A DNA stretch of 64,000 nucleotides from an uncultured Alphaproteobacteria bacterium (lineage in GTDB: Bacteria > Pseudomonadota > Alphaproteobacteria > Rhizobiales > Xanthobacteraceae), in NCBI GenBank assembly GCA_963840065.1, contig CAWIXF010000007.1, positions 23,955-87,954 on the forward strand. The letters run 5' to 3'. The notes beneath the pieces are model-generated. The model did no database searches and had not been told where the DNA came from. It saw only the letters and a list, made by a program, of their open reading frames with translations. This document shows positions 1 through 64,000 of this stretch, piece by piece. The position numbers and the translations under genes were made by a program. How positions within the stretch are numbered: position 1 is the first letter of the stretch; each line of letters starts with the position of its first letter.

Positions 1-762
1 ACCAGCGCGAACGGCACGCACTCGGCCACGGACGTCGGCGAGATAGGTGCCCTTCCATTTATTTTTGATGCGCACGAAGGATGAGTTCGGCACTTGCACG
101 AACGACCATTGCCCGCTGTCCCATTGCGGCTTCACACGCATCACTTCGATGGCGCCGCTATCTTCGCTGTTGAGCGCCTTCGTAGGCTCGTTGCCCGGGA
201 CAATATGGAACGCACCTTTGAGATCGAACTGCTCGACCGGGCTGACTTGCGGAAGATCATCGGCTGCGGCGGCGGCCTGCTGCGGCTGATCCGCGTCAGC
301 CGGCGGCGGCGGTTCGGCGGCCGCAGCCGCCGGAACTTGCGCTATCGGCTGTTGTTCGCCGGGCGCCGGCGGCGCCAACTGCGCCGACGAAGGGTCGCCG
401 ACATCGATCGTCTGTGCCTCGGTGGTGGCGGTGACGATGGAGACGCATTTCTCCCCGTCGTCAGTTATCAGCCAGGCAAATCCCGGATAGCTCGACTGCT
501 GGAAAATGTGTTGCGGCTCGACAATAGCGTAGAATTTGCGCTCGCCATTCTGGTCCAGCCAGTAAAGCCGCCGGCGTTCGCTTGAGGCGTTGCGAAACGA
601 CAGCGCGACCGCGGCATTGCCGGTTTGTGCCGATTTCACCGAACTTTCGTCGGTGCAACTCTGCGCGTTTGCAGCACCTGCGGCAAAGAGTGCGAACACG
701 AGGATGGCGCCGCCAAGCAAGGTTGCCGCCTGGCGTGCCGCGCGGCACGAAACTATCATCAT
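1..762 (-). CDS. Secreted protein: VHL beta-domain-like N-terminus, Pro/Ala/Gln linker, probable beta-trefoil (ricin-like) domain; runs off left edge
   Basis: Not in ORF track (no stop in window). Manual translation MMIVSCRAARQAATLLGGAILVFALFAAGAANAQ-SC...VALSFRNASSERRRLYWLDQNGERKFYAIVEPQHIFQQSSYPGFAWLI resembles the VHL beta-domain pattern (F.N.S...V...WL...G....Y..L.P......SY.GH.WL). Later WDSGQWSFVQVPNSSFVRIKNKWKGTYL. Confidence 0.65.
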   Translation of the reverse strand, partial: MMIVSCRAARQAATLLGGAILVFALFAAGAANAQSCTDESSVKSAQTGNAAVALSFRNASSERRRLYWLDQNGERKFYAIVEPQHIFQQSSYPGFAWLITDDGEKCVSIVTATTEAQTIDVGDPSSAQLAPPAPGEQQPIAQVPAAAAAEPPPPADADQPQQAAAAADDLPQVSPVEQFDLKGAFHIVPGNEPTKALNSEDSGAIEVMRVKPQWDSGQWSFVQVPNSSFVRIKNKWKGTYLADVRGRVRAVRAG

Positions 763-960
763 TATGAGATCCCTGATGCGTTTAGGCGGTTTGCTGCATA
801 AACGCCGTATAACCTTTGGGCTTTATTTGCGCAGATTGGAAGGGGACCGCTCGACGCAGCCCTGGAATGTCAGGTGAACGCCGCCAACCGGTTGCGATTG
901 GCCAGATATTACCGGCGAAATCAAAGCCGAAGCCGCACCGCCTCGTACTACGGCGGCGTG

Positions 961-976
961 TTAACCCCGCGCTAAC
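961..976 (+). promoter_or_regulatory. CtrA-box-like site upstream of flhA
   Basis: TTAA-ccccgcg-CTAAC, one mismatch to TTAA-N7-TTAAC, about 100 bp upstream of flhA. Confidence 0.65.
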
Positions 977-1072
977 CATAAACCCGGCAAATATTACCGG
1001 GGAAGGGTAGCCCCCCACCACGCACCGCCACTCGGGTACCGCTGCCCGGCCATCGTCCCTTTACCGGCAGGC

Positions 1073-3199
1073 ATGAGCGACACCACCGCCGCAACCGACG
1101 CTCCGAGGTCCACAAGCGCCATCCGGCTGCCCGGCTTGGGCGAGATCGGCGCCTTCGTGCGCGGCGGCGACATTGGGCTCGCCATCGGCGTGCTCACCAT
1201 CTTGGTGGTACTGATCCTGCCGCTGCCGCCGCTGCTGCTTGATTTTGCGCTCGCCATCTCGATCATTTTCTCGGTGCTGATCCTGATGACGTCACTGTTT
1301 ATTCACGCGCCCCTCGAGTTCTCCGCCTTCCCGACCGTGCTGCTGATCTCGACCATGCTGCGGCTGTCGCTCAACCTCGCCTCCACGCGCCTGATCCTGT
1401 CCCGCGGTCATGAAGGCACCGACGCCGCCGGCCACGTCATCCAGGCCTTCGGCAACTTCGTGATGAGCGGCAATTTCGTCATCGGCATCATCGTGTTCAT
1501 CATCCTGGTGATCGTGAATTTCGTGGTGATCACCAAAGGCTCAGGCCGCATCGCGGAAGTCGCCGCCCGCTTCCACCTGGACGCCATGCCGGGCAAGCAG
1601 ATGGCGATCGACGCCGACCTCTCCGCCGGCATGATCGACGAGAACGAAGCGCGACGCCGCCGCCAGGAACTCGAGGACGAAGGCGGCTTCTTCGGCGCCA
1701 TGGACGGCGCCTCCAAATTCGTGCGTGGCGACGCCGTGGCGGGCCTTCTGGTCGTGTTCATCAACGTCATCGGCGGCATGATCATCGGCATCGCGCAACA
1801 GGGCCTGAGCTTTGCCGAGGCCGCGCATTCCTACACGATCCTCACCGTCGGCGACGGCCTCGTGACGCAAATCCCGGCGCTGATCGTCTCGACTGCCGCA
1901 GGCCTGCTGGTCTCGAAAGCCGGAATTTCCGGCGCCGCGCACAAGGCGCTGCTCGGCCAGCTTTCCGGCTATCCGAAGGCGCTCGGCATGTCGGGTGGCG
2001 TGATGTTGGTAATGGCGCTGCTGCCCGGCATTCCGATGATCCCCTTCCTCGCGCTCGGCGGTGGTGCCACCGCGCTCGCCTTCATCATCGACAAGCGCCA
2101 AAAGCTCGTCGTCTCGACCGAAGCCAAAAAGGTGGACGACGCCGCCAAGACCGAGGCCGCCGAGGAGCCGATCGCGACGGCGCTGCGCATGGACGACCTC
2201 AAGGTCGAGCTCGGCTATGCGCTGCTGCCGCTGGTCAATTCACCCGAAGGCGGCGACCGTCTCACCGAGCAGATCAAGGCGCTGCGCCGCTCGCTCGCCA
2301 GCGAAATGGGCTTCGTCATGCCGGCCGTGCGGCTGCTCGACAACGTGCAACTCGACGCCAACACCTATTGCATCAAGATCAAGGAAGTGGACGCCGGCAC
2401 CGGCAGACTGTGGGCCAACCAGTACATGGTCATGGACCCGGCCGGCGGTCAGGTGAACCTGCCGGGCACGCACACTACCGAGCCGACATTTGGCTTGCCG
2501 GCAACCTGGGTCGATGCGTCGCTGAAGGAAGACGCGGCGATGAAGGGCCTGACCGTCGTCGATGCCGCGACCGTTCTCTCGACGCACCTCACCGAGCTGC
2601 TCAAGGCCAACATGGCGGAGCTGTTGGGCTACGCCGAGGTGCAGAAGCTCATCAAGGACCTGCCCAAGGAGCAGAGCGAGATCGTCAAGGACCTGGTGCC
2701 GGCGCTCATCACGATTTCCGGCATCCAGCGCGTGCTGCAGACCCTGCTCGCCGAGCGCGTTTCCATCCGCGATCTCGCCACCATCCTGGAAGGCATCGCC
2801 GAAGGCGTGTCGGCCACGCGCAATCCGATGCTGCTGGCCGAGCATGTGCGCTCGCGTCTGGCGCGCCAGATCTGTGCGCAACACACAAGCCCCGGCGGCT
2901 ATCTGCCGCTGATCCCGCTCACGGCGCAGTGGGAGCAGGCTTTCGCGGAATCGATGGTCGGCCAAGGCGACGAGCGCCAGCTCGCCATGCAACCGTCCAA
3001 GTTGTCCGAGTTCATCACTTCGGTGCGCGAGAAGTTCGAGGCGGCGGCGCGCGAGGGCGAAGCGCCGGTGCTGGTCACGTCCGCTGGCATCCGCCCCTTC
3101 GTGCGCGGCATCGTCGAGCGCTTCCGCGCGCAGACGCCGGTCCTGTCGCAGAGCGAGATTCACCCGCGCGCGAGGCTGAAGACGGTGGGAAGTATTTAG
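1073..3199 (+). CDS. flhA: Flagellar export gate protein FlhA
   Basis: 708 aa; FHIPEP motifs RIAEVAARFHLDAMPGKQMAIDADL, GAMDGASKFVRGDA, TVGDGLVTQIPAL. Confidence 0.98.
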   Translation: MSDTTAATDAPRSTSAIRLPGLGEIGAFVRGGDIGLAIGVLTILVVLILPLPPLLLDFALAISIIFSVLILMTSLFIHAPLEFSAFPTVLLISTMLRLSLNLASTRLILSRGHEGTDAAGHVIQAFGNFVMSGNFVIGIIVFIILVIVNFVVITKGSGRIAEVAARFHLDAMPGKQMAIDADLSAGMIDENEARRRRQELEDEGGFFGAMDGASKFVRGDAVAGLLVVFINVIGGMIIGIAQQGLSFAEAAHSYTILTVGDGLVTQIPALIVSTAAGLLVSKAGISGAAHKALLGQLSGYPKALGMSGGVMLVMALLPGIPMIPFLALGGGATALAFIIDKRQKLVVSTEAKKVDDAAKTEAAEEPIATALRMDDLKVELGYALLPLVNSPEGGDRLTEQIKALRRSLASEMGFVMPAVRLLDNVQLDANTYCIKIKEVDAGTGRLWANQYMVMDPAGGQVNLPGTHTTEPTFGLPATWVDASLKEDAAMKGLTVVDAATVLSTHLTELLKANMAELLGYAEVQKLIKDLPKEQSEIVKDLVPALITISGIQRVLQTLLAERVSIRDLATILEGIAEGVSATRNPMLLAEHVRSRLARQICAQHTSPGGYLPLIPLTAQWEQAFAESMVGQGDERQLAMQPSKLSEFITSVREKFEAAAREGEAPVLVTSAGIRPFVRGIVERFRAQTPVLSQSEIHPRARLKTVGSI

Positions 3200-3391
3200 A
3201 CGCCGCAAACAGCGATCACGACCGCCAACCTAACGCTCACTAGTCGCCGCCAGCGCGCTCGGTTTCAGCTTCGGCAAGTCCGCGTAAAATGCGTTTCTCA
3301 TAAACTCAGATTCTTTATCACTTTGCCGTAAGCGGCAATCGCTTTCGGCGTCCCCACGTCAATTTCGCCGACCACAGGAACGGTCGGCTTT

Positions 3392-4259
3392 TCAGATGAC
3401 ACTTACGCCGTAGGCTTCCGTGAAGGCCGCCGCAGCATATGCGTTCGAGGCGTATCCGAAACCTTTGTCACCCCACAGTTCGGTGCCCCAACTATTGCGG
3501 ACGATGAACATTTTGGGATCATAGCCGACAAAAGCGACGGCGTGGCCACCTCTCGCCGACATCGGATCGTAGCTCGCAAGCACGCCGCCCGTGCTCTTCG
3601 CGTTCATCCAGGTATTATCGCAATCGAGCCGCGTCAGGACCGGGCCTTGCGTTGCGAGCCATCGTCGCCAAGTCGTCAGGTCGCGGCCGAGAACTCACAT
3701 ACCTTGCAATCTTGCGCTCGGCTGCGAGCACGTAGAATGCTTGTGCTTCGCCCGCATAAAGCGTCGGCGGCTCGAACGACAGCACATCATCGGTAACCGA
3801 TCCGTAATTGCGGGCGATGTCGAGCGCGCTCTTAAGGCTGGTACCGTCCAATTCGATAAACGTCGTCGGCTGGGTGGTGAATTCATCCATCTCTTTCGAC
3901 GCCATCCAGATAAATCGCGGCGACAAACGTTCGGAGGTGCGCAACCGCCCGGCTTTCACAAAATGCCAACGCAGTACCGAGTCGGCCGACGCCCAACCGA
4001 CACAGGAACCGGTTTCGCCTTAGTCGCCGATGTTCCACCACGGCTCCCGTAGGTCCTTGGATTGTGGCAGCGGTGCGGCCCGCAGGACGCCGGCAGCCAG
4101 AGCATGTTCGTAGGTCCAGTCTTTCTCGGTCTCTCGTGAAGGGATGCAATTGAGGATGCGCGTAACGGCCGCGCGAGTCCGTGCTTTGCGCACGGCCTTC
4201 TTGCCCCTCGCCAGCTTTCGCCCGGCGTACCGACGCTTGCGTCGAGACCCCTTCGCCAT
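3392..4259 (-). pseudogene. Papain-family (C1A) cysteine protease, interrupted by a TAA at 4020-4022 and a frameshift near 3695
   Basis: Three pieces join: DLREPWWNIGD*GETGSCVGWA (catalytic Cys; the stop sits at the oxyanion Gln of DQG..GSC), a middle ORF, then in a shifted frame LGRDLTTWRRWLATQGPVLTRLDCDNTWMN...GGHAVAFVGYD...FIVRNSWG..WGDKGFGY. Confidence 0.88.
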
Positions 4260-4411
4260 CGCCGCCTCCCGTGAGGAGATACGACTATAGAGTGTAATTT
4301 ATTTTATTACAATTATTAGTATAAATACGCCGCGACCCCGCAATCGCTGGCTGCCGCAGCCCCTCAGTTCGCATTCAAAGGATAACGAGACGCGTGTCGA
4401 AGCCGGCGTCC

Positions 4412-5866
4412 CTACTCCGCCGCTTCCACCGGCACCTCGGGCACGGTCGGCACCTCGGACCCCGGTCCATTCGCCGCTTCAAGGATAGCCGCGCGCCACT
4501 CGCGCTTGACCGGCATAATCGGCGGCATGGGCCCGGTTTGCGGCGGTTTCGTCGGGGGCGCAATCGAATCGATGCTCACGGCTTGGGCGCCCTTGCGCAT
4601 AAAGACATTATAGATTGTCCATTGCGCGCGGCGGCGCCCGCCCCGAACCGGAAACCGGCGAGCGATCGATGGCGCCGAATAAAATGATTGATAAGCGGCT
4701 TTGCCGCCGACGCGCAGCTCATCTCCCGACATCCGGGCCGGTTGATAAACGACGTGAGCCTGGTCGTACATGGTCCAGTCGAAGGACCGAATGCGGTTCG
4801 CCTTCTTCATCTCATACCAGGTCAGCGTGCCCGGATAGGGCGTAAGGGTCGAGTAGGCGCAAGCGTCATAGTCGGCGGCGATATTGAAGTTGACGGTGTC
4901 TTCGAACACCGAACCATCGTCGCCGTCGAAACCGAACATGAACAGTCCGAAAACCATGATTCCGTAGGAGTGAATTTTTTCCACAAGAGCGGCGAACTGT
5001 TCCGGACGATTGACGTGCTTGTGTACGCTTTTCAACGTCTCGCGCGAAATCAATTCAAAGCCGATGCTCAGCATCGTGCAGCCGCTTGCGGCCGCGAGTT
5101 CGAGCATGCGATCGTCTTGCGCCAGCTTCGAGGTCACGCCCGCTTGCCATTGAATATTGCGCCCAATGAGCGCACGCATGACTTCCTTTGGACGCTCGGG
5201 CGTGCCGAAAAAGTCCGCGTCGTTGATAGAAATTGTGCGTGACCCGCAAAGCTCGATCTCGCGGATTACTTCATCCACCGGCCGGTAGCGGAATTTGAGG
5301 CCGTTCATAAGCGGCTCGGCACAGAACGTGCACCCTTGATGACAGCCGCGGGAGGTCTGAACAAACGTGGTGTTGACGTAACGGTTCTTTTTCAGGAGAT
5401 CGTACCGAGGCATCGGCACGCCGGACATCGGATGTAATTTGTCCGATCTATAAATTCCGCGAAGATTGCCGTGCTTAAGATCGTCAAGCAGTTTGTCGAT
5501 CACCAATTCGACTTCGCCGATGACAACGGCATCGCAATGCTCGAGCGCCTCCTGCGGCATGAAGCTTGCGTGAACTCCCCCCATAATGACGGGCACGCCT
5601 TTTGCGCGGAACCGGTCGGCAATTTCATAGCCGCGATTGACATAACTCGTCATCGCGGAAATGCCGACCAGATCGGCCTCTAAATCGAAATCGACTTCTT
5701 CTATGTTTTCGTCCGTAAGAACGACCTCATACCGATCGCGCGGGATTGCGGCAGCGACCGCCAGAAGCCCCGCGAGGGGAGAGTAGAGCGCCCGATTAAA
5801 ATAAAGAGGGCGCGTCGTCAGCGAGTCCGTCTTGGGATTGATGAGGTGAACGACATGCGAGCGCAC
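4412..5866 (-). CDS. B12-binding radical SAM protein (class B methyltransferase-like)
   Basis: SRGCHQGCTFC (CxxxCxxC); N-terminal cobalamin-binding region (DLVGISAMT...GGVHASF); GTG start at 5866 behind GGAGG. Confidence 0.9.
   Translation of the reverse strand: MRSHVVHLINPKTDSLTTRPLYFNRALYSPLAGLLAVAAAIPRDRYEVVLTDENIEEVDFDLEADLVGISAMTSYVNRGYEIADRFRAKGVPVIMGGVHASFMPQEALEHCDAVVIGEVELVIDKLLDDLKHGNLRGIYRSDKLHPMSGVPMPRYDLLKKNRYVNTTFVQTSRGCHQGCTFCAEPLMNGLKFRYRPVDEVIREIELCGSRTISINDADFFGTPERPKEVMRALIGRNIQWQAGVTSKLAQDDRMLELAAASGCTMLSIGFELISRETLKSVHKHVNRPEQFAALVEKIHSYGIMVFGLFMFGFDGDDGSVFEDTVNFNIAADYDACAYSTLTPYPGTLTWYEMKKANRIRSFDWTMYDQAHVVYQPARMSGDELRVGGKAAYQSFYSAPSIARRFPVRGGRRRAQWTIYNVFMRKGAQAVSIDSIAPPTKPPQTGPMPPIMPVKREWRAAILEAANGPGSEVPTVPEVPVEAAE
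4413..4445. repeat. 33-bp exact direct repeat; second copy at 6206-6238. Encodes the shared C-terminal tail VPEVPVEAAE*
   Basis: tactccgccgcttccaccggcacctcgggcacg at both sites; similarity extends about 12 bp further with 2 mismatches. Confidence 0.95.
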
Positions 5867-6204
5867 GAGACCCTCCAATATCTTGTGGTGGCCGCGAAGT
5901 GGAACAACCGAGCCACAAGGTTAGTTCCTGCATCGGTCCGAAGTCTATGGGGCCAATAGTCTCAATCGTCTCGCCGCAAAGACCGCGGCCAAGCTTACTA
6001 AGCCTTTTCGATCGCCTGTAAATCAGCGGTGAGCCGCTTCGCAGCCACATACGGACCGAATTTTTTTCAAGAACCCGACCAGGCGGCGGTGTGACCGCCG
6101 GCATGCAATCGCCAAAGCGAGAACGCGCGACCGAACGGCGCTTTGCGGCAGTATTTGGGGACAATGATCGCCGCAAGGCGGTCTTTCTATTCGCGGAGCG
6201 CGTC

Positions 6205-8052
6205 TTACTCCGCCGCTTCCACCGGCACCTCGGGCACGATCGGCGCCTCGTCGTGGCCCGTCCTGGCGCGGATGGCGTCGTCGCGGTGTTTGCGCTTGAG
6301 AGCCGCCTCGCCGCCCGTTGTCGCATGATAAAGATCGAGCGCGTCGAATTCGTCGGCCTTGGGCGGTGCAATCGCCAAATCGGAATAAGTCCACCGGTCG
6401 GGCGCCTTCAACGCGGCGTCGAGCATCGCCTTACATTGCCGGTAGACCTTGAGATAGCGCCAGGCCTTGATCGCCGTGCCACCCCAGTAACGCGGGTAGA
6501 AGACGAGCGGGTTCTCCAGCTTCATGCCGCGGCGCCGGTCGCGGCGCGATTTCAGCCGCAGCGCGCCGCCTTCGAGCGGATGCACGCCCTCGAACAGGAT
6601 CATCAGATAAAACCAGAGAATGGTCGACAGCGTGGTGCCGGGGCGGAGGTTTTCCGCAGCGCAGGTGCGGCGCAGGATCGTGTTGATGTGTTCGGGCGTA
6701 TAGAACGCGGCCCAGGCCGCCCGATAGGCCTCCTCCCAGTCGGCGTCCGACATCGCGCCGGAATGATGCGAGACGCGGTGGTTGAGGTCGTATTTGTTCA
6801 TGTCGGGATCCATCCAGATCCCTTTGCTCGAGAGAACCTTGTGGTCCTCTGAGCCCGGCAGCGGCGTCAGGAAGAAGAATTCGAGAATGTCGATCGGCAG
6901 TTCGCGCTTGATGATCTCGATGTCGCGCAGAATCGACTCTTTGGTGTCGGCGGGAAAGCCGAGGATGTAGCCCGCGTAAGTGATGGCGCCGTGGTTGCGC
7001 CACATCTGCAGCATCTCGCGATATTCGGTGATCTTGTTCTGCCGCTTCTTGGCGGCGATCAGATTGTCCGGGTTGATGTTTTCCAGTCCGATGAACACGC
7101 GCCGCACGCCCGCGCGCGTCGCTTTCTCGATAAAGTGCGGGATCTTGTGGCAGAGCGTATCGACCTGGATCGTGAAGCCGATATTCATGCCTTCGCCTTC
7201 GCGCATTTGAATCATGCGGTCGAACAGCGGCTCCCAGTCCTTGTTGCGGGCGAAATTATCGTCGGTGATGAAAAAGCGCTTGATGCCCTGCGCGAAGTTC
7301 TCGCGCACGATGTGCTCAAGATCGTCGGCCGAGCGGATGCGGCTTTTGCGTCCCTGCACATTGATAATGGTGCAGAACGAACACTGGTAGGGGCAGCCGC
7401 GGCCGAGGTCGATCGAGGACAACGAGCCTGACGTGCGCACAACGTGCTGGCTCGGCAGAAACGGCGGCGGCTCGCCGGCAAGCTGCGGCAGGTCGTTCAT
7501 GTAGTTGTAGAGCGGCTGAAGCTTGCCCTCGTAGGCGTCGCGCAGCACGCCGTCGAGCCGGAACTCCTCGGCTTCGCCAGCGAAGAACGAAATGCCCATC
7601 GCTTGGGCTGCCTTGATGTCGTCCGGCAGTTCCGGAAGCATGGCGATGCAGCCGGAGACGTGGAAGCCGCCGATGCACACCGCCAGCCCGGCATCGAGAA
7701 ACGGCCGCGCCAGGTCGACCGCGCGCGGAAACTGGTTCGACTGCACGCCGACGAGGCCGATCAGTGCGCGGCCGCCCTCGCGGCGGATCGTCTTGATGAT
7801 CTTGTCGGGCCGCACGCGGCGGTTGGTTTCATCGTAAGTATGCAGGCGGATTTCGACGCCGGAGCCGAGCACCTCCCGCCGGCGCGCGTCCATCGCCAGC
7901 GCGTTCAGACAGGCGAGCGTGTTGGAAGGAATCGCCGAGCGCAGCCACTGAATCGGATAGCCGTCGTCGTCATAATGAGTCGGCTTGATCATCACGAAGT
8001 GGAAGAGCTCGGACCCGGGCCCGTGCCTGGCCTCGCCTGCGACAATCGACAT
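6205..8052 (-). CDS. B12-binding radical SAM protein
   Basis: GRGCPYQCSFC motif; GVQSNQFPRA and GGFHVSG cobalamin-domain motifs; FITDDNF, IGLENI. Confidence 0.92.
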   Translation of the reverse strand: MSIVAGEARHGPGSELFHFVMIKPTHYDDDGYPIQWLRSAIPSNTLACLNALAMDARRREVLGSGVEIRLHTYDETNRRVRPDKIIKTIRREGGRALIGLVGVQSNQFPRAVDLARPFLDAGLAVCIGGFHVSGCIAMLPELPDDIKAAQAMGISFFAGEAEEFRLDGVLRDAYEGKLQPLYNYMNDLPQLAGEPPPFLPSQHVVRTSGSLSSIDLGRGCPYQCSFCTIINVQGRKSRIRSADDLEHIVRENFAQGIKRFFITDDNFARNKDWEPLFDRMIQMREGEGMNIGFTIQVDTLCHKIPHFIEKATRAGVRRVFIGLENINPDNLIAAKKRQNKITEYREMLQMWRNHGAITYAGYILGFPADTKESILRDIEIIKRELPIDILEFFFLTPLPGSEDHKVLSSKGIWMDPDMNKYDLNHRVSHHSGAMSDADWEEAYRAAWAAFYTPEHINTILRRTCAAENLRPGTTLSTILWFYLMILFEGVHPLEGGALRLKSRRDRRRGMKLENPLVFYPRYWGGTAIKAWRYLKVYRQCKAMLDAALKAPDRWTYSDLAIAPPKADEFDALDLYHATTGGEAALKRKHRDDAIRARTGHDEAPIVPEVPVEAAE

Positions 8053-8301
8053 TGCGCGTTAACCTTTCACGAGGCTCGTTGAACGAAGCCGGCCGCCGCC
8101 TTCAAAGGCGCCGCCAAACGGTCATTGCGGCGGTGGCCAGTAATACCACTGATTTTGTTGAAGTTTCGCAGCATTTTGCTGCGTCCGAAAGCACAAATTT
8201 GCAACAAAATGCCGCGGCGGCCTCTAAAAAACAGTCCCCTGCATCCCCATATAGTGTTGGCAAGCCAGCATTAATTTGGATTGGAGCTATTGGAGACGAT
8301 C

Positions 8302-8565
8302 ATGACTACATTCAATTATAGCGCGCCCGCGGAGCTGTTTCCCTCACGCAACCGCAAGGTCGTGAGCAAGATCAAATATCGCCGTTTCGACAAAGCCGCC
8401 GACGCTATTCGCTTCGCGATCGAGGAATTGCCTGAAGGGCTCCTGCTCGGCGCCTATATTCAGATCGACGATAATCGGCTCGGCCATCAGGACATCCGCA
8501 CGCTTTACGAGAGCGACCGCTATCCGCTGAGGAAGCCGAAGCAGGCCAAGAGCCAAGCCGCCTGA
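8302..8565 (+). CDS. Small hypothetical protein of a type common in rhizobia
   Basis: ATG at 8302 behind GGAG; MTTFNYSAPAELFPSR...YRRFDKAADAIRFAIEELP. Confidence 0.75.
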   Translation: MTTFNYSAPAELFPSRNRKVVSKIKYRRFDKAADAIRFAIEELPEGLLLGAYIQIDDNRLGHQDIRTLYESDRYPLRKPKQAKSQAA

Positions 8566-8570
8566 AGATA

Positions 8571-8599
8571 TTGACGGAATCCAGCGAAACGCTTATGTA
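8571..8599 (+). promoter_or_regulatory. Putative sigma70 promoter of the cold-shock gene
   Basis: TTGACG-N17-TATGTA; implies a 5' UTR of about 155 nt, typical of csp genes. Confidence 0.5.
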
Positions 8600-8761
8600 A
8601 GCGGCGTTGAAAACCCAGGTTTGCGGTTTTGCCTTGTTGCGCTGCCCAGTTTCGGGCGCTTATCAAGTCACCCCCCAAAACTCGGATGTTTCGATCGCAC
8701 GGGACGACAACCGCCCGGGCGCATCACAACTTAAGCAGCGTTAAACGCAAGGAAATCTGAC

Positions 8762-8965
8762 ATGGCTACAGGTACAGTGAAGTTCTTCAACAACCAGAAG
8801 GGCTTCGGTTTCATCACCCCGGCCGATGGCTCGCGCGACGTGTTCGTGCACATCAGCGCGGTCGAGCGCGCCGGCATGAGCACCCTCAACGAGGGCCAGC
8901 GCGTGACCTATGACGTGGTGACGGAACGCGGCAAGCAGGCTGCCAGCAATCTGCAAAACGCCTGA
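8762..8965 (+). CDS. cspA: Cold-shock protein (CSD)
   Basis: GTVKFFNNQKGFGFI (RNP1), DVFVHISAV (RNP2). Confidence 0.97.
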   Translation: MATGTVKFFNNQKGFGFITPADGSRDVFVHISAVERAGMSTLNEGQRVTYDVVTERGKQAASNLQNA

Positions 8966-8989
8966 GCGCACGACGCTCGGTCGACCAGG

Positions 8990-9016
8990 CGCCCGGCCAA
9001 ACAAGCCGGGCGTTTT
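8990..9016 (+). terminator. Intrinsic terminator after cspA
   Basis: cgcccggc-caaacaa-gccgggcg-tttt. Confidence 0.8.
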
Positions 9017-9075
9017 GCTGTATACCTCGTGAGCACGCTCCGCTGCTTCGCTCAACGACAGAAAGCGAGCCCATC

Positions 9076-9267
9076 ATGCACAAATACGCAACTGGTCAGG
9101 ACGTCTATTACAGTCCCGCATTCGGCAACAACGCTGCGCGCGGCAAATACAAGATTGTGCGCACGCTGCCGATCGAGGCCGACAATCGGTTGGCCTACCG
9201 GATCAAAAGCATAGCGGAAACGTTTGAGCGCACCGCCGAAGAGCACCAGCTCTCGCGTAGCGAATGA
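9076..9267 (+). CDS. Small hypothetical protein
   Basis: 63 aa MHKYATGQDVYY...YRIKSIAETFERTAEEHQLSR; pattern recalled from rhizobial small proteins. Confidence 0.75.
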   Translation: MHKYATGQDVYYSPAFGNNAARGKYKIVRTLPIEADNRLAYRIKSIAETFERTAEEHQLSRSE

Positions 9268-9418
9268 GTCGCGGCCCCTAGTCCTCCTCGCGCAGGCCCG
9301 GCGTACCGCCTTCGCCGAGGCCGCCGACTGGAATCGGAACGGCCACGCGGAATAGGCCCGGTTATTTGCTCACGTCCTCGTGAGTTCCGCCTCTTCAAGG
9401 CTTCGTGAGGCCCCCTGG

Positions 9419-9444
9419 GGAACAAGAACCGCCTTCCCCACGTT
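9419..9444 (+). promoter_or_regulatory. EcfG/sigmaT (general stress response) promoter
   Basis: GGAAC-N17-CGTT, an exact match to the alphaproteobacterial GSR sigma consensus, 70 bp upstream of the 9515 ORF. Confidence 0.75.
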
Positions 9445-9514
9445 ATTCCCCGAACAAGAGATGAACCTATCGCGAGGTCGGCCCGACTAACGGAATGACC
9501 TTGGAGGACGTGCC

Positions 9515-9724
9515 ATGAACTGGTCGCTTTATACGGCCGACCGCACCACCCACCTCAAGATCGTGGTGGTCGGCCTCACCGCCGCGCTGATGATCGCCGT
9601 GATCGGCATTGCCGCACGCGAGCTCAACCTCGGCACTGACATCATGACGGCCCAAGCCCCGACCGTGATCAAGGCCGGCGGGCCGGTGGCCTTTACGGTC
9701 CGCGAGGGCTCGACCATCCGGTGA
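9515..9724 (+). CDS. Small single-TM hypothetical protein
   Basis: GGAGG RBS; MNWSLYTADRTTHLKIVVVGLTAALMIAVIGIAA hydrophobic segment. Confidence 0.8.
   Translation: MNWSLYTADRTTHLKIVVVGLTAALMIAVIGIAARELNLGTDIMTAQAPTVIKAGGPVAFTVREGSTIR
9535..9720. repeat. 186-bp direct repeat, copy 1 (copy 2 at 10947-11132)
   Basis: Three mismatches seen between copies (cacctc/caactc, gtgatc/gtggtc, gtggcc/gtagcc). Confidence 0.95.
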
Positions 9725-10015
9725 CGGCGCGAATAATCGTGAGCCGATAAGTCATCTCCCGACATTGCCTGCCATATTGCGCGCCGCGTCCGCGGCGCGT
9801 TTCTTTTTTCCTCGTCGCTCACACCAACTTATCGCAACAGCGGTGGGCACGCCCACCGTCCCGCGTCAGAACGGTTGCATCGTAGAATCGCATCGCGCCT
9901 GCGTTGCTCGCCAATCCCGCACGATCTCCACGTAAAAACTTGACAGGGGAACTTTACTCTTTGCAAGGTTCCGAGTGCCGGCCGTCGACGTGACGGCCGT
10001 TTTTTGGGGGCGAAA

Positions 10016-10669
10016 ATGTTCTTCGGCAGATTGCGCAATGGCGCCGCGCTCGTCGCGGCCGCCATCCAGATCCTGTTTGTGTCGAGCGGTTCCGCCGGCG
10101 CGGTTACGCTCGATCTTTGGTACACGACCGGCAACGGCACGAGCTTTGGAGACAATTACAGCGTGAGCGGTTCGGTCGTGCAAGCGCGCACCGCCTCAGC
10201 GCCGGGCAGCGTCGCCGGCATCGACGGCGTCATGGGAGTCTGGGCGCTCAATTTCAGCGATCTCCATGGCGTGACCTATTCGGGTAGCGCCTACGGCGAT
10301 ATCGGCGTGCTTCCGACCGGCGCCATCGGCATTACGCTTTATGGATTCGATCTCGGCTCGTGGGATGGCGTCGATCGAACGCCTCAAGTTCGCATCTGGA
10401 ATGGCGACTACACTGTTGAACTGACCTCACCTCAGAACATTCCGGTCGGCGCCACGCATGCGCATTATACAACGAGCCTGTTTAGCGCCAACGGTTTCCA
10501 CATTCAGTTCTCGACGATCGGGGGCAATATCGGCATCGACAATCTTGAATTCGACGTCGGCAATCTGGTCACGACGCCGCTGCCCGCCGCCGCATGGATG
10601 TTCGTATCGGGCCTCGGCGCACTCGGCATGGCGTCGGCCCGATCGAGGCGCCGGCGCAAACGTCTCTGA
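10016..10669 (+). CDS. VPLPA-CTERM (PEP-CTERM-like) exosortase-target surface protein
   Basis: Signal peptide ending AGA; C-terminal TPLPAAAWMFVSGLGALGMASARSRRRRKRL (motif, TM helix, Arg cluster). Confidence 0.85.
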   Translation: MFFGRLRNGAALVAAAIQILFVSSGSAGAVTLDLWYTTGNGTSFGDNYSVSGSVVQARTASAPGSVAGIDGVMGVWALNFSDLHGVTYSGSAYGDIGVLPTGAIGITLYGFDLGSWDGVDRTPQVRIWNGDYTVELTSPQNIPVGATHAHYTTSLFSANGFHIQFSTIGGNIGIDNLEFDVGNLVTTPLPAAAWMFVSGLGALGMASARSRRRRKRL

Positions 10670-10791
10670 CCGCAGCTCCCAACCCGGCGCCCGCGCTGCA
10701 AGCCGGGACCGGCCGGCGCGCTGGGCATTGAAGTAACGATGGGCGGCGCCAAGATAGCTTCGTAGCAAGCCGCCCTTGTGAGGGGCACGGG

Positions 10792-11136
10792 GTGATGGCG
10801 TTCCGGCTTTCCTTGCACGTTGCGTTTGTCGCTGCCTTCATGTTTGAAGTGGCTCACACGGAAACGCGCGTCGCGCTCGTAGTCGGCAATTCGACCTACC
10901 GCCATGTCCCGAGCGTGGCAAACCCCGCCAACGACCCTCGGCTGATGGCCGACCGCACCACCCAACTCAAGATCGTGGTGGTCGGCCTCACCGCCGCGCT
11001 GATGATCGCCGTGATCGGCATTGCCGCACGCGAGCTCAACCTCGGCACTGACATCATGACGGCCCAAGCCCCGACCGTGGTCAAGGCCGGCGGGCCGGTA
11101 GCCTTTACGGTCCGCGAGGGCTCGACCATCCGCTAA
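10792..11136 (+). pseudogene. Chimeric ORF: caspase-family N-terminal fragment fused to a duplicate of the 9515 protein
   Basis: Signal-like N-terminus plus TRVALVVGNSTYRHVPSVANPAND (caspase first strand), switching at GGCCGA into ADRTTQLKIVVVG... Confidence 0.8.
10947..11132. repeat. 186-bp direct repeat, copy 2
   Basis: Near-identical to 9535-9720. Confidence 0.95.
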
Positions 11137-11216
11137 ACGCCCCCGCACGCAAACTCCGGGTTCATATAGCGCGCGAGCGCATTTCGTGATATACAGGGAA
11201 AAGTTGTGCACGGGGG

Positions 11217-12848
11217 GTGCATATGTTGTCGCGTCAGATGGGGCTGTGCGCGGTTCTCGCGTCTGTTGTTTTGTTGTTTGCCACGTCCGCTCGCGCGGAA
11301 TTGCTGGTCCCCGGCGCCGCGACGGAAAAACGTGTGGCGCTGGTCATTGGAAATTCCAGCTACACCTACGCCTCCTCCTTGGCAAAGCCGCGGCCTGACG
11401 CGCACGCCATCGCGGAGATGTTCAGGACAGCGCATTTCGACAGCGTCGAAGAGTATCTCGACCTGGACGGCAGGGGCCTGGAACGCGTGGTCCGCGAGTT
11501 CGGCGACAAAACGCGCGACGCCAATGTCGCGGTCGTCTACTTTTCCGGTCACGGCATTCAATTGAATGGTAGCGACTATCTGGTTCCCGTTGACGCCCAG
11601 GTGACCAAGGAGCGTGACGTTCGAGACAAGACCCTTCCGCTCGAACGCATCCTCGCCGCGGTCGAGCCCGCCAAACGTCTTCGCGTGGTGATCCTGGACG
11701 CTTGCCGGACCGGATCGGTCCAGACAGACAAGAAGAAAGCCGCCACCAGGCCCTTCAGCGACGGGCTTGCCATCGTCAGACCGCGCCTTTCTCAAACCAT
11801 CATTGTCTACGCCGCGCAGGAAGGAACGACGACCAGGGAAGGCATCGGCGAACACAGCCCGTTTGCGGCCGCATTGCTCGACAATTTGATGACGTCGGAT
11901 ATCGACATCCGATCGGCTTTTGACCACGTGGGCGATCAGGTCAGGAGATCGACGAGCGGAAGGCAATTGCCGTTTGTCGCATCGTCTCTTACGGCAGCAA
12001 GGGTTGAGCTTGCGCCCTTCCATCCCGTCGAAACACCGACAACGCAGACATCGGCCGTCGATCGCGACTACGATCGCGCAGCCCAAGTCGGGACCGCGGA
12101 GGCGTGGGGTTCGTTCATCGCAAATTACGATGGCTTGCCGCAGGCCAAGTTTTACCTCGATCTCGCGCGTGCTTCGCTCAAAAAAATGCAAAAGGTGAAA
12201 GAAGTCCAGCGCGCACAAACAGCGCTCGACGTTGCCAAAAAAGCATTGGAAAACGATCGCAGCGGGCGGGCCGCCAAACGCAACGACGACATAACCGAAA
12301 ATACAAAGATTGCGTCAAGGGGCGCCACACCGCAGATTCCGGGAAATCTGGAAACGAAGGCGCGAGATTTTGTCGACCTCTACATTCAACGCTCGCAAGG
12401 AGACGTGAACGAAGTCACCGGTTTCACAAAGGCGTCCTATGCGGCCGATGTCGACTACTACGGCAGCAAATTGCGCAACGAGCAGGTCGTCAACGAGCAA
12501 AGAGCCTATATAAAAGCCTGGCCGCAACGTATTTTCCGGCTCGAGCCAAATTCCGAAAAAATCAACTGCAACAAGGCAAACTCGACCTGCAAGGTCATCG
12601 GCGTGATCAATTTCCACGACGAAAATCCGGCGAAAGCCAAAAAATCGATCGGCACGGCTTCGTTTGAAATGCTTGTGGTGTTTGACAGCGAGTGGCCCGA
12701 AAATCGTTTTCGAAAACGGCGAAGTGCTATCGCGACGGAATTGAGGCGCCGGGCGCACCCGGCTAAAGCGTTTTTGTTTCAGCTTGAATCGGGCTGTCCC
12801 GCGCGCTCTCTTCACCTCTCCCATAGGGAGAGGTCGGATCGCAGTTGA
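11217..12848 (+). CDS. Secreted caspase-family (peptidase C14) protein; probable frameshift near 12690 (native end probably TGA 12742-12744)
   Basis: Signal peptide; KRVALVIGNSSY, YFSGHG (His), ILDACR (Cys). A shifted frame gives SGPKIVFENGEVLSRRN*, while the in-frame tail runs into a palindromic repeat. Confidence 0.85.
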   Translation: MHMLSRQMGLCAVLASVVLLFATSARAELLVPGAATEKRVALVIGNSSYTYASSLAKPRPDAHAIAEMFRTAHFDSVEEYLDLDGRGLERVVREFGDKTRDANVAVVYFSGHGIQLNGSDYLVPVDAQVTKERDVRDKTLPLERILAAVEPAKRLRVVILDACRTGSVQTDKKKAATRPFSDGLAIVRPRLSQTIIVYAAQEGTTTREGIGEHSPFAAALLDNLMTSDIDIRSAFDHVGDQVRRSTSGRQLPFVASSLTAARVELAPFHPVETPTTQTSAVDRDYDRAAQVGTAEAWGSFIANYDGLPQAKFYLDLARASLKKMQKVKEVQRAQTALDVAKKALENDRSGRAAKRNDDITENTKIASRGATPQIPGNLETKARDFVDLYIQRSQGDVNEVTGFTKASYAADVDYYGSKLRNEQVVNEQRAYIKAWPQRIFRLEPNSEKINCNKANSTCKVIGVINFHDENPAKAKKSIGTASFEMLVVFDSEWPENRFRKRRSAIATELRRRAHPAKAFLFQLESGCPARSLHLSHRERSDRS

Positions 12849-13065
12849 AGCCGGATATATCCGACTTCAACCAAATTATTTGATGGCCGAACTCGGGTAC
12901 ACTCGAGTTCGGCTGCGATCCGGGTGAGGGGTTGTAGCCAATCGAAAGTCACGAATTCCCCTCACCCCACCCCTCTCCCCCGCCGAAATCGGATGTTTCC
13001 GACTTCGGCCACTTTAAAGTGTTCGAACTCGGGTAAACCCGAGTTCGAATGGGAGAGGGAGCACG
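12815..13065. repeat. Composite intergenic palindromic element with two nested twin-hairpin cassettes
   Basis: CCTCTCCC/GGGAGAGG and GGTGAGGGG/CCCCTCACC arms; cassettes at 12844-12913 and 12982-13049 (GAAGTCGGAT..ATCCGACTTC-like plus GAACTCGGGTA.ACCCGAGTTC-like). Confidence 0.85.
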
Positions 13066-13103
13066 CCGTGCCTGTGGCTGGTTTAGCCAAAAACAAACTC
13101 GCT

Positions 13104-13910
13104 CTAGTACAGCACGCCCTTCAACCCCGCATAGATCGAGCCGGCCGTCGTGGCGGTCACGATGACGGCGGTTATGATTCGTTGTATGAGGATCGCGCGT
13201 TCGAGCATCGCCATCTTGCGGGTCGCTTTGCTTTTGCGGCTTTCTTCCCGATACGACACAAACTGCCCGGCGAGCGTTTGAGCCAGCCTGCTCGAATAAT
13301 TTGAAGCCTTGGCCAGCGCCGTGCTGCGCAGAAGCGTTGCCAGCAAGCCGCCGGTGATGAAGGCCAGCGTGACGCTGGTGATATACTGTAGATCCTCTTT
13401 AAATTCCTGCGCATCCGCCGGCAATATCGGCACATGATCGTGAAGCGCCACCGCCGTCAGCATGCCCGCGACTGCAAGGGCGCCAATGATGATGCCGAAC
13501 ACAACCGCATGGGTGACCGTTCGGTGCTCGCGCCATACCAAAGCAAAGCCAAACGGTACCGGCAACAAAATCGAAACAATGCGGAGGTTGATCGTCGGGA
13601 GATCCCAGAGCAAAACTATCAGGAAATGAGCCAATAAAAGAAGTGCGATTGGCGCTAGTCCGTAGATCGCGAGTTCTTCGGCAACCGCCCTGGCCGGTGC
13701 GCCCCCGTGGCGCTCAGACAAGACCGCGCGGCCTTGCTTCAACCCGCTTTGCGCGCGCAATTCCGCCATGTCCGCGCGCAGCGCCTTGATCTCATCGCGA
13801 AGCGATTTCGCGTCCTCGATCAATTCTGCCGATTGACCGACATCGCGGCCGCAATAGCGGCACACGATTGCGGCATCCTGAATTTCTTCAGCGCAATAAG
13901 GACACCGCAT
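13104..13910 (-). CDS. Zinc-ribbon, coiled-coil, multi-TM membrane protein
   Basis: MRCPYCAEEIQDAAIVCRYCG (two CxxC), short coiled coil, about 5 hydrophobic helices. Confidence 0.85.
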   Translation of the reverse strand: MRCPYCAEEIQDAAIVCRYCGRDVGQSAELIEDAKSLRDEIKALRADMAELRAQSGLKQGRAVLSERHGGAPARAVAEELAIYGLAPIALLLLAHFLIVLLWDLPTINLRIVSILLPVPFGFALVWREHRTVTHAVVFGIIIGALAVAGMLTAVALHDHVPILPADAQEFKEDLQYITSVTLAFITGGLLATLLRSTALAKASNYSSRLAQTLAGQFVSYREESRKSKATRKMAMLERAILIQRIITAVIVTATTAGSIYAGLKGVLY

Positions 13911-13920
13911 TACCTGCGCG

Positions 13921-14388
13921 CTATTTGATCACATTGAGGACGAAAATCACCGAGGTCGCCCGACCGTCGCTGTCGGTAATTTCGGCTTCGATCACGTGCC
14001 GTCCGGGAGGCGCCTCGGCCTCGACCACGTCGACGCCGGTCGCGGTGACGAAAGGCCTGACCCGCGACGTCAGGTCGATCTTCGGTTTCTTCATGTAAAT
14101 CAGGTGAAAGGACTCCGGCATGATCGTGCTGCCGCCGTGCGCCCGAAATTCGAATCGAAGGTTGAAGGGCGAGGTCACGGTCGCTTCCGGCGACCGCATA
14201 ACGAGCGTCGGGCCGCGCGTGATCCCGCGCATCGTACTGGCAAGGAGTGTCCTGCCCACTGGGGGCAGGGCCGCTTCTTTAGACGTGATCAACGTGGTGC
14301 CGGCGCTGGCGCTTTGACACATCATGGTCAACGCGAGCACGCACCCTACGGCGAATGTTGATTTCATGGGTTTGTCCGCTTCGCTCAT
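13921..14388 (-). CDS. Secreted hypothetical protein (beta-rich)
   Basis: Signal peptide (FAVGCVLALTMMCQSASA), then TRGITRGP...DLTSRVRPFVTATG...PPGRHVIEAEITDSDGR; 10 bp from the next gene, likely co-transcribed. Confidence 0.8.
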   Translation of the reverse strand: MSEADKPMKSTFAVGCVLALTMMCQSASAGTTLITSKEAALPPVGRTLLASTMRGITRGPTLVMRSPEATVTSPFNLRFEFRAHGGSTIMPESFHLIYMKKPKIDLTSRVRPFVTATGVDVVEAEAPPGRHVIEAEITDSDGRATSVIFVLNVIK

Positions 14389-14609
14389 TTTCTCTGATCA
14401 ACCATGTACGAATCCGGCAACCGCAGCGCGGTTGCTGAGGGCATTTTAGCCCAGCTTCTGTCGCCCGTGAAAGGGACCCGGTCGCGAGAAACCACCCGAT
14501 GACCGTGGGAAAAGGTGGCTTTACAATCAGCAAGCGTCGCCCCCGGCTATGGTGCCCCATCCTGCATTATGTTAAAATAGGTTTTTAGGTTCGATTTTCG
14601 GGGGGCCCG

Positions 14610-16153
14610 ATGTTTCCGCGCTTCTTGAAGATATTGGCACTGGTTGCCGCCCTGTTTGCGATTTCTGCAGAGGCCGCGTTTGCCGAAAAGCGCGTGGCTC
14701 TGGTCATCGGCAACTCCGCCTACCAGAAAGTCACGCAGCTACCCAACCCGGCCAAGGACGCGGCCTCGGTCGCGGCCATGCTCAAGAAGGCGGGCTTCGA
14801 CGTGGTCGAGAGCAAGCGCGATCTCACCAACATCGAGCTGCGCCGCGCGCTGCGCCATTTCACCCGCATCGCGCTGCATGCCGACATCGCGGTGGTCTAC
14901 TATGCCGGCCACGGTCTCGAATTCGACGGCGTCAACTACCTGATCCCGGTCGACGCGCAGCTCGCCAGTGACGTGGACGTCGAAGACGAGACGGTCTCGC
15001 TCGACCGCATCATGCGCATGCTGGAGCCGGTGAAGCGGCTGCGTCTGGTGATCCTCGACGCCTGTCGCGATAATCCTTTTGCCCAGAAGATGGTGCGCAC
15101 CATCGCTTCGCGTTCGGTCGGCCGCGGTCTCGCCAAGGTCGATGTGACGACCACCGATACGCTGGTTGCGTTCGCGGCCAAGGCCGGCATGACCGCCGCC
15201 GACGGCGACAGCGACCACAGCCCCTTTACAACAGCCTTGCTCGACAACCTTGCCGTTCCGGGACTCGATCTGCGCCTCGCCTTGGGGCGCGTGCGCGACG
15301 AGGTAATGAAGGAAACCGCCAACAAGCAGGAGCCTTATGTCTACGGCTCGCTCGGCGGCTCCACCGTCGCGCTGGTGCCAAAGCCGAAGGCTCCGCCGCC
15401 AGCTGCCAAACCCGTGGTCTCATCAAGCAACGCGCTCGCACGCGACTATGCGTTCGCAGAGCGCATCGGTACGCTGGAGGCGTGGGATTCTTTCCTGGCC
15501 GTGCACGGCACTGGCTTCTATGCCAATCTCGCGCGCGCGGCCCGCGACAAGATCGTCAAGGCGAGGCAGCAGAAAAAAGTCGCTGCGCTCCCAACCCAAA
15601 AAACGACAATAGTCGCCACCGCGCCGGCGGCGCCGGCCGTTGCACCCAATCGAAACAGCACGTCCGTCATCGATCCCGGCGATGTTGCCCGCCTGTTGCA
15701 ACTCTACCTCAAACGCGTCGGCTGTGACCCCGGTGCGCTCGACGGCCAGTGGACCGAGCAATCGGTGCACGCGATGCAGGAGTTCAACAAGCGCACCAAG
15801 GCGAACTTCGACGTCAAGCTCGCTTCGATTGGTGCGCTCGACGCCGTCAAGCAGCACAAGGCGCGCGTCTGCCCGCTGGTCTGCGGCAAGGGCTACAAGG
15901 CCGAGGACGACCGTTGCGTGGCAGTCGCCTGCCGGCGCGGCTATGTGCGCAACAATTCCGGCGACTGCGAACGCGAGGCCAAGCGGGCCGCGACGCGCAC
16001 CGCGCCACGGAAGCAAGACGGCGGCGGCGGCCAGATCGCCTGCGGCGATCGGCGGCTGCAGGACGGTCCCAAGAATGCAAAATCCTGCCACTGAACGAAG
16101 TCACGCCAGCCGAAAACGATGTTGGGCACCTAGGGATCGTGATTTGCAATTAG
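14610..16153 (+). CDS. Secreted caspase-family protein with PG-binding-like and Cys-rich C-terminal region; small indels near 16050-16075
   Basis: Signal peptide; YYAGHG, ILDACRDNPF; LKRVGCDPGALDGQW; CPLVCGKGY..EDDRC. Other frames continue GGCRTVP and ECKILP...GIVICN* (stop 16151-16153); the annotated frame stops at 16094. Confidence 0.85.
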
Positions 16154-16255
16154 CGGCTTCCGGAGCTTTGCGTCGATTTGTCTTTCGCCGCCGGCGGCAT
16201 GGGTCCGCCTATGTCCGCATAGCCGAATCACACAACGGCCATTAAGCCGTGGCCC

Positions 16256-17438
16256 ATGAGGGCCACCATGCAGCGCCGCTCGCCCCTCTTCGGCTTGACC
16301 GCCGCCATCGCAATGGTCGCGGCGGCCTGCCCTGCTCTTGCGCAATCACTAGGCGACCGCGCCGCGCTCGGTGCCCTCGCCGCCTATGAGCAAAAGCTCG
16401 CGGAGTATGAGCGCATCCACGGCGCATACTTGCGCGAACACGAGACCTATTGGGACGCCGTCTCCGACAAGCGGAAAGTTCGCAACGCCAAGCGCCGCAA
16501 GCACGAAACGATCGCGCTGACCGACTATGTGCTGGCGCAGCCGCCGGTCTATAGCGGACCGCGGCGGCCGGTCAGTCCCTTGCCGCCGCCTCCCCCGCCG
16601 CCGAAACCACCGAGACCGGAAATTCCCGTGGCCGCCGATTTCCTGGCCGCCGCCAAGGCGCAATGGGGTTTCGTGCCGGATCAGCCGCGCAACGACTCCG
16701 ACTTCAAACGCGCCTATGCGCAGGCCGCGCGCGCGGCCGGCCTCACGCAAGAACAGATCGTCGGCGTCTACGCCTTCGAGACCGGTGGCCGCGGCTCCTA
16801 CGACACGCAAGCGGGACTCGAGCCGCCCGGCCCCGGCAAGCACGCCATTTCACCGGCGATGGGCTACAACCAGTTGCTCTCCACCAATACGGTGGCGCTG
16901 TTCGCCGAACATGGGACTCGCATGCTGGCGGTGCTCGAGGGCAAGGCGCGCAGCTTAAGCGGTGCCGCCCGCCAGCATTTCGACCGCAAGCTCGCTGTAC
17001 TCAAGCGCATGATCGCCTACTGCCGCAGCCTGCCGCATAGCTGGCGCGAATACGATAAGATCGCCAAGAAAACCGAAAAAGGCTGGGGCATCCACGCCGC
17101 CGTGCTCGACATCGACGTCGGTCCGCTCCTGCAGGTTCAAAAGCTGCTCGAACTCGTTGCAGTTCGCGCGCATGAAGCGCTACGACAAGCCGCTCACAGC
17201 CGCCGAGCTCGAGCTGATGAACCTGACCGGCGACGGCAACGGCATCGACATGGTAATGATGCCGCAGAGCTTCCGCGAGCGTGTGCCGACCGCGAACTTC
17301 TTCCAGCCGCGCGGCTATGCGCGCAATCCGGTCGCCCGCCGCACCAAAGTGGTCGCCGGCCTCATCGCCGAGATCCAGCGGCACATGGACCGTAACGCCT
17401 CCAAGCCCGGCGCGCGGGAACTGGCGGCAGCGTATTAA
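16256..17438 (+). CDS. Secreted lysozyme/transglycosylase-like protein, split by a 1-nt frameshift near 17150
   Basis: Signal peptide, Pro-rich linker, YAFETGG and AMGYNQLL (SLT-like Glu and G..Q motif). CTG CTC G AAC TCG TTG CAG TTC links the 16256 ORF to the 17157..17438 ORF. Confidence 0.7.
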
Positions 17439-17444
17439 TTCGTT

Positions 17445-17723
17445 CTAAGAATCCAACCCAGCGCGGGCGTCCGGATGCTCGGCGAGAAAATGACGCAAGG
17501 CCGAGAACAATTCTGCGGCGTGTTTGACCTGCCCGTCGTCGAGCGCCTTGTGGATGTCGTCGATAATCATCGAGCGGATCGCCTCGCCGCCCTTGGGCTG
17601 ATGCAGCAGGTAACTGGCGAGCGCGGTCGCGGCGATCTCCGGAATGTGCTCATGCTCGCTGATGGCATCGAGTTCGTTTTCGTCGAGACCGCACATTGCC
17701 ACGCAATCTGCCAATGAGATCAT
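17445..17723 (-). CDS. Small helical hypothetical protein
   Basis: ATG at 17723 behind GGAGGG; MISLADCVAMCGLDENELDAISEHEHIPEIAA. Confidence 0.8.
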   Translation of the reverse strand: MISLADCVAMCGLDENELDAISEHEHIPEIAATALASYLLHQPKGGEAIRSMIIDDIHKALDDGQVKHAAELFSALRHFLAEHPDARAGLDS

Positions 17724-17775
17724 GGCCGTACCCTCCAAACTGGGTAAGATTGTAATGCCATGGACGGCGCCCCAC

Positions 17776-17789
17776 TTGATTGGGATCAA
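17776..17789. promoter_or_regulatory. FNR/FixK box
   Basis: Perfect TTGAT-tggg-ATCAA between the divergent 17723 ORF and phaC. Confidence 0.9.
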
Positions 17790-17942
17790 ATCCGGCGTCC
17801 CGCCCCGTATTCGCCGTTTGTGAAGGTTTTATCGGTTGAATGACGCTGCCGTGACGCCGCCGGTCGCACGCCTGTTATTGGTGGCGATCAATGTCGCGGA
17901 CCTGCCCGCAGGGGCATAAGGACCCCGTTGGAGCGCCCCTCG

Positions 17943-19733
17943 ATGAATCAGGCCGTAACCAAGCTGCCGACTCAGGCCGCCACCGAACTGTCACCGGAAA
18001 CACCGCCCACGCGCGCCGTCGATCTGCCCTCGTTCGAGACGCTCAATCACGTCGCCCGCGCCATGACCGCCCGCTTCACGCAAGGCGTCTCGCCGCACGC
18101 GCAATTCACCGCCTGGTCCGACTGGTTCTACCACCTCTCGCGCGCACCCGGCCGCCAGATGGAGCTGGCCTTGCAGGCGGTCGTCTTCGCCAGCCGCCTT
18201 GCCGGTTTAGCAACCGGCCAGACGCAAACCCCGCCGTTCCCGCCCGCCGCCGGCGACCGGCGCTTTGCCGATCCGGCCTGGCAGAAGCCGCCTTATCTCT
18301 TCTGGCAGCAGGCTTTCCTCGCGCAGGAGGAATGGTGGCGCAACGCCACGCGCCAGGTGCGGGGTGAGAGCGAAAAGAACGCCGACCGCGTCGCTTTCAT
18401 GGCGCGGCAATTGCTCGACGTGGTCTCGCCCTCCAACGTCCCCTGGCTCAACCCGGCAATCGTCGAGCGCACGCTGAAAGAGCACGGCGGCAATCTCGCG
18501 CGCGGCGCCAGCAATTTCATGGAAGACGTTTATCGCTTGTTGGCGATGGACCCGGACGGCGCGAAGGACGGCTTCCGCGTCGGTGAGGATATCGCCTCGA
18601 CGCCGGGCGAAGTCGTCTACCGCAACGAATTGATGGAGCTCATCCAATACCGGCCGGCGACGCCCGACGTCTACGCCGAGCCGGTCCTGATCGTGCCGGC
18701 CTGGATCATGAAGTACTACGTGCTCGATCTTCTGCCCGAGCGCTCGCTGGTGCGCTATCTCGTCTCGCGCGGCTTCACCGTCTTCATGGTCTCTTGGCAC
18801 AATCCGACCAGCGCCGACCGCGGCATCGCATTCGACGATTACCGCACCAAGGGCGTGATGGACGCGCTCGATGCCATCAACAAGATCGTGCCCGACCGCA
18901 AGGTGCACGCCGCCGGCTATTGCCTCGGCGGCACGCTGCTGGCAATTGCCGCCGCCACCATGGCGCGTGACGGCGACGAGCGGCTGGCGTCGGCGACGCT
19001 GCTGGCGGCGCAAACCGATTTCAGCGAAGCCGGCGAATTGATGCTGTTCGTCGATGAGAGCCAGATCGCCTTCCTCGAAGACATGATGTGGGACCAGGGC
19101 GTGCTCGACACGCGCCAGATGGCGGCCGCCTTCAGCGCGCTGCGCTCCAACGACCTCGTCTGGTCGAAGATGGCGCGCGAATATCTGCTCGGCGAGCGCG
19201 ACCAGACCACCGACCTGACCGCCTGGAACGCCGACCAGACGCGGTTGCCCTATCGCATGCACTCGCAATATCTGCGCGGGCTGTTCCTTGAAAACCGGCT
19301 GACCGCCGGCCGCTACGCGGTGAACGGCCAGGTGATCGCACTCAAGGACATTCGCGTGCCGCTGTTTGCCGTCGGCACCGAGACCGACCACATCGCGCCG
19401 TGGAATTCGGTCTACAAGCTGCATCTGTTCACCGACAGCGAGCTCACTTTCGTGCTCACCAATGGCGGGCACAATGCCGGCATCGTGTCTGAGCCCGGCC
19501 ATGCCGGCCGTCACTATCACGTCGCCACCCGCGCGCCCGGCGACCGCTACGTCGACAGCGCCACCTGGCGCGCGCGCGCGCAGCGGACGGAAGGATCGTG
19601 GTGGATCAAATGGGCCGACTGGCTCGCCGAGCGCAGCGACGCGCAACGCGTCGCGCCGCCTTCGATGGGCGCGCCGACGCAAGGACTGGGCCCGCTCTGC
19701 CCGGCGCCCGGCACCTACGTCCATCAGCACTAA
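17943..19733 (+). CDS. phaC: Poly(3-hydroxyalkanoate) synthase, class I
   Basis: TPGEVVYRNELMELIQY, PAWIMKYYVLDL, GYCLGG lipase box, DHIAPW, GGHNAGI. Confidence 0.95.
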   Translation: MNQAVTKLPTQAATELSPETPPTRAVDLPSFETLNHVARAMTARFTQGVSPHAQFTAWSDWFYHLSRAPGRQMELALQAVVFASRLAGLATGQTQTPPFPPAAGDRRFADPAWQKPPYLFWQQAFLAQEEWWRNATRQVRGESEKNADRVAFMARQLLDVVSPSNVPWLNPAIVERTLKEHGGNLARGASNFMEDVYRLLAMDPDGAKDGFRVGEDIASTPGEVVYRNELMELIQYRPATPDVYAEPVLIVPAWIMKYYVLDLLPERSLVRYLVSRGFTVFMVSWHNPTSADRGIAFDDYRTKGVMDALDAINKIVPDRKVHAAGYCLGGTLLAIAAATMARDGDERLASATLLAAQTDFSEAGELMLFVDESQIAFLEDMMWDQGVLDTRQMAAAFSALRSNDLVWSKMAREYLLGERDQTTDLTAWNADQTRLPYRMHSQYLRGLFLENRLTAGRYAVNGQVIALKDIRVPLFAVGTETDHIAPWNSVYKLHLFTDSELTFVLTNGGHNAGIVSEPGHAGRHYHVATRAPGDRYVDSATWRARAQRTEGSWWIKWADWLAERSDAQRVAPPSMGAPTQGLGPLCPAPGTYVHQH

Positions 19734-19748
19734 CCGCGTTCGCTCCGC

Positions 19749-20645
19749 ATGGCCAAAGCAAAACCGCGCGCCGCCGCTGAACTTTCTCGGCAACCGCAGC
19801 CAATGCAGGCATTGTTGCCGCCGGAGATCGCGCTCGCCTGCCAGACCGCCGGCATGGTCAAGGCGCATCGCGATGCGCTCACGCTGTTGATCCTCGGCGT
19901 GCTCGCCGGCGCCTTCATCGCTTTCGGCGCGAACTTCATGACCATCACGCTGACGGGCGCGGGCGATTTACCCTGGGGCGTTGCGAAGCTGTTGGCCGGA
20001 CTCGTTTTCAGCCTCGGGCTGATCCTGGTGATCGTCTGCGGCGCCGAACTTTTCACCGGCGACGCCTTGATGGTCGTCGCCTATGCAGGACGCCACATCA
20101 CGCTCGCCGCATTGCTGCGCGCCTGGGCGCTGGTCTATGTCGGCAATATCGTCGGCGCCATCGGCACCGCGCTCCTGGTCTTTCTTGCCGGTCAGCACGG
20201 CTTCGACCATGCGGCGGTCGGCAAGACCGCGCTCGCCGTCGCCTCCGCCAAGGCCGCGCTGCCGACGGTGCAACTTTTCTTCCTCGCAGTGCTCTGCAAC
20301 GTTCTTGTCTGTCTTGCGGTGTGGATGTCGTTCGGCGCGCGCGGCGCGGCCGACAAGGTGCTGGTGATCGTGCCGCCGATCGCAGCCTTCGTCGCTGCCG
20401 GCTTCGAGCACTCGATCGCCAATCTCTATTTCCTGCCCTATGGACTGGCGATTAAAAGCTGGGCCACGCCCGCTTTTTGGACGGCGCTCGGCCAGACACC
20501 GGCCGATTATTCCACGCTGACGCTTGGCGCGGCCGCGCACAACATCGCGATCGCAACGATCGGCAATCTGGTCGGCGGAAGCCTGATGGTCGGCGCTGTC
20601 TATTGGTTCGTCTATCTGCGCAAGCGCCCGGTCGCCGCCGCCTAG
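19749..20645 (+). CDS. Formate/nitrite transporter (FNT) family channel
   Basis: GVLAGAFIAFG, GAELFTG, LCNVLVCLAVW, GFEHSIAN, GNLVGG. Confidence 0.95.
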   Translation: MAKAKPRAAAELSRQPQPMQALLPPEIALACQTAGMVKAHRDALTLLILGVLAGAFIAFGANFMTITLTGAGDLPWGVAKLLAGLVFSLGLILVIVCGAELFTGDALMVVAYAGRHITLAALLRAWALVYVGNIVGAIGTALLVFLAGQHGFDHAAVGKTALAVASAKAALPTVQLFFLAVLCNVLVCLAVWMSFGARGAADKVLVIVPPIAAFVAAGFEHSIANLYFLPYGLAIKSWATPAFWTALGQTPADYSTLTLGAAAHNIAIATIGNLVGGSLMVGAVYWFVYLRKRPVAAA

Positions 20646-20656
20646 CGCCGCAATCT

Positions 20657-21484
20657 TTATCCGCGCGCCAGCCGGGCGACGGCAGCGGTCAGCGCGCCGT
20701 CCGGACGTGCCAACTCTTCCAGAATCGAAAAATGATCGTGGCCGCCGAGCGCCAGCAGTTCCGACGGCAGACCGGCAGACTTGCGCGCGGCGTGATAGTC
20801 GCGCGACTGGCGCTGCAACTCCGGCAACTCCGCCGTGCCGTACGTCACGATCAATGGCGGCGAACTTTTCGGCAATTGTCGGATCGGGCTCAGCGCCACC
20901 TGCTCCTCTTGTGTGATGCGCGCCTTCTCGTTGAGATAATTAAGCCGGCACGGTTCGATGTCATAGATGCCGCTGATGGCGAGGCCGGCGTCCGCATCGC
21001 CCAGGCTCATTGCGGTCAAATGCCCGCCCGCCGACCAGCCGGACACGACGATCTTGCCGCCACCAACGCTCAACTGCGGCCCCTGTGCGCGCAGAAAACG
21101 TAAACCCGCCCTCACCTCGCCGACGATCTCGGTCAGGCTCGCCTCCGGCGCCAGCGTATAACCGATCAACGCCACGTCGATGCCGTGCGCGAGCGGCCCT
21201 TCTGCGAGGCAGGCGTAAAACTCCTTGGCATTGCGTTGCCAGTAGCCGCCGTGGATGTAAGCGAGCAGTGGCGCCCGCGTCTTGCCGCACCGGAAGATGT
21301 CGACCCTGTTGCGCGGCCGCGGCCCATAGGCAATGTCGAGCAATTCGGGGCGCGCGGCCCGGATGCGGCTGCTGCGCTCGGTCCATTCGGCAAGCTTGTC
21401 CGCGCTGTTCTTGACCGCCGCACCATTGTTGTAGGCGGCGTCAAGCTCTGTGCGCGTCATCCCACGCCAGACGATGTCGTTCAT
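20657..21484 (-). CDS. Alpha/beta hydrolase (arylformamidase/esterase-like)
   Basis: IHGGYWQ, GWSAGGHL, HDHFS. Confidence 0.92.
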   Translation of the reverse strand: MNDIVWRGMTRTELDAAYNNGAAVKNSADKLAEWTERSSRIRAARPELLDIAYGPRPRNRVDIFRCGKTRAPLLAYIHGGYWQRNAKEFYACLAEGPLAHGIDVALIGYTLAPEASLTEIVGEVRAGLRFLRAQGPQLSVGGGKIVVSGWSAGGHLTAMSLGDADAGLAISGIYDIEPCRLNYLNEKARITQEEQVALSPIRQLPKSSPPLIVTYGTAELPELQRQSRDYHAARKSAGLPSELLALGGHDHFSILEELARPDGALTAAVARLARG

Positions 21485-21532
21485 GCGCGCAATGCTACCA
21501 CGCCGGCTCTACAGACGAGCAGCGTCTTGAAA

Positions 21533-21562
21533 CGCAAAAGCCGCGCCCGCCGGGCGCGGCTT
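21533..21562 (-). terminator. Intrinsic terminator of the DUF1127-like gene
   Basis: On the minus strand aagccgcgccc-ggc-gggcgcggctt followed by TTG-C-GTTT. Confidence 0.75.
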
Positions 21563-21585
21563 CCATCGACAAAGGGCGTTGCGCC

Positions 21586-21765
21586 TCAGATTGGCCAGTA
21601 CGATTGAGCGGCTTCGGCGCGCGCTTCGTCGAGCCCGAATGGCAGGTCGCTGAACTGCCGCTCGTCGATCGTGACCAACTCGCGGCGGCTGCGCATCCGC
21701 CGGCTCAATTCGGCGACACGCGCCGCGATGGCGCTGCGGCTGGCGGGGGTTGGATATGCAAACAT
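21586..21765 (-). CDS. DUF1127-like small Arg-rich protein (59 aa, below the ORF-track cutoff)
   Basis: GGAGA RBS; MFAYPTPASRSAIAARVAELSRRMRSRRELVTIDERQFSDLPFGLDEARAEAAQSYWPI*, matching the R.R.R.EL..LD.R.L.D......A..EA.KPFW pattern. Confidence 0.75.
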   Translation of the reverse strand: MFAYPTPASRSAIAARVAELSRRMRSRRELVTIDERQFSDLPFGLDEARAEAAQSYWPI

Positions 21766-21834
21766 TTGTCGTCTCCGTCTGTCTCAAGCAGTGCTTTGTT
21801 TGAACGATAATTAGTCCCCTTCTCGCGCCTGCGA

Positions 21835-21850
21835 TGTGACCGGCGTCACA
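21835..21850. promoter_or_regulatory. CRP-type palindrome
   Basis: Perfect TGTGA-ccggcg-TCACA, 70 bp upstream of the DUF1127-like start. Confidence 0.65.
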
Positions 21851-21998
21851 AATGGGCCGATTCCAATTATCTTTTAATTTCAGCCAGTTATGTTGATTTT
21901 TTGGGCATCTGACGCGCTAAAGGACGCCCGCCCGGGTGCGCTGCACACTTTCAGTCCGGGAATTCGCGGCAAAGCCAAAGCGGAATTCGCTTGCGGGC

Positions 21999-23855
21999 CT
22001 ACGGCCTTGGCGGCCGGCGACGCTCGTGCAGCCAGGGGCGGTACTGCTGCGCCATCTTGGCCTGCTGCGCGGCGGGCGCATGCCGTCGGCAGGTTGCGGC
22101 TTCCGCGCTTTTTGGCGGCGCGCCCCAACGCAACTCGACGCAATCGTTCGGATTGTAGGCCATCTCCAGAGCCGACATGCGGTCGAAAACGTCCTTGAGC
22201 GAGAGTGTCCAGGAGGAGCCGTCACTGCGCTTGTAGGAGAACTTGCGCGTGACCAGCTCATCGGCCAGCACCTTGTCCAGCTCGGTCTTCACCTGTGCGG
22301 GTGTCTTGTCCTCCGGCATGGCGTAGCGGTTGGGCCGGCGCGCGACCTGGTCGGGAAAGCCGCGCACCACGTCCATCGCAATCAACAGGCGCAGGTCGCG
22401 CGCCGGCGTAGAGAAATCCTCCCAGGGGCCGGTGGTCTCGAAGATCGCCGCGCCGTTCGGCATGGCGATCTCGCCGTGGCCGCCGTTCTGGTACTTGCGC
22501 CCGTTCTCGACCGAGGTGACGCGTACCCGCACCTGCTCGTCGAGCGAGGTGATCACGTCCTTCATCGCGTGCACCGGATCGAGCGGCTCGGGCGACATCA
22601 CGTCGTTCATGCGGTCGTAGAAGCCCTCGACGCTGAGCTTGCCCTGTTCGAGGGAAAAATCGCCGTAGTCGGGATTCTTTTCGATCTCGGCATTGGTGAG
22701 CTTGTGCCAGGCGCCGTTCTTGCCGACCATGATCGGGCGGAAGCGCTTGAAGCCGGGCCCGCCAAGCGCGGGATTTTTCGCGAACAGGAAATTGCCGCGC
22801 CAGAAACGCTTGCGCCCGACGGTGCCGTCGGGTTGTCCGTCGACGGCGAGGAAAACGCCGGCGCCATCGGGCGTCTGCGGCACGCGGCGCACCAGCACCA
22901 AAAGGTGGCCGTAAGGGTCGGCATAGGTGACGCCCGGACGCAGCGAGTTTTGCGTCAGCGCCACCGGGTAATAATCGGTCTTGTTGTCGGCAAGCGCGGT
23001 GCGCCCGTTGCCGGAATGCACGCCATCGGAAAGCGTGCGCAAATATTGCCCGAACGCGCCCGCAAGCGAGCCGCTCGTCGCGCTGCCCTGGATACTCCTC
23101 CAGCTCGGGCAATACGGCGCCTTGCCGCCGCTGCCGCGCGAGCAAAGCGAAAAGCCGTAAGGCAAGCCGAGCTTGAAGGAGAAATAGGCGCGCAGGAAAT
23201 ACGGCAAGTCTGCGCAGTCGGGCTGGATCACCATCTTCATCTGGTCTTCGCCAAGACCGAGATAGTCGAACAGGAAATTGCGCGAACGGTCGCGCAAGCC
23301 GACATGTAGCGCCGGCCACGACAGGTCGACGTCGAGGGGAGCGTCGAACAATTTTTCGATCCAGGCGGAATAGAGGTTTTCCGTCTGACGGTTCCATGTG
23401 TTGCGGATCGGCCAGACGCTGCCCGCCTTTGCGCCCGGACGCGGCGGTTTGCCGGCCTGCACCGCGATGTTGTAGGTGAGCGTGTTGCACCCCGCCGGCG
23501 CGCCGTCGCCTGCAAGCTTGACGTGCCAGGTGCCGGCCGCGGGCGTCTTCGCTTCCGCGTACCAGTAATACGGCGGGCCCCCGTGCCTCGCTTTGGAACG
23601 CGCAGCCACGCTGCCATCCGGCGCGGTCAGCGTAAGCTCACCCTGCAGCGGCTTTTCCGAGACGAACAGAATGCGAAACGGCATTCCCGTCCAAGGCGTC
23701 ATCGGCGCCGGCAGCACTGCAATGTCGGATGTGCTCGGACAGGCTCCTTGTGCACGCGCAACCACCGGGTAAAGCACAGCGGCTGGCAGCAGCGCTGCGG
23801 CCACAGCAGAGGCCACAAGCTTGCGTGCTGGAAACAATGAAGGCTCTTTGGCCAT
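21999..23855 (-). CDS. Large secreted hypothetical protein, possible Cys-His (NlpC/P60-like) hydrolase
   Basis: Signal peptide ending VARA; QPDCADLPY...YADPYGHLLVL...AVDG; ATG at 23855. Confidence 0.75.
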   Translation of the reverse strand: MAKEPSLFPARKLVASAVAAALLPAAVLYPVVARAQGACPSTSDIAVLPAPMTPWTGMPFRILFVSEKPLQGELTLTAPDGSVAARSKARHGGPPYYWYAEAKTPAAGTWHVKLAGDGAPAGCNTLTYNIAVQAGKPPRPGAKAGSVWPIRNTWNRQTENLYSAWIEKLFDAPLDVDLSWPALHVGLRDRSRNFLFDYLGLGEDQMKMVIQPDCADLPYFLRAYFSFKLGLPYGFSLCSRGSGGKAPYCPSWRSIQGSATSGSLAGAFGQYLRTLSDGVHSGNGRTALADNKTDYYPVALTQNSLRPGVTYADPYGHLLVLVRRVPQTPDGAGVFLAVDGQPDGTVGRKRFWRGNFLFAKNPALGGPGFKRFRPIMVGKNGAWHKLTNAEIEKNPDYGDFSLEQGKLSVEGFYDRMNDVMSPEPLDPVHAMKDVITSLDEQVRVRVTSVENGRKYQNGGHGEIAMPNGAAIFETTGPWEDFSTPARDLRLLIAMDVVRGFPDQVARRPNRYAMPEDKTPAQVKTELDKVLADELVTRKFSYKRSDGSSWTLSLKDVFDRMSALEMAYNPNDCVELRWGAPPKSAEAATCRRHAPAAQQAKMAQQYRPWLHERRRPPRP

Positions 23856-23896
23856 CCCCGCCTCGTCTCGCCGGCCGACGCCGCGCGACCCGTGTC

Positions 23897-24982
23897 TCAT
23901 CTCATTTGCAGCAGCACAAACCATTTCTTGTCGTTGAGCGAGCAATTTTCGGTGAGGCGCGCTCGCTCCTTTGACGACCCCGACAAGGTCCAGCGACCAG
24001 GCCCCCCACAGTCGCCCTTCTGCGAAACCGAAAACGACATGTCGTCGCGCAAATTGAGCTTGTTCACCGTGATCGACTGATACATGTTGCCGCCGACAGC
24101 ATAGACCTTGCGCGCGCCGGCATCGACCTGCGCCACGACGTCGCAGTGGGTCCGCCGTACCGTGCGCGCCGCGGCCGGCCCGCCGAGTTCCGAGCGGATG
24201 CGCTCGCGCACCGCTGCATCGCTCGCGTCGCGCAGTTCCGGCTCGCGCTGAAAACAAAGCAGATCGCCGGCGCGCGGCCGGGTCGAGAGCGGGCAGGCGC
24301 GATAAAGCTTATCGGGCGCCGCATTGTTCGCCTCGCCGGCGCTCGCCGCGAAGGCGTCGTAGATATAGACGCGGTGTGCGTTGGCGAACTGGAAGGCGTT
24401 TGCCGGAACACCGGCCTGCTTGACGACATAGCTGACGAAGGCCGCCGACCACGGCGTGTCGATGACGACGGCGCGCAGGATCGCTTCGCGCAGAATTTCG
24501 CGCTGCTTTGGATCGGTGATGCCATCGACCGCACGCAGGAGGGGGCCCACGTCGTCCCGGATCAGGCCCGCGTCCTTGTTTGCGTCGGCGGTGTTGGACG
24601 CGTCCTCGTAGCCGAGCGCCTCGAGCTTGTCGCCGATGTCGTCGCCGTAGAGCGCGTGCCAATACTTCATCACCTGCCACCAGGCGAGATCGCCAAAGCG
24701 GGTCGGCCGGTTGCCGCTGTGTTCCTCGCCCTGTTCGGCCTCGGTGTGACCGAAGTGAAACATGCGGCCGGTCTGGTCGACCGCATGGCCGTCGAAGCGG
24801 GTGAATTCGTCGATTGCCGCTTTCGCGATGCGCTTGGCCGTCTCGCTGGCGGGCTTGGCGGCGGTGGCGTCGCAGCGCGCCTGCACGGCCTTCCAGAACG
24901 CCGCCGCATCGCCGGCCCGCGCGACGCCCGGCAGCGCGGCCAGAACAGCCGCCGCGACGATGACCCAGACAGCTACGCGCAT
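23897..24982 (-). CDS. DUF2272-family (CHAP/NlpC-like) secreted protein
   Basis: Signal peptide; TPWSAAFVSYVVKQAG, PRAGDLLC, THCDVV, VGGNMYQS. Confidence 0.85.
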   Translation of the reverse strand: MRVAVWVIVAAAVLAALPGVARAGDAAAFWKAVQARCDATAAKPASETAKRIAKAAIDEFTRFDGHAVDQTGRMFHFGHTEAEQGEEHSGNRPTRFGDLAWWQVMKYWHALYGDDIGDKLEALGYEDASNTADANKDAGLIRDDVGPLLRAVDGITDPKQREILREAILRAVVIDTPWSAAFVSYVVKQAGVPANAFQFANAHRVYIYDAFAASAGEANNAAPDKLYRACPLSTRPRAGDLLCFQREPELRDASDAAVRERIRSELGGPAAARTVRRTHCDVVAQVDAGARKVYAVGGNMYQSITVNKLNLRDDMSFSVSQKGDCGGPGRWTLSGSSKERARLTENCSLNDKKWFVLLQMR

Positions 24983-25115
24983 ACCCCCTCCTCGGCGCGG
25001 CAACGCCGCACCACAGTATAGCGCAGCACAAAGGGGCAAGGGCTGCTCAACGCGTGCCGAATGTGCGGGCGAAACCCGCGCCAATCGGCGCTATTCTCGT
25101 GACGAGACGAAAGAT

Positions 25116-25538
25116 CTACGCCGGCGCGCCGCCGGAGGAGAAGCGCATGGCCGCAATGCGGTCGAGTTCGGCCTGTTCGCGCGCGTTCATTTCCGCCTTC
25201 TCGTGCGCCTTGTCGCGCTCGTCCAGCATCTCGACCTTCTTCAGTTCCTCGAAGGCTTCGCCCAGCATGGCCTGGGCGTCGTCGAGCTGAGCCTTGAGCT
25301 CATCGGCCGAGCGCTTGAGGTTTTGGCGGCGCGTCATCGCCGCCTTGGCATAGGTCGGATAGGCGAAATGGCCGGGATCGTGGATGCCGGCACGGTCCTG
25401 CTCGGTCTTGATCTCGCGGTCGAGATCGGTAGCTATGCGCTCAAACTCGGCGATCATCGCTTCGATCTGCGCGACCTTGCGCCGTTTCTCGTCGACCTGG
25501 AACTTCTTCAGGCGGATGAGGGTTTCGCGTGACTTCAT
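25116..25538 (-). CDS. fliJ: Flagellar export protein FliJ
   Basis: MKSRETLIRLKKFQVDEKRR...HFAYPTYAKAA; directly downstream of fliI. Confidence 0.93.
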   Translation of the reverse strand: MKSRETLIRLKKFQVDEKRRKVAQIEAMIAEFERIATDLDREIKTEQDRAGIHDPGHFAYPTYAKAAMTRRQNLKRSADELKAQLDDAQAMLGEAFEELKKVEMLDERDKAHEKAEMNAREQAELDRIAAMRFSSGGAPA

Positions 25539-25663
25539 CGACTTGATACTCCCCGAAGCCCCGAACAGCGCCCACGCGTCCAATTCCTTTGGACCCGTCC
25601 AGACGCCCCGGACCGTTCAACAGGCCGACTGTGGGGCAATAACGTTAGTTTTCTGTTGCCAAC

Positions 25664-25733
25664 GCATGATTCCGAAAAGGCCTGCCCCCGACTTGATCGC
25701 GGGCGGGAACCGGCTTTCCGATACGATCGTGCG
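25664..25733. repeat. Degenerate rhizobial intergenic palindromic repeat (GCATGATC...GGAACCGG...GATCATGC family)
   Basis: gcatgattccgaaaagg...gggaaccggctttccgatacgatcgtgc; relatives at 40508 and 43251. Confidence 0.7.
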
Positions 25734-25758
25734 CCATGCAAAATGCGAGGGGTTTCGG

Positions 25759-27087
25759 TTAGTCGGCGCCGGTTTCAGACCCTGCGAGGATTGTCTCCAG
25801 CCGCTGATAGCCCTCCGCCATACTCGTTGACTCTTCCTTACCCTGGCGCAGGAAGTCTTCGAGCGGCTTGTGCAAGGCAATGGCTTCGTCCACCTCGTCC
25901 GAGGAACCGGCGCGATAAGCACCGAGGCGGATCAGCTCTTCCATGTCCGCATAGGTCGCCATCACTTGGCGCGCGCGGGAGATTACCGGCAGATAGGCCG
26001 GGTCGGCGGAGCGCGGCATGGTGCGCGAGATCGACTTCAGGATATTGATCGCCGGATAGCGGCCGCGCTCGGCAATTGCGCGTTCCATCACGATGTGGCC
26101 GTCGAGAATGCCGCGCACGGCGTCGGCGACCGGCTCGTTGTGGTCGTCGCCATCGACCAGCACCGAGAAGATGCCGGTAATGGTGCCTTGCTCGGTGCCG
26201 GGGCCGGCGCGTTCGAGCAGCCGCGGCAATTCGGTGAATACGGTCGGCGTATAGCCCTTGGCGGTCGGTGGTTCACCGGCCGACAGGCCGATTTCGCGCT
26301 GGGCCATGGCAAAGCGGGTGACCGAATCCATCAGCACCAGCACGTCCTTGCCGAGATCGCGGAAGAATTCGGCGATGGCGAGAGTCAGATACGCTGCCTG
26401 CCGGCGCATCAAGGCCGGCTCGTCCGACGTCGCCACCACGACCACCGAGCGCGCCAGGCCCGCCGGCCCCAAATCGTCCTGCAGAAACTCCTGCACCTCG
26501 CGGCCGCGTTCGCCGACCAGGCCAATGACCGACACGTCGGCATTCACGTTGCGCGCCAGCATCGACAGCAACACCGATTTGCCGACACCGGAACCTGAGA
26601 AAATACCCATGCGCTGGCCGCGGCAGACGGTCAGGAAGGTATTGAGCGCACGCACGCCGAGATCGAGCGGCGCTCCCACCCGCATACGGGCATGCGCCGG
26701 CGGCGGCGAAGCGCGAAAGGGATAGGGCGCCGGTCCCGCCGGCAGCGCCCCTAGCCCGTCGATCGGGTCGGCCATGGCGTTGAGCACGCGCCCGAGCCAG
26801 GCCTCGGCCGGGCGCACATTGCCTGCCGACGTCGATACCACCGCCCGGCAGCCGCGGCGCACGCCGTCGAGCGCGGCAAACGGCATGGCCAGCGCATGGC
26901 CGCCGGAAAAGCCCACGACCTCGCAGGGAATGCCGCCCGGCGTCCCGGTATCGAGCGTCAGCCGCGCGCCGACCGACATGGCGTAGACCGGCCCCGCCAC
27001 CTCCACCATCAGCCCGCGCACGCCCACCACGCGGCCGTAGATCTCGACGCCGTCGATATCGGTGATCTGCTCGGCGAGGGCTTTCAT
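25759..27087 (-). CDS. fliI: Flagellar export ATPase FliI
   Basis: [11 protein letters not shown] Walker [25 protein letters not shown]. Confidence 0.97.
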
Positions 27088-27111
27088 GTGGCGGTATCAG
27101 CCTTCATCGCT

Positions 27112-27230
27112 GTCATTCCGGGGCGCAAGCGCAGCGAGCGAGCCCGGAATCCATAATCACAGACCGGGGTTATGGATTCGGGGCTCCTCCGCCTTCGCTC
27201 TGCGGGCTTCGCCGGACGCCCCGAAATGAC
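27112..27230. repeat. REP-like palindromic element (GTCATTCCGGGGCG...CCCCGAAATGAC)
   Basis: Terminal inverted repeats plus internal CCCGGAATCCATAA/TTATGGATTCGGG. Confidence 0.85.
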
Positions 27231-27276
27231 CAGTGTGCAGTAACCCCCCGGTAGGCTTACCGCCACAGTTCCGATC

Positions 27277-27292
27277 TTAACCCGGTGTTTAC
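27277..27292. promoter_or_regulatory. CtrA-box-like site in the fliI-ctrA intergenic region
   Basis: TTAA-cccggtg-TTTAC. Confidence 0.65.
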
Positions 27293-27341
27293 CCGCGTCG
27301 TTAATCATTGGGTCATCGTCCAGAAGGGACACGGCCGATTT

Positions 27342-27535
27342 GATTCGCCCGGCCGGGACAAAGTGGCGAGTCGCAAGAGTCGGTTAGGCCCGATTCCTAA
27401 ACTGGAACTTGAAGGGTAACGTGGCCAAAAAACCACTCTCTGGCAGTATCTTATGCCGATTTGGGGGCGCCTGCCTACGGCGTGCTTGCGGGGGAGAATC
27501 AGGTTTTGTTAACCATGCCGAGATAGTTTCGAATC
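27342..27535. promoter_or_regulatory. Cluster of six GANTC (CcrM) sites in the ctrA promoter region
   Basis: GANTC at 27342, 27368, 27377, 27392, 27496, 27531. Confidence 0.75.
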
Positions 27536-27621
27536 AGTTTGTCCCAGTGGTTTTTTCAAAACTCGCCGCTCCCTGCGGCGTGACCCAAATAAGCCCGGTT
27601 GCGGCGAGATAGGGGACTGGC

Positions 27622-28323
27622 ATGCGCGTTTTATTGATCGAAGACGACAGCGCGACCGCTCAATCCATCGAGCTGATGCTCAAATCCGAGAGCTTCAACG
27701 TCTACACCACCGATCTCGGTGAGGAAGGCGTCGATCTCGGCAAGCTCTACGATTACGACATCATCCTGCTCGACCTGAACCTGCCCGACATGTCGGGATT
27801 CGAGGTTTTGCGGTCCCTGCGGGTGTCGAAGGTGAAGACCCCGATCCTGATCCTGTCCGGCCTCGCCGGCATCGAGGACAAGGTCCGGGGGCTCGGCTTC
27901 GGCGCCGACGACTACATGACCAAGCCGTTCCACAAGGACGAGCTGATCGCCCGCATCCACGCCATCGTGCGTCGGTCGAAGGGCCACGCCCAGTCGGTCA
28001 TCAACACCGGCGACCTGGTGGTCAACCTCGACACCAAGACGGTGGAGGTCGGCGGCCAGCGCGTGCACCTGACCGGCAAGGAATACCAGATGCTCGAGCT
28101 GCTCAGCTTGCGCAAGGGCACCACGCTCACCAAGGAGATGTTCCTCAATCATCTCTATGGCGGCATGGACGAACCTGAACTGAAGATCATCGACGTCTTC
28201 ATCTGCAAGCTGCGCAAGAAGCTGGCGAACGCTTCCAGCGGCAAGAACTACATCGAAACGGTGTGGGGCCGCGGCTACGTCTTGCGCGAGCCCGCCGACG
28301 TCGAAGAGCGCATCCCGGCCTAA
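27622..28323 (+). CDS. ctrA: Cell-cycle master response regulator CtrA
   Basis: [23 protein letters not shown]...[52 protein letters not shown]. Confidence 0.99.
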
Positions 28324-28360
28324 TGCGCATCAAGGTGATGCGCCACTAAAGAGAGTTTCG

Positions 28361-28390
28361 ACGGGGCGCTTCGGCGCCCCGTTTTGTTTT
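28361..28390 (+). terminator. Intrinsic terminator after ctrA
   Basis: acggggcgc-ttcg-gcgccccgt-tttgtttt. Confidence 0.9.
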
Positions 28391-28592
28391 AGGGCGGCGC
28401 CGAGGCGCTGCCGACAGGACGGCCACAGGTTTTCGGAATTTCGTTGCCAGCGCGTCTGCGACGCGACCCGGCCTTCCCGCGTGGCGTATCAGTCGAGCCC
28501 TCACGGGCTCTCTCCCCCAACTTCACCCCCGGCAAAAGCCCGGGGTTTTTTAGTGTTCGGATTGTTCGCGAAACGGGGTGCGTGACGGCGCA

Positions 28593-29033
28593 TTACGCCG
28601 AATGTACCAAATTCCAATGATAGTGAGGCGTCCGTTCCCCGCGCAGGAAGCGAACGGCGTCGATTGTGTCTACGACAAGCGAAACCACATTCGTGCCGAA
28701 CAGCAAGAGGAGCCAATTGGCTAGCGCCGGGTCACCCATGATGGTGTCGATCCGGGTTCCCATCCAAACGAACATCGGAATCCAAAAAACATGGGTCGAC
28801 CCGAGAATGCGGGAGAACCCGATGCGTTGATAGATCAGTGTCTGCGCCACAACCGCGATCGCGGTCACCGCAAGGACGACCTGCGCCTCGATATGCGTGA
28901 TGAAGTAGAGACACGCAATGTTGACGCCAACAAGCCACACGCACCAAATGCGCGGAACGGGCCGGAACCGCAGAAAGACCACACCGAACAATTCCAGCAT
29001 GCGTATCAGAAAGCCGATCATATACATCTCCAT
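28593..29033 (-). CDS. Small multi-TM membrane protein
   Basis: About 4 hydrophobic helices; divergent from the HxlR regulator. Confidence 0.75.
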   Translation of the reverse strand: MEMYMIGFLIRMLELFGVVFLRFRPVPRIWCVWLVGVNIACLYFITHIEAQVVLAVTAIAVVAQTLIYQRIGFSRILGSTHVFWIPMFVWMGTRIDTIMGDPALANWLLLLFGTNVVSLVVDTIDAVRFLRGERTPHYHWNLVHSA

Positions 29034-29163
29034 CGCAGTGGGCTGATCCAGCCGCCGGAATGGAATAGGCGCACGAGGGCCCTTTTCGATACTGCGCCAT
29101 GCGGAGCAATCAACTACGCTATGCGTAGTTGACCAGCCAGCGGCAACAGGCGAGAGACACCCT

Positions 29164-29883
29164 ATGCGCCAATACGGTCAGTTCTGCCCGATTGCAAAAT
29201 CGGCCGAGATCATCGGCGATCCCTGGTCGATCCTGATCGTGCGGGAGATGCTGCTCGGAAGCAGCAGGTTTAATGTTCTGCAGCGCGGCCTTCCCCGCAT
29301 CTCTCCAACGGTTCTCAATACGCGCTTGAAGGAGTTGGAAGAGCGCGGCGTGATTATCAAGCGCCGTCTGAACGGCCAGCGCGGCCACGCTTATCACCTC
29401 ACGGCGGCGGGGCGCGAGCTGTCCGCGGTGGTTGAGGCGCTGGCGATCTGGGGTATGCGATGGGCGCGGGACGAGATGGGGCCGGACGATCGCGACGTTT
29501 CCTTCCTGATGTTCGATATCCAGCGCCGAATTAACAAGTCGGCGCTGCCGGACGCGGAAACTGTGCTGTGCTTCCAGTTTACGGACATAAAGAAAAAGAA
29601 CTTTCGTTACTGGTGGCTCATCTTCAAAGGCGACGAAGTGGACCTCTGCTACGAAGATCCCGGCAAGGATGTGGATTGCTACGTCACCAGCTCCTCACGC
29701 GACATGATCGATATTTGGATGGGTGATATTCCGCTGTCGAAATCATTGCAAAACGGACGCATTCAGCTTACCGGCGAACGTCATTTATGCCGGACTTTCT
29801 CAAGGTGGTTTACACTCTCGGCGATGGCGAAGACGGCGAGACCGACACAAGGAGAAAGGCAATCCGGCGATTGGCCCACGTAA
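29164..29883 (+). CDS. HxlR-family winged-helix regulator with C-terminal SCP2-like domain
   Basis: MRQYGQFCPIAKSAEIIGDPWSILIVREML...RFNVLQRGLPRISPTVLNTRLKELE...YHLTAAGREL. Confidence 0.92.
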   Translation: MRQYGQFCPIAKSAEIIGDPWSILIVREMLLGSSRFNVLQRGLPRISPTVLNTRLKELEERGVIIKRRLNGQRGHAYHLTAAGRELSAVVEALAIWGMRWARDEMGPDDRDVSFLMFDIQRRINKSALPDAETVLCFQFTDIKKKNFRYWWLIFKGDEVDLCYEDPGKDVDCYVTSSSRDMIDIWMGDIPLSKSLQNGRIQLTGERHLCRTFSRWFTLSAMAKTARPTQGERQSGDWPT

Positions 29884-29899
29884 AAGCCAGGGACCCAAT

Positions 29900-29974
29900 G
29901 ACGGCGCGCTTCGGCGTCCCTTTCGTTTTCGGGCGCGAGGCGCTGCCAACTTCACCCCGGGCAAAAGCCCGGGG
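29900..29974. repeat. Degenerate copy of the ctrA 3' terminator region (matches 28360-28412 joined to 28517-28545)
   Basis: gacggcgcgcttcggcgtccc...gaggcgctgcc versus gacggggcgcttcggcgcccc...gaggcgctgcc; ccaacttcacccc(g/c)ggcaaaagcccgggg, 28/29 identical. Confidence 0.85.
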
Positions 29975-30006
29975 CTCTTTCATTGGCTGCCGAACGCACG
30001 AGCCGC

Positions 30007-30411
30007 CTAAGGATAGATCGTGACGTTTTCCTGTTGCGATTTTGCGCCGTTTGTTTTGACAGTCCCCGCGCCTGCAGACACGAGCGCATAGATTTCCGCC
30101 GTATCGTCGTTCCAGAACTCGCAATCGTTCAGTATGCCGTGGGGCACGATGACGCCGGTGTGAAAGCATTGAAAACCGGTGTCGTGAACGCCAATCTGAA
30201 AGCTCGAGTCCGTCTTCAGCTTGTCGTCATAGAAACTGTCGGCGTCATACACTTCGATTTTCACGTTCAGCAGTTTTCCGCCAAGAAGCCTGAGCGCTTC
30301 GGTATTCAAATGAATCGTTCCGCCGACGGTGAGATTGAGGTCCTCATTGGCGCCACGCCCCGGGTTTTCGACGAAGATCCAGGCGCCCAACATGTAAGCT
30401 TTCGCGGCCAT
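30007..30411 (-). CDS. Hypothetical protein (beta-rich, unrecognised)
   Basis: 134-aa ORF with AGGA upstream; natural-looking composition. Confidence 0.6.
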   Translation of the reverse strand: MAAKAYMLGAWIFVENPGRGANEDLNLTVGGTIHLNTEALRLLGGKLLNVKIEVYDADSFYDDKLKTDSSFQIGVHDTGFQCFHTGVIVPHGILNDCEFWNDDTAEIYALVSAGAGTVKTNGAKSQQENVTIYP

Positions 30412-30704
30412 TTTCGCGTCCTTTTCTGACTGACGGGTGCTTCCGCCTCCTACGCAATGCGGGCACGGCTCAAGGCGACTGGTTGTTGCAAAGAAAGGCG
30501 ATCGTTGCGCGACCAGGACGACTGCTTTCGAACCGGCCTTGCGGCAATCCTGCTGCGCGCCGGATTGCGGGCCGGTTAGCGGTATCGTTCAACTTGGTCG
30601 AAAGGTATCTGCGTAGTTTGGCTTATTCGTCGGCATCCGGGACGCTGGCCGCTGGTCATTCTCGCGCGCCAATGTGGCCAGCAGGTCGCATGCCGCCGTT
30701 CCTC

Positions 30705-30750
30705 GAAAGCGGACAAACACTGGGACCGTTGGAGTGTCCGCTAAGTGCCA
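30705..30750. repeat. Short AAAGCGGACA/TGTCCGCT hairpin of a type frequent in rhizobial accessory DNA
   Basis: AGCGGACA (30708-15) inverted with TGTCCGCT (30735-42); related motifs near 50265 and 51193. Confidence 0.55.
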
Positions 30751-31810
30751 CTTGCGTCATTCGCTGAAACGCAAAAAAGCAGTGAGACTTTTCGCCGTTT
30801 CAGATGAACCACCCCATGGCATTCGATGCCGGGAGCGGTCGCCGCCCACACCGCCATTCGCGTCCTTCGCGCCGCTATATGCAGCGTCGCTTTTCGATCA
30901 CCGCGTCGACGAAGGCGAGCGGCGTCGATATCTCCCCATGAGGGAATACATCGTTCCTCGATATTGCGGTCGCGACCAACGACCAATATCGAGCCGTCAC
31001 TGGTTGGTGCTTTCCACAGGCCTTCTTTGATGCCCCGCGGGCGACGTCGCTGGCCTTTTCACCATGAACTCGCATCTTATCAACTGCCGCACTTTGGATG
31101 CGCGCTCTATATGCTTCGGGCAACTTCCGCAGCATGGGCATTTTCGAACCTTTACCCTTGAAGCTATTTTCTGCCTTCCTCACGCATGGCTAGCCCGCCT
31201 TTGCTCGACCACCTTATCGGCGCGTCCGAGCAGCGCGCTGCGCGGTGAAGCCCGATACTTGCCGTGTTTCGTTCCAACTAATGAAGAACTTTTGATGGCA
31301 CTCTTGAAATTCTCGGTGCTGGCGTTTGCGAGCCTAAAAATAGGTGCGAGCACATCACCAGTACCAGAATTTCGTTTCGCTCCGCCTCGGGCAGTGCGGG
31401 CGCTGCGATGGTTATCCAATCTCGCAGCCCATCTTCTGCGCCTTCCTCGTGTAATTGCTTACACAAATTCATGAATAGCGTTACCGCTTGGATTTCCTCC
31501 GTGACTTAAAGTTTTGAGGTCCTTCAGGATAAGCTCTTCTGTGAGTATCGCTCGCGCCATTTCACGCTCCCGTACTTAGGCGGGAGCGCAAAGCGTCTCT
31601 CAGTCACCGGCGCCTGGGTGAGCCGTTGATGCATCACGCTTGACGAATTCGCCCTACAGGTCTGGTCAAAAAAAACCACTTCTAAAGTTCTACACAATTA
31701 TTTCAATTTCTGCTTCGCTACGGTAGCATGAAGGCTGACCAAATGACGCTTATGGTCATTCGCGCACAAGTGGTCGTCAATCAAAACCGACGATTGTCCG
31801 TTGTTGCTCT

Positions 31811-33035
31811 GCCGGCTCAACCGGTCGAAGCAACACAGGCACTGAATCTCTCTGCTGGGGTCTCGAATTGCAAGGTCTCGCGCGGCCGCTCGTTGAGCTG
31901 ACGCGCCACCTTGTTCAGATGGGCTTGCGAGTACACCGAGAGATCGGTTCCCTTTGGAAAGTACTGTCTCAGCAGACCGTTGGTGTTCTCATTCGACCCG
32001 CGCTGCCACGGGCTTTGCGGATCGCAGAAATAGACCTCGATATTGGTCGCCAACGTAAACCGTCGATGATCGGTAAGCTCCTTGCCCCGGTCCCAGGTCA
32101 AGGACTTGTACAGCTCGTTGGGGAGCGCTTTTGCTTGCTTGATGAGTGCGGAGACAACCGTCTGCGTGTCCTTACTGGTCACCTTGGTGAGCATCACGTA
32201 ACGCGTGTGACGCTCGACCAAGGTGGCGATGTAGCTGTTCTTCGAGCCGGACAGCAGATCGCCTTCCCAATGACCAGGGACCGCACGATCTTCTACCGCT
32301 GGCGGCCGCTCTCGGATTGACACGATATCCTTGATCTGCCCCCGCCTATCGCCAGTCGGGTCCATCCGCTTGGATCGACGTATCGTCCGCTTCGATCGAA
32401 GGTGGCCAAGCAGCTCTTTCTTTAGCACGCCGCGGGCTTGAACAAACAGGCTGCGATAGATCGTCTCGTGTGACACGTGACAACGCTCATCTTCAGAATA
32501 GGCTCTCTTGAGCCAACCGGCGATCTGCTCCGGCGACCAGTTTGATCTGAGCTTGCTCGCCACCGCCTGCCGGAGCTGCGGGTTGTTCGCCAACTTACAA
32601 CGTTTTGGTCGAAGGGCTCGGGCCCAGGCCTGTTCATCTGCTGCTGCGGCTCGGTAGCGATCATAGCCGCAATTGCGCTTGAGCTCTCGACTTACCGTCG
32701 AGACCGAACGGCCCAGTAACCGAGCCATCGATCGGCAAGATTGATGCGCTGCAATGCTTCTGGAGATCTCTTCGCGTTCCGAAAGCGTCAACGCCAACCG
32801 CGAGCGACGCCGTGACGCAGGCCGAATCCCGCCGTGCGGGGCAACCTGATTATAAATAGATGAGGACGGCTTGCCAAACGTTCGCCCAATCGCTTTGAGC
32901 GACTCCCCCCGCTGCCAGCGATCCCATAACTCCGTCTTCTCCGCTGCGGTAAAACCACGACGAAATCTCTGATCCATCGTCACACTCCATCTTATGCGTC
33001 TAAGATAAAGTGTTGCGTCGACCTATTGAGACCAC
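31811..33035 (-). mobile_element. IS30-family insertion sequence (exact outer ends uncertain by a few bp)
   Basis: Inverted repeats tcaaccggtcgaagcaacac (31817-31836) and gtgttgcgtcgacctattga (33010-33029), 17/20 match. Confidence 0.9.
31817..32983 (-). CDS. IS30-family DDE transposase, intact
   Basis: SHETIYRSL, GHWEGDL, SLTWDRGKE, YFCDPQSPWQRGSNENTNGLLRQYFPKG. Confidence 0.97.
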   Translation of the reverse strand: MTMDQRFRRGFTAAEKTELWDRWQRGESLKAIGRTFGKPSSSIYNQVAPHGGIRPASRRRSRLALTLSEREEISRSIAAHQSCRSMARLLGRSVSTVSRELKRNCGYDRYRAAAADEQAWARALRPKRCKLANNPQLRQAVASKLRSNWSPEQIAGWLKRAYSEDERCHVSHETIYRSLFVQARGVLKKELLGHLRSKRTIRRSKRMDPTGDRRGQIKDIVSIRERPPAVEDRAVPGHWEGDLLSGSKNSYIATLVERHTRYVMLTKVTSKDTQTVVSALIKQAKALPNELYKSLTWDRGKELTDHRRFTLATNIEVYFCDPQSPWQRGSNENTNGLLRQYFPKGTDLSVYSQAHLNKVARQLNERPRETLQFETPAERFSACVASTG

Positions 33036-33054
33036 CCTCCCATAACGGACGTGA

Positions 33055-33104
33055 GGCGGCGGACTCACATCGGTATTACGCTGCCGGCTTGTGAGTCCGC
33101 GCCC
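33055..33104. mobile_element. 50-bp miniature element made of two IS5-type terminal repeats
   Basis: ggcggcggactcaca-N20-tgtgagtccgcgccc; the right arm is 14/15 identical to the IS5 remnant end at 51525-51539. Confidence 0.6.
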
Positions 33105-33184
33105 AATTTCCCCGCCTGTTTCTCCGCATAGGCATCCACCAACGCACGGTTGGAGAGTGACGCCTCAAGGATGCGCGGGCGCGA

Positions 33185-34063
33185 TCACGCCTTGGCCGCG
33201 AACTGCAACACCCTGTTCGCGGCGGACGGCGCGGCTTGCGCGTAACGCGCGGCGACGTTCGGCACGTAGAGCCCGCGCCTGTCTGCGAGCGGCTTGAAGC
33301 TCTCGGTCAACCCCACCACCGTTTCGGCCGCGCCCAGCACCAGGTAGCCGTCGTCCGCTATCTGCTTCGCGATGCGCTCAAGCACGCCGATCTTGGTCTG
33401 TTGGTCGAAATAGATCAGCACGTTGCGGCAGTACACCACGTCGAAGGTGCCGAGCGGGCAGAAGTCGGCGAGCAAATTGAGCGGGCGGAACTGCACCATA
33501 CCGCGGATTTCGGGCGCGATCTGCCAGCGCTCGCCGACCTGGGCGAAATACTTCATCAGCAACTGAATCGGCAGACCGCGCTGCACCTCGAACTGGCTGT
33601 AGATGCCGGCGCGCGCGCGCGCGAGCACATCGCCGCAGAGATCGGTCGCCAGAATCTGCACCTTGATGCCGGCAAGGGCGGCGCCCATGCCCTTGAGCGC
33701 CATCGCCAGCGAATAGGGCTCCTGCCCGGTCGAGGCGGCGGCACACCAGATGCGGATCGTCCTGTCGCGCCCGCGCGCGGCGATCAGCGCCGGCATGATG
33801 GTGTCGCGGAAATGTTCGAAGGGCAGCTTGTCGCGGAAGAAGAAGGTCTCGTTGGTGGTCATGGCATCGACCACGTCGGCCGTAAGGCTCTCTGCCTGCG
33901 GCGCTTTCAACAGTTGCACCAGCTCTGTCAGCGTGCTCATGCCGTTTTTGCGCGCGAGCGGCAGAAGCCTGCTCTCGGCGAGATACTGCTTCTCCGGCGC
34001 CAAGACGAGGCCGGAACGTTCTTTCAGCAGCTTGCGCAGGAAGCCGAAATCGTCAGGCGTCAT
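33185..34063 (-). CDS. cheR: Chemotaxis methyltransferase CheR
   Basis: [40 protein letters not shown]; start at 34063 overlaps the cheB stop. Confidence 0.97.
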
Positions 34064-35205
34064 GCGCGCGCTCCCGCGAACAGGCGGTTGAGCTCGCGCG
34101 GGATTTCTTTCAGCGGCAGCACGGCAGAGCAGAGGCCGGCGTGCGCGACCTGGCCCGGCATACCCCAGACCACGCTTGATGCCTCGTCCTGCGCGATGAC
34201 GTGGCCGCCGGCGGCGACGATCGCCTTGGCGCCTTCGAGCCCGTCGTGTCCCATGCCGGTGAGCACCAGCGCCATCGCCTTGCAGCCCCACGCTGCGGCG
34301 GCGGAGGAAAACAGCGGATCGACGGCCGGCCTGCAGAAATTGACCATCGGGCCGTCTTCCAGCGCGATGACGGCGGCGCCACCGCGGCGGGCGACCTTCA
34401 TATGTCTGCCGCCGGGGGCAATATAGATGGTGCCGGCGTTGATCGTCTCGCCATCGCACGCCTCGTGCACCGGCCGCTTGACGACACGCGCAAGATGCTC
34501 GGCCATGATTGCGGTGAAGGTCGGCGGCATGTGCTGGGTGATCAGCACCGGCGCGCCGTCGATCACGCTACTGATCTGCGAGGCCACGGTATTGAGCGCC
34601 TGCGGGCCGCCGGTGGAGGCACCGATGAGAAGCACGCGCGGCGGGGTAACCGGCATCGGCCGCAACACCAGACCGGGAGTCGCCTGCTGCGGCTTGGCAG
34701 CCGGCTGCAGCGGCGGCACAGCACGTTCCGGCAGGCGCTTGACGACCCGCAAACTTTTGGCGCGCTGGCCGAGGACCCGGATTTTTTCCAGAAGCTCGCG
34801 GCGGAAGACGGGCGATCCGGTAATGTCGCGGTTGCTTTCCGGCTTGGGGATGTAATCGGCGGCGCCGAGCGACAGCGCGCGCAGGGAGATTTCGGCGTTC
34901 CTGCGCGTCAGCGTCGAGGCCATGATGACGACGAGATCACGCTTCTTTTCGAGCAGCAGCGGCAGCGCGGCAATGCCGTCCATCTCCGGCATATCGACGT
35001 CGAGGACGACGACATCGGGATTGGCACGCTCCACTTGATTGACGGCCTCACGGCCGGTGCGCAGCGATGCGACAAGCTCGAGGTCGGCTTCGCCCGCCAC
35101 CCAGCGCGCAAACAGGCCGCGCACGACCACGGCGTCATCCACGATCATGACGCGGACGCGGCCGCTGAAATCGGCGGTGGACTTGGGAGCGACGGCGATA
35201 TTCAT
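34060..35205 (-). CDS. cheB: Chemotaxis methylesterase CheB
   Basis: REC domain plus [25 protein letters not shown]. Confidence 0.97.
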
Positions 35206-35247
35206 CGGGCGCGCGCCTTTATTCCTGTTGCCGGCGAGCCGGCGGCG

Positions 35248-35613
35248 TCAGATCAGCCCGACTTCCTGAAACTTGGCTTCGACGATCTCCTTGTCGAATG
35301 GTTTCATGATGTATTCGTTGGCGCCGGCATGCAGCGCGCGTGCGATATGCGCGACGTCGTTCTCGGTGGTACAGAATACGACCTTCGGCGCGTCGCCACC
35401 CGGCAACTTACGCAGCATGCGCAGGAATTCGTAGCCGTCCACCTTCGGCATGTTCCAATCGAGCAGGATGGCCTCGGGCATTTGCCGCTTACAGGCTTCG
35501 AGCGCCTGCTCGCCATCCTCCGCCTCCACGATTTCGAACTCGAGACCTTCCAGGATTCTCCGCGCCACTTTGCGAATGACGCTAGAATCGTCGACTACCA
35601 AGCACGTTTTCAT
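35248..35613 (-). CDS. cheY: Single-domain response regulator CheY
   Basis: MKTCLVVDDSSVIRKV...LLDWNMP...YIMKPFD. Confidence 0.95.
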   Translation of the reverse strand: MKTCLVVDDSSVIRKVARRILEGLEFEIVEAEDGEQALEACKRQMPEAILLDWNMPKVDGYEFLRMLRKLPGGDAPKVVFCTTENDVAHIARALHAGANEYIMKPFDKEIVEAKFQEVGLI

Positions 35614-35675
35614 CGCACGCCCTCGCTATTCTGGCTCAGATGCCAAATTCGTTGCATGTTCAGGTTTCCAAATCC

Positions 35676-36149
35676 TTATGCCGCGATCGCCGCGCCGCCG
35701 CAGTCGAGAACGCGATCGACGTCGATGATCACGAGCAGTTGCCTTTCCAGGCGGAAAATCCCAGCCGATACCCGCGCCAGCCTGGAATCGAGATTGACCG
35801 GGTTAGACTCGCAGGCGGCTTCGTCAAGCTTGAGCACTTCGCCGATGCTATCGATCAGGAGCCCGTAGGACTCGCCGTCCAGCTCCACGCCTATCGCCAT
35901 TGCCGGCTTGCCCTCATTGCGCGGTTCGAGCCCGAGGCATGTACGCATATCGACCAGCGTGACGATGCGGCCGCGCAAGTTGAGCACGCCGGCGATCTCC
36001 GGGGGTGCCAGCGGCACGCGGGTCAAACGGTCGGGTTGAAAGACATCCTGCACGCGCAGGATCGGCAGGCCGAACAGCTGACCGCCGATCATGGCGGTGA
36101 CGAATTCATTCAGGTTCTGCGTCGTGTCTGTGCTCATGGCGATTGTCAC
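35676..36149 (-). CDS. cheW: Chemotaxis coupling protein CheW
   Basis: LTRVPLAPPEIAGVLNLRGRIVT. Confidence 0.96.
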   Translation of the reverse strand: MTIAMSTDTTQNLNEFVTAMIGGQLFGLPILRVQDVFQPDRLTRVPLAPPEIAGVLNLRGRIVTLVDMRTCLGLEPRNEGKPAMAIGVELDGESYGLLIDSIGEVLKLDEAACESNPVNLDSRLARVSAGIFRLERQLLVIIDVDRVLDCGGAAIAA

Positions 36150-38740
36150 GCGGCCCGGCCAACGTCGGCCTGCTCCTTGATGGCGGCGATCAGCCCCTGG
36201 CGATCGAACTTGGCGACGTAGTCGTGGAAACCCGCGCGGCGCCCGCGCTCGACCGCTTCCGCTGACACGACGGACGAGAGCGCAATGACGGGCAGATCGG
36301 CGATGCGTGCGTCGGCGCGCACGGCTTCGGCGAAGGCAAACCCGTCCATCTCCGGCATCTCGATGTCGGTGATCGCGACGTCGAACGCGCGGCTCTCTTT
36401 CAGCAGCGCCAGTGCCTCTCGCGCCGACGCCACCGCCGTCACCTCGTAACCGGCGGCCTGCAGCACCGGCGCCAGCATGTTGCGGAAGAAGGGTGAATCG
36501 TCGATCAGCAGGATCGCGTGCGCACGGCGCGCGGCCGGTTCCTCCTTGCGGCGGAACCAGTCCTCGAAAGCGAGGGGCAGGAAATGGCCGACGTCGACGA
36601 TCTCGGTCGCTTGACCCTTGATGATGGCCGACCCGAGCACGCCGGGCGTATCGCCGGCGACTTGAATATCGAGATGATCCTCGACGATATCGACGATTTC
36701 ATCGACCACCAACGCCATGGAACGGCTGCCGTCGGAAAACACGAGCAGCGGCTGCGCGCCCTCGTCGCGCACGCGCACCTTGTCGCTCAGGCTGATCAAG
36801 GGCATCAACTGACCGCGGTACTGCACCATGTGACGACCGTTCGACAGTTCGATCTTGTGCGCGTCGATTTCCTCGAGCCGCGTGATCAAAGCGAGCGGCA
36901 CGGCCTTGGGTTCGGCAGAGCCTGCCCGGAACACCAGCAACGACGTTGTTTGTTCGTCATCGTTTGTATGGCTGACCTCGGCTTCACCTGCCGCCACCAT
37001 CTGCGAGGTGACGGTGCTGCCGAAGGCCTGTGCTAGACCGCTCGGGTCGACGATCATGATCACCGAGCCGTCGCCCAGGATCGTATTGCCCGAAAACATC
37101 GCGATGTGGCGCAGCTTGCTCGACAGCGGCTTCACGACAATTTCCTCGGTGTGGAAGACGGCGTCGACAACGATGCCGAAGGTCTGGCTGCCGACCTGGG
37201 TCACGACGACGAAGCCGTTGGCGACGTCGCATTTATCTTTATCGCCGAGCAGACAATCGAGATGCGCCACCGGCAACAGCTTGTCGCGCAGGCGAAGCAC
37301 GGTCGTGTCCTTGATTTTCTCGATGCGGTGATCGCCGCTATTGCGCGTGCGCACCAGCTCGACCACGGAGAGTTGCGGAATGGCGAAGCGTTCACCGCCG
37401 GCTTCGACGATCAACGCCGCGACGATCGCAAGCGTCAGCGGAATCTTGATGGTGAAATTCAAGCCCGCGCCGGCCACCGATCGCACGTCGATGGCGCCGC
37501 CGATTTGATCGATATTGTTGCGCACGACGTCCATGCCGACCCCGCGGCCCGACACGCTGGTGACCTTGGCCGCGGTCGAAAAGCCCGGAACGAAAATGAA
37601 TTTATGGATCTGCGCTTCGGTGAGCTTGTCGATTTCGGCTTCGCTCACAAGCCCCTGGGCGATGGCTTTCGCCCTGATCCGCCCGGTGTTGAGACCGCGG
37701 CCGTCGTCGGCGACCTGAATGATAATGTGGCTGCCCTCGTGATAGGCCGACAGCCTGATGCGGCCGCGCTCCGGCTTGCCGGCGGCACGCCGTTCGTCCG
37801 CCGTCTCCAGCCCGTGGTCGGCCGAATTGCGCACCATGTGGGTGAGCGGATCCTTGATCAGATCGAGCACCTGGCGGTCGAGCTCGGTGTCGGCGCCCTG
37901 CATTTCCAGGTCGATCTGTTTGCCGAGCTCGTTGGACAGATCGCGCACGATACGCGGCAGCTTCTGCCAGGCATTACCGATCGGCTGCATGCGGGTCTTC
38001 ATCACGCCTTCCTGCAATTCGGCGGTGACGTTGGACAGGCGCTGCAGCGGCGACTTGAACTCGGATTCCTCGTAGCGGCGCACGATCTCCAGGAGCTGAT
38101 TGCGCGTGAGCACAAGCTCGGAGACCATGGTCATCAATTGCTCGAGCGTATCGACCGCGACACGGATCGACTGGTTGGCAGCGCGCCCGCCCTCGTCCTC
38201 TTGGGGCGCGGCCTCGCGCGGCGCGGCCGCGGGCCTGGCAGGAGCTTCGACCTCGGTCTCGCGGAACGCGCGTTCGAGCTCGTCGAGCGGCACTTCGCCC
38301 AGCCGTAGCGGCCGTTCGAGCGTTTGTGAGACAAGTGTGCCGACGGCGTGTTGCGGTCCGTCTTGAACCGGCCCGACCATACGTTCGAGTGCGCCGATTA
38401 GATCCGCGTCGTCGCCTTGCGGCTCGCGCTGGTCGCGTTCAAGTCCGTTGAGGATCGCCTTGATGCGATCGATGGTGGCAAGGATCAGCGTGACGGCTTC
38501 GCTGGACGCTGGCGCGCCGTCGCGAAATTTGCCCATCAGCGTTTCGGCTGCGTGGGCGAGCGCCTCCAGGCGCGGCAGTCCGATAAAACCACAAGTGCCC
38601 TTGATGGTGTGAACGAGGCGGAAGACGTTGCCGAGAATCTTGGCGTTGTTCGGCTCCTGCTCAAAGCGCACGAGCTCGTTGTCGACCACGTCGAGACTCT
38701 CATTCGTCTCGGTAACAAATTCCCGCAGCAGGTCGTCCAT
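36146..38740 (-). CDS. cheA: Hybrid chemotaxis kinase CheA (Hpt-HATPase-CheW-CheW-REC)
   Basis: FRLVHTIKGTCGF, HMVRNSADHG, SGRGVGMDVV, C-terminal receiver domain. Confidence 0.97.
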   Translation of the reverse strand: MDDLLREFVTETNESLDVVDNELVRFEQEPNNAKILGNVFRLVHTIKGTCGFIGLPRLEALAHAAETLMGKFRDGAPASSEAVTLILATIDRIKAILNGLERDQREPQGDDADLIGALERMVGPVQDGPQHAVGTLVSQTLERPLRLGEVPLDELERAFRETEVEAPARPAAAPREAAPQEDEGGRAANQSIRVAVDTLEQLMTMVSELVLTRNQLLEIVRRYEESEFKSPLQRLSNVTAELQEGVMKTRMQPIGNAWQKLPRIVRDLSNELGKQIDLEMQGADTELDRQVLDLIKDPLTHMVRNSADHGLETADERRAAGKPERGRIRLSAYHEGSHIIIQVADDGRGLNTGRIRAKAIAQGLVSEAEIDKLTEAQIHKFIFVPGFSTAAKVTSVSGRGVGMDVVRNNIDQIGGAIDVRSVAGAGLNFTIKIPLTLAIVAALIVEAGGERFAIPQLSVVELVRTRNSGDHRIEKIKDTTVLRLRDKLLPVAHLDCLLGDKDKCDVANGFVVVTQVGSQTFGIVVDAVFHTEEIVVKPLSSKLRHIAMFSGNTILGDGSVIMIVDPSGLAQAFGSTVTSQMVAAGEAEVSHTNDDEQTTSLLVFRAGSAEPKAVPLALITRLEEIDAHKIELSNGRHMVQYRGQLMPLISLSDKVRVRDEGAQPLLVFSDGSRSMALVVDEIVDIVEDHLDIQVAGDTPGVLGSAIIKGQATEIVDVGHFLPLAFEDWFRRKEEPAARRAHAILLIDDSPFFRNMLAPVLQAAGYEVTAVASAREALALLKESRAFDVAITDIEMPEMDGFAFAEAVRADARIADLPVIALSSVVSAEAVERGRRAGFHDYVAKFDRQGLIAAIKEQADVGRAA

Positions 38741-38858
38741 TGGAAAAACGCCTTCGTCACGGGTTTTTCACCCGTCAGCCGCTCGCGCTCAGGAGCGGCC
38801 CTAGTGTGTCGACGAAGGGTTTAATTTTGGTTGCAAATTGGTAACGGAATGCGCGGCA

Positions 38859-38874
38859 TTAACCACTCGTTAAC
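38859..38874. promoter_or_regulatory. CtrA box upstream of the cheA operon
   Basis: Perfect TTAA-ccactcg-TTAAC. Confidence 0.88.
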
Positions 38875-38897
38875 CGCCACGGTCCGGCCGTGCCCGC

Positions 38898-39530
38898 CTA
38901 TTGGGCAGAGACAACAACCGCTTCGCCTTCCATCACGACGGCGGTTTTGACCCCGCAATCTTTGGCGAGCAGCGAGGCATAAAACGGCTGGATGCGATGG
39001 GCATCGAGCGCCTCACTGCCAGTCTCGCCGGTCAATAGCGCCGCTGCGGGCGATATCTTGGCATTCGTGCCGGTTATGGTGACTTTGAAACCCATCGCAT
39101 CGCCCTCGCCGATCGGATCGACGGTGATCTGGCCGCCGCGGGGAATGGATTGCCCCGCGATCAGGAGCATGTTGAGCAGTAACTTGACCCGGTTTTTGCC
39201 AAGAAGTGCGCGCGGCAGATTCCAGGCAAGTTTGGTCTTGTCGTCCTCGAAAAACCCGCGCGAGATGGTCTCGGCATCGCCGAGATCGATCTGTGCGCCG
39301 GCCGACCCGGCCGCCCCGAAGGCGATACGGCAGAACTGCAGCTTGGCGGACGCCGTCGTGGCACTTTTCTTGATCAGATCGAGCGCGAAAGTCTTGGTCG
39401 CCTCGTCCTTGCCTTCCTCCATCACCTCGAGCCCGTTGACGATCGCGCCGACCGGACTGATCAGGTCGTGACAGACGCGCGAGCACAGCAAGGCGGCGAG
39501 GTCGAGCGCTTCGATGGACGAGCCGGACAT
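38898..39530 (-). CDS. chpT: Histidine phosphotransferase ChpT
   Basis: LAALLCSRVCHDLISPVGAIVNGLEV...LQFCRIAFGAAGS; start at 39530. Confidence 0.96.
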   Translation of the reverse strand: MSGSSIEALDLAALLCSRVCHDLISPVGAIVNGLEVMEEGKDEATKTFALDLIKKSATTASAKLQFCRIAFGAAGSAGAQIDLGDAETISRGFFEDDKTKLAWNLPRALLGKNRVKLLLNMLLIAGQSIPRGGQITVDPIGEGDAMGFKVTITGTNAKISPAAALLTGETGSEALDAHRIQPFYASLLAKDCGVKTAVVMEGEAVVVSAQ

Positions 39531-39656
39531 GGACGGATCTCCGCTTGAGCGTGCAAGTGTGCCATACCGGCAAATCAATTTTCGCGCGGATGTTGGGCGT
39601 GATACACCGCATCGCCAAGACGGCCAAGGTTTCAAAGTAAAGGAAAGGAATCGGAT

Positions 39657-40481
39657 TTGACGTCGGCGATTGACATTCTGCCCAACCAGGCAGCTCCGAT
39701 GCTCGAAGAGCTGACGCGAATTGTCGCGCGTGCCTGCGCGCTGATCCTCGAAATCGCGCCCGCGGCGGGTCAACACCTCAAGCCCGATCAGTCGCCTGTC
39801 ACAGCCGCCGATCTTGCTTCCGAAGCGGCGATTCTCGAAGGCCTCGCCCGGCTTGCGCCTGCCATTCCCGTGTTGTCCGAGGAGAAGGCTAGCACAGAGG
39901 CGCCGCCCAAACTCGACGGCAGTTTCTTCGTCGTCGACCCGCTCGACGGCACACGCGAATTTATTGCCGGCCGTGATGAGTTTACCGTCAACCTCGGCAT
40001 CGTAACCCGCGGCGCGCCGGTGCTCGGCATCGTGGCGGCGCCCAAGCGCGGCCTCGTCTGGCGCGGCATCGTCGGCGGCAAGGCCGAGCGATTGCGGCTC
40101 ACGGCGGATGGCGCCGACCAGCCGACGGCGATCCGCACGCGGCGCTGGCCCGATGTCGGCGTCGCGGTGGTGAGCCGCTCACATCTCGATGCGGACACGG
40201 AGACGTTTCTCGAAGGTCTCAAGCCGGTCGAACGCTTGCCGAGCGGCTCGGCCATCAAATTCTGTCAGGTCGCCGACGGCACGGCCGATATCTATCCGCG
40301 GCTGGCCACGACATGCGAATGGGATGTCGCGGCCGGTCACGCCGTCGTTGCGGCAGCCGGCGGCATCGTGACAAAACCGGACGGCAGTGCACTGACGTAC
40401 GGCCATGCCGAGCGCAATTTCCGGATACCGGCCTTCGTCGCCTGGGGCGATCCGCTCAAGGCGTCGTCGCTGGACGTTTGA
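39657..40481 (+). CDS. cysQ: 3'(2'),5'-bisphosphate nucleotidase
   Basis: SPVTAAD, SEE, VDPLDGTREF, EFTVNLG, EWDVAAG. Confidence 0.93.
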   Translation: MTSAIDILPNQAAPMLEELTRIVARACALILEIAPAAGQHLKPDQSPVTAADLASEAAILEGLARLAPAIPVLSEEKASTEAPPKLDGSFFVVDPLDGTREFIAGRDEFTVNLGIVTRGAPVLGIVAAPKRGLVWRGIVGGKAERLRLTADGADQPTAIRTRRWPDVGVAVVSRSHLDADTETFLEGLKPVERLPSGSAIKFCQVADGTADIYPRLATTCEWDVAAGHAVVAAAGGIVTKPDGSALTYGHAERNFRIPAFVAWGDPLKASSLDV

Positions 40482-40507
40482 CCGGAAGACGGCGCCTCAG
40501 CTTTCTT

Positions 40508-40556
40508 GCGCATGATCCTTTCCGAAAACCGGTTCCCACTTTTCGGGATCATGCGC
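40508..40556. repeat. Rhizobial intergenic palindromic repeat between convergent genes
   Basis: gcgcatgatcc...ccgaaaaccggttcccacttttcgggatcatgcgc. Confidence 0.85.
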
Positions 40557-41041
40557 TAGCGCGCAACCGTGCGCGCAACCTCCGGCCATTTGCGTGTCGC
40601 ACTCGCGATGATGCGCGCGGGATCTGCCAGAAACGTCTCACGTGATTCAGCGCTATAAAACAAGTAGAGGCGCTCACCGCTGATTGCCCAGAACAGCGGG
40701 TGGCCCGGCACCGACTTGCCATTTGCCGCCGCGACAGGATCGTAACCGCCGAAGCGCGGCGTGTAGACCTCCGGGTGATCGGCAAATGCCGCTTTGTCGC
40801 CTGTATTGCGGAAGCGCCAAACCACGCCTTCGACGCGCAATTCGAGATCGGGACGGCCGAACACAGGCTTGCCGTCGGTGAAATAAGCGACCGGATCGAA
40901 GCCGCTGATGGCAAGCCCGGTATCGGGATTGACCAGGATCGGCTTCTCGACCGCCTGCGCGAGCGTCGCTCCTGCGACGCCGAACCAAATCAGGACCGCT
41001 ACGGCCAGACGCGGCTTCCGTTGCTGCCGTGCTGAAGTCAT
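40556..41041 (-). CDS. YHS-domain (seleno)protein-family secreted protein
   Basis: GLAISGFDPVAYFTDG, YTPRFGGYDP, RLYLFYS. Confidence 0.9.
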   Translation of the reverse strand: MTSARQQRKPRLAVAVLIWFGVAGATLAQAVEKPILVNPDTGLAISGFDPVAYFTDGKPVFGRPDLELRVEGVVWRFRNTGDKAAFADHPEVYTPRFGGYDPVAAANGKSVPGHPLFWAISGERLYLFYSAESRETFLADPARIIASATRKWPEVARTVAR

Positions 41042-41149
41042 AGTTCTCGCCGAGATTTTGAGTGATTCGGACGCGTTGCCGCCACAATACCGCCGTGCGC
41101 GTGAGCAACCCGTTAAGTGGGGCTTTAAACCTTCAACATGGAGCATCCG

Positions 41150-41752
41150 ATGCGCGCCACTCTGCGCCTTGCGGCTCTCGCGCTCTGTCTCATTGTTATT
41201 GGCGCCGGCATGGCCTCCGCCCAGGATCGCGGTCAAGACCGCGGTCCGCCGCCGCCACAGCAGCACCGCGATACCTTCTCCGCCGACGAAGTCGTCCGGG
41301 CCGGCCACCAGTTCTTCGGCTCGGTCTCGCGCGGGCTGGCGACGGTGGTGGAAAAGGCCTTCAGCCAATGGGGCGAGCCCAACGGCTATGTGCTCGGCCA
41401 GGAAGGCTCGGGCGCTTTCGTGGTCGGCCTGCGTTACGGCGACGGCAAGCTCTATACCCGCAATGCCGGCGACCGGCGGGTGTTCTGGGAGGGCCCCTCG
41501 GTCGGCTTCGATACCGGCGGCGAAGGCGCCCGCACCATGATGCTCATCTACAACCTGCCGGCCACCGACGCGATCTATCAGCGCTTCGCCGGCATCGACG
41601 GATCGGCCTATTTCATCGGCGGTTTCGGCATGACCGCGCTGACCGCGAACAATATCGTGGTGGTCCCGATCCGCTCCGGCGTCGGTTTCCGGCTGGGCGC
41701 CAATATCGGCTATCTCAAATTCACCCCGCGGGCGACCTGGAACCCGTTCTGA
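41150..41752 (+). CDS. DUF1134 (EipA-like) envelope protein
   Basis: Signal peptide; GQEGSGAFVVGLRYGDG, PIRSGVGFRLGANIGYLKFT..WNPF; CtrA-like TTAA-N7-TTTA at 41113-41127. Confidence 0.9.
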   Translation: MRATLRLAALALCLIVIGAGMASAQDRGQDRGPPPPQQHRDTFSADEVVRAGHQFFGSVSRGLATVVEKAFSQWGEPNGYVLGQEGSGAFVVGLRYGDGKLYTRNAGDRRVFWEGPSVGFDTGGEGARTMMLIYNLPATDAIYQRFAGIDGSAYFIGGFGMTALTANNIVVVPIRSGVGFRLGANIGYLKFTPRATWNPF

Positions 41753-41916
41753 GCCGCCATCGACCTTAACGTTAGCGAATGAGCGTAATGGCCTCCGCGC
41801 GCGTGGCGCGTGCGGGGGGTTTAGGTTAATGTTGGCTTGCGCTGGAACTGTTTGGCCCCCCGTGTCATGGTTTTTTTGGGGTTACCGCGGGCAGGGTGAG
41901 TTGGAGGCGTCGATTA

Positions 41917-43215
41917 ATGATCGAACCGATCATGTATTTCGGGATCGGGTTTCTCGTCGCGGCCTTGGTTGGCCTCGTCGTTATCCCCCTCGTCCATGGC
42001 CGCGCCGTGCGCCTGACGATGCAGCGGCTGGAAGCTGCAACGCCTTTGTCGATGGCGGAAATTCAAGCCGACAAGGATCAGTTGCGCGCTGAATTCGCGA
42101 TGTCGACACGGCGCCTCGAAATGAGCGTCGAGCAGCTCAAGAACAAGACCACCAGCCAGCTTGCCGAGATCGGCAAGAAGGGCGACGCCATCAACAAGCT
42201 CAAGGTCGAGCTCGGCGAGAAGTCCGCCACTATTTTCGCCCTGGAAGCGCGCGACAAGGCATTGCGCGACCAGTTGCGCGCGACCGAAGAAGAAATTGCC
42301 GCCAAGACCGGCGCCATGCACGAGGCTCACCGCGCGCTGTCCGACAAGGAAGCCGAGCTTGCCAAAGCCTCGGGAGAACTCGGCGAACAGTCGAGCTATT
42401 CCGAAGCCCAGAAGGTCGAGATCGTAGCGCTCAAGACCCAGGTCGAAGCGCTGAAGGACCGGCTGACTTCCGCGGGCAACGACGTCAAGGAGGCGGAGGA
42501 CCGCCGCGAAGCCGAGCGCGCCGAACTGAAAGTTGCCACCCAGCATCTCGACGAAGAGCGTGGCAAGGTCGAGAACCTCGGCCACCGGGTCGGCGAGCTC
42601 GAGCAGCAACTCGCTGCGCAGAGCACGGAAGCGGAAATTCTCGGCAAGCGCGCCGCGGAGTTCGAAGGCCGCCTCGGCGAGGCATCACGGTTGTTGACCG
42701 AGGCCGAAATCGAAATCCGGCAGCTGCGCGCGCAGAACGAAATGGCCCACAAGTCGGAAAGCGATCTGCGTGCCGCCATCGCCGAAATCGACGACCGCTC
42801 CAACTCGTCGACCGAACGCTACAAGGCGGAAAAGGCTCAGCTCCAGGCCGAATACGAACGCGCCCGCGACGAACGTGACCGGCTCAACCGCGAGCTCGCC
42901 AACGTGAAGCGCGAAACCGAGGAAGCCTGGCAGTCCGAGCGCGTCGAGAACTCGCTGCTGCGCGAGCGCATCAACGACGTGGCGGCGGAAGTTGCCCGCC
43001 TCGCCTCGGCGCTCGAAGGTCCCGATTCCCCGATCGACGCCATCCTCGCGGCCGAGACCGTGCGCGACCGCAAGCCGGAAAAGGTCAAGAATGGCGACAA
43101 GAACGGCGGAGCCAAGCTCGCCGATGTGCCGGCCAACGGCGGCAATCTTGCCGACCGCATCCGCGCGCTGCAGACCGCCGCCTCGCGGCTGCCGCACGAA
43201 GACAAGCCGAACTGA
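41917..43215 (+). CDS. Membrane-anchored long coiled-coil protein
   Basis: N-terminal TM (MIEPIMYFGIGFLVAALVGLVVI), then heptad-rich E/K/R/A region; ends LADRIRALQ. Confidence 0.88.
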   Translation: MIEPIMYFGIGFLVAALVGLVVIPLVHGRAVRLTMQRLEAATPLSMAEIQADKDQLRAEFAMSTRRLEMSVEQLKNKTTSQLAEIGKKGDAINKLKVELGEKSATIFALEARDKALRDQLRATEEEIAAKTGAMHEAHRALSDKEAELAKASGELGEQSSYSEAQKVEIVALKTQVEALKDRLTSAGNDVKEAEDRREAERAELKVATQHLDEERGKVENLGHRVGELEQQLAAQSTEAEILGKRAAEFEGRLGEASRLLTEAEIEIRQLRAQNEMAHKSESDLRAAIAEIDDRSNSSTERYKAEKAQLQAEYERARDERDRLNRELANVKRETEEAWQSERVENSLLRERINDVAAEVARLASALEGPDSPIDAILAAETVRDRKPEKVKNGDKNGGAKLADVPANGGNLADRIRALQTAASRLPHEDKPN

Positions 43216-43219
43216 CGCA

Positions 43220-43247
43220 AAGGGGCCCCGCGCGGGCCCCTTCGTTT
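43220..43247 (+). terminator. Hairpin terminator
   Basis: aaggggccc-cgcgc-gggcccctt-cgttt. Confidence 0.7.
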
Positions 43248-43250
43248 GCA

Positions 43251-43294
43251 CATGATCTGATCCGAAAACCGGCGTCCACTTTTCGGGATCATGC
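43251..43294. repeat. Rhizobial intergenic palindromic repeat
   Basis: catgatc...ccgaaaaccggcgtccacttttcgggatcatg; same family as 40508. Confidence 0.85.
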
Positions 43295-43299
43295 GTTGC

Positions 43300-43329
43300 T
43301 TGACACCCCTCCGACGCACTCCTTATATC
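43300..43329 (+). promoter_or_regulatory. sigma70 promoter of tRNA-Val
   Basis: TTGACA-N17/18-T(T)ATAT directly upstream of the tRNA. Confidence 0.65.
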
Positions 43330-43346
43330 GCCCGGCCTAGACGGCC

Positions 43347-43421
43347 GGGCGGTTAGCTCAGCGGGAGAGCACACCCTTCACACGGGTGGGGTCGTAGGTT
43401 CGATCCCTACACCGCCCACCA
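43347..43421 (+). tRNA. tRNA-Val(CAC)
   Basis: Full cloverleaf: GGGCGGT acceptor, anticodon stem CACCC/GGGTG with loop TTCACAC, GGTTCGATCC T-loop, encoded CCA. Confidence 0.97.
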
Positions 43422-43468
43422 TTTTTCCGGGTCGGCCGGTTTTTGAACACCGCACCGCGGACGCGCCG

Positions 43469-43484
43469 TTAAACCCTCGCTAAC
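43469..43484 (+). promoter_or_regulatory. CtrA-box-like site
   Basis: TTAA-accctcg-CTAAC upstream of the 43526 ORF. Confidence 0.55.
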
Positions 43485-43525
43485 GGACTTGACCGAAAAT
43501 CGCCTTGCAAACATCAGGCAGGACG

Positions 43526-43897
43526 ATGACTGCGCAAAGAGTGTTCGGCCGCCGCAACGCGGTGCCGTCGCAAAACATGGCTCGCGTACAGGAAAGTGTG
43601 CGGGAAATCACGCCGGCTCCGCGGGCTATTGTCGAGCAGCCTGCCGCGAGCAGCTTGCCGCCGCCGGATCATCCGGTTGCCAGGCAATTCGATGAAGAAT
43701 TGCGTCAATGGAAACAGGCGCGCCGGCAGGCCTACAAAATTCCCTGGCGCCAACTGATACTGATGGCCTCGCTCTGCTTCGGCATCGCCGCCTTTGTGTT
43801 ACCCGATACGATCAGCAGCACGCTCGATTGGCTGCTCTACGGCATGATGGCGGTGGGCTTTTATGCCGGCCTGCGGCAGCGGAGGAGTACGCGTTGA
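43526..43897 (+). CDS. Hypothetical protein with two C-terminal TM helices
   Basis: FDEELRQWKQARR...IPWRQLILMASLCFGIAAFVLPD. Confidence 0.75.
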   Translation: MTAQRVFGRRNAVPSQNMARVQESVREITPAPRAIVEQPAASSLPPPDHPVARQFDEELRQWKQARRQAYKIPWRQLILMASLCFGIAAFVLPDTISSTLDWLLYGMMAVGFYAGLRQRRSTR

Positions 43898-43900
43898 GGA

Positions 43901-44281
43901 TCACGACCGCTTCGGCGGTTCACGCGTGAGATTCTTCGACGCCAACTCGTCTACATAATCCTGCCAGTAGCGCTCGTAGTTACGGCCGAGATCGTACAGA
44001 TAAGTCCAGCCGAAAATTCCGGTGTCGTGCAGGTCGTCAAACACCAGCCGCACCGCGTAATTGCCGATCGGCAGTACCTGGATGATGCCGACGTCGCGCT
44101 TGCCGGGAACCGTCTTGCGCTCCTCCGCCGAATGGCCCTGCACTTCCGCGCTCGGGCTTTTCACGCGCAGATATTCGGCCGGCAGATCGAAGTGCGCGCC
44201 GCCGTCGAAGGTGACGGTCAGCGTCTTGCGGTCCTTGTGCAGGCGCAGCTCACTCGGCCAGATTTCCGCGGTGTCGTTCAT
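43901..44281 (-). CDS. DUF971 (GBBH-like N-terminal) protein
   Basis: LPAEYLRVKSPSAEVQGH, PIGNYAVRLVFDDLHDTGIFGW. Confidence 0.93.
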   Translation of the reverse strand: MNDTAEIWPSELRLHKDRKTLTVTFDGGAHFDLPAEYLRVKSPSAEVQGHSAEERKTVPGKRDVGIIQVLPIGNYAVRLVFDDLHDTGIFGWTYLYDLGRNYERYWQDYVDELASKNLTREPPKRS

Positions 44282-44354
44282 GATCTCGTTTTTGGTCTCG
44301 TTCTTGGTCTCGTTCTCGGTTTCGGTCTTGGCGCCGCTTTTACAGCGCCGACCG

Positions 44355-45236
44355 TCAAATCACAAACCGCACCTGGCCGGCCTCGTCGAGGTCGTAACCG
44401 CCCAATTCCAGTGCGCGGGCGATCAGCTCGTCCGTGCGCAGAAAGCGGACGAGTTTCTGCAAGGGCGCATGGAAATAATCGCGCTGCCGCATCACCAGAT
44501 CGAAATGTTCCCAGACGATCGGCACGAAAGCGAGGCCGGCCGCATTGGCGACGCCGCGTGTGGCAATGCCGACATCGGCACGGCCGGCACGGACCGCCTG
44601 CGCGATGTCAGGACCGGTCGGGCACATCGGTTTGGCGGCGTTGAGTTTCTCGAGTGCAAGCTGCGTCCGGTGCAACAGCGCGAGCAGCAAGAGCTGGGCA
44701 CCCGCACCCTCCGGCCGCAGCGCCATGCGCGCGTTCTTGGTGGCGACGTCTTCGATCGACTCAATCTTGAGCGGATTGCCTGGCGCCACCAGGAAGCCCT
44801 GCTCGCGCCGGCAAAACGCGATCAACACGGCATCCTGCAGGTCGCTGCGACTCCGAAGCGTAACCACATTGGTGTCGGCTTCCGCATCCTCCAGCGCGTG
44901 CAGATGAATGGCCGCGGCGACCGTTTCGCCGGCAATGAAGCGATTGAAACCGGCCTCGCTGCCGACCGCCAAGGTCGCAAGCCCCGAACGGCTTTCACGC
45001 AGGGCCCATTCCAGCAGCGGATCGTGGCTGCCAGAGACAATCGGCGCCGGTTCGGGACGCGCCATCCCGTTCGGGTGCACGACACTGGCCGCAAGCCATT
45101 GATCGAGTTCGGCCTTGGGGAAAAGCCACCGTCCGGTGACCTTGGTGCACGGCACCGAGCCCTCGGCCACCATCTCGTAGATCTTGCGTTCCTTGAGACG
45201 GAGGTAGGCGGCAGCTTCAGAAGTTGTGAAAAGCAT
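44355..45236 (-). CDS. Excisionase-type HTH plus PBP (molybdate/tungstate-binding-like) transcriptional regulator
   Basis: MLFTTSEAAAYLRLKERKIYEMV..., GSHDPLLEWAL, CRREQGFLVAPGNP, GRADVGIA. Confidence 0.9.
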   Translation of the reverse strand: MLFTTSEAAAYLRLKERKIYEMVAEGSVPCTKVTGRWLFPKAELDQWLAASVVHPNGMARPEPAPIVSGSHDPLLEWALRESRSGLATLAVGSEAGFNRFIAGETVAAAIHLHALEDAEADTNVVTLRSRSDLQDAVLIAFCRREQGFLVAPGNPLKIESIEDVATKNARMALRPEGAGAQLLLLALLHRTQLALEKLNAAKPMCPTGPDIAQAVRAGRADVGIATRGVANAAGLAFVPIVWEHFDLVMRQRDYFHAPLQKLVRFLRTDELIARALELGGYDLDEAGQVRFVI

Positions 45237-45830
45237 GGTGGCGCCCGGCACTGATATGCAGCGTTTCCAAGAGTTGCAAAAACTGCAAAAATAACAAGGG
45301 GGTGAGTAGCCACATAGCACAAGGCTATGAAATTCTGGGCGTTTTGTGCCGGGGATGGCACAGCCGCGATCCCGGCCAGACAACTGTCGGCTGCGGTCAC
45401 GGCTTCGGCGCCGGCGGAGGTCTCGACAATGCAGCCGCGCAACAGCGCTTGCGCTACACGCAACGCCTTCAACGTGTTCCGACATGCCCGCGGTCGTCAC
45501 GAAGCGAAACGATCTTATTGAAAGGCGTCACCGCAAAACGTTCTATGGGAAGACAGGCCTTCCATAATCTTCGCCCACGAGAAAGCACATCGGCGCAATT
45601 TGGTGCCAAAACATGACGTTCCATTTCGTCTTCACCCATCGAGACTTCTCAGACATCGACAAGTTCGAGTGATAGCCCGCGCGTGACTTGACGTTTCACG
45701 CCACCCCTCACGGCGGCGATGTTCCAATCTCGCGACTATCACACTTGCCCTTGAGAGAAGGCCACGGAACAAGTAAGGTTTTTTTGAAGCACATGGATAC
45801 AGCTTTTTCATTCTTACTTGTCGCGTAAAA

Positions 45831-46628
45831 ATGATAAATCGACTCAATGATTATCTGGCCAACGGTGAGAAAGTACACGGTTGGCTGAACCAGTATAGCG
45901 CATCGTTTATTGCAGAAATTTCAACGCTCCAAGCCCGCAGCGGAATACACGGCGCGGTCGGCGAGATTGGGGTGCACATGGGACGTCTATTTATCATTTT
46001 AAAGCTAACCGCAATGCCGGGCGAAAAGTGCTTTGCAATAGACGTCTTTGGCGACCAAGAAAAAAATACCGACCATTCGGGTTTTGGCGATCTCGACATA
46101 TTTTTGAGGAACGTTCGCGACTGGACGGGCGACAGCGCTATAGAAGTTATTCAGGCGTCTTCACTGGACGTTAAGCCAGATAAACTCATTGCCACAACCG
46201 GACCATGTCGGTTTGTGTCAATAGATGGCGGCCATACCGAAGAATGTACATATAACGATCTTCTGTTGGCCGAATCCGTTCTTGTCGAGCGCGGCGTCGC
46301 TATTCTCGACGATATCTTCAATCAAATGTGGCCGGGCGTCGCCACGGGTGCGTCAAAATACTTCATCAATTCGGCCACAAAACTTCGCCCGTTCGCGATT
46401 ACACCGAACAAACTGTATCTGGCAACGGCAAGCGCTCACGCGTTTTACAGAGACCATCTCCACAAGACGCAATCGGCGCACTTTAATAAGACCGACAGCA
46501 TGTTTGGCAGTCGCGTTGATATATTTGGATGTGCACAGGCACGTACGTCTTGGCAACGGTTGATGCGAATGGCCATTTCAAATAGCCCGATTGGGCCATA
46601 CGCAAGATTCATCAAGAAATATATTTGA
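45831..46628 (+). CDS. Class I SAM-dependent methyltransferase (Methyltransf_24-like)
   Basis: GEIGVHMGR, FVSIDGGHT, AILDD; AT-rich codon usage. Confidence 0.85.
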   Translation: MINRLNDYLANGEKVHGWLNQYSASFIAEISTLQARSGIHGAVGEIGVHMGRLFIILKLTAMPGEKCFAIDVFGDQEKNTDHSGFGDLDIFLRNVRDWTGDSAIEVIQASSLDVKPDKLIATTGPCRFVSIDGGHTEECTYNDLLLAESVLVERGVAILDDIFNQMWPGVATGASKYFINSATKLRPFAITPNKLYLATASAHAFYRDHLHKTQSAHFNKTDSMFGSRVDIFGCAQARTSWQRLMRMAISNSPIGPYARFIKKYI

Positions 46629-46694
46629 ATCGATCGCTCGGCGACCGCTTTACCTCTGAAAAAGCCGAACGATCGCAATGATGCAAGTGGGCTT

Positions 46695-46738
46695 TGGCGC
46701 TCCCTACGGGAATCGAACCCGTGTTTCAGCCTTGAGAG
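46695..46738 (-). mobile_element. att core: 3' half of tRNA-Glu(CTC)
   Basis: Minus strand CTCTCAA-GGCTG-AAAC-ACGGG-TTCGATT-CCCGT-AGGGAGC-G-CCA; begins at the anticodon loop, 5' half absent. Confidence 0.9.
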
Positions 46739-46747
46739 TCTGTATTT

Positions 46748-46869
46748 CGAACGACGGCGAACGGTTGCGAACACGAGAAAAGCTATATTTCATAAGGGTT
46801 TTCGTTTAGTCTGTGCGGAGGCGTCCGGATCAATTCGTCCACGGATAATAGGCAAAAAGTAGGCAAAAA
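46748..46869. promoter_or_regulatory. Putative att arm: phased CGAAC x3 (10-bp period) and tandem TAGGCAAAAA x2
   Basis: CGAAC at 46748, 46758, 46768; TAGGCAAAAA at 46849 and 46860. Confidence 0.6.
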
Positions 46870-46884
46870 TTTCGAAGAGGGACC

Positions 46885-48186
46885 ATGCCCCGCACCGTTC
46901 GCGAAGCGTCGCTTGCCACGCGCAGCGCACGTTTGCGTCTCACGATTGCTCCTAAGCCGTACTGGCGCATGATCGAACAGGGTCTGCATCTCGGCTACCG
47001 AAGGCGCGCAACCGGCGGTTCCTGGATCGCGCGCCGGCGCAATGACCAAGCAAGCTATCGCGAAGCTAAGCTCGGTCTCGCCGACGATCTGCAGGACGCC
47101 AACGGCACGACTATCCTCGACTTCGCGCAGGCACAGCGTGCAGCACGGCGCTGGTGCACACAGGAGCAGCGTGTAGCCGCCGGCGACGGCCCGGTGACCG
47201 ACGGGCCCTATACCGTCGCACGCGCGGTCGCCGACTATCTCGACGACTATTGCCGTCGCGGCGGCAAATCGATCGATAACACCGAGAGCATCATGAGGCG
47301 TAACATCCTGCCTCCGCTCGGCAAGCTGCCGGTTACCAAGCTCACACCGCAGCGCCTGCGCGATTGGCACCGCGGCATCGCCGAACGCGCGCGCTTCTTG
47401 CGCTCGCGCAAGGGCGAGCCCGCCAGGTTTGCCCCCTACGATCCGAGAAACCCGGAGGACGTGCGACGTCGACGCGCCAGCGCTAACCGTGCGCTCAGCT
47501 ATCTCAAGGCGGCGCTCAACGTCGCGTGGCGCAACGGTCTTGTCCCTAACGACGATGCCTGGCGCCGGGTCAAGCCATTCCGTGCAGTGGAAGCCCCCCT
47601 CGTCCGCTATCTCAGCAACGACGAGTTGGCACGACTACTCCATGCCAGCGCCGGCGCCTTCCGCGATCTCGTCTATCTGGCACTGCTTACCGGTTGCCGC
47701 TACGGCGAGCTCTGTCGATTCACGGTCGCCGACTACAACGCCGACGTCGGCACCCTGAGCGTGCGCATTGCCAAGGGCGGCAAAGTGCGCCACGTCACCC
47801 TCACCAAGGAAGCAAGCGCCTTCGTCGACCGTCTGGTCGCAGGCCGACAGCCGGGAGAACCCCTGTTGCGCCGCGACGACGGGCGGGCCTGGAAGCGGGC
47901 CGAGCAAGTGCGCCCGATGCGCGAGACCTGCGCGCGGGCGGGTATCGTGCCGAACGTCGGCTTCCATGTACTGCGTCACACCCACGGATCGTTGCTGGCG
48001 ATGCGGGCGGTGCCGATGGCGGTGGTCGCCCGCCAGCTCGGCCACGCCGACACCCGCATGACCGAGAAGCACTATGCGCATCTTGCGCCCAATTACGTGT
48101 CCGACACGATCAGGCAGAGCTTTCCGCGGCTGGCACGTGACGAGCGGGTCGTCGTTCCGATCAATCGTCGCCGTAACAGCGCCTGA
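46885..48186 (+). CDS. Tyrosine recombinase/integrase, intact
   Basis: N-terminal arm-binding region (YWRMIEQGLHLGYRR); catalytic R (TGCRYGE), K, HVLRH, LGHA, HY. Confidence 0.96.
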   Translation: MPRTVREASLATRSARLRLTIAPKPYWRMIEQGLHLGYRRRATGGSWIARRRNDQASYREAKLGLADDLQDANGTTILDFAQAQRAARRWCTQEQRVAAGDGPVTDGPYTVARAVADYLDDYCRRGGKSIDNTESIMRRNILPPLGKLPVTKLTPQRLRDWHRGIAERARFLRSRKGEPARFAPYDPRNPEDVRRRRASANRALSYLKAALNVAWRNGLVPNDDAWRRVKPFRAVEAPLVRYLSNDELARLLHASAGAFRDLVYLALLTGCRYGELCRFTVADYNADVGTLSVRIAKGGKVRHVTLTKEASAFVDRLVAGRQPGEPLLRRDDGRAWKRAEQVRPMRETCARAGIVPNVGFHVLRHTHGSLLAMRAVPMAVVARQLGHADTRMTEKHYAHLAPNYVSDTIRQSFPRLARDERVVVPINRRRNSA

Positions 48187-48188
48187 AC

Positions 48189-48235
48189 GCCTTCTAAGCT
48201 GAGGGTCGCTGGTTCGAATCCAGCCCGGGTCGCCA
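48189..48235 (+). mobile_element. att core: 3' half of tRNA-Arg(TCT)
   Basis: GC-CTTCTAA-GCTGA-GGGTC-GCTGG-TTCGAAT-CCAGC-CCGGGTC-G-CCA, 2 bp after the integrase stop; 5' half absent. Confidence 0.9.
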
Positions 48236-48296
48236 CGTGTTTTCAATGACTTAAGCCAAGCTGCTTGGGGGTGGGTCTTGGCCAATTCCGGCCCCA

Positions 48297-48315
48297 GGGT
48301 AACACCGGGGTAACA
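48297..48315. repeat. Tandem GGGTAACA x2, putative integrase arm sites
   Basis: gggtaaca-ccg-gggtaaca, about 60 bp right of the Arg core; TTTCAATGACTTA at 48241. Confidence 0.55.
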
Positions 48316-48417
48316 GCAAACCGATTTCTACGCCGCCGACCCCCTACACATTACAGGAGCGCGCGTGACGAGCATGCGGCGCGCAGGACGGTTGCCGCGC
48401 CTCCAGGAGACCCCGCC

Positions 48418-48560
48418 ATGCGCGACGACATCTTCAGACCGCCCGTCACCCTCGCGCGCGAGGCGCTCTACAACAAAGTCTGGAGTACCCCGCTGCGCCG
48501 GCTGGTTCGCCGCGCGCAGGCGTGAAGCGCAGCAGCCCACCTCAAGGGTACTGGCCTGTT
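48418..48560 (+). pseudogene. Remnant of an integrative-element-associated HTH-like protein
   Basis: AGGAG RBS; LAREALYNKVWSTPL then PPQGYW in another frame, recalling the REELYELVW..P...PPRGYW family with an internal deletion (from memory, not searched). Confidence 0.5.
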
Positions 48561-48748
48561 TTGACCCCAGCCGGCCGATGGCTTCCTAAGACGGGAAATC
48601 TGTCACCGCGGCGGTCCAGCGTTCGGGGCAAGTCCAGCAAGTCCAAATCAGCCCGAAAGGTCGCAAGACAACCGGACCAAACTCAGGGTCAGTCCCACGT
48701 CTGTGAAAACATACCTCAGGGCGGACCAATTCAAAGGGGGCAAGTCAC

Positions 48749-49495
48749 TCACATAGCGTTGCTTTGCAGAATTCGAAGGACATCCTCTGTTTTTGTCACC
48801 CAGCCCAACTTGGATTCGAAATTGTACAATGTGGCCTGTCGCACAAAGTCAGGGCCAGTATGGTCCATAGCGTCTTCAACCAAGATCGGCCAGAACTCCC
48901 TGAAGTAAGCATCTCGGGCGGTGCTTTCGACGCAGACGTTGGTCGCGACGCCGGTAAAGATCAGGTGTTGGACATCGAGACCGTGGAGCAGTGATTCGAG
49001 GTTGGTGCTTGCGAATCCGCTATAGCGGGGCTTCTGCACGACGTAGTCGCCGGTTACGGGTTTCAGATCGTCGACGATCTCCCAGCCCCAGGTCCCCTCG
49101 ATAATGAGCTTGTCACGGACCTCCGGACGCTCCTTCATCAACTTGAATAACATCTGCTTGCGGATGTTCGGCGATTGCGGACCGCCTGCATTGCTCAAAT
49201 CGGGCTTGTAGCCAAACTGTAGGTAAATCACCTTGACGCCTGCCCCCCGGGCTGCGGGCAGCAGTTTCTTGTTTGCTTCAATGACAGATCCGATACGAGC
49301 CTCGTCAATTCCGGTTCCGATATCGAGCATGCCGCCCTTCGACGCATAGGCGTTTTGCATGTCAACGACGATGATCGCTGTCCGGTTGATGTCGATCTCA
49401 ACGTCAACCGGTCTCGCCTTGAGCGCGACCACCGTGCGACCACGAGCGTTGTCGATGCGATCTGATCCTTGTGCGCCTCTTGGCCGAATGTTCAT
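48749..49495 (-). CDS. Isochorismatase-family cysteine hydrolase, RutB-like
   Basis: VVDMQNAYASKGG, QKPRYSGF, FTGVATNVCVESTARDAYF. Confidence 0.92.
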   Translation of the reverse strand: MNIRPRGAQGSDRIDNARGRTVVALKARPVDVEIDINRTAIIVVDMQNAYASKGGMLDIGTGIDEARIGSVIEANKKLLPAARGAGVKVIYLQFGYKPDLSNAGGPQSPNIRKQMLFKLMKERPEVRDKLIIEGTWGWEIVDDLKPVTGDYVVQKPRYSGFASTNLESLLHGLDVQHLIFTGVATNVCVESTARDAYFREFWPILVEDAMDHTGPDFVRQATLYNFESKLGWVTKTEDVLRILQSNAM

Positions 49496-49503
49496 GACGG
49501 CTC

Positions 49504-50112
49504 CTACTTGTTTACGACCTTGCGATAATCCGCGGACGGCGTGTGAGCAGCGGGCCAGTTCATCCCGTCTTCGAAACGGGCGAAAACGTGTGCATGCCGA
49601 GCAAAGCCGCCTTCCATTAGCGCTACCGAGACAATCTCCACGATGGCAAGGTCGTCGTAGCCGGCATCACGCAAGGCTTCGAACTCGTCGTCTGTCATTG
49701 GCTCGTTGATCGTGAGCTTACGGGCCACCCGATATACCGCCTTCTCGGTCTCCGGCAGATCGGAATTCTCGAAGTGATTGAGCTTTTCAACCTCTTCGGC
49801 ATCCATCTGCAAACGGTCGATCAGGTCGGTCTTATGGAAATTGATACAACGTGGACAGTCCGTAGCCACCGCGCAGACCATGGCGATTTTGTTCATTAAG
49901 TCGCGAGGCACGCGGCCCTTTAACAGTTCAAGTTGCTTCTGTAACTCCCACCAGGCCTTCAGCAGCGGCGGTGAGATGGCAAAGAAGCCGAGCAACGGTC
50001 CGAGCCACCGCGGATCCCGCAGACGGCAGATTTCGTCATAGATGTGTTCGACCTCAGGCCCGGCTTCACTCGGCTTTACCAGTTTGACTAGCTCAGCTTT
50101 TCGATTACTCAC
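49504..50112 (-). CDS. AhpD/carboxymuconolactone decarboxylase-family protein
   Basis: DCPRCINFH (CxxCxxxH); GTG start at 50112 behind GGAGG; 8 bp upstream of the RutB-like gene. Confidence 0.82.
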   Translation of the reverse strand: MSNRKAELVKLVKPSEAGPEVEHIYDEICRLRDPRWLGPLLGFFAISPPLLKAWWELQKQLELLKGRVPRDLMNKIAMVCAVATDCPRCINFHKTDLIDRLQMDAEEVEKLNHFENSDLPETEKAVYRVARKLTINEPMTDDEFEALRDAGYDDLAIVEIVSVALMEGGFARHAHVFARFEDGMNWPAAHTPSADYRKVVNK

Positions 50113-50307
50113 CTGAACCTCCTGCCAAAAAATTAGTTCCTGTATGCTATAGAGATTCCCACCAACCAGCATCAGCAAAGATGTTGCCTACTCCGCGGGC
50201 CTCCAAAGATTAATATCTATAGTCGTACCCATCGGCGCTGCTCTATTGTTGGAGCTCGGCATCAAAAGCGGAAGTAAAGGCCATTCGCTTCAATATCGGC
50301 TTCGCGC

Positions 50308-50571
50308 TCAAGGGCGAAGATGGTCGCTTAACACGCCGCCGAATATCGCCTGAAAACTCCGCGCATATCGCAAGTCGGCAAAATGGAAGACCTGGAACCA
50401 TTCGTCATCCTTACGGATCAACCGGCTGTGCTGCAGTTGGTCGATCTGCACGTGAAACAGAAACACCGCATCCAGGTTTTCGCCGCCGACGGCCTTTGCC
50501 CGCACCGTGACCTGGTAAGCGTATTCCGGATTGACCGAGTGTCCGGTTGGTTGGCTTCGGGCGCGTGTCAT
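50308..50571 (-). CDS. Possible small hypothetical protein or remnant
   Basis: C-terminal FQVFHFADLRYARSFQAIFGG resembles small rhizobial proteins; start uncertain. Confidence 0.35.
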   Translation of the reverse strand: MTRARSQPTGHSVNPEYAYQVTVRAKAVGGENLDAVFLFHVQIDQLQHSRLIRKDDEWFQVFHFADLRYARSFQAIFGGVLSDHLRP

Positions 50572-50619
50572 TTAGGATAAATAGCAGAGCAGAGGTCCAC
50601 AATACCAGGGTCCAACATA

Positions 50620-50780
50620 CCTGTGTGTACCGAAAACCTAACCCCGCATGTAGTGGTGGTGAAACTCGCCAAGGACCTTGCGTGAACTGATGCTTCCAGT
50701 TCGCTGAATGAGCCGAACGTTTGGCACATCCTTGTCCAGCTATGGATGCGTAGCGACCTTACTGTCGCAATGCAGCGAAT
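50620..50780. mobile_element. Possible terminal remnant of an rve/integrase-core-type element
   Basis: CCTGTGTGTACCGAAAAC...GTGGTG...CATCCTTGTCCA resembles element ends recalled from Bradyrhizobium-like genomes; not verifiable here. Confidence 0.35.
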
Positions 50781-50908
50781 GACACGACGTGCCACTAGCG
50801 ACCGACGCACCGCAGAAAACTACACAAAAAGAAAGACCGCCAGTGCGGCAGTCTCTCCGAAATCCGATCAGGTGTTTTGTACGCGGGCTTTTGGTTATAC
50901 GTGCGGTC

Positions 50909-51115
50909 TCACTTGACCTTGAGGTTGCCGGCGGATTCTTTGCCTCGATCAGAGATTATTTCGTAATCGACCTTCTGACCCTCATTGAGGGTGCTGAGAC
51001 CGGCGCGTTCGACCGCCGAAATATGAACGAACACGTCCTTGCCGCTGCCACCATCCGGTTGAATAAAACCATAGCCTTTGGTCGGATTGAACCACTTCAC
51101 AGTACCGCTCGCCAT
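50909..51115 (-). CDS. cspA: Cold-shock protein (second CSD gene)
   Basis: [21 protein letters not shown]...[13 protein letters not shown]. Confidence 0.95.
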
Positions 51116-51209
51116 CATCGCTCTCCACGTTGAAGAAGCATTTATATCGAGTGTGGCAGGACACGCATAGCCGATAGATTCGCCTGAGCCTGATGTCCGC
51201 TTCTGGTCC

Positions 51210-51540
51210 ATGCGGTATGAATTCACGGACGATAAATGGGCCCCCGTCAGACCGCACCTCTCGAATAAGCCACGTGGCCGTATGACGCGGATTGGATCAG
51301 GGCGCTCGCTAGCGAGCAAGGGGCGTGAGCAAATATCCCGCCCAAACGAAACCGTAAAGAGGCAATCTGCTTCAGTCCATAATCTCTACCGTGCGCGAAA
51401 CTTGGTCGAGCGGTACTTCATCAAGATCAAGCACTGTCGCCGTATCGCCACCCGCCACGACGAGCTCGCAGCCAACTATCTTGCCTTCATCAAGCTTGTA
51501 TCTATAGAGACTTGGCTTCGTGCTTATGAGTCCGCGCCCT
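51210..51540 (+). mobile_element. Internally deleted IS5-family (IS427-like) element
   Basis: Transposase N-terminus [17 protein letters not shown] joined to C-terminus [35 protein letters not shown]; terminal repeat tatgagtccgcgccc at 51525-51539. Confidence 0.85.
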
Positions 51541-51588
51541 GCTGGCATACCGGTCCATAAGTGCAGTCTCCGCTTATCGCCGGGACCT

Positions 51589-52404
51589 CTAGCTGGACTT
51601 ACGCTCACCAGTTTCTTTGTTTTTGGCAAGACGCTCATATTCTGTCTGGATAAGTTCTTTACCGTAAGCTCGTTCGAGCCGACGAACGGTAAAATGGCCC
51701 AGAGCTACAGCCTGAAAATGTTCGATAAATATGTAATTTACCGCGGCGCCACCCAACGCGCCGATCACCGGCATCGACTGAGCCGCAACCTTTTCCGTTA
51801 CAACTACTCCAAAGCGAGAGGCCACTTGAGCGATAAAGCGCACCAGCACAGGGGCGCTTCCATCAATGATACCGTGGTTAGCGATATAACGCGCGGCTTC
51901 AGTCACGCTTTTGGCAAGCAAGCCACGCAAGGCAAAATATCCGCTTTCAGAGGCATCGTCCGACCCAGTCCGTCCGCCCAGGGCAAAGACTTCCACGCAC
52001 GAGAGTGCCGTTTCCGGATCGGAAAGATCTTCGCCCTCGCTTCGCGCAATGTCCGCGATAGATCTGAGCATGATGATTGTCGAAACAGGCAGCTCGATTG
52101 GGAGTGTTGGCAAACCAAAAGCGCCGCCAGCAGCGCCAGACGCCGTTGCTAAAGCTTTGTGCAAGAGCTGCGATCCTGCGTGAGGTGAGCGCTGCAAAGA
52201 CAACAGGGCTACCTGAAGCGCCATCTCTAATGCTTTGGAGACGGCTTTCGTGATCACATTGGTGGCCGGAGCCGGCATCGCACTTCCAAGGATTTCGATC
52301 GGCTTACCGATGATATCGGCAAGACGCGCGGCTAGTCCGGGATGTTCAAGCGCATGAACGGCGCTGCGCAGTGCTACTAAATCCCCTTGGCTTAAGTCCG
52401 CCAT
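51589..52404 (-). CDS. EcsC-family protein
   Basis: ALEHPGLAARLADIIGKPIE, ELPVSTIIMLRSIADIARSEGEDL, QAVALGHFTVRRLERAYG. Confidence 0.9.
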   Translation of the reverse strand: MADLSQGDLVALRSAVHALEHPGLAARLADIIGKPIEILGSAMPAPATNVITKAVSKALEMALQVALLSLQRSPHAGSQLLHKALATASGAAGGAFGLPTLPIELPVSTIIMLRSIADIARSEGEDLSDPETALSCVEVFALGGRTGSDDASESGYFALRGLLAKSVTEAARYIANHGIIDGSAPVLVRFIAQVASRFGVVVTEKVAAQSMPVIGALGGAAVNYIFIEHFQAVALGHFTVRRLERAYGKELIQTEYERLAKNKETGERKSS

Positions 52405-52823
52405 GTCCAACTCAATTGAAATTCTGCGTCTACTCGACCGTAGGCGAATTTGCGATGGTGTCGAGTCCCGTTGCGACCGAGCCAGCGAGATTACGAGGGA
52501 TTTCAAGACCAGAAAGCATGAGTTCGAGCAGCGACCATTTGTCTCCGAAAGCGGCCAATGCGCGTGGCACTCGCTCAAGATTCCGCTTATGTCTCAACTT
52601 CCGATAAATACCGTTATCGGATGTCAAACGTTGACCCTCTCGGGCGAGCGCAAACCACATTCACCTCGCTCCGGTTTGCCCAATGCCGGACAACATGTAG
52701 TTCCAAGGCCCCCAAAAGCAGAAATGCGCAAGCACTAGCGACGCAATATCACCTTCTACCTTGATCATTTATGGGTTTATGGAGTACCGATCGGAATAAT
52801 CAAAGACGCGCGTGAGGCCCCCG

Positions 52824-54074
52824 ATGGTACATCAAATAATTGGCGACAGCGGCGCTCCGACACCGCTGGCGCATTACTGCCAAGGCGTCGTGGTGGGCGA
52901 TCACGTCTATGCCGCAGGCCAGATCGCCTCGGACTACCGCACCGGCGTCGCGCCGGAAGCCCGGGTGGAGACAGCCTTTCCTTACTATGGGTCCGACATC
53001 CAAAGGCAGACCCGTTACGTTCTAGAGAACCTGAGAAAGACCTTCCGGGCGGCGGGAGCCGATCTCGACAACGTCGTCAAGGCGCAAGTCTTTTTGACCG
53101 ACCTCAACGACTTTTTTTACTTCGACCAAGTGTGGAAGGAGTTCTTCCCCTCGCCGCCTCCGCGTACCACCGTTGGCGTCACCGGCTTGCTGGTGCCCGG
53201 TTGCAAAGTCGAGATCGATCTCGTTGCAGTCAAGTCGGGCGTCAAGCGTACCGTAATTGGCGACAGCGGCGCTCCGACACCGCTGGCGCATTACTGCCAA
53301 GGCGTCGTGGTGGGCGATCACGTCTATGCCGCAGGCCAGATCGCCTCGGACTACCGCACCGGCGTCGCGCCGGAAGCCCGGGTGGAGACAGCCTTTCCTT
53401 ACTATGGGTCCGACATCCAAAGGCAGACCCGTTACGTTCTAGAGAACCTGAGAAAGACCTTCCGGGCGGCGGGAGCCGATCTCGACAACGTCGTCAAGGC
53501 GCAAGTCTTTTTGACCGACCTCAACGACTTTTTTTACTTCGACCAAGTGTGGAAGGAGTTCTTCCCCTCGCCGCCTCCGCGTACCACCGTTGGCGTCACC
53601 GGCTTGCTGGTGCCCGGTTGCAAAGTCGAGATCGATCTCGTTGCAGTCAAGTCGGGCGTCAAGCGTACCGTAATTGGCGACAGCGGCGCTCCGACACCGC
53701 TGGCGCATTACTGCCAAGGCGTCGTGGTGGGCGATCACGTCTATGCCGCAGGCCAGATCGCCTCGGACTACCGCACCGGCGTCGCGCCGGAAGCCCGGGT
53801 GGAGACAGCCTTTCCTTACTATGGGTCCGACATCCAAAGGCAGACCCGTTACGTTCTAGAGAACCTGAGAAAGACCTTCCGGGCGGCGGGAGCCGATCTC
53901 GACAACGTCGTCAAGGCGCAAGTCTTTTTGACCGACCTCAACGACTTTTTTTACTTCGACCAAGTGTGGAAGGAGTTCTTCCCCTCGCCGCCTCCGCGTA
54001 CCACCGTTGGCGTCACCGGCTTGCTGGTGCCCGGTTGCAAAGTCGAGATCGATCTCGTTGCAGTCAAGGGGTGA
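52824..54074 (+). CDS. Three-domain RidA/YjgF/UK114 protein (single-chain triple Rid)
   Basis: Each unit has YCQG...VYAAGQI, QTRYVLENL, VVKAQVFL, PPRTTVGV (catalytic Arg), KVEID; units joined by KSGVKRTV. Confidence 0.9.
   Translation: MVHQIIGDSGAPTPLAHYCQGVVVGDHVYAAGQIASDYRTGVAPEARVETAFPYYGSDIQRQTRYVLENLRKTFRAAGADLDNVVKAQVFLTDLNDFFYFDQVWKEFFPSPPPRTTVGVTGLLVPGCKVEIDLVAVKSGVKRTVIGDSGAPTPLAHYCQGVVVGDHVYAAGQIASDYRTGVAPEARVETAFPYYGSDIQRQTRYVLENLRKTFRAAGADLDNVVKAQVFLTDLNDFFYFDQVWKEFFPSPPPRTTVGVTGLLVPGCKVEIDLVAVKSGVKRTVIGDSGAPTPLAHYCQGVVVGDHVYAAGQIASDYRTGVAPEARVETAFPYYGSDIQRQTRYVLENLRKTFRAAGADLDNVVKAQVFLTDLNDFFYFDQVWKEFFPSPPPRTTVGVTGLLVPGCKVEIDLVAVKG
52837..54068. repeat. Tandem repeat, 417-bp period, 2.95 copies, no differences detected
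   Basis: Units start at 52837, 53254, 53671; alternative-frame ORFs also recur identically at 417-bp offsets. Confidence 0.97.
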
Positions 54075-54881
54075 AACACCGTCTGCAGACTTTTAAATGT
54101 TCACATAGTCTGTCGGCGTTATCATACTTGGCAGACTCTTTATTGATCGCCACTGCTACGTGCCGAGGCAGCGCTCCAGAAAGGTGGCATTGACTCATTT
54201 CCAGCTCGACATTCACAGGTTCGGTGCGCCAGTGCCTTCACCTCTGCCGTGATCGCCTTCGGAAGAGGGTCACTAACTCCTCGCCAAAAGATTTCGTCAG
54301 TATCACCCATCACGCTCACTTGCTCACTGCGCGTGTCGAAAATCGACACGGGCCTAATCCTTCCGTCACATTTGTAAATTCTCCATGGAGCCGACGCACT
54401 TTGAAGAATGCAAATCTACAAACTGCGACGAGGTGCCACAGACGATCTGGGTCTCGATTTTGCAATGAATCAGCCGGATGAACCGAATGACATGATCATC
54501 GTCGGAAACAATATTTTCGACGCCGGCTCGTCGCGCGAGGCAGTTGTCAATGCCCTCGACAATTACGGCATCCGCTGCGCAAATGACAGTCGATCGGTGA
54601 CATCGCGCAAAACTGGGTCGAACATAGCAGTTGCCCACATTCGCTTTCGACAACACGCAATCGCAATGGAAAAACCATGATCTTCTAAGCTTCTCGAAGG
54701 CCGGGACGCCGAAAAGACGATGTTGCGCCGCACCGAGATCGTCGTTTTCAGAAGGCCCCTCCCACCAATCGTGGCGCTGCCGAGATCTGATGGCCGATCA
54801 CGAGGCTGCGAATGCAACGATGCCCATTGCCAACGCTGCAGAAAATTCGCTCTAATACCCCAACACACATTGGAGGGCACC

Positions 54882-56045
54882 ATGATGAAACGATCATTCC
54901 GCGCATTCCTAATACCGACCGCCCTAATGGCTGGCCTGCTTGCAGTTTCGGCAACAACGGGGTTCGCCGCCGATAAGGTCATCAAGATTGGCGGCCTATT
55001 TCCAATATCCGGTCCCGGCTCCTACTTCGGCGTGCAAGACAAACAGGGCGCCGAGCTCGCAGTCGAGCAACTCAACAAGTCCGGAGTGAACGGATACAAG
55101 TTTGAAGTTCAATTTGAAGACTCTGCCTGTAGCCCCCTGCCCGCAACGCAGGCAGCCAAACGCCTAGTCGAGCAGTTCAAGCCCGACGTTGCCATCGGCG
55201 AAGAATGCTCTGACGCAACGCTCGCGATCATGCCGGTCATGGCGCAGGCCAAGATCCCGCTTCTCAATGCCGGCTCCTCCTCGATCAAGGTAACTGAGCC
55301 CGGCAATCCCTGGACCTTCCGGATCATGCCGAACGAGGTGATGCAGGGCATAGACATCGCTACCAACGCCTACAAGCGCCTCAACGCACGCACCGCAGTC
55401 GTGCTGCACGAGAACACGAATGCCGGTATCGGCAACGCGAAAGTCTTCGCGGAAACATTCACGAAGCTCGGCGGAAAGATTTTGGCCGATATCGGCTTCG
55501 GGCGCGACGTGAACGACTTCACGTCAATCGCAACCCGCGTCGCCGGTCTAGGCAAGATTGACGTGATTCCGACATACACGCTCGAAGGTCAGGGTTTGAA
55601 GATTACGCAAGCCCTTGCACAAGCTGGTGTCGTGAAGGGTGGCGGCGGTCACTCAATTCAGCTCGGCACGATCTGGCTTCCCTTCGGCTTCGAGAAAAAA
55701 GCCGGCAAGGCGGCGCTCGGCTATGTCCGTATCGTGCAGTTCGACCCAACCGATCAACGCCCCGTCGTGCGCAATTTCATCCAGGCCTTCAAGGCCAAAT
55801 ACAACCAGGACCCCACGCACATCAATGCCCACGCTTACGACCAGGTCATGCTGATCGCGGACGTCGTGCGACGTGGCGGCAAGGATGCCAAGTCCATTCG
55901 CGACGGCTTGGCTGCGACGAAAGACTTCTCCGGCGTGACCGGCAGCGTCGCCTTCGACAAGACCAATCAGAATACCAAGATGGATACCGTCCATTACATG
56001 GAGACAATGCCTGATTTGTCCTGGAAAGCATTGAAGTGGAATTAG
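54882..56045 (+). CDS. ABC transporter substrate-binding protein (Liv/branched-chain type)
   Basis: Signal peptide ending GFA; IKIGGLFPISG, EDSACSP, FRIMPN, YDQVM, FSGVTG. Confidence 0.93.
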   Translation: MMKRSFRAFLIPTALMAGLLAVSATTGFAADKVIKIGGLFPISGPGSYFGVQDKQGAELAVEQLNKSGVNGYKFEVQFEDSACSPLPATQAAKRLVEQFKPDVAIGEECSDATLAIMPVMAQAKIPLLNAGSSSIKVTEPGNPWTFRIMPNEVMQGIDIATNAYKRLNARTAVVLHENTNAGIGNAKVFAETFTKLGGKILADIGFGRDVNDFTSIATRVAGLGKIDVIPTYTLEGQGLKITQALAQAGVVKGGGGHSIQLGTIWLPFGFEKKAGKAALGYVRIVQFDPTDQRPVVRNFIQAFKAKYNQDPTHINAHAYDQVMLIADVVRRGGKDAKSIRDGLAATKDFSGVTGSVAFDKTNQNTKMDTVHYMETMPDLSWKALKWN

Positions 56046-56055
56046 TCCACCGGAC

Positions 56056-56937
56056 ATGCTGACCGTCATCCTCCAACAGGGGATAAACGGCATCGTTGTG
56101 GGGAGCCTCTACGTGCTGGTCGCGTTGGGGCTTACCCTCATTTATGGCGTGCTGGTTCAGATCAATTTTGCCCACGCGGACTTTGTCACATTGGGGGCTT
56201 TCACCGCCTATTTTGTCACCCATCTGCTCAGCGGCAATTATTTCGTCGGGATCGCCGCTGCGCTCGTGGTTGGGGGAATGCTGGGATGGCTGTTGAATGC
56301 CACGATCTTTGCCCCATTGCGCGAACGCGGAAGCGAACTGCTGCCCTTGATCGCGACCATTGGCGTCTCGATCATGCTGCAGAATGCCATGTTGGTATTG
56401 CTCGGGCCGATCCCATACGCTTTCGATACGCCCTACAGCAATCACGTGATCCGCTTCGCCGGGCTGTTTTTTACGGTACAGAGTGTACTGATCATCGTGA
56501 TGTCCACGATCACTATCGGAATACTTTACGCTTTCATGAAGTTCACCTTTCTCGGTAAAGCGCTGCGCGCGGTCTCGCAGGATCGCGAAACCGCGGGACT
56601 TATGGGTATCAATCCCAACTACGTGATCATGTTGACTTTCGTTATCGCATCGGCGCTGGCGGGAATGAGCGGAGCAATGCTGGGGCCGGTGCTGGTCCTT
56701 ACGCCGTTTGCAGGCACGTCGGTCATCGTCAAAGCTTTCGCAATCGTCATCATCGGCGGCTTTGGCAACGTCGAGGGAACGATTATCGCGGGTCTGATCG
56801 TTGGATTGATCGAAAGCTATACAACGCAATTTCTCGATCCGGGATTGATCGACATCGTCGTCTTCGCGCTGCTGCTGCTAACGCTTGCGGTGCGACCGAC
56901 CGGTTTGATCGCAGAGCGGCGCGAAGAAAATGTCTAG
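56056..56937 (+). CDS. Liv-type ABC permease (LivH-like)
   Basis: GSLYVLVALGLTLIYG..INFAH, GKALRAVSQDRETAGLMGIN. Confidence 0.95.
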   Translation: MLTVILQQGINGIVVGSLYVLVALGLTLIYGVLVQINFAHADFVTLGAFTAYFVTHLLSGNYFVGIAAALVVGGMLGWLLNATIFAPLRERGSELLPLIATIGVSIMLQNAMLVLLGPIPYAFDTPYSNHVIRFAGLFFTVQSVLIIVMSTITIGILYAFMKFTFLGKALRAVSQDRETAGLMGINPNYVIMLTFVIASALAGMSGAMLGPVLVLTPFAGTSVIVKAFAIVIIGGFGNVEGTIIAGLIVGLIESYTTQFLDPGLIDIVVFALLLLTLAVRPTGLIAERREENV

Positions 56938-57961
56938 CCTTGCGAGCGCTCAAACTTCGGTGGCAAGCGCCATTCTCACATCGCGACGTTTTTGGCTGGT
57001 GATGGTGGCGATCGCGATCGGCCTGTTGCCGATGATTCTAACGGATTCCTACTGGCAGACGAACCTGATTGTTTGCGCCATCAACGTGTTACTAGCGATC
57101 GGCCTTGATTTTGTCCTCGGTTACGCCGGTCAGCTCAATCTCGGCCAATCCGCGTTCTACGGCATTGGCGCCTACGCCTCGACATTGCTGATTACGCGGC
57201 TCGGCGTGCCATTCTGGGTTGCTTTTATGTGCGGCGTATTGCTCGCCGGACTTGCCGGTATGCTGCTGTCGATCTTCGCAGTCCGTTTGCGCGGACATTA
57301 TCTTGCCATCGCCTCGCTTGGCTTTGCCGTCATTACATACCAGGTCCTGCTCAACTGGATCAGTCTTACTCAGGGTCCGCTCGGCATCTATGCCATCGCA
57401 CCGCCGCCGCCGCTGACGATCCCCAGCATGCCGGCGATCGAGTTCACCGATCTCGGTAACCTTTTCTATCTGACCGCCGGCTTCGCGCTGCTCACCTATA
57501 TATTGCTCGACCAGTTGGTTCGCTCTCCAGTCGGCGAAACCTTGACCGCGATCCGTGAAGACGAGGTGTCGGCGACCTCTCTGGGTATCAATTGTCCGAA
57601 ATGGAAGGTATTTGCCTTTGCCATTAGTTCCGCGGTTGCCGGCGCCGCCGGCTGCTTTTATGCCAGCTTCGTCGGCACCCTGGTTCCGGATGCCTTTTTC
57701 ATCACCGAATCGTTCACCATCTTGGCAATGGTCATCGTCGGCGGCATGGGAACCCTTATCGGCCCCGCACTGGGCGCGATCCTGCTGACGATACTGCCCG
57801 AGTTGCTACGGGGCATCGGAGACTTGCGGCTGATCGTGTACGGGATTTCGGTGACGCTCGTCGTGCTATTCATGCCGGGTGGTATGGTGCAAGCCGCTCG
57901 CCTCGTCGCTGGGCGCGTGCGCCGACGTCTGGCCACCACGCCAGCCAGGCCCAAGACATGA
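56930..57961 (+). CDS. Liv-type ABC permease (LivM-like)
   Basis: GYAGQLNLGQSAFYGIGAY, RLRGHYLAIASLGF, IVGGMGTL. Confidence 0.95.
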   Translation: MSSLASAQTSVASAILTSRRFWLVMVAIAIGLLPMILTDSYWQTNLIVCAINVLLAIGLDFVLGYAGQLNLGQSAFYGIGAYASTLLITRLGVPFWVAFMCGVLLAGLAGMLLSIFAVRLRGHYLAIASLGFAVITYQVLLNWISLTQGPLGIYAIAPPPPLTIPSMPAIEFTDLGNLFYLTAGFALLTYILLDQLVRSPVGETLTAIREDEVSATSLGINCPKWKVFAFAISSAVAGAAGCFYASFVGTLVPDAFFITESFTILAMVIVGGMGTLIGPALGAILLTILPELLRGIGDLRLIVYGISVTLVVLFMPGGMVQAARLVAGRVRRRLATTPARPKT

Positions 57962-58776
57962 CATCGGCCGCATCAGCCGCAATGGAGTCACGAGCGCCTG
58001 GCGCCGATGGCAACATACTGTTCCGGGCCGAAGGGTTGCAAAAGAGTTTCGGCGGCGTGCAAGCCGTGAGTGATATCTCTTTGAGCATACCCGCAGGCGT
58101 CGTGTTCGCCGTCATCGGACCTAACGGCGCCGGAAAATCGACGCTGCTCAACCTGATGAGCGGCCTCTACCAGCCGGATGCCGGTACGATGGCATTTGCC
58201 GGCGTCGATCTGATCGGCATGCCGGCACAACGGCGCGTCCGTTACGGGCTGGCACGCACGTTTCAAAAAATCAGGCTGTTCAAGCAACTGTCGGTGCTTG
58301 AAAACGTGATCGCGGGATTTCACACCCACCACGATATCCCGCTCTGGCAGTACATCCTCCACGGAGCGGCATTTCGCCGCGACCAAGCCCGATGCCATAC
58401 CGAGGCGATGGAGCTCTTGGCCTTCGTGGGTCTAAAACATCGCGCACAGGTGACAGCGAGCTCGCTGGCTTATGGCGAGCAACGCATGCTCGAAATCGCC
58501 CGGGCACTCGCTACGGCGCCGCGCTTGCTGATGATCGATGAACCGGCGGCCGGGTTGAATGCCGCCGAGGTCGAGGCCCTGCTGGCGCGCATCGCCGAGC
58601 TCCGGCAGCGCGGCATGACCGTCGTCATGGTCGAGCATAATATGGACCTCGTCATGAAGGTCGCCGACAGGATCCTCGTCATGGATTACGGACAGTATCT
58701 GTTCGAGGGTGTGCCAGCCGAGGTTCAGGCCGATTCGGGCGTGATTGCGGCGTATCTAGGGGGCGAACTCCAGTGA
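57958..58776 (+). CDS. Liv-type ABC ATPase (LivG-like)
   Basis: GPNGAGKST, LAYGEQRMLEIARAL, DEPAAG. Confidence 0.96.
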   Translation: MTSAASAAMESRAPGADGNILFRAEGLQKSFGGVQAVSDISLSIPAGVVFAVIGPNGAGKSTLLNLMSGLYQPDAGTMAFAGVDLIGMPAQRRVRYGLARTFQKIRLFKQLSVLENVIAGFHTHHDIPLWQYILHGAAFRRDQARCHTEAMELLAFVGLKHRAQVTASSLAYGEQRMLEIARALATAPRLLMIDEPAAGLNAAEVEALLARIAELRQRGMTVVMVEHNMDLVMKVADRILVMDYGQYLFEGVPAEVQADSGVIAAYLGGELQ

Positions 58777-59525
58777 CAGAGCTGCTCGCCACCGAAAGGC
58801 TCGAACTGGCTTACGGCCAGGTTCCCGCCTGCCGCGACATCACGATCAGCGTGAATGAAGGCGAGATTGTCACCCTGATCGGCGCCAACGGAGCGGGAAA
58901 AACCACGACATTGCGCGCAATCGCGGGGGCTTTGCTTCCGCGCGCGGGCACGATCCGGTTTGCCGGGCGCGACATTACGCGCCTGCCTTCTTATGAGCGC
59001 ACCATGCTCGGAATCGCCCTCGTTCCTGAAGGCCGCCATGTCTTCCCATTCCTGACTGTCCGGGAGAACCTTGAACTTGGCGGATTCAAATTCCGCAAAG
59101 ACGGTGCGAAAATTCGATCTCTGATCGATCGAATGTTTACGATGTTTCCGAGGCTGAGCGCTCGCGCCGCTCAGAATGCCGGCACTCTCAGCGGCGGTGA
59201 GCAGCAAATGCTGGTGCTTGGTCGCGCGATGATGTCCGAACCACGCCTGCTCTGCCTCGACGAGCCGTCCCTCGGGTTGGCGCCACTCATTGTTCAGGAT
59301 ATTTTTCACACGATTATCTCCATCAATGCGACGGGCACCAGCGTCCTTCTCGTTGAGCAGAATGCCCGATATGCGCTCGAAACGGCAAGCAGAGGTTATG
59401 TATTGCAGACCGGCTCGATTATCGCATCCGGCCCGTGCAGCACGCTGAAGCAAGATGAGCGCGTGCAGCAAGCCTATCTCGGCCGCGATGCTGCGGGCAA
59501 ACCGCAGGTCGCGGTGTCGCCATGA
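58773..59525 (+). CDS. Liv-type ABC ATPase (LivF-like)
   Basis: GANGAGKTT, LSGGEQQML, DEPSLGLAP. Confidence 0.96.
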   Translation: MTELLATERLELAYGQVPACRDITISVNEGEIVTLIGANGAGKTTTLRAIAGALLPRAGTIRFAGRDITRLPSYERTMLGIALVPEGRHVFPFLTVRENLELGGFKFRKDGAKIRSLIDRMFTMFPRLSARAAQNAGTLSGGEQQMLVLGRAMMSEPRLLCLDEPSLGLAPLIVQDIFHTIISINATGTSVLLVEQNARYALETASRGYVLQTGSIIASGPCSTLKQDERVQQAYLGRDAAGKPQVAVSP

Positions 59526-60286
59526 ACAGCGTGAACCTCATCGGCAAGGCCGCGATCATAAGCGGGGCCGGTAGCGGGATTGGGCGCGCCACCGCCAGGG
59601 CCTTCGCCTCGGCCGGCGCAGCAGTCATGTGCCTCGACATCGATCGCAGCGGGGCGGAGGAAACCGCGCAGATCATCACGAGCGCCGACGGCAGGGCGCT
59701 GGCAAGGCAATGCGACGTCAGTCAGGAACCCGATGTCCAAGCAGCGGCTAGAGCGGCGCGATCGGCGTTCGGCGCGATCCATGTGCTGGTCAACGCCGCA
59801 GCCAACAACGATCCGAACGGAAGCGTACTGGATATTTCGCCGGCCGACTGGAGCCGCGTCTTTGCGGTCAATGTCATGGGCGCCTATCTGATGAGTCGCG
59901 CCGTCCTACCCGCGATGATCGCGGCGGGTGGCGGCAGCATCATCCATATCGCGTCGCAACTGGGCCGGGTTGGGGCGCCCGCACGCGCGGCCTATTGCGC
60001 ATCGAAAGGAGCGGTGATTCAGCTTACGAAAGCAATGGCGGTCGATCACGCCGCGCAAAATATTCGCGTTAATTCTTTGTCGCCAGGTGCGGTCGAAACG
60101 CCGCGCCTGGTACTGCGTTTCGGCGACATGGAAACAGCGCGCCGCCTGGCTGGCCCCAAACATCTGCTGAACCGGCTGGGTCAGCCCGAAGAAATCGCCC
60201 AGGCCGCTTTGTTTCTCGCCAGTGACGCAGCGAGTTTCATGACCGGCGCCGACATGCTCGTCGATGGCGGCTATACGGCGACCTGA
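59522..60286 (+). CDS. Classical short-chain dehydrogenase/reductase
   Basis: SGAGSGIG, LVNAAA, YCASK, IRVNSLSPG. Confidence 0.95.
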   Translation: MNSVNLIGKAAIISGAGSGIGRATARAFASAGAAVMCLDIDRSGAEETAQIITSADGRALARQCDVSQEPDVQAAARAARSAFGAIHVLVNAAANNDPNGSVLDISPADWSRVFAVNVMGAYLMSRAVLPAMIAAGGGSIIHIASQLGRVGAPARAAYCASKGAVIQLTKAMAVDHAAQNIRVNSLSPGAVETPRLVLRFGDMETARRLAGPKHLLNRLGQPEEIAQAALFLASDAASFMTGADMLVDGGYTAT

Positions 60287-60301
60287 AACCGCGCGTCGAA
60301 T

Positions 60302-61180
60302 TTATCTGCCGAGAATGGCCGCCACCATCGCGCGCGGATCGCGTTTGCGCCAGGCGCCGACATCGACGGCATGAAAAAACTCAGCAAGATGTTGGTTAAA
60401 TGCGGCGGGGTCCTCAAGATTGATCGTGTGGCCGGCGTTCGGCATGACGACGAGCGCAGCCGTTGGGATCGTCCGTTTCATTAGCAGACTGGGTTCCAGG
60501 CATGGCCAGTCCTCATCACCTGTCATAACCAGGGTCGGCGCCGTAATGGTCTTCATCTTCTCAACGAGATCAAATAGGGACGGGCGCCGTCTTTGCACAC
60601 CGCGCATGGTTAGCGCCGCCCCTTCCGTTGAATGCTCACTCAGCTGATCGACGAACTCTTTCCAACCCCGTGGGTCCTTATTCTGAAACTGGACGCGCGT
60701 CGGGCCTAGCGCATAGCCTTCCGCCGCTTTAGCCATGCCCTGCTGTTCAAACTGCTTGGCAGCCGCCTCAGTCTCCTCAGCAAATTGCTTCCGTTTGTCG
60801 GGGGCCGCACCATAGCCGCATCCCGCGACGATAAGTGATCGTGCGCGGTCAGGATACGTAAAGCCGAAATGCAAAGTCGCAAATCCACCCATCGACAAGC
60901 CGACTATATGCGCCTTATCGATTTTGAGTGCATCGAGCACTGCTCGGATGTCATCGCGCGCGCGTTCCTGCGAAAAGCGATCGCCATCTTTGGGCACATC
61001 AGAGGGCGGATAGCCGCGTGCATTATAGGCGATACAACGGTACCGTTGCCCAAAATAGCGCAGCTGCATTTCATAGGAACGGAAGTCGCCGGCAAATTCA
61101 TGCACGAATACGATCGGGATACCGTTGCCGACCTCTTCGTAATAAAGTCTGACCCCGTCGTCAGTCGTCAGGTGCGGCAT
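60302..61180 (-). CDS. Alpha/beta hydrolase
   Basis: HEFAGD, GLSMGG nucleophile elbow, GDED, AGHTIN. Confidence 0.93.
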   Translation of the reverse strand: MPHLTTDDGVRLYYEEVGNGIPIVFVHEFAGDFRSYEMQLRYFGQRYRCIAYNARGYPPSDVPKDGDRFSQERARDDIRAVLDALKIDKAHIVGLSMGGFATLHFGFTYPDRARSLIVAGCGYGAAPDKRKQFAEETEAAAKQFEQQGMAKAAEGYALGPTRVQFQNKDPRGWKEFVDQLSEHSTEGAALTMRGVQRRRPSLFDLVEKMKTITAPTLVMTGDEDWPCLEPSLLMKRTIPTAALVVMPNAGHTINLEDPAAFNQHLAEFFHAVDVGAWRKRDPRAMVAAILGR

Positions 61181-61317
61181 GGTTATCCTCGCAATGATGG
61201 CTTCGATAAAAGCTATATCCCAACCCGTCCGCGTGCCGTTGATAGCACTGCTGCCCCGGGCAATTTAGAGCGACTATGACTATTGGATTATCGCAGCACA
61301 AGAAAAAAAGATGATCG

Positions 61318-62220
61318 TCATGACCGCGCTGCTCGATCTGCTTCAACCATCCTGCGAATCCCCTCACGGTGATCGACTTTTGCGACAAAACCGAAGTCGC
61401 GTTGGGCCGGGGTAACGTCGAGCGGGCCGCGCGCTGCGCGCCAGTGCATATCTTTAATGGTAAGTCGCGACGGTTTCCCGCTTGCTTGCTCGGCCGCAAC
61501 AGCTAATGCTTCGAGAGTCACCTGCTCAGGGAAGGCGATGAAATAAAATAGCTGCCGTCGCCCCTCAGAGAAACAGGCCGCCACTGCCGCATCCGCGGCG
61601 TCGTCAATATAGATATACGGCCAATCGGTCGCAGCCTCGACCAACGCCAACTCGTCCCGTAGCGTCGCAGCCACAATATCATCAACGACGAAACTGGTGC
61701 GGCGCTCCGGTCCGTAGATGCTCGTGAAGCGAAGCGAACAAAGATCGAGCGGAATGCGCGTCCATAAGCCGCGCAGCACCATGTCCATTGCCGCTTTTGA
61801 ACAGCCATAGGCGCTGCTTGGCCGTAGCGGATAATCGTCTCCGATAGGATCCCGCTCATAGAAATCGCCGACGGCAGACACTGATGAACAATAGATAAAC
61901 GTCTTCACGCCACTATTCAGCGACGCTTGAAGCAGGTTGAGACTCCCAACAACATTTATGTCCATCACGCGTGCCGGCTCATCGACAAGGACCATCGGTC
62001 CCGATACGCCGCCGCAATGAAGGACGTGCGTCACGTGTTCAGCGCGTAGCAGCTCTTGCAGATGATGTCGGTCTGAGAGGTCGTCGATCACGTGCCGTTG
62101 GGGCCCATCGCGAGCCGGCGCGAGATCGAGCCCAATTACATAATGGCCCGCTTTCAGCAGACGCGCCACCACCTTGGCGCCGAGAAATCCGTTCGACCCG
62201 GTTACCAACACGTTGCTCAT
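61318..62220 (-). CDS. NAD-dependent epimerase/dehydratase (extended SDR)
   Basis: TGSNGFLG, YGCSK, LRFTSIYGP. Confidence 0.93.
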   Translation of the reverse strand: MSNVLVTGSNGFLGAKVVARLLKAGHYVIGLDLAPARDGPQRHVIDDLSDRHHLQELLRAEHVTHVLHCGGVSGPMVLVDEPARVMDINVVGSLNLLQASLNSGVKTFIYCSSVSAVGDFYERDPIGDDYPLRPSSAYGCSKAAMDMVLRGLWTRIPLDLCSLRFTSIYGPERRTSFVVDDIVAATLRDELALVEAATDWPYIYIDDAADAAVAACFSEGRRQLFYFIAFPEQVTLEALAVAAEQASGKPSRLTIKDMHWRAARGPLDVTPAQRDFGFVAKVDHREGIRRMVEADRAARS

Positions 62221-62229
62221 GGTTACCCT

Positions 62230-63423
62230 TCAAACCACCTTGGCGTTCCGCAGCTGCTGGATTTCAGCGTCCCCAAAACCCAACTCGCGCAGAACCTTCT
62301 CTGTATGCTCCCCGGGTTCGGGAGTCATCGAAACTATGCTCGCCGGCGTACGCGACAATTCTACTGGCTCTCCCACGATACGGATGTCTCCGCGCGTGGG
62401 ATGACGGCATGGCACTGCAATCTCCAGATGCTGGACTTGTGGATCAGAAAACACTTCGTCCATCTTGTAGATCGGCCCAGCCGGCACGCCGACGGCTTCC
62501 AGCCGTTTGAGCCACTCCGCGGACGTGCGCGTTCTAAAAATCGACTTGAGCAGATCCATCAGCTTGGGTCGGTTACGAAATCGGTTGGCCACCGACACAT
62601 AATCTGGGCTGGTAGCAAGATCTGGACGTTCCAAAGCCTTGCATAGCGCACGCCATTGGCCATCTCCCCCAACACCGATGTTGATATAGCCATCGGCCGT
62701 GTTCAGCACGCCCATTGGCGTCGAATAGGGGTGCTCATTACCGGCTTGTCCAGGCACCTCGCCTTCGACCAGATAGCGCGCAGCTTGAAAATCCATCATG
62801 GCAATTTGCGATTGCAATAGCGAGGTTTGGACCCATTGCCCGACACCCGAGCGCTCGCGCTCGGTGAGCGCGATGAGGATTCCAATCGTTGCGTAAAGTC
62901 CGGCCGACGAATCCGCAACTGCGATTCCGGCACGCATCGGTCCCTCGCCTGGAACGCCGGTGACCCACATCAGCCCTCCCATACCCTGCGCGATCTGATC
63001 AAACCCTGCCCGTAATTGGTAGGGACCCGTTTGGCCAAAACCCGAAATCGAGGCCAGGACTATGCGCGGATTGACCGCCCGCAGCTCGTCATAACCGATG
63101 CCCAGCCGATCTTTGACGTCCGGACGAAAATTTTCGACCACCACGTCGGCCTTCTCGACGAGCCGCATAAAAATGGCGCGCCCATCTGCCTCCTTGAGAT
63201 TAAGGGTCAGCGACCGCTTGTTGCGATGAAGGTTGAACATGTCATAGCCATGACGCGGGCCACTCATCCCCTCGTTCGGATCAACTCCCGGCGGCGCTTC
63301 GACCTTGAGCACGTCGGCGCCAAAATCGGCGAGGACGCGGCAGCAGGTCGGGCCTGCCCGTGCGCGAGTGAGATCGAGAACCCGCAAATGCGCTAGTGCA
63401 GTCGAAGCGACCGTTTCTGTCAT
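62230..63423 (-). CDS. Family III CoA-transferase (CaiB/BaiF)
   Basis: LRVLDLTRARAGP, HRNKRSLTLNLK, ENFRP, GFDQIAQ; start at 63423 overlaps the amidase stop. Confidence 0.95.
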   Translation of the reverse strand: MTETVASTALAHLRVLDLTRARAGPTCCRVLADFGADVLKVEAPPGVDPNEGMSGPRHGYDMFNLHRNKRSLTLNLKEADGRAIFMRLVEKADVVVENFRPDVKDRLGIGYDELRAVNPRIVLASISGFGQTGPYQLRAGFDQIAQGMGGLMWVTGVPGEGPMRAGIAVADSSAGLYATIGILIALTERERSGVGQWVQTSLLQSQIAMMDFQAARYLVEGEVPGQAGNEHPYSTPMGVLNTADGYINIGVGGDGQWRALCKALERPDLATSPDYVSVANRFRNRPKLMDLLKSIFRTRTSAEWLKRLEAVGVPAGPIYKMDEVFSDPQVQHLEIAVPCRHPTRGDIRIVGEPVELSRTPASIVSMTPEPGEHTEKVLRELGFGDAEIQQLRNAKVV

Positions 63424-64000
63424 GCAAGCAGTCCTTCCTGTATGTCGATCAGATCGCGGACGGCGGTGGGAACACGTGCGTGCCAATCGGTGCTTCCCTG
63501 CACCCGCGCGGCAAGCGTGATGAGATCGCCATCGCGTCCCGGCCGCCCGATCACCTGCATGGCGATCGGCAACCCGCGGTCGTCAAATCCCACCGGAATT
63601 GCAACGGCCGGGAATCCGAGCATATTGACGAAACGGCAATATCGACTGAGCTCGTAGAGACGACGACCACTGAAGGACGGCGATCTGGGATCAACCTCGG
63701 AATATGGCGGTGTGCGAATTGGCATCACCGGCAAGATCGCCGCATCGGCCTTGCCCAGTACCGTGTCCTCAAACTCCTTGGCTAGTTGCAGTCGCGCGGC
63801 GCGGCTTGCGGACAGTTCAGCATCGTTGATCGTTAAACCTTTCGCTAATCGCCTGCGCAGAACTGGACTAATCGCAACATGGTCAAGTTGGCGACCGTGA
63901 GTCCTTGCTGCTTCACCCTGCATGACAATTAAAGCGTAGCGATCAATCGCCGCGATCGCGGATAACGCATCCACGCGGGATGCCGCAATATCACAGGCTC
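63420..64000 (-). CDS. Amidase-signature family protein, C-terminal part; runs off right edge
   Basis: LPVMP..TP, FVNMLGFPAVAIPVGF...GLPIAMQVIGRPGRD. Confidence 0.88.
   Translation of the reverse strand, partial: ACDIAASRVDALSAIAAIDRYALIVMQGEAARTHGRQLDHVAISPVLRRRLAKGLTINDAELSASRAARLQLAKEFEDTVLGKADAAILPVMPIRTPPYSEVDPRSPSFSGRRLYELSRYCRFVNMLGFPAVAIPVGFDDRGLPIAMQVIGRPGRDGDLITLAARVQGSTDWHARVPTAVRDLIDIQEGLLA

Follow-up and report, generated by a model that had tools for sequence, protein, structure and literature searches.

An integrase gene in the stretch of DNA analysed here (64,000 nt, called the window throughout) is bounded on both sides by 3' fragments of tRNA genes, and the fragment at its 3' end, derived from a tRNA-Arg(TCT) gene, is judged from its sequence to be a second, heterologous att core that is shared with relatives of the integrase. 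The arrangement is best read as a composite junction between islands and does not amount to a system of a new kind. The reading that we favor, at slightly less than an even chance, is that of a Glu-site island carrying an attL-like junction with an Arg-specific island, which would be nested in it or accreted to it. The first-pass annotation had described an integrase between two outward-facing tRNA fragments, and every feature that it described is present. The features used below are the following.

43347-43421: tRNA-Val(CAC), the sole tRNA reported by ARAGORN in the 64 kb.
46695-46738, minus strand: 3' fragment of tRNA-Glu(CTC), 44 nt, matching contigs with an intact tRNA-Glu.
46739-46884, plus strand: P arm of the Glu att site, with CGAAC x3, CTATATTT and TAGGCAAAA x2.
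46783-46790: conserved CTATATTT, within the Glu P arm.
46849-46857 and 46860-46868: tandem arm-type sites TAGGCAAAA, the sole tandem pair in the window.
46885-48186, plus strand: tyrosine integrase, 433 aa (PF00589, E=1e-23, residues 242-402; PF14659).
48189-48235, plus strand: 3' fragment of tRNA-Arg(TCT), 47 nt, matching contigs with an intact tRNA-Arg.
48240-48253, plus strand: TTTTCAATGACTTA, IHF-consensus-like, 4 nt after the CCA; first element of arm b.
48297-48304 and 48308-48315, plus strand: GGGTAACA x2, tandem arm-type-like repeats of arm b.
48418-48525, plus strand: truncated ORF, what is left of the 5' part of the Arg-side element's first gene (MRDDIFRPPVTLAREALYNKVW...).
48749-64000, no strand assigned: cargo-like region, GC 0.53-0.62 versus 0.60-0.68 on the left.
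51210-51560: fragment of an IS5-type transposase gene, inside the cargo-like region.

The boundaries of both tRNA fragments were defined by contigs of other soil bacteria that carry the intact tRNA genes; the relatives compared were metagenomic contigs throughout, mostly short ones. The Glu fragment begins with the anticodon loop (CTCTCAA), at the loop's first base, and ends with the CCA, and the intact contigs continue as the tRNA-Glu 5' half. The Arg fragment extends from 2 nt before the loop CTTCTAA to the CCA and is preceded in the intact contigs by the tRNA-Arg 5' half. The earlier proposal that both fragments are att junctions of the anticodon-loop type is supported, and both CCA ends are directed away from the integrase. 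It had also been stated that the window holds neither intact tRNA, and this was borne out: ARAGORN found no intact tRNA-Glu and no intact tRNA-Arg in the 64 kb, and a scan for a T arm followed by an acceptor stem and CCA returned three matches, namely tRNA-Val and the Glu and Arg fragments. Relaxed T-arm patterns were used, strict regular expressions having missed fragments with imperfect stems. Scanning the region with Rfam gave no useful match and did not report internal truncated tRNAs.

Sequence comparison places the integrase, in whose translation RHRY-type motifs are visible (TGCRYGEL, HVLRHTHG, and EKHYAHL), in a large alphaproteobacterial family of island integrases that target tRNA-Glu. 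Its homologues number 2,483 at E<=1e-100. The dN/dS ratio is 0.12 to 0.18 relative to L002, L083, L082, and L104, and substitution patterns show purifying selection acting on the gene. A Glu fragment was found 133 to 205 nt (about 150 nt) upstream of the integrase gene in 80 of 88 homologous loci, and it was missing in only three of the loci having enough upstream sequence. In four complete islands of 5 to 11 kb (L046, L058, L070, and L014), the far end is closed by an intact tRNA-Glu with the orientation of the fragment, and beside this intact tRNA the arm motif found upstream of the integrase gene reappears. Tandem repeats phased by 11 bp occur just 5' of the integrase ATG in nearly all family members, with a motif that is specific to the subclade; these arm-type repeats lie 10 to 45 nt before the ATG, a placement that TAGGCAAAA x2 in the window fits, and the latter are arm-type sites of the integrase family. 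On such sequence features, Glu is taken as the family's own site. Two further ARAGORN predictions, an intact tRNA-Glu in L071 and a tRNA-Ser(ACT) in L092, were dismissed as pseudo or chimeric calls. A GC-rich motif without an Rfam match lies downstream of the integrase gene in other loci.

The Glu fragment of the window is a displaced-fragment (attR-type) junction between island and chromosome. In the adjoining P arm, which probably also contains the integrase promoter region, CGAAC recurs at 46748, 46758, and 46768 in exact 10-bp phase (span, 46748-46772), and the motifs of the arm are conserved in L002, L003, and L082-84. The left flank is, as judged by sequence, chromosomal. Its DUF971 gene has an 80%-identical counterpart in L082, with side and orientation unchanged, and it is the only protein that matches L082. 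BLAST comparison of the whole window with 80 homologous loci detected no flank synteny.

An Arg core lies 3' of the integrase gene in the window and in L001, L002, L083, L094/95, L104, and L106, whose integrases are 72 to 100% identical. In relatives within this subclade (at least 70% identity), the integrase ORF ends within tRNA-Arg-derived sequence, and C-terminal tails encoded by the tRNA-Arg portion (ARASGF, ARASVF, and AGAPAF) occur. The ORF or its 3' flank enters tRNA-like sequence from the D-stem on in L002, L083, L104, and L106; in L002, L083, L095, and L104, the ORF continues through the sequence of the D-stem and the anticodon stem as far as a TAA in the anticodon loop, its stop codon. 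This extension across the att site, seen in those four loci, is absent from the window, where the stop codon (TGA, 48184-48186) precedes the core. The 5' strand of the anticodon stem has been largely lost through a 4-nt deletion, private to the window and just 5' of the Arg core, which places the stop ahead of the core (start, 48189). The Arg fragment also has one private substitution in the acceptor stem (C at 48226). Its identity is 46/47 with L106 and 43/45 with L083, while the dS of the integrase gene is 0.6 to 1.1. No P-arm or arm-type repeats were found to the left of the Arg core, where the sequence is integrase coding sequence, so that the layout of the junction is B-O-P' (attL-like). 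The earlier suggestion that the Arg core might be an unrecombined attP is, for the same reason, not supported. With its 4-nt deletion, acceptor substitution, truncated first gene, and IS fragment, the Arg junction of the window appears to be decaying, and it has presumably lost its activity.

The Glu-integrase-Arg layout was found repeatedly in independent assemblies (L002, L083, L094/L095, L104, and L106) and is thus not due to chance. One of these, L106, shares 95% amino acid and 93% nucleotide identity with the window in the integrase and 100% identity in the Glu P arm, and this complete identity turns to noise exactly at the CCA of the Glu fragment. At the other end, the Arg fragments are 98% identical, while arm b is only 71 to 73% identical, having diverged like any pair of arm b sequences. 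The right partner must therefore have been exchanged at the core, and since the identity collapses exactly at both fragments, both are recombination junctions. A TAGGCA/AGACAAA-like pair in the left flank of L106 is oriented the wrong way round for a P' arm, and we took it as chance. Other family members have second cores of Lys, Met, and Ser-like type downstream of the integrase, which suggests that the arrangement recurs. One module with a Lys core (1,775 bp) is 99.5% identical in two contexts, L102 and L103, and the homology stops at the fragment. Being conserved, and with its partners exchanged in relatives, the Arg core is not an inert relic. An inert relic together with homologues tied to a single tRNA had been named as what would refute the first-pass annotation; the homologues do associate with one tRNA, Glu, but the relic part did not hold.

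Two types of arm, a and b, follow the int-linked Arg cores, and both are also found after intact tRNA-Arg(TCT) genes. The IHF-like site TTTTCAATGACTTA follows intact tRNA-Arg(TCT) in 11 metagenome loci and elsewhere follows int-linked or other fragments; the P' arm of the Glu island L014 has its exact reverse complement at the same offset. Tandem GGGTAAC is confined to arm b, which lies beside intact tRNA-Arg in L091, L092, L099, and L100 and, with GGGTAAC x2, beside int-linked fragments in the window, L083, L104, and L106. A full-length homologue (340 aa) of the ORF at 48418-48525 follows arm b in L091, beside a TIR-domain gene, and L083 has a similar truncated remnant of the first gene of arm b. 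Arm a occurs with its own integrase at a genuine tRNA (L093) and at an int-linked core (L095), with 60% identity, and in L095 the second island's own integrase adjoins the Arg core. A search among viral contigs gave no copy of the Arg core with its arm. Arm b includes a hairpin with a T-run that resembles a terminator.

The proposal that TAGGCAAAA x2 and GGGTAACA x2 represent arm-type repeats differing in their specificity is supported by these data, in that the motifs differ: TAGGCAAAA is absent on both sides of the Arg core, and the motif of the Arg arm is GGGTAAC. Because the repeats of the Arg arm differ from the arm sites of the integrase, the Arg site is probably served by a recombinase other than the integrase of the window; a cognate integrase of arm b is predicted to have GTTACCCC-type tandem repeats 5' of its ATG. 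The idea of one integrase using two tRNA targets was not upheld, given that the family is tied to Glu in the 80 of 88 loci and that TAGGCAAAA is absent from the Arg arm. In contrast, the description of the Arg side as an island-island or heterologous att junction is supported.

To the right of the junction, the cargo-like region encodes isochorismatase, CMD-like, cold-shock, and EcsC proteins, a triple RidA, a branched-chain amino acid ABC transporter, an SDR, a hydrolase, an epimerase, and a CoA-transferase. Between 48749 and 64000 there is no integrase, tRNA, second Arg core, or TAGGCAAAA pair, and the far ends of the island or islands therefore lie outside the window; neither the nested island nor the Glu island has its far end within it, as marked by a second integrase, a second Arg core, or an intact tRNA-Glu. 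Searching the 64 kb by phmmer with six diverse integrases as queries revealed no second integrase. No conjugation or transfer genes were found, Pfam analysis of the ORFs from 48.7 to 64 kb giving metabolic and transport functions only, and no recombination directionality factor (RDF) was seen in the 1.54-kb module or in the 64 kb. An amidase at the right end of the window was considered as the gene that precedes tRNA-Arg in metagenome loci and was rejected as a paralogue (28% identity).

On our favored reading, integrases of this family use the anticodon loop of tRNA-Glu as insertion site and lie at that end of the island which has the fragment, the family order being chromosome, displaced Glu fragment (minus strand), P arm of about 150 nt, integrase (plus strand), cargo, and intact tRNA-Glu (minus strand). 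The Glu fragment of the window with CGAAC x3 and TAGGCAAAA x2 would then be the junction of a Glu island that extends to the right past 64 kb. The subclade of at least 70% identity carries the Arg core fused to the 3' end of the integrase gene, and Arg(TCT)-specific islands would recombine at this int-linked core. What lies to the right of the Arg core would be the P' arm of such an island, with its IHF-like site, GGGTAAC x2, and first-gene remnant, giving an attL-like junction made up of a pseudo-tRNA left half, the core, and a foreign P' arm. We infer nesting, as opposed to bipartite dispersal, and likewise which recombinase serves the Arg site. No example was found in which the Glu island's own cargo comes directly after an intact Arg core, as expected after excision of the nested island. 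A further proposal, which we regard as possible but somewhat doubtful, is that the subclade fused a portion of tRNA-Arg(TCT) to the end of the gene as a portable attachment site, serving either as a decoy attB, or "landing pad," for Arg-specific islands or, in a minimal element of two parts, as its second att.

The main rival, which we consider unlikely though far from negligible, takes the 1.54-kb module as the smaller portion of a bipartite element resembling a polypartite ICE. A circle with two attP sites (Glu and Arg) flanking the integrase gene would have recombined with both chromosomal tRNA genes, so that the module would bridge the 3' flank of tRNA-Glu on the left and the DNA downstream of the host tRNA-Arg on the right, whether native flank or an arm-b island residing there; the cargo would lie elsewhere, between intact tRNA-Arg and intact tRNA-Glu, with a chromosomal inversion separating the parts. 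A large inversion through att sites, of the polypartite-ICE kind, is conceivable on the evidence of the 64 kb. Such an element would agree with the finding that the window and L106, and likewise L102 and L103, share the module only, both flanks switching exactly at the fragments, and with the fact that behind every intact Arg core linked to an integrase gene lies an arm of a type also seen after intact tRNA-Arg genes. In related Hyphomicrobiales, moreover, there are polypartite ICEs whose att ends are heterologous (PMC9174649, PMC5882170). The module and the 64 kb nonetheless lack a cognate second integrase, an RDF, and conjugation genes, and the integrase side of the Arg core is devoid of arm-type repeats. 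Arm b could in principle be the native downstream flank of tRNA-Arg, which would favor the bipartite or a rearrangement reading, but it is laid out as the P' arm of an element (IHF-like site at +4, phased tandem repeats, variable cargo), unlike a native flank, and the downstream flanks of other soil tRNA-Arg genes are unrelated. A native divergent tRNA-Glu/tRNA-Arg pair followed by a deletion was rejected, as it does not account for a second core that varies (Arg, Lys, Met, Ser-like), and the gene upstream at tRNA-Arg loci is an amidase, not tRNA-Glu. Homologous recombination between the integrase genes of two islands of the same architecture, direct or inverted, cannot on paper put a second fragment 3' of the integrase gene.

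It is improbable that the integrase itself uses the Arg core, as an attP or attR like that of Mx8, in a subclade that switched to Arg or added it and kept the Glu fragment as a fossil in its promoter region. The integrase ORF does end in an Arg-like anticodon loop in L002, L083, L095, and L104, integrases extending across attP are known (Mx8 and SSV, cited in PMC4383910), and the partners of the Arg core vary as they would for an active site. However, the Glu fragment of the subclade varies with the host tRNA (GGCTG versus GGCGA stems, T-stem variants), and its outer flank switches exactly at the CCA even between 95%-identical copies, which indicates that the Glu site is still used. The Glu and Arg overlap regions and stems also differ (CTCTCAA versus CTTCTAA), and the arms of the Arg core, both sides of which are without TAGGCAAAA, have other motifs or their own integrase. 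We give the least weight of all to the view that the Arg fragment is inert, or that the whole arrangement is a chimera which assembly created at short tRNA repeats; this seems very improbable. The window copy has the 4-nt deletion and the substitution, the short-read contig L001 breaks at both fragments, and no contig or read spanning the two junctions of the window was found in public runs (at most 16% of the words present). Against this, the layout of Glu fragment, integrase, Arg core, and arm occurs in at least six independent assemblies from different projects, the Arg fragment is conserved far above synonymous sites, and repeats of 44 to 47 nt are short relative to assembler k-mers.

The junction shares features with several known systems. 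Genomic islands with tyrosine integrases use the anticodon-loop sublocation of tRNA genes (the Islander principle; PMC4383910). As in Islander-type islands, the integrase adjoins a displaced piece of 3' tDNA beginning at the anticodon loop, homologous islands have an intact tRNA in the same orientation at the other end, and the core has arm-type repeats and an IHF-like site on its flanks. Unlike in those islands, the integrase lies at the fragment end and not beside the intact tRNA, and the 3' end of the integrase gene adjoins another fragment, which derives from a second tRNA gene, in a window that has neither intact tRNA. ICEs of Mesorhizobium and Bradyrhizobium can be polypartite (tripartite or bipartite; PMC5882170, PMC9174649), and a bipartite tRNA-Arg symICE and a tRNA-Glu symICE exist in Bradyrhizobium (PMC9174649, PMC5882170). 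The segment analysed here resembles them in being bounded by att halves of two specificities, in its Hyphomicrobiales host, and in its use of tRNA-Glu and tRNA-Arg, both known symICE targets. Polypartite ICEs have one integrase and one RDF per att site, conjugation genes, and parts of tens to hundreds of kilobases, whereas the module here is 1.5 kb long with one integrase, and the 64 kb hold no second integrase, RDF, or transfer genes. As to the flanks, the left one is chromosomal, and the right one is arm b, which resembles the P' arm of an element but could be native. The Mx8 IntP and SSV-type integrases (cited in PMC4383910) are matched by the relatives L002, L083, L095, and L104, whose ORF runs into the tRNA-derived core; yet the core there is the integrase's own attP, while here the arm motifs indicate a different recombinase, and the ORF of the window stops 3 nt before the core. 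Tandem island arrays at one att site are also known (Islander tandems; SGI1 tandem integration, PMC2297512), and their island-island junctions are likewise tDNA fragments with element DNA on both sides. Those arrays repeat the same att at a chromosomal tRNA, in contrast to the core of a different tRNA found here inside another island and fused to its integrase gene.

The usual map of an island linked to a tRNA gene has one integrase, one tRNA, and two ends. Here, an integrase gene has at its 3' end a second att core from a different tRNA, and in its relatives the two cores have exchanged partners independently. Such a second core would mislead island-mapping programs that pair fragments with intact tRNAs. 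As a by-product, the comparison gave a rule for the arm-type sites of the family, namely, 11-bp-phased tandem repeats just 5' of the ATG that are repeated beside the tRNA. If the second core is a portable attB or the second att of a tiny bipartite module, it would offer a simple route to nested or dispersed islands of different specificity. Were this true, a 1.5-kb integrase module would have at each end an att junction that is active on its own and differs from the other in tRNA specificity, and it would join islands of different specificity into composite or dispersed elements. This would bear on the origin of polypartite ICEs and of mosaic defence or catabolic islands.

The tRNA fragments on either side of the integrase gene (int) were delimited by alignment with soil-metagenome contigs from Logan; the region has the following features.

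43347-43421: tRNA-Val(CAC), the sole tRNA called in the window by ARAGORN
46695-46738, minus strand: tRNA-Glu 3' fragment, from the first base of loop CTCTCAA to CCA, matched by contigs with intact tRNA-Glu
46885-48186, plus strand: int, tyrosine integrase of 433 aa (Pfam PF00589, E=1e-23)
48189-48235, plus strand: tRNA-Arg(TCT) 3' fragment, matched by contigs with intact tRNA-Arg(TCT)
51210-51560: IS5-type DDE transposase fragment, near an ORF with three RidA domains

Beyond the match at 46695-46738, the intact tRNA-Glu contigs run on as the 5' half of the tRNA, and a pattern scan of the 64 kb for T-arm, acceptor, and CCA sequences returned only the tRNA-Val and the two fragments, whose CCA ends both point outward from int. 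The first-pass annotation had described exactly such outward-facing fragments around a single integrase, and the intact-tRNA contigs bear this out and fix the boundaries; the repeats that it listed, CGAAC three times (spaced by exactly 10 bp), TAGGCAAAA twice, and GGGTAACA twice, were all found in the window. No public reads or contigs bridging the window's two junctions were found. The relatives compared below (loci numbered L) are all metagenomic, the majority from short contigs.

A single scan of one genome per species yielded 80 homologous loci (43 to 81% identity), mainly from Hyphomicrobiales MAGs such as Pseudolabrys, Methylocystis, and Bradyrhizobium, and protein look-ups added further ones. 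In 80 of 88 loci, a tRNA-Glu 3' fragment (55 loci with CTC, 21 with TTC) is found 133 to 205 nt upstream of int on the opposite strand, and five of the other eight are truncated by the contig. In L046, L058, L070, and L014, an island of 5 to 11 kb is closed to the right of int by an intact tRNA-Glu that shares the fragment's strand, thus placing int at the fragment end and the island downstream of it; the cargo of such small complete islands includes, for example, a DUF927 primase-helicase-like gene. Nearly all family members carry a tandem 9- to 11-mer, phased by 11 bp, 10 to 45 nt upstream of the int ATG, its motif varying by subclade (TTAGGCAAAA, ACTCCCCAAAA, TTACCCAAAA, TTGGGCACGA, TTTCCGTAY, TTGRAGAAA, and others). 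The same motif is found again beside the intact tRNA-Glu of the four complete islands, preceded by an IHF-consensus-like TTTCAA(N4)TTA 4 nt from the CCA, and by this recurrence the tandem repeats are arm-type sites, the window's version being the TAGGCAAAA pair. Since no second TAGGCAAAA pair occurs anywhere in the window, the far end of the island is out of view. Chromosomal DNA lies left of the Glu fragment, where the window has a DUF971 gene that is 80% identical to its L082 counterpart and agrees with it in side and orientation. Judged on sequence, the attachment junction proper to the integrase is the one on the Glu side.

Positions 45831-46628 and 44355-45500, which lie between the Glu fragment and the conserved DUF971 gene, hold a low-GC (0.51) Methyltransf_24 gene and an HTH_17 plus PBP_like gene, respectively, where L082 has other genes; the patch is variable, sits immediately outside the island end, and may be what is left of an older insertion. 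An 'intact' tRNA-Glu called by ARAGORN at the usual fragment position in L071 (4437-4513) has a 5' half that fails to pair with the 3' strand of the acceptor and is probably the fragment read as a pseudo-tRNA. A GC-rich motif some 60 nt long, GGCGCGGGGCCGGGTCTGCAGCCCGTCGCCGGACACCAACCACCGCCGTCCGGCTTGCC, is conserved in L005, L006, L008, and L014 at about 20 to 110 nt downstream of int, although their integrases are only about 54% identical; it had no Rfam match.

On the other side, an Arg fragment lies 3' of int in the window, L001, L002, L083, L094/95, L104, and L106, whose integrases are 72 to 100% identical. In L002, L083, L095, and L104, the int ORF continues across tRNA-Arg-like sequence, D-stem (AGAGCA) onward, and the TAA within loop cTTCTAAg is its stop; tails such as ARASGF, ARASVF, and AGAPAF end several homologues of at least 70% identity. 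After int in L082, L003, L105, and L102/103, the tRNA-Arg-like sequence is seen in decayed form only. With a dN/dS of 0.12 to 0.18, int is under purifying selection. Its dS is 0.6 to 1.1, and the Arg fragment nevertheless differs at just 1 or 2 of 45 to 47 positions between relatives, so that it must be either constrained or repeatedly renewed. We regard it as a second, heterologous att core common to this int subclade. The window's copy has one acceptor-stem substitution and a private 4-nt deletion (relative to L106, L002, and L083) that removes most of the anticodon-stem 5' strand, that is, the left half-site, and shifts the int stop to a TGA at 48184-48186.

A single metagenome scan with the Arg 3' end plus TTTTCAATGACTTA as the query returned 17 loci, and in 11 of these an intact tRNA-Arg(TCT) precedes the arms that also accompany the int-linked fragments. 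Arm b, which reads CCA-N4-TTTTCAATGACTTA, then a hairpin with a T-run, then GGGGTAAC twice, stands 3' of intact tRNA-Arg in L091, L092, L099, and L100; in the window, L083, L104, and L106, its place is after the int-linked fragment. Among Logan contigs, the downstream flanks of other soil tRNA-Arg genes are unrelated. Arm a bears its own Pfam-confirmed integrase, both at an intact tRNA-Arg (L093) and at an int-linked fragment (L095), the two being 60% identical. Arm b is laid out like the Glu P' arms of the family: an IHF-like site stands at +4, and tandem repeats in phase lie some 60 nt out. The P' arm of L014 contains TTTTCAATGACTTA as an exact reverse complement. Left of the Arg core, where the sequence is integrase coding, no repeats were found, and the junction thus has the form B-O-P' (attL-like). 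Hence, of the earlier description of this core, the arm-like repeats on its right stand, while its likeness to an unrecombined attP is not supported. As GGGGTAAC differs from the window integrase's own motif, another recombinase probably serves the Arg junction, and the same difference speaks against the earlier option that one integrase uses two tRNA targets.

Homologous c arms follow TTTTCAATGACTTA at tRNA-Arg in L086/L098 and L088/L101, with repeat motifs that differ and co-vary (GTGTTGCA/TGCAACAC versus CATGTCGCG/CGCGACATG), as expected of arm-type sites evolving with their integrases; in L098, a P4-like integrase diverges from the fragment. L092 carries, 700 nt upstream of its intact tRNA-Arg (872-948, plus strand) and facing outward, a chimeric pseudo-tRNA (88-164, minus strand; ARAGORN call Ser(ACT)) made of an Arg(TCT) 3' half and a different 5' half, with loop CTACTAA and an unpaired anticodon stem, which may be a hybrid from recombination with another tRNA-Arg isoacceptor.

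The window and L106, whose integrases are 95% identical, were compared segment by segment.

Identity between the window and L106
Left flank: unrelated
Glu fragment and P arm (46739-46884, from Glu fragment to int): 100%
int: 92.7% (nucleotide)
Arg fragment: 98%
Arm b: 71-73%
Beyond arm b: unrelated

The match falls to noise precisely at the CCA end of the Glu fragment. At the other end, the two arms b are no closer than any other arm b pair, so the right partner was swapped at the Arg core after these integrases split. Two loci from one sample, L102 and L103, hold identical integrases (P0025) in two contexts: a module of 1775 bp is 99.5% identical between them, and its flanks differ. One end of the module falls inside the Glu fragment, the other at a Lys(CTT) fragment that follows int after 225 nt; mismatches are few, and two of them affect the T-arm half of that Lys fragment. 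On the L106 comparison, both the Glu and the Arg cores are recombination break points.

Across 46695-46884 (L106 467-656), the Glu fragment and 146-nt P arm are 100% identical, while the adjacent int coding sequence has 95 evenly spread differences (about 6 to 7 per 100 nt). Synonymous divergence would predict far more differences in this segment, so either the whole arm is very strongly constrained or the segment was exchanged recently. In L103 (2050-4200), two tRNA-Lys fragments in inverted orientation (TTT, minus strand, about 2075-2125; CTT, plus strand, about 4125-4172) flank the module, whose Glu fragment is missing its last 9 nt; TGATGTCG repeats are found upstream. In L102 (3900-5900), 0.8 kb separate the Lys fragment from a 630-aa integrase on its right, and 190 nt separate the Glu fragment from a Cys-like fragment on its left. 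L082 has a second, small integrase (292 aa; 19253-20210) followed 40 nt on by a tRNA 3' fragment (...AGGTTCAAATCCTGCCACTCCGACCA) in the same orientation, also present in L102 at 6863; an integrase-then-fragment layout thus exists in another integrase family too.

Behind arm b, the window has a truncated first gene, which in L091 is full length and stands beside a TIR gene. From 48.7 to 64 kb, GC is lower and genes are metabolic and transport related, and no integrase, tRNA, or second Arg core was found there; a single ORF at 52812-54074 has three RidA (Endoribonuclease L-PSP) domains.

The explanation that we tentatively prefer is that a tRNA-Glu island runs rightward from the Glu fragment, that its int gene would bear a tRNA-Arg-derived pseudo-attB, and that an Arg-specific island, or its remnant, would have joined there, leaving an attL-like junction now decaying. 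The main rival, which we hold less probable, is that a 1.5-kb module bridges tRNA-Glu and tRNA-Arg loci as in polypartite ICEs (PMC5882170, PMC9174649): this would account for the module alone being common to copies, but it requires arm b to be host flank, and no second integrase, RDF, or transfer gene is in view. An Mx8-type switch (PMC4383910) by which the window integrase came to use Arg is unlikely given that the arm motifs disagree and the Glu fragment still tracks the host. Equally, the recurrence of the layout and the conservation of the Arg fragment make an inert relic or an assembly artefact unlikely. Other members carry a Met(CAT) fragment (L072/73) or a Ser-like T-loop fragment (L019) 3' of int, which together with Lys(CTT) indicates that a second core downstream of int recurs in the family.
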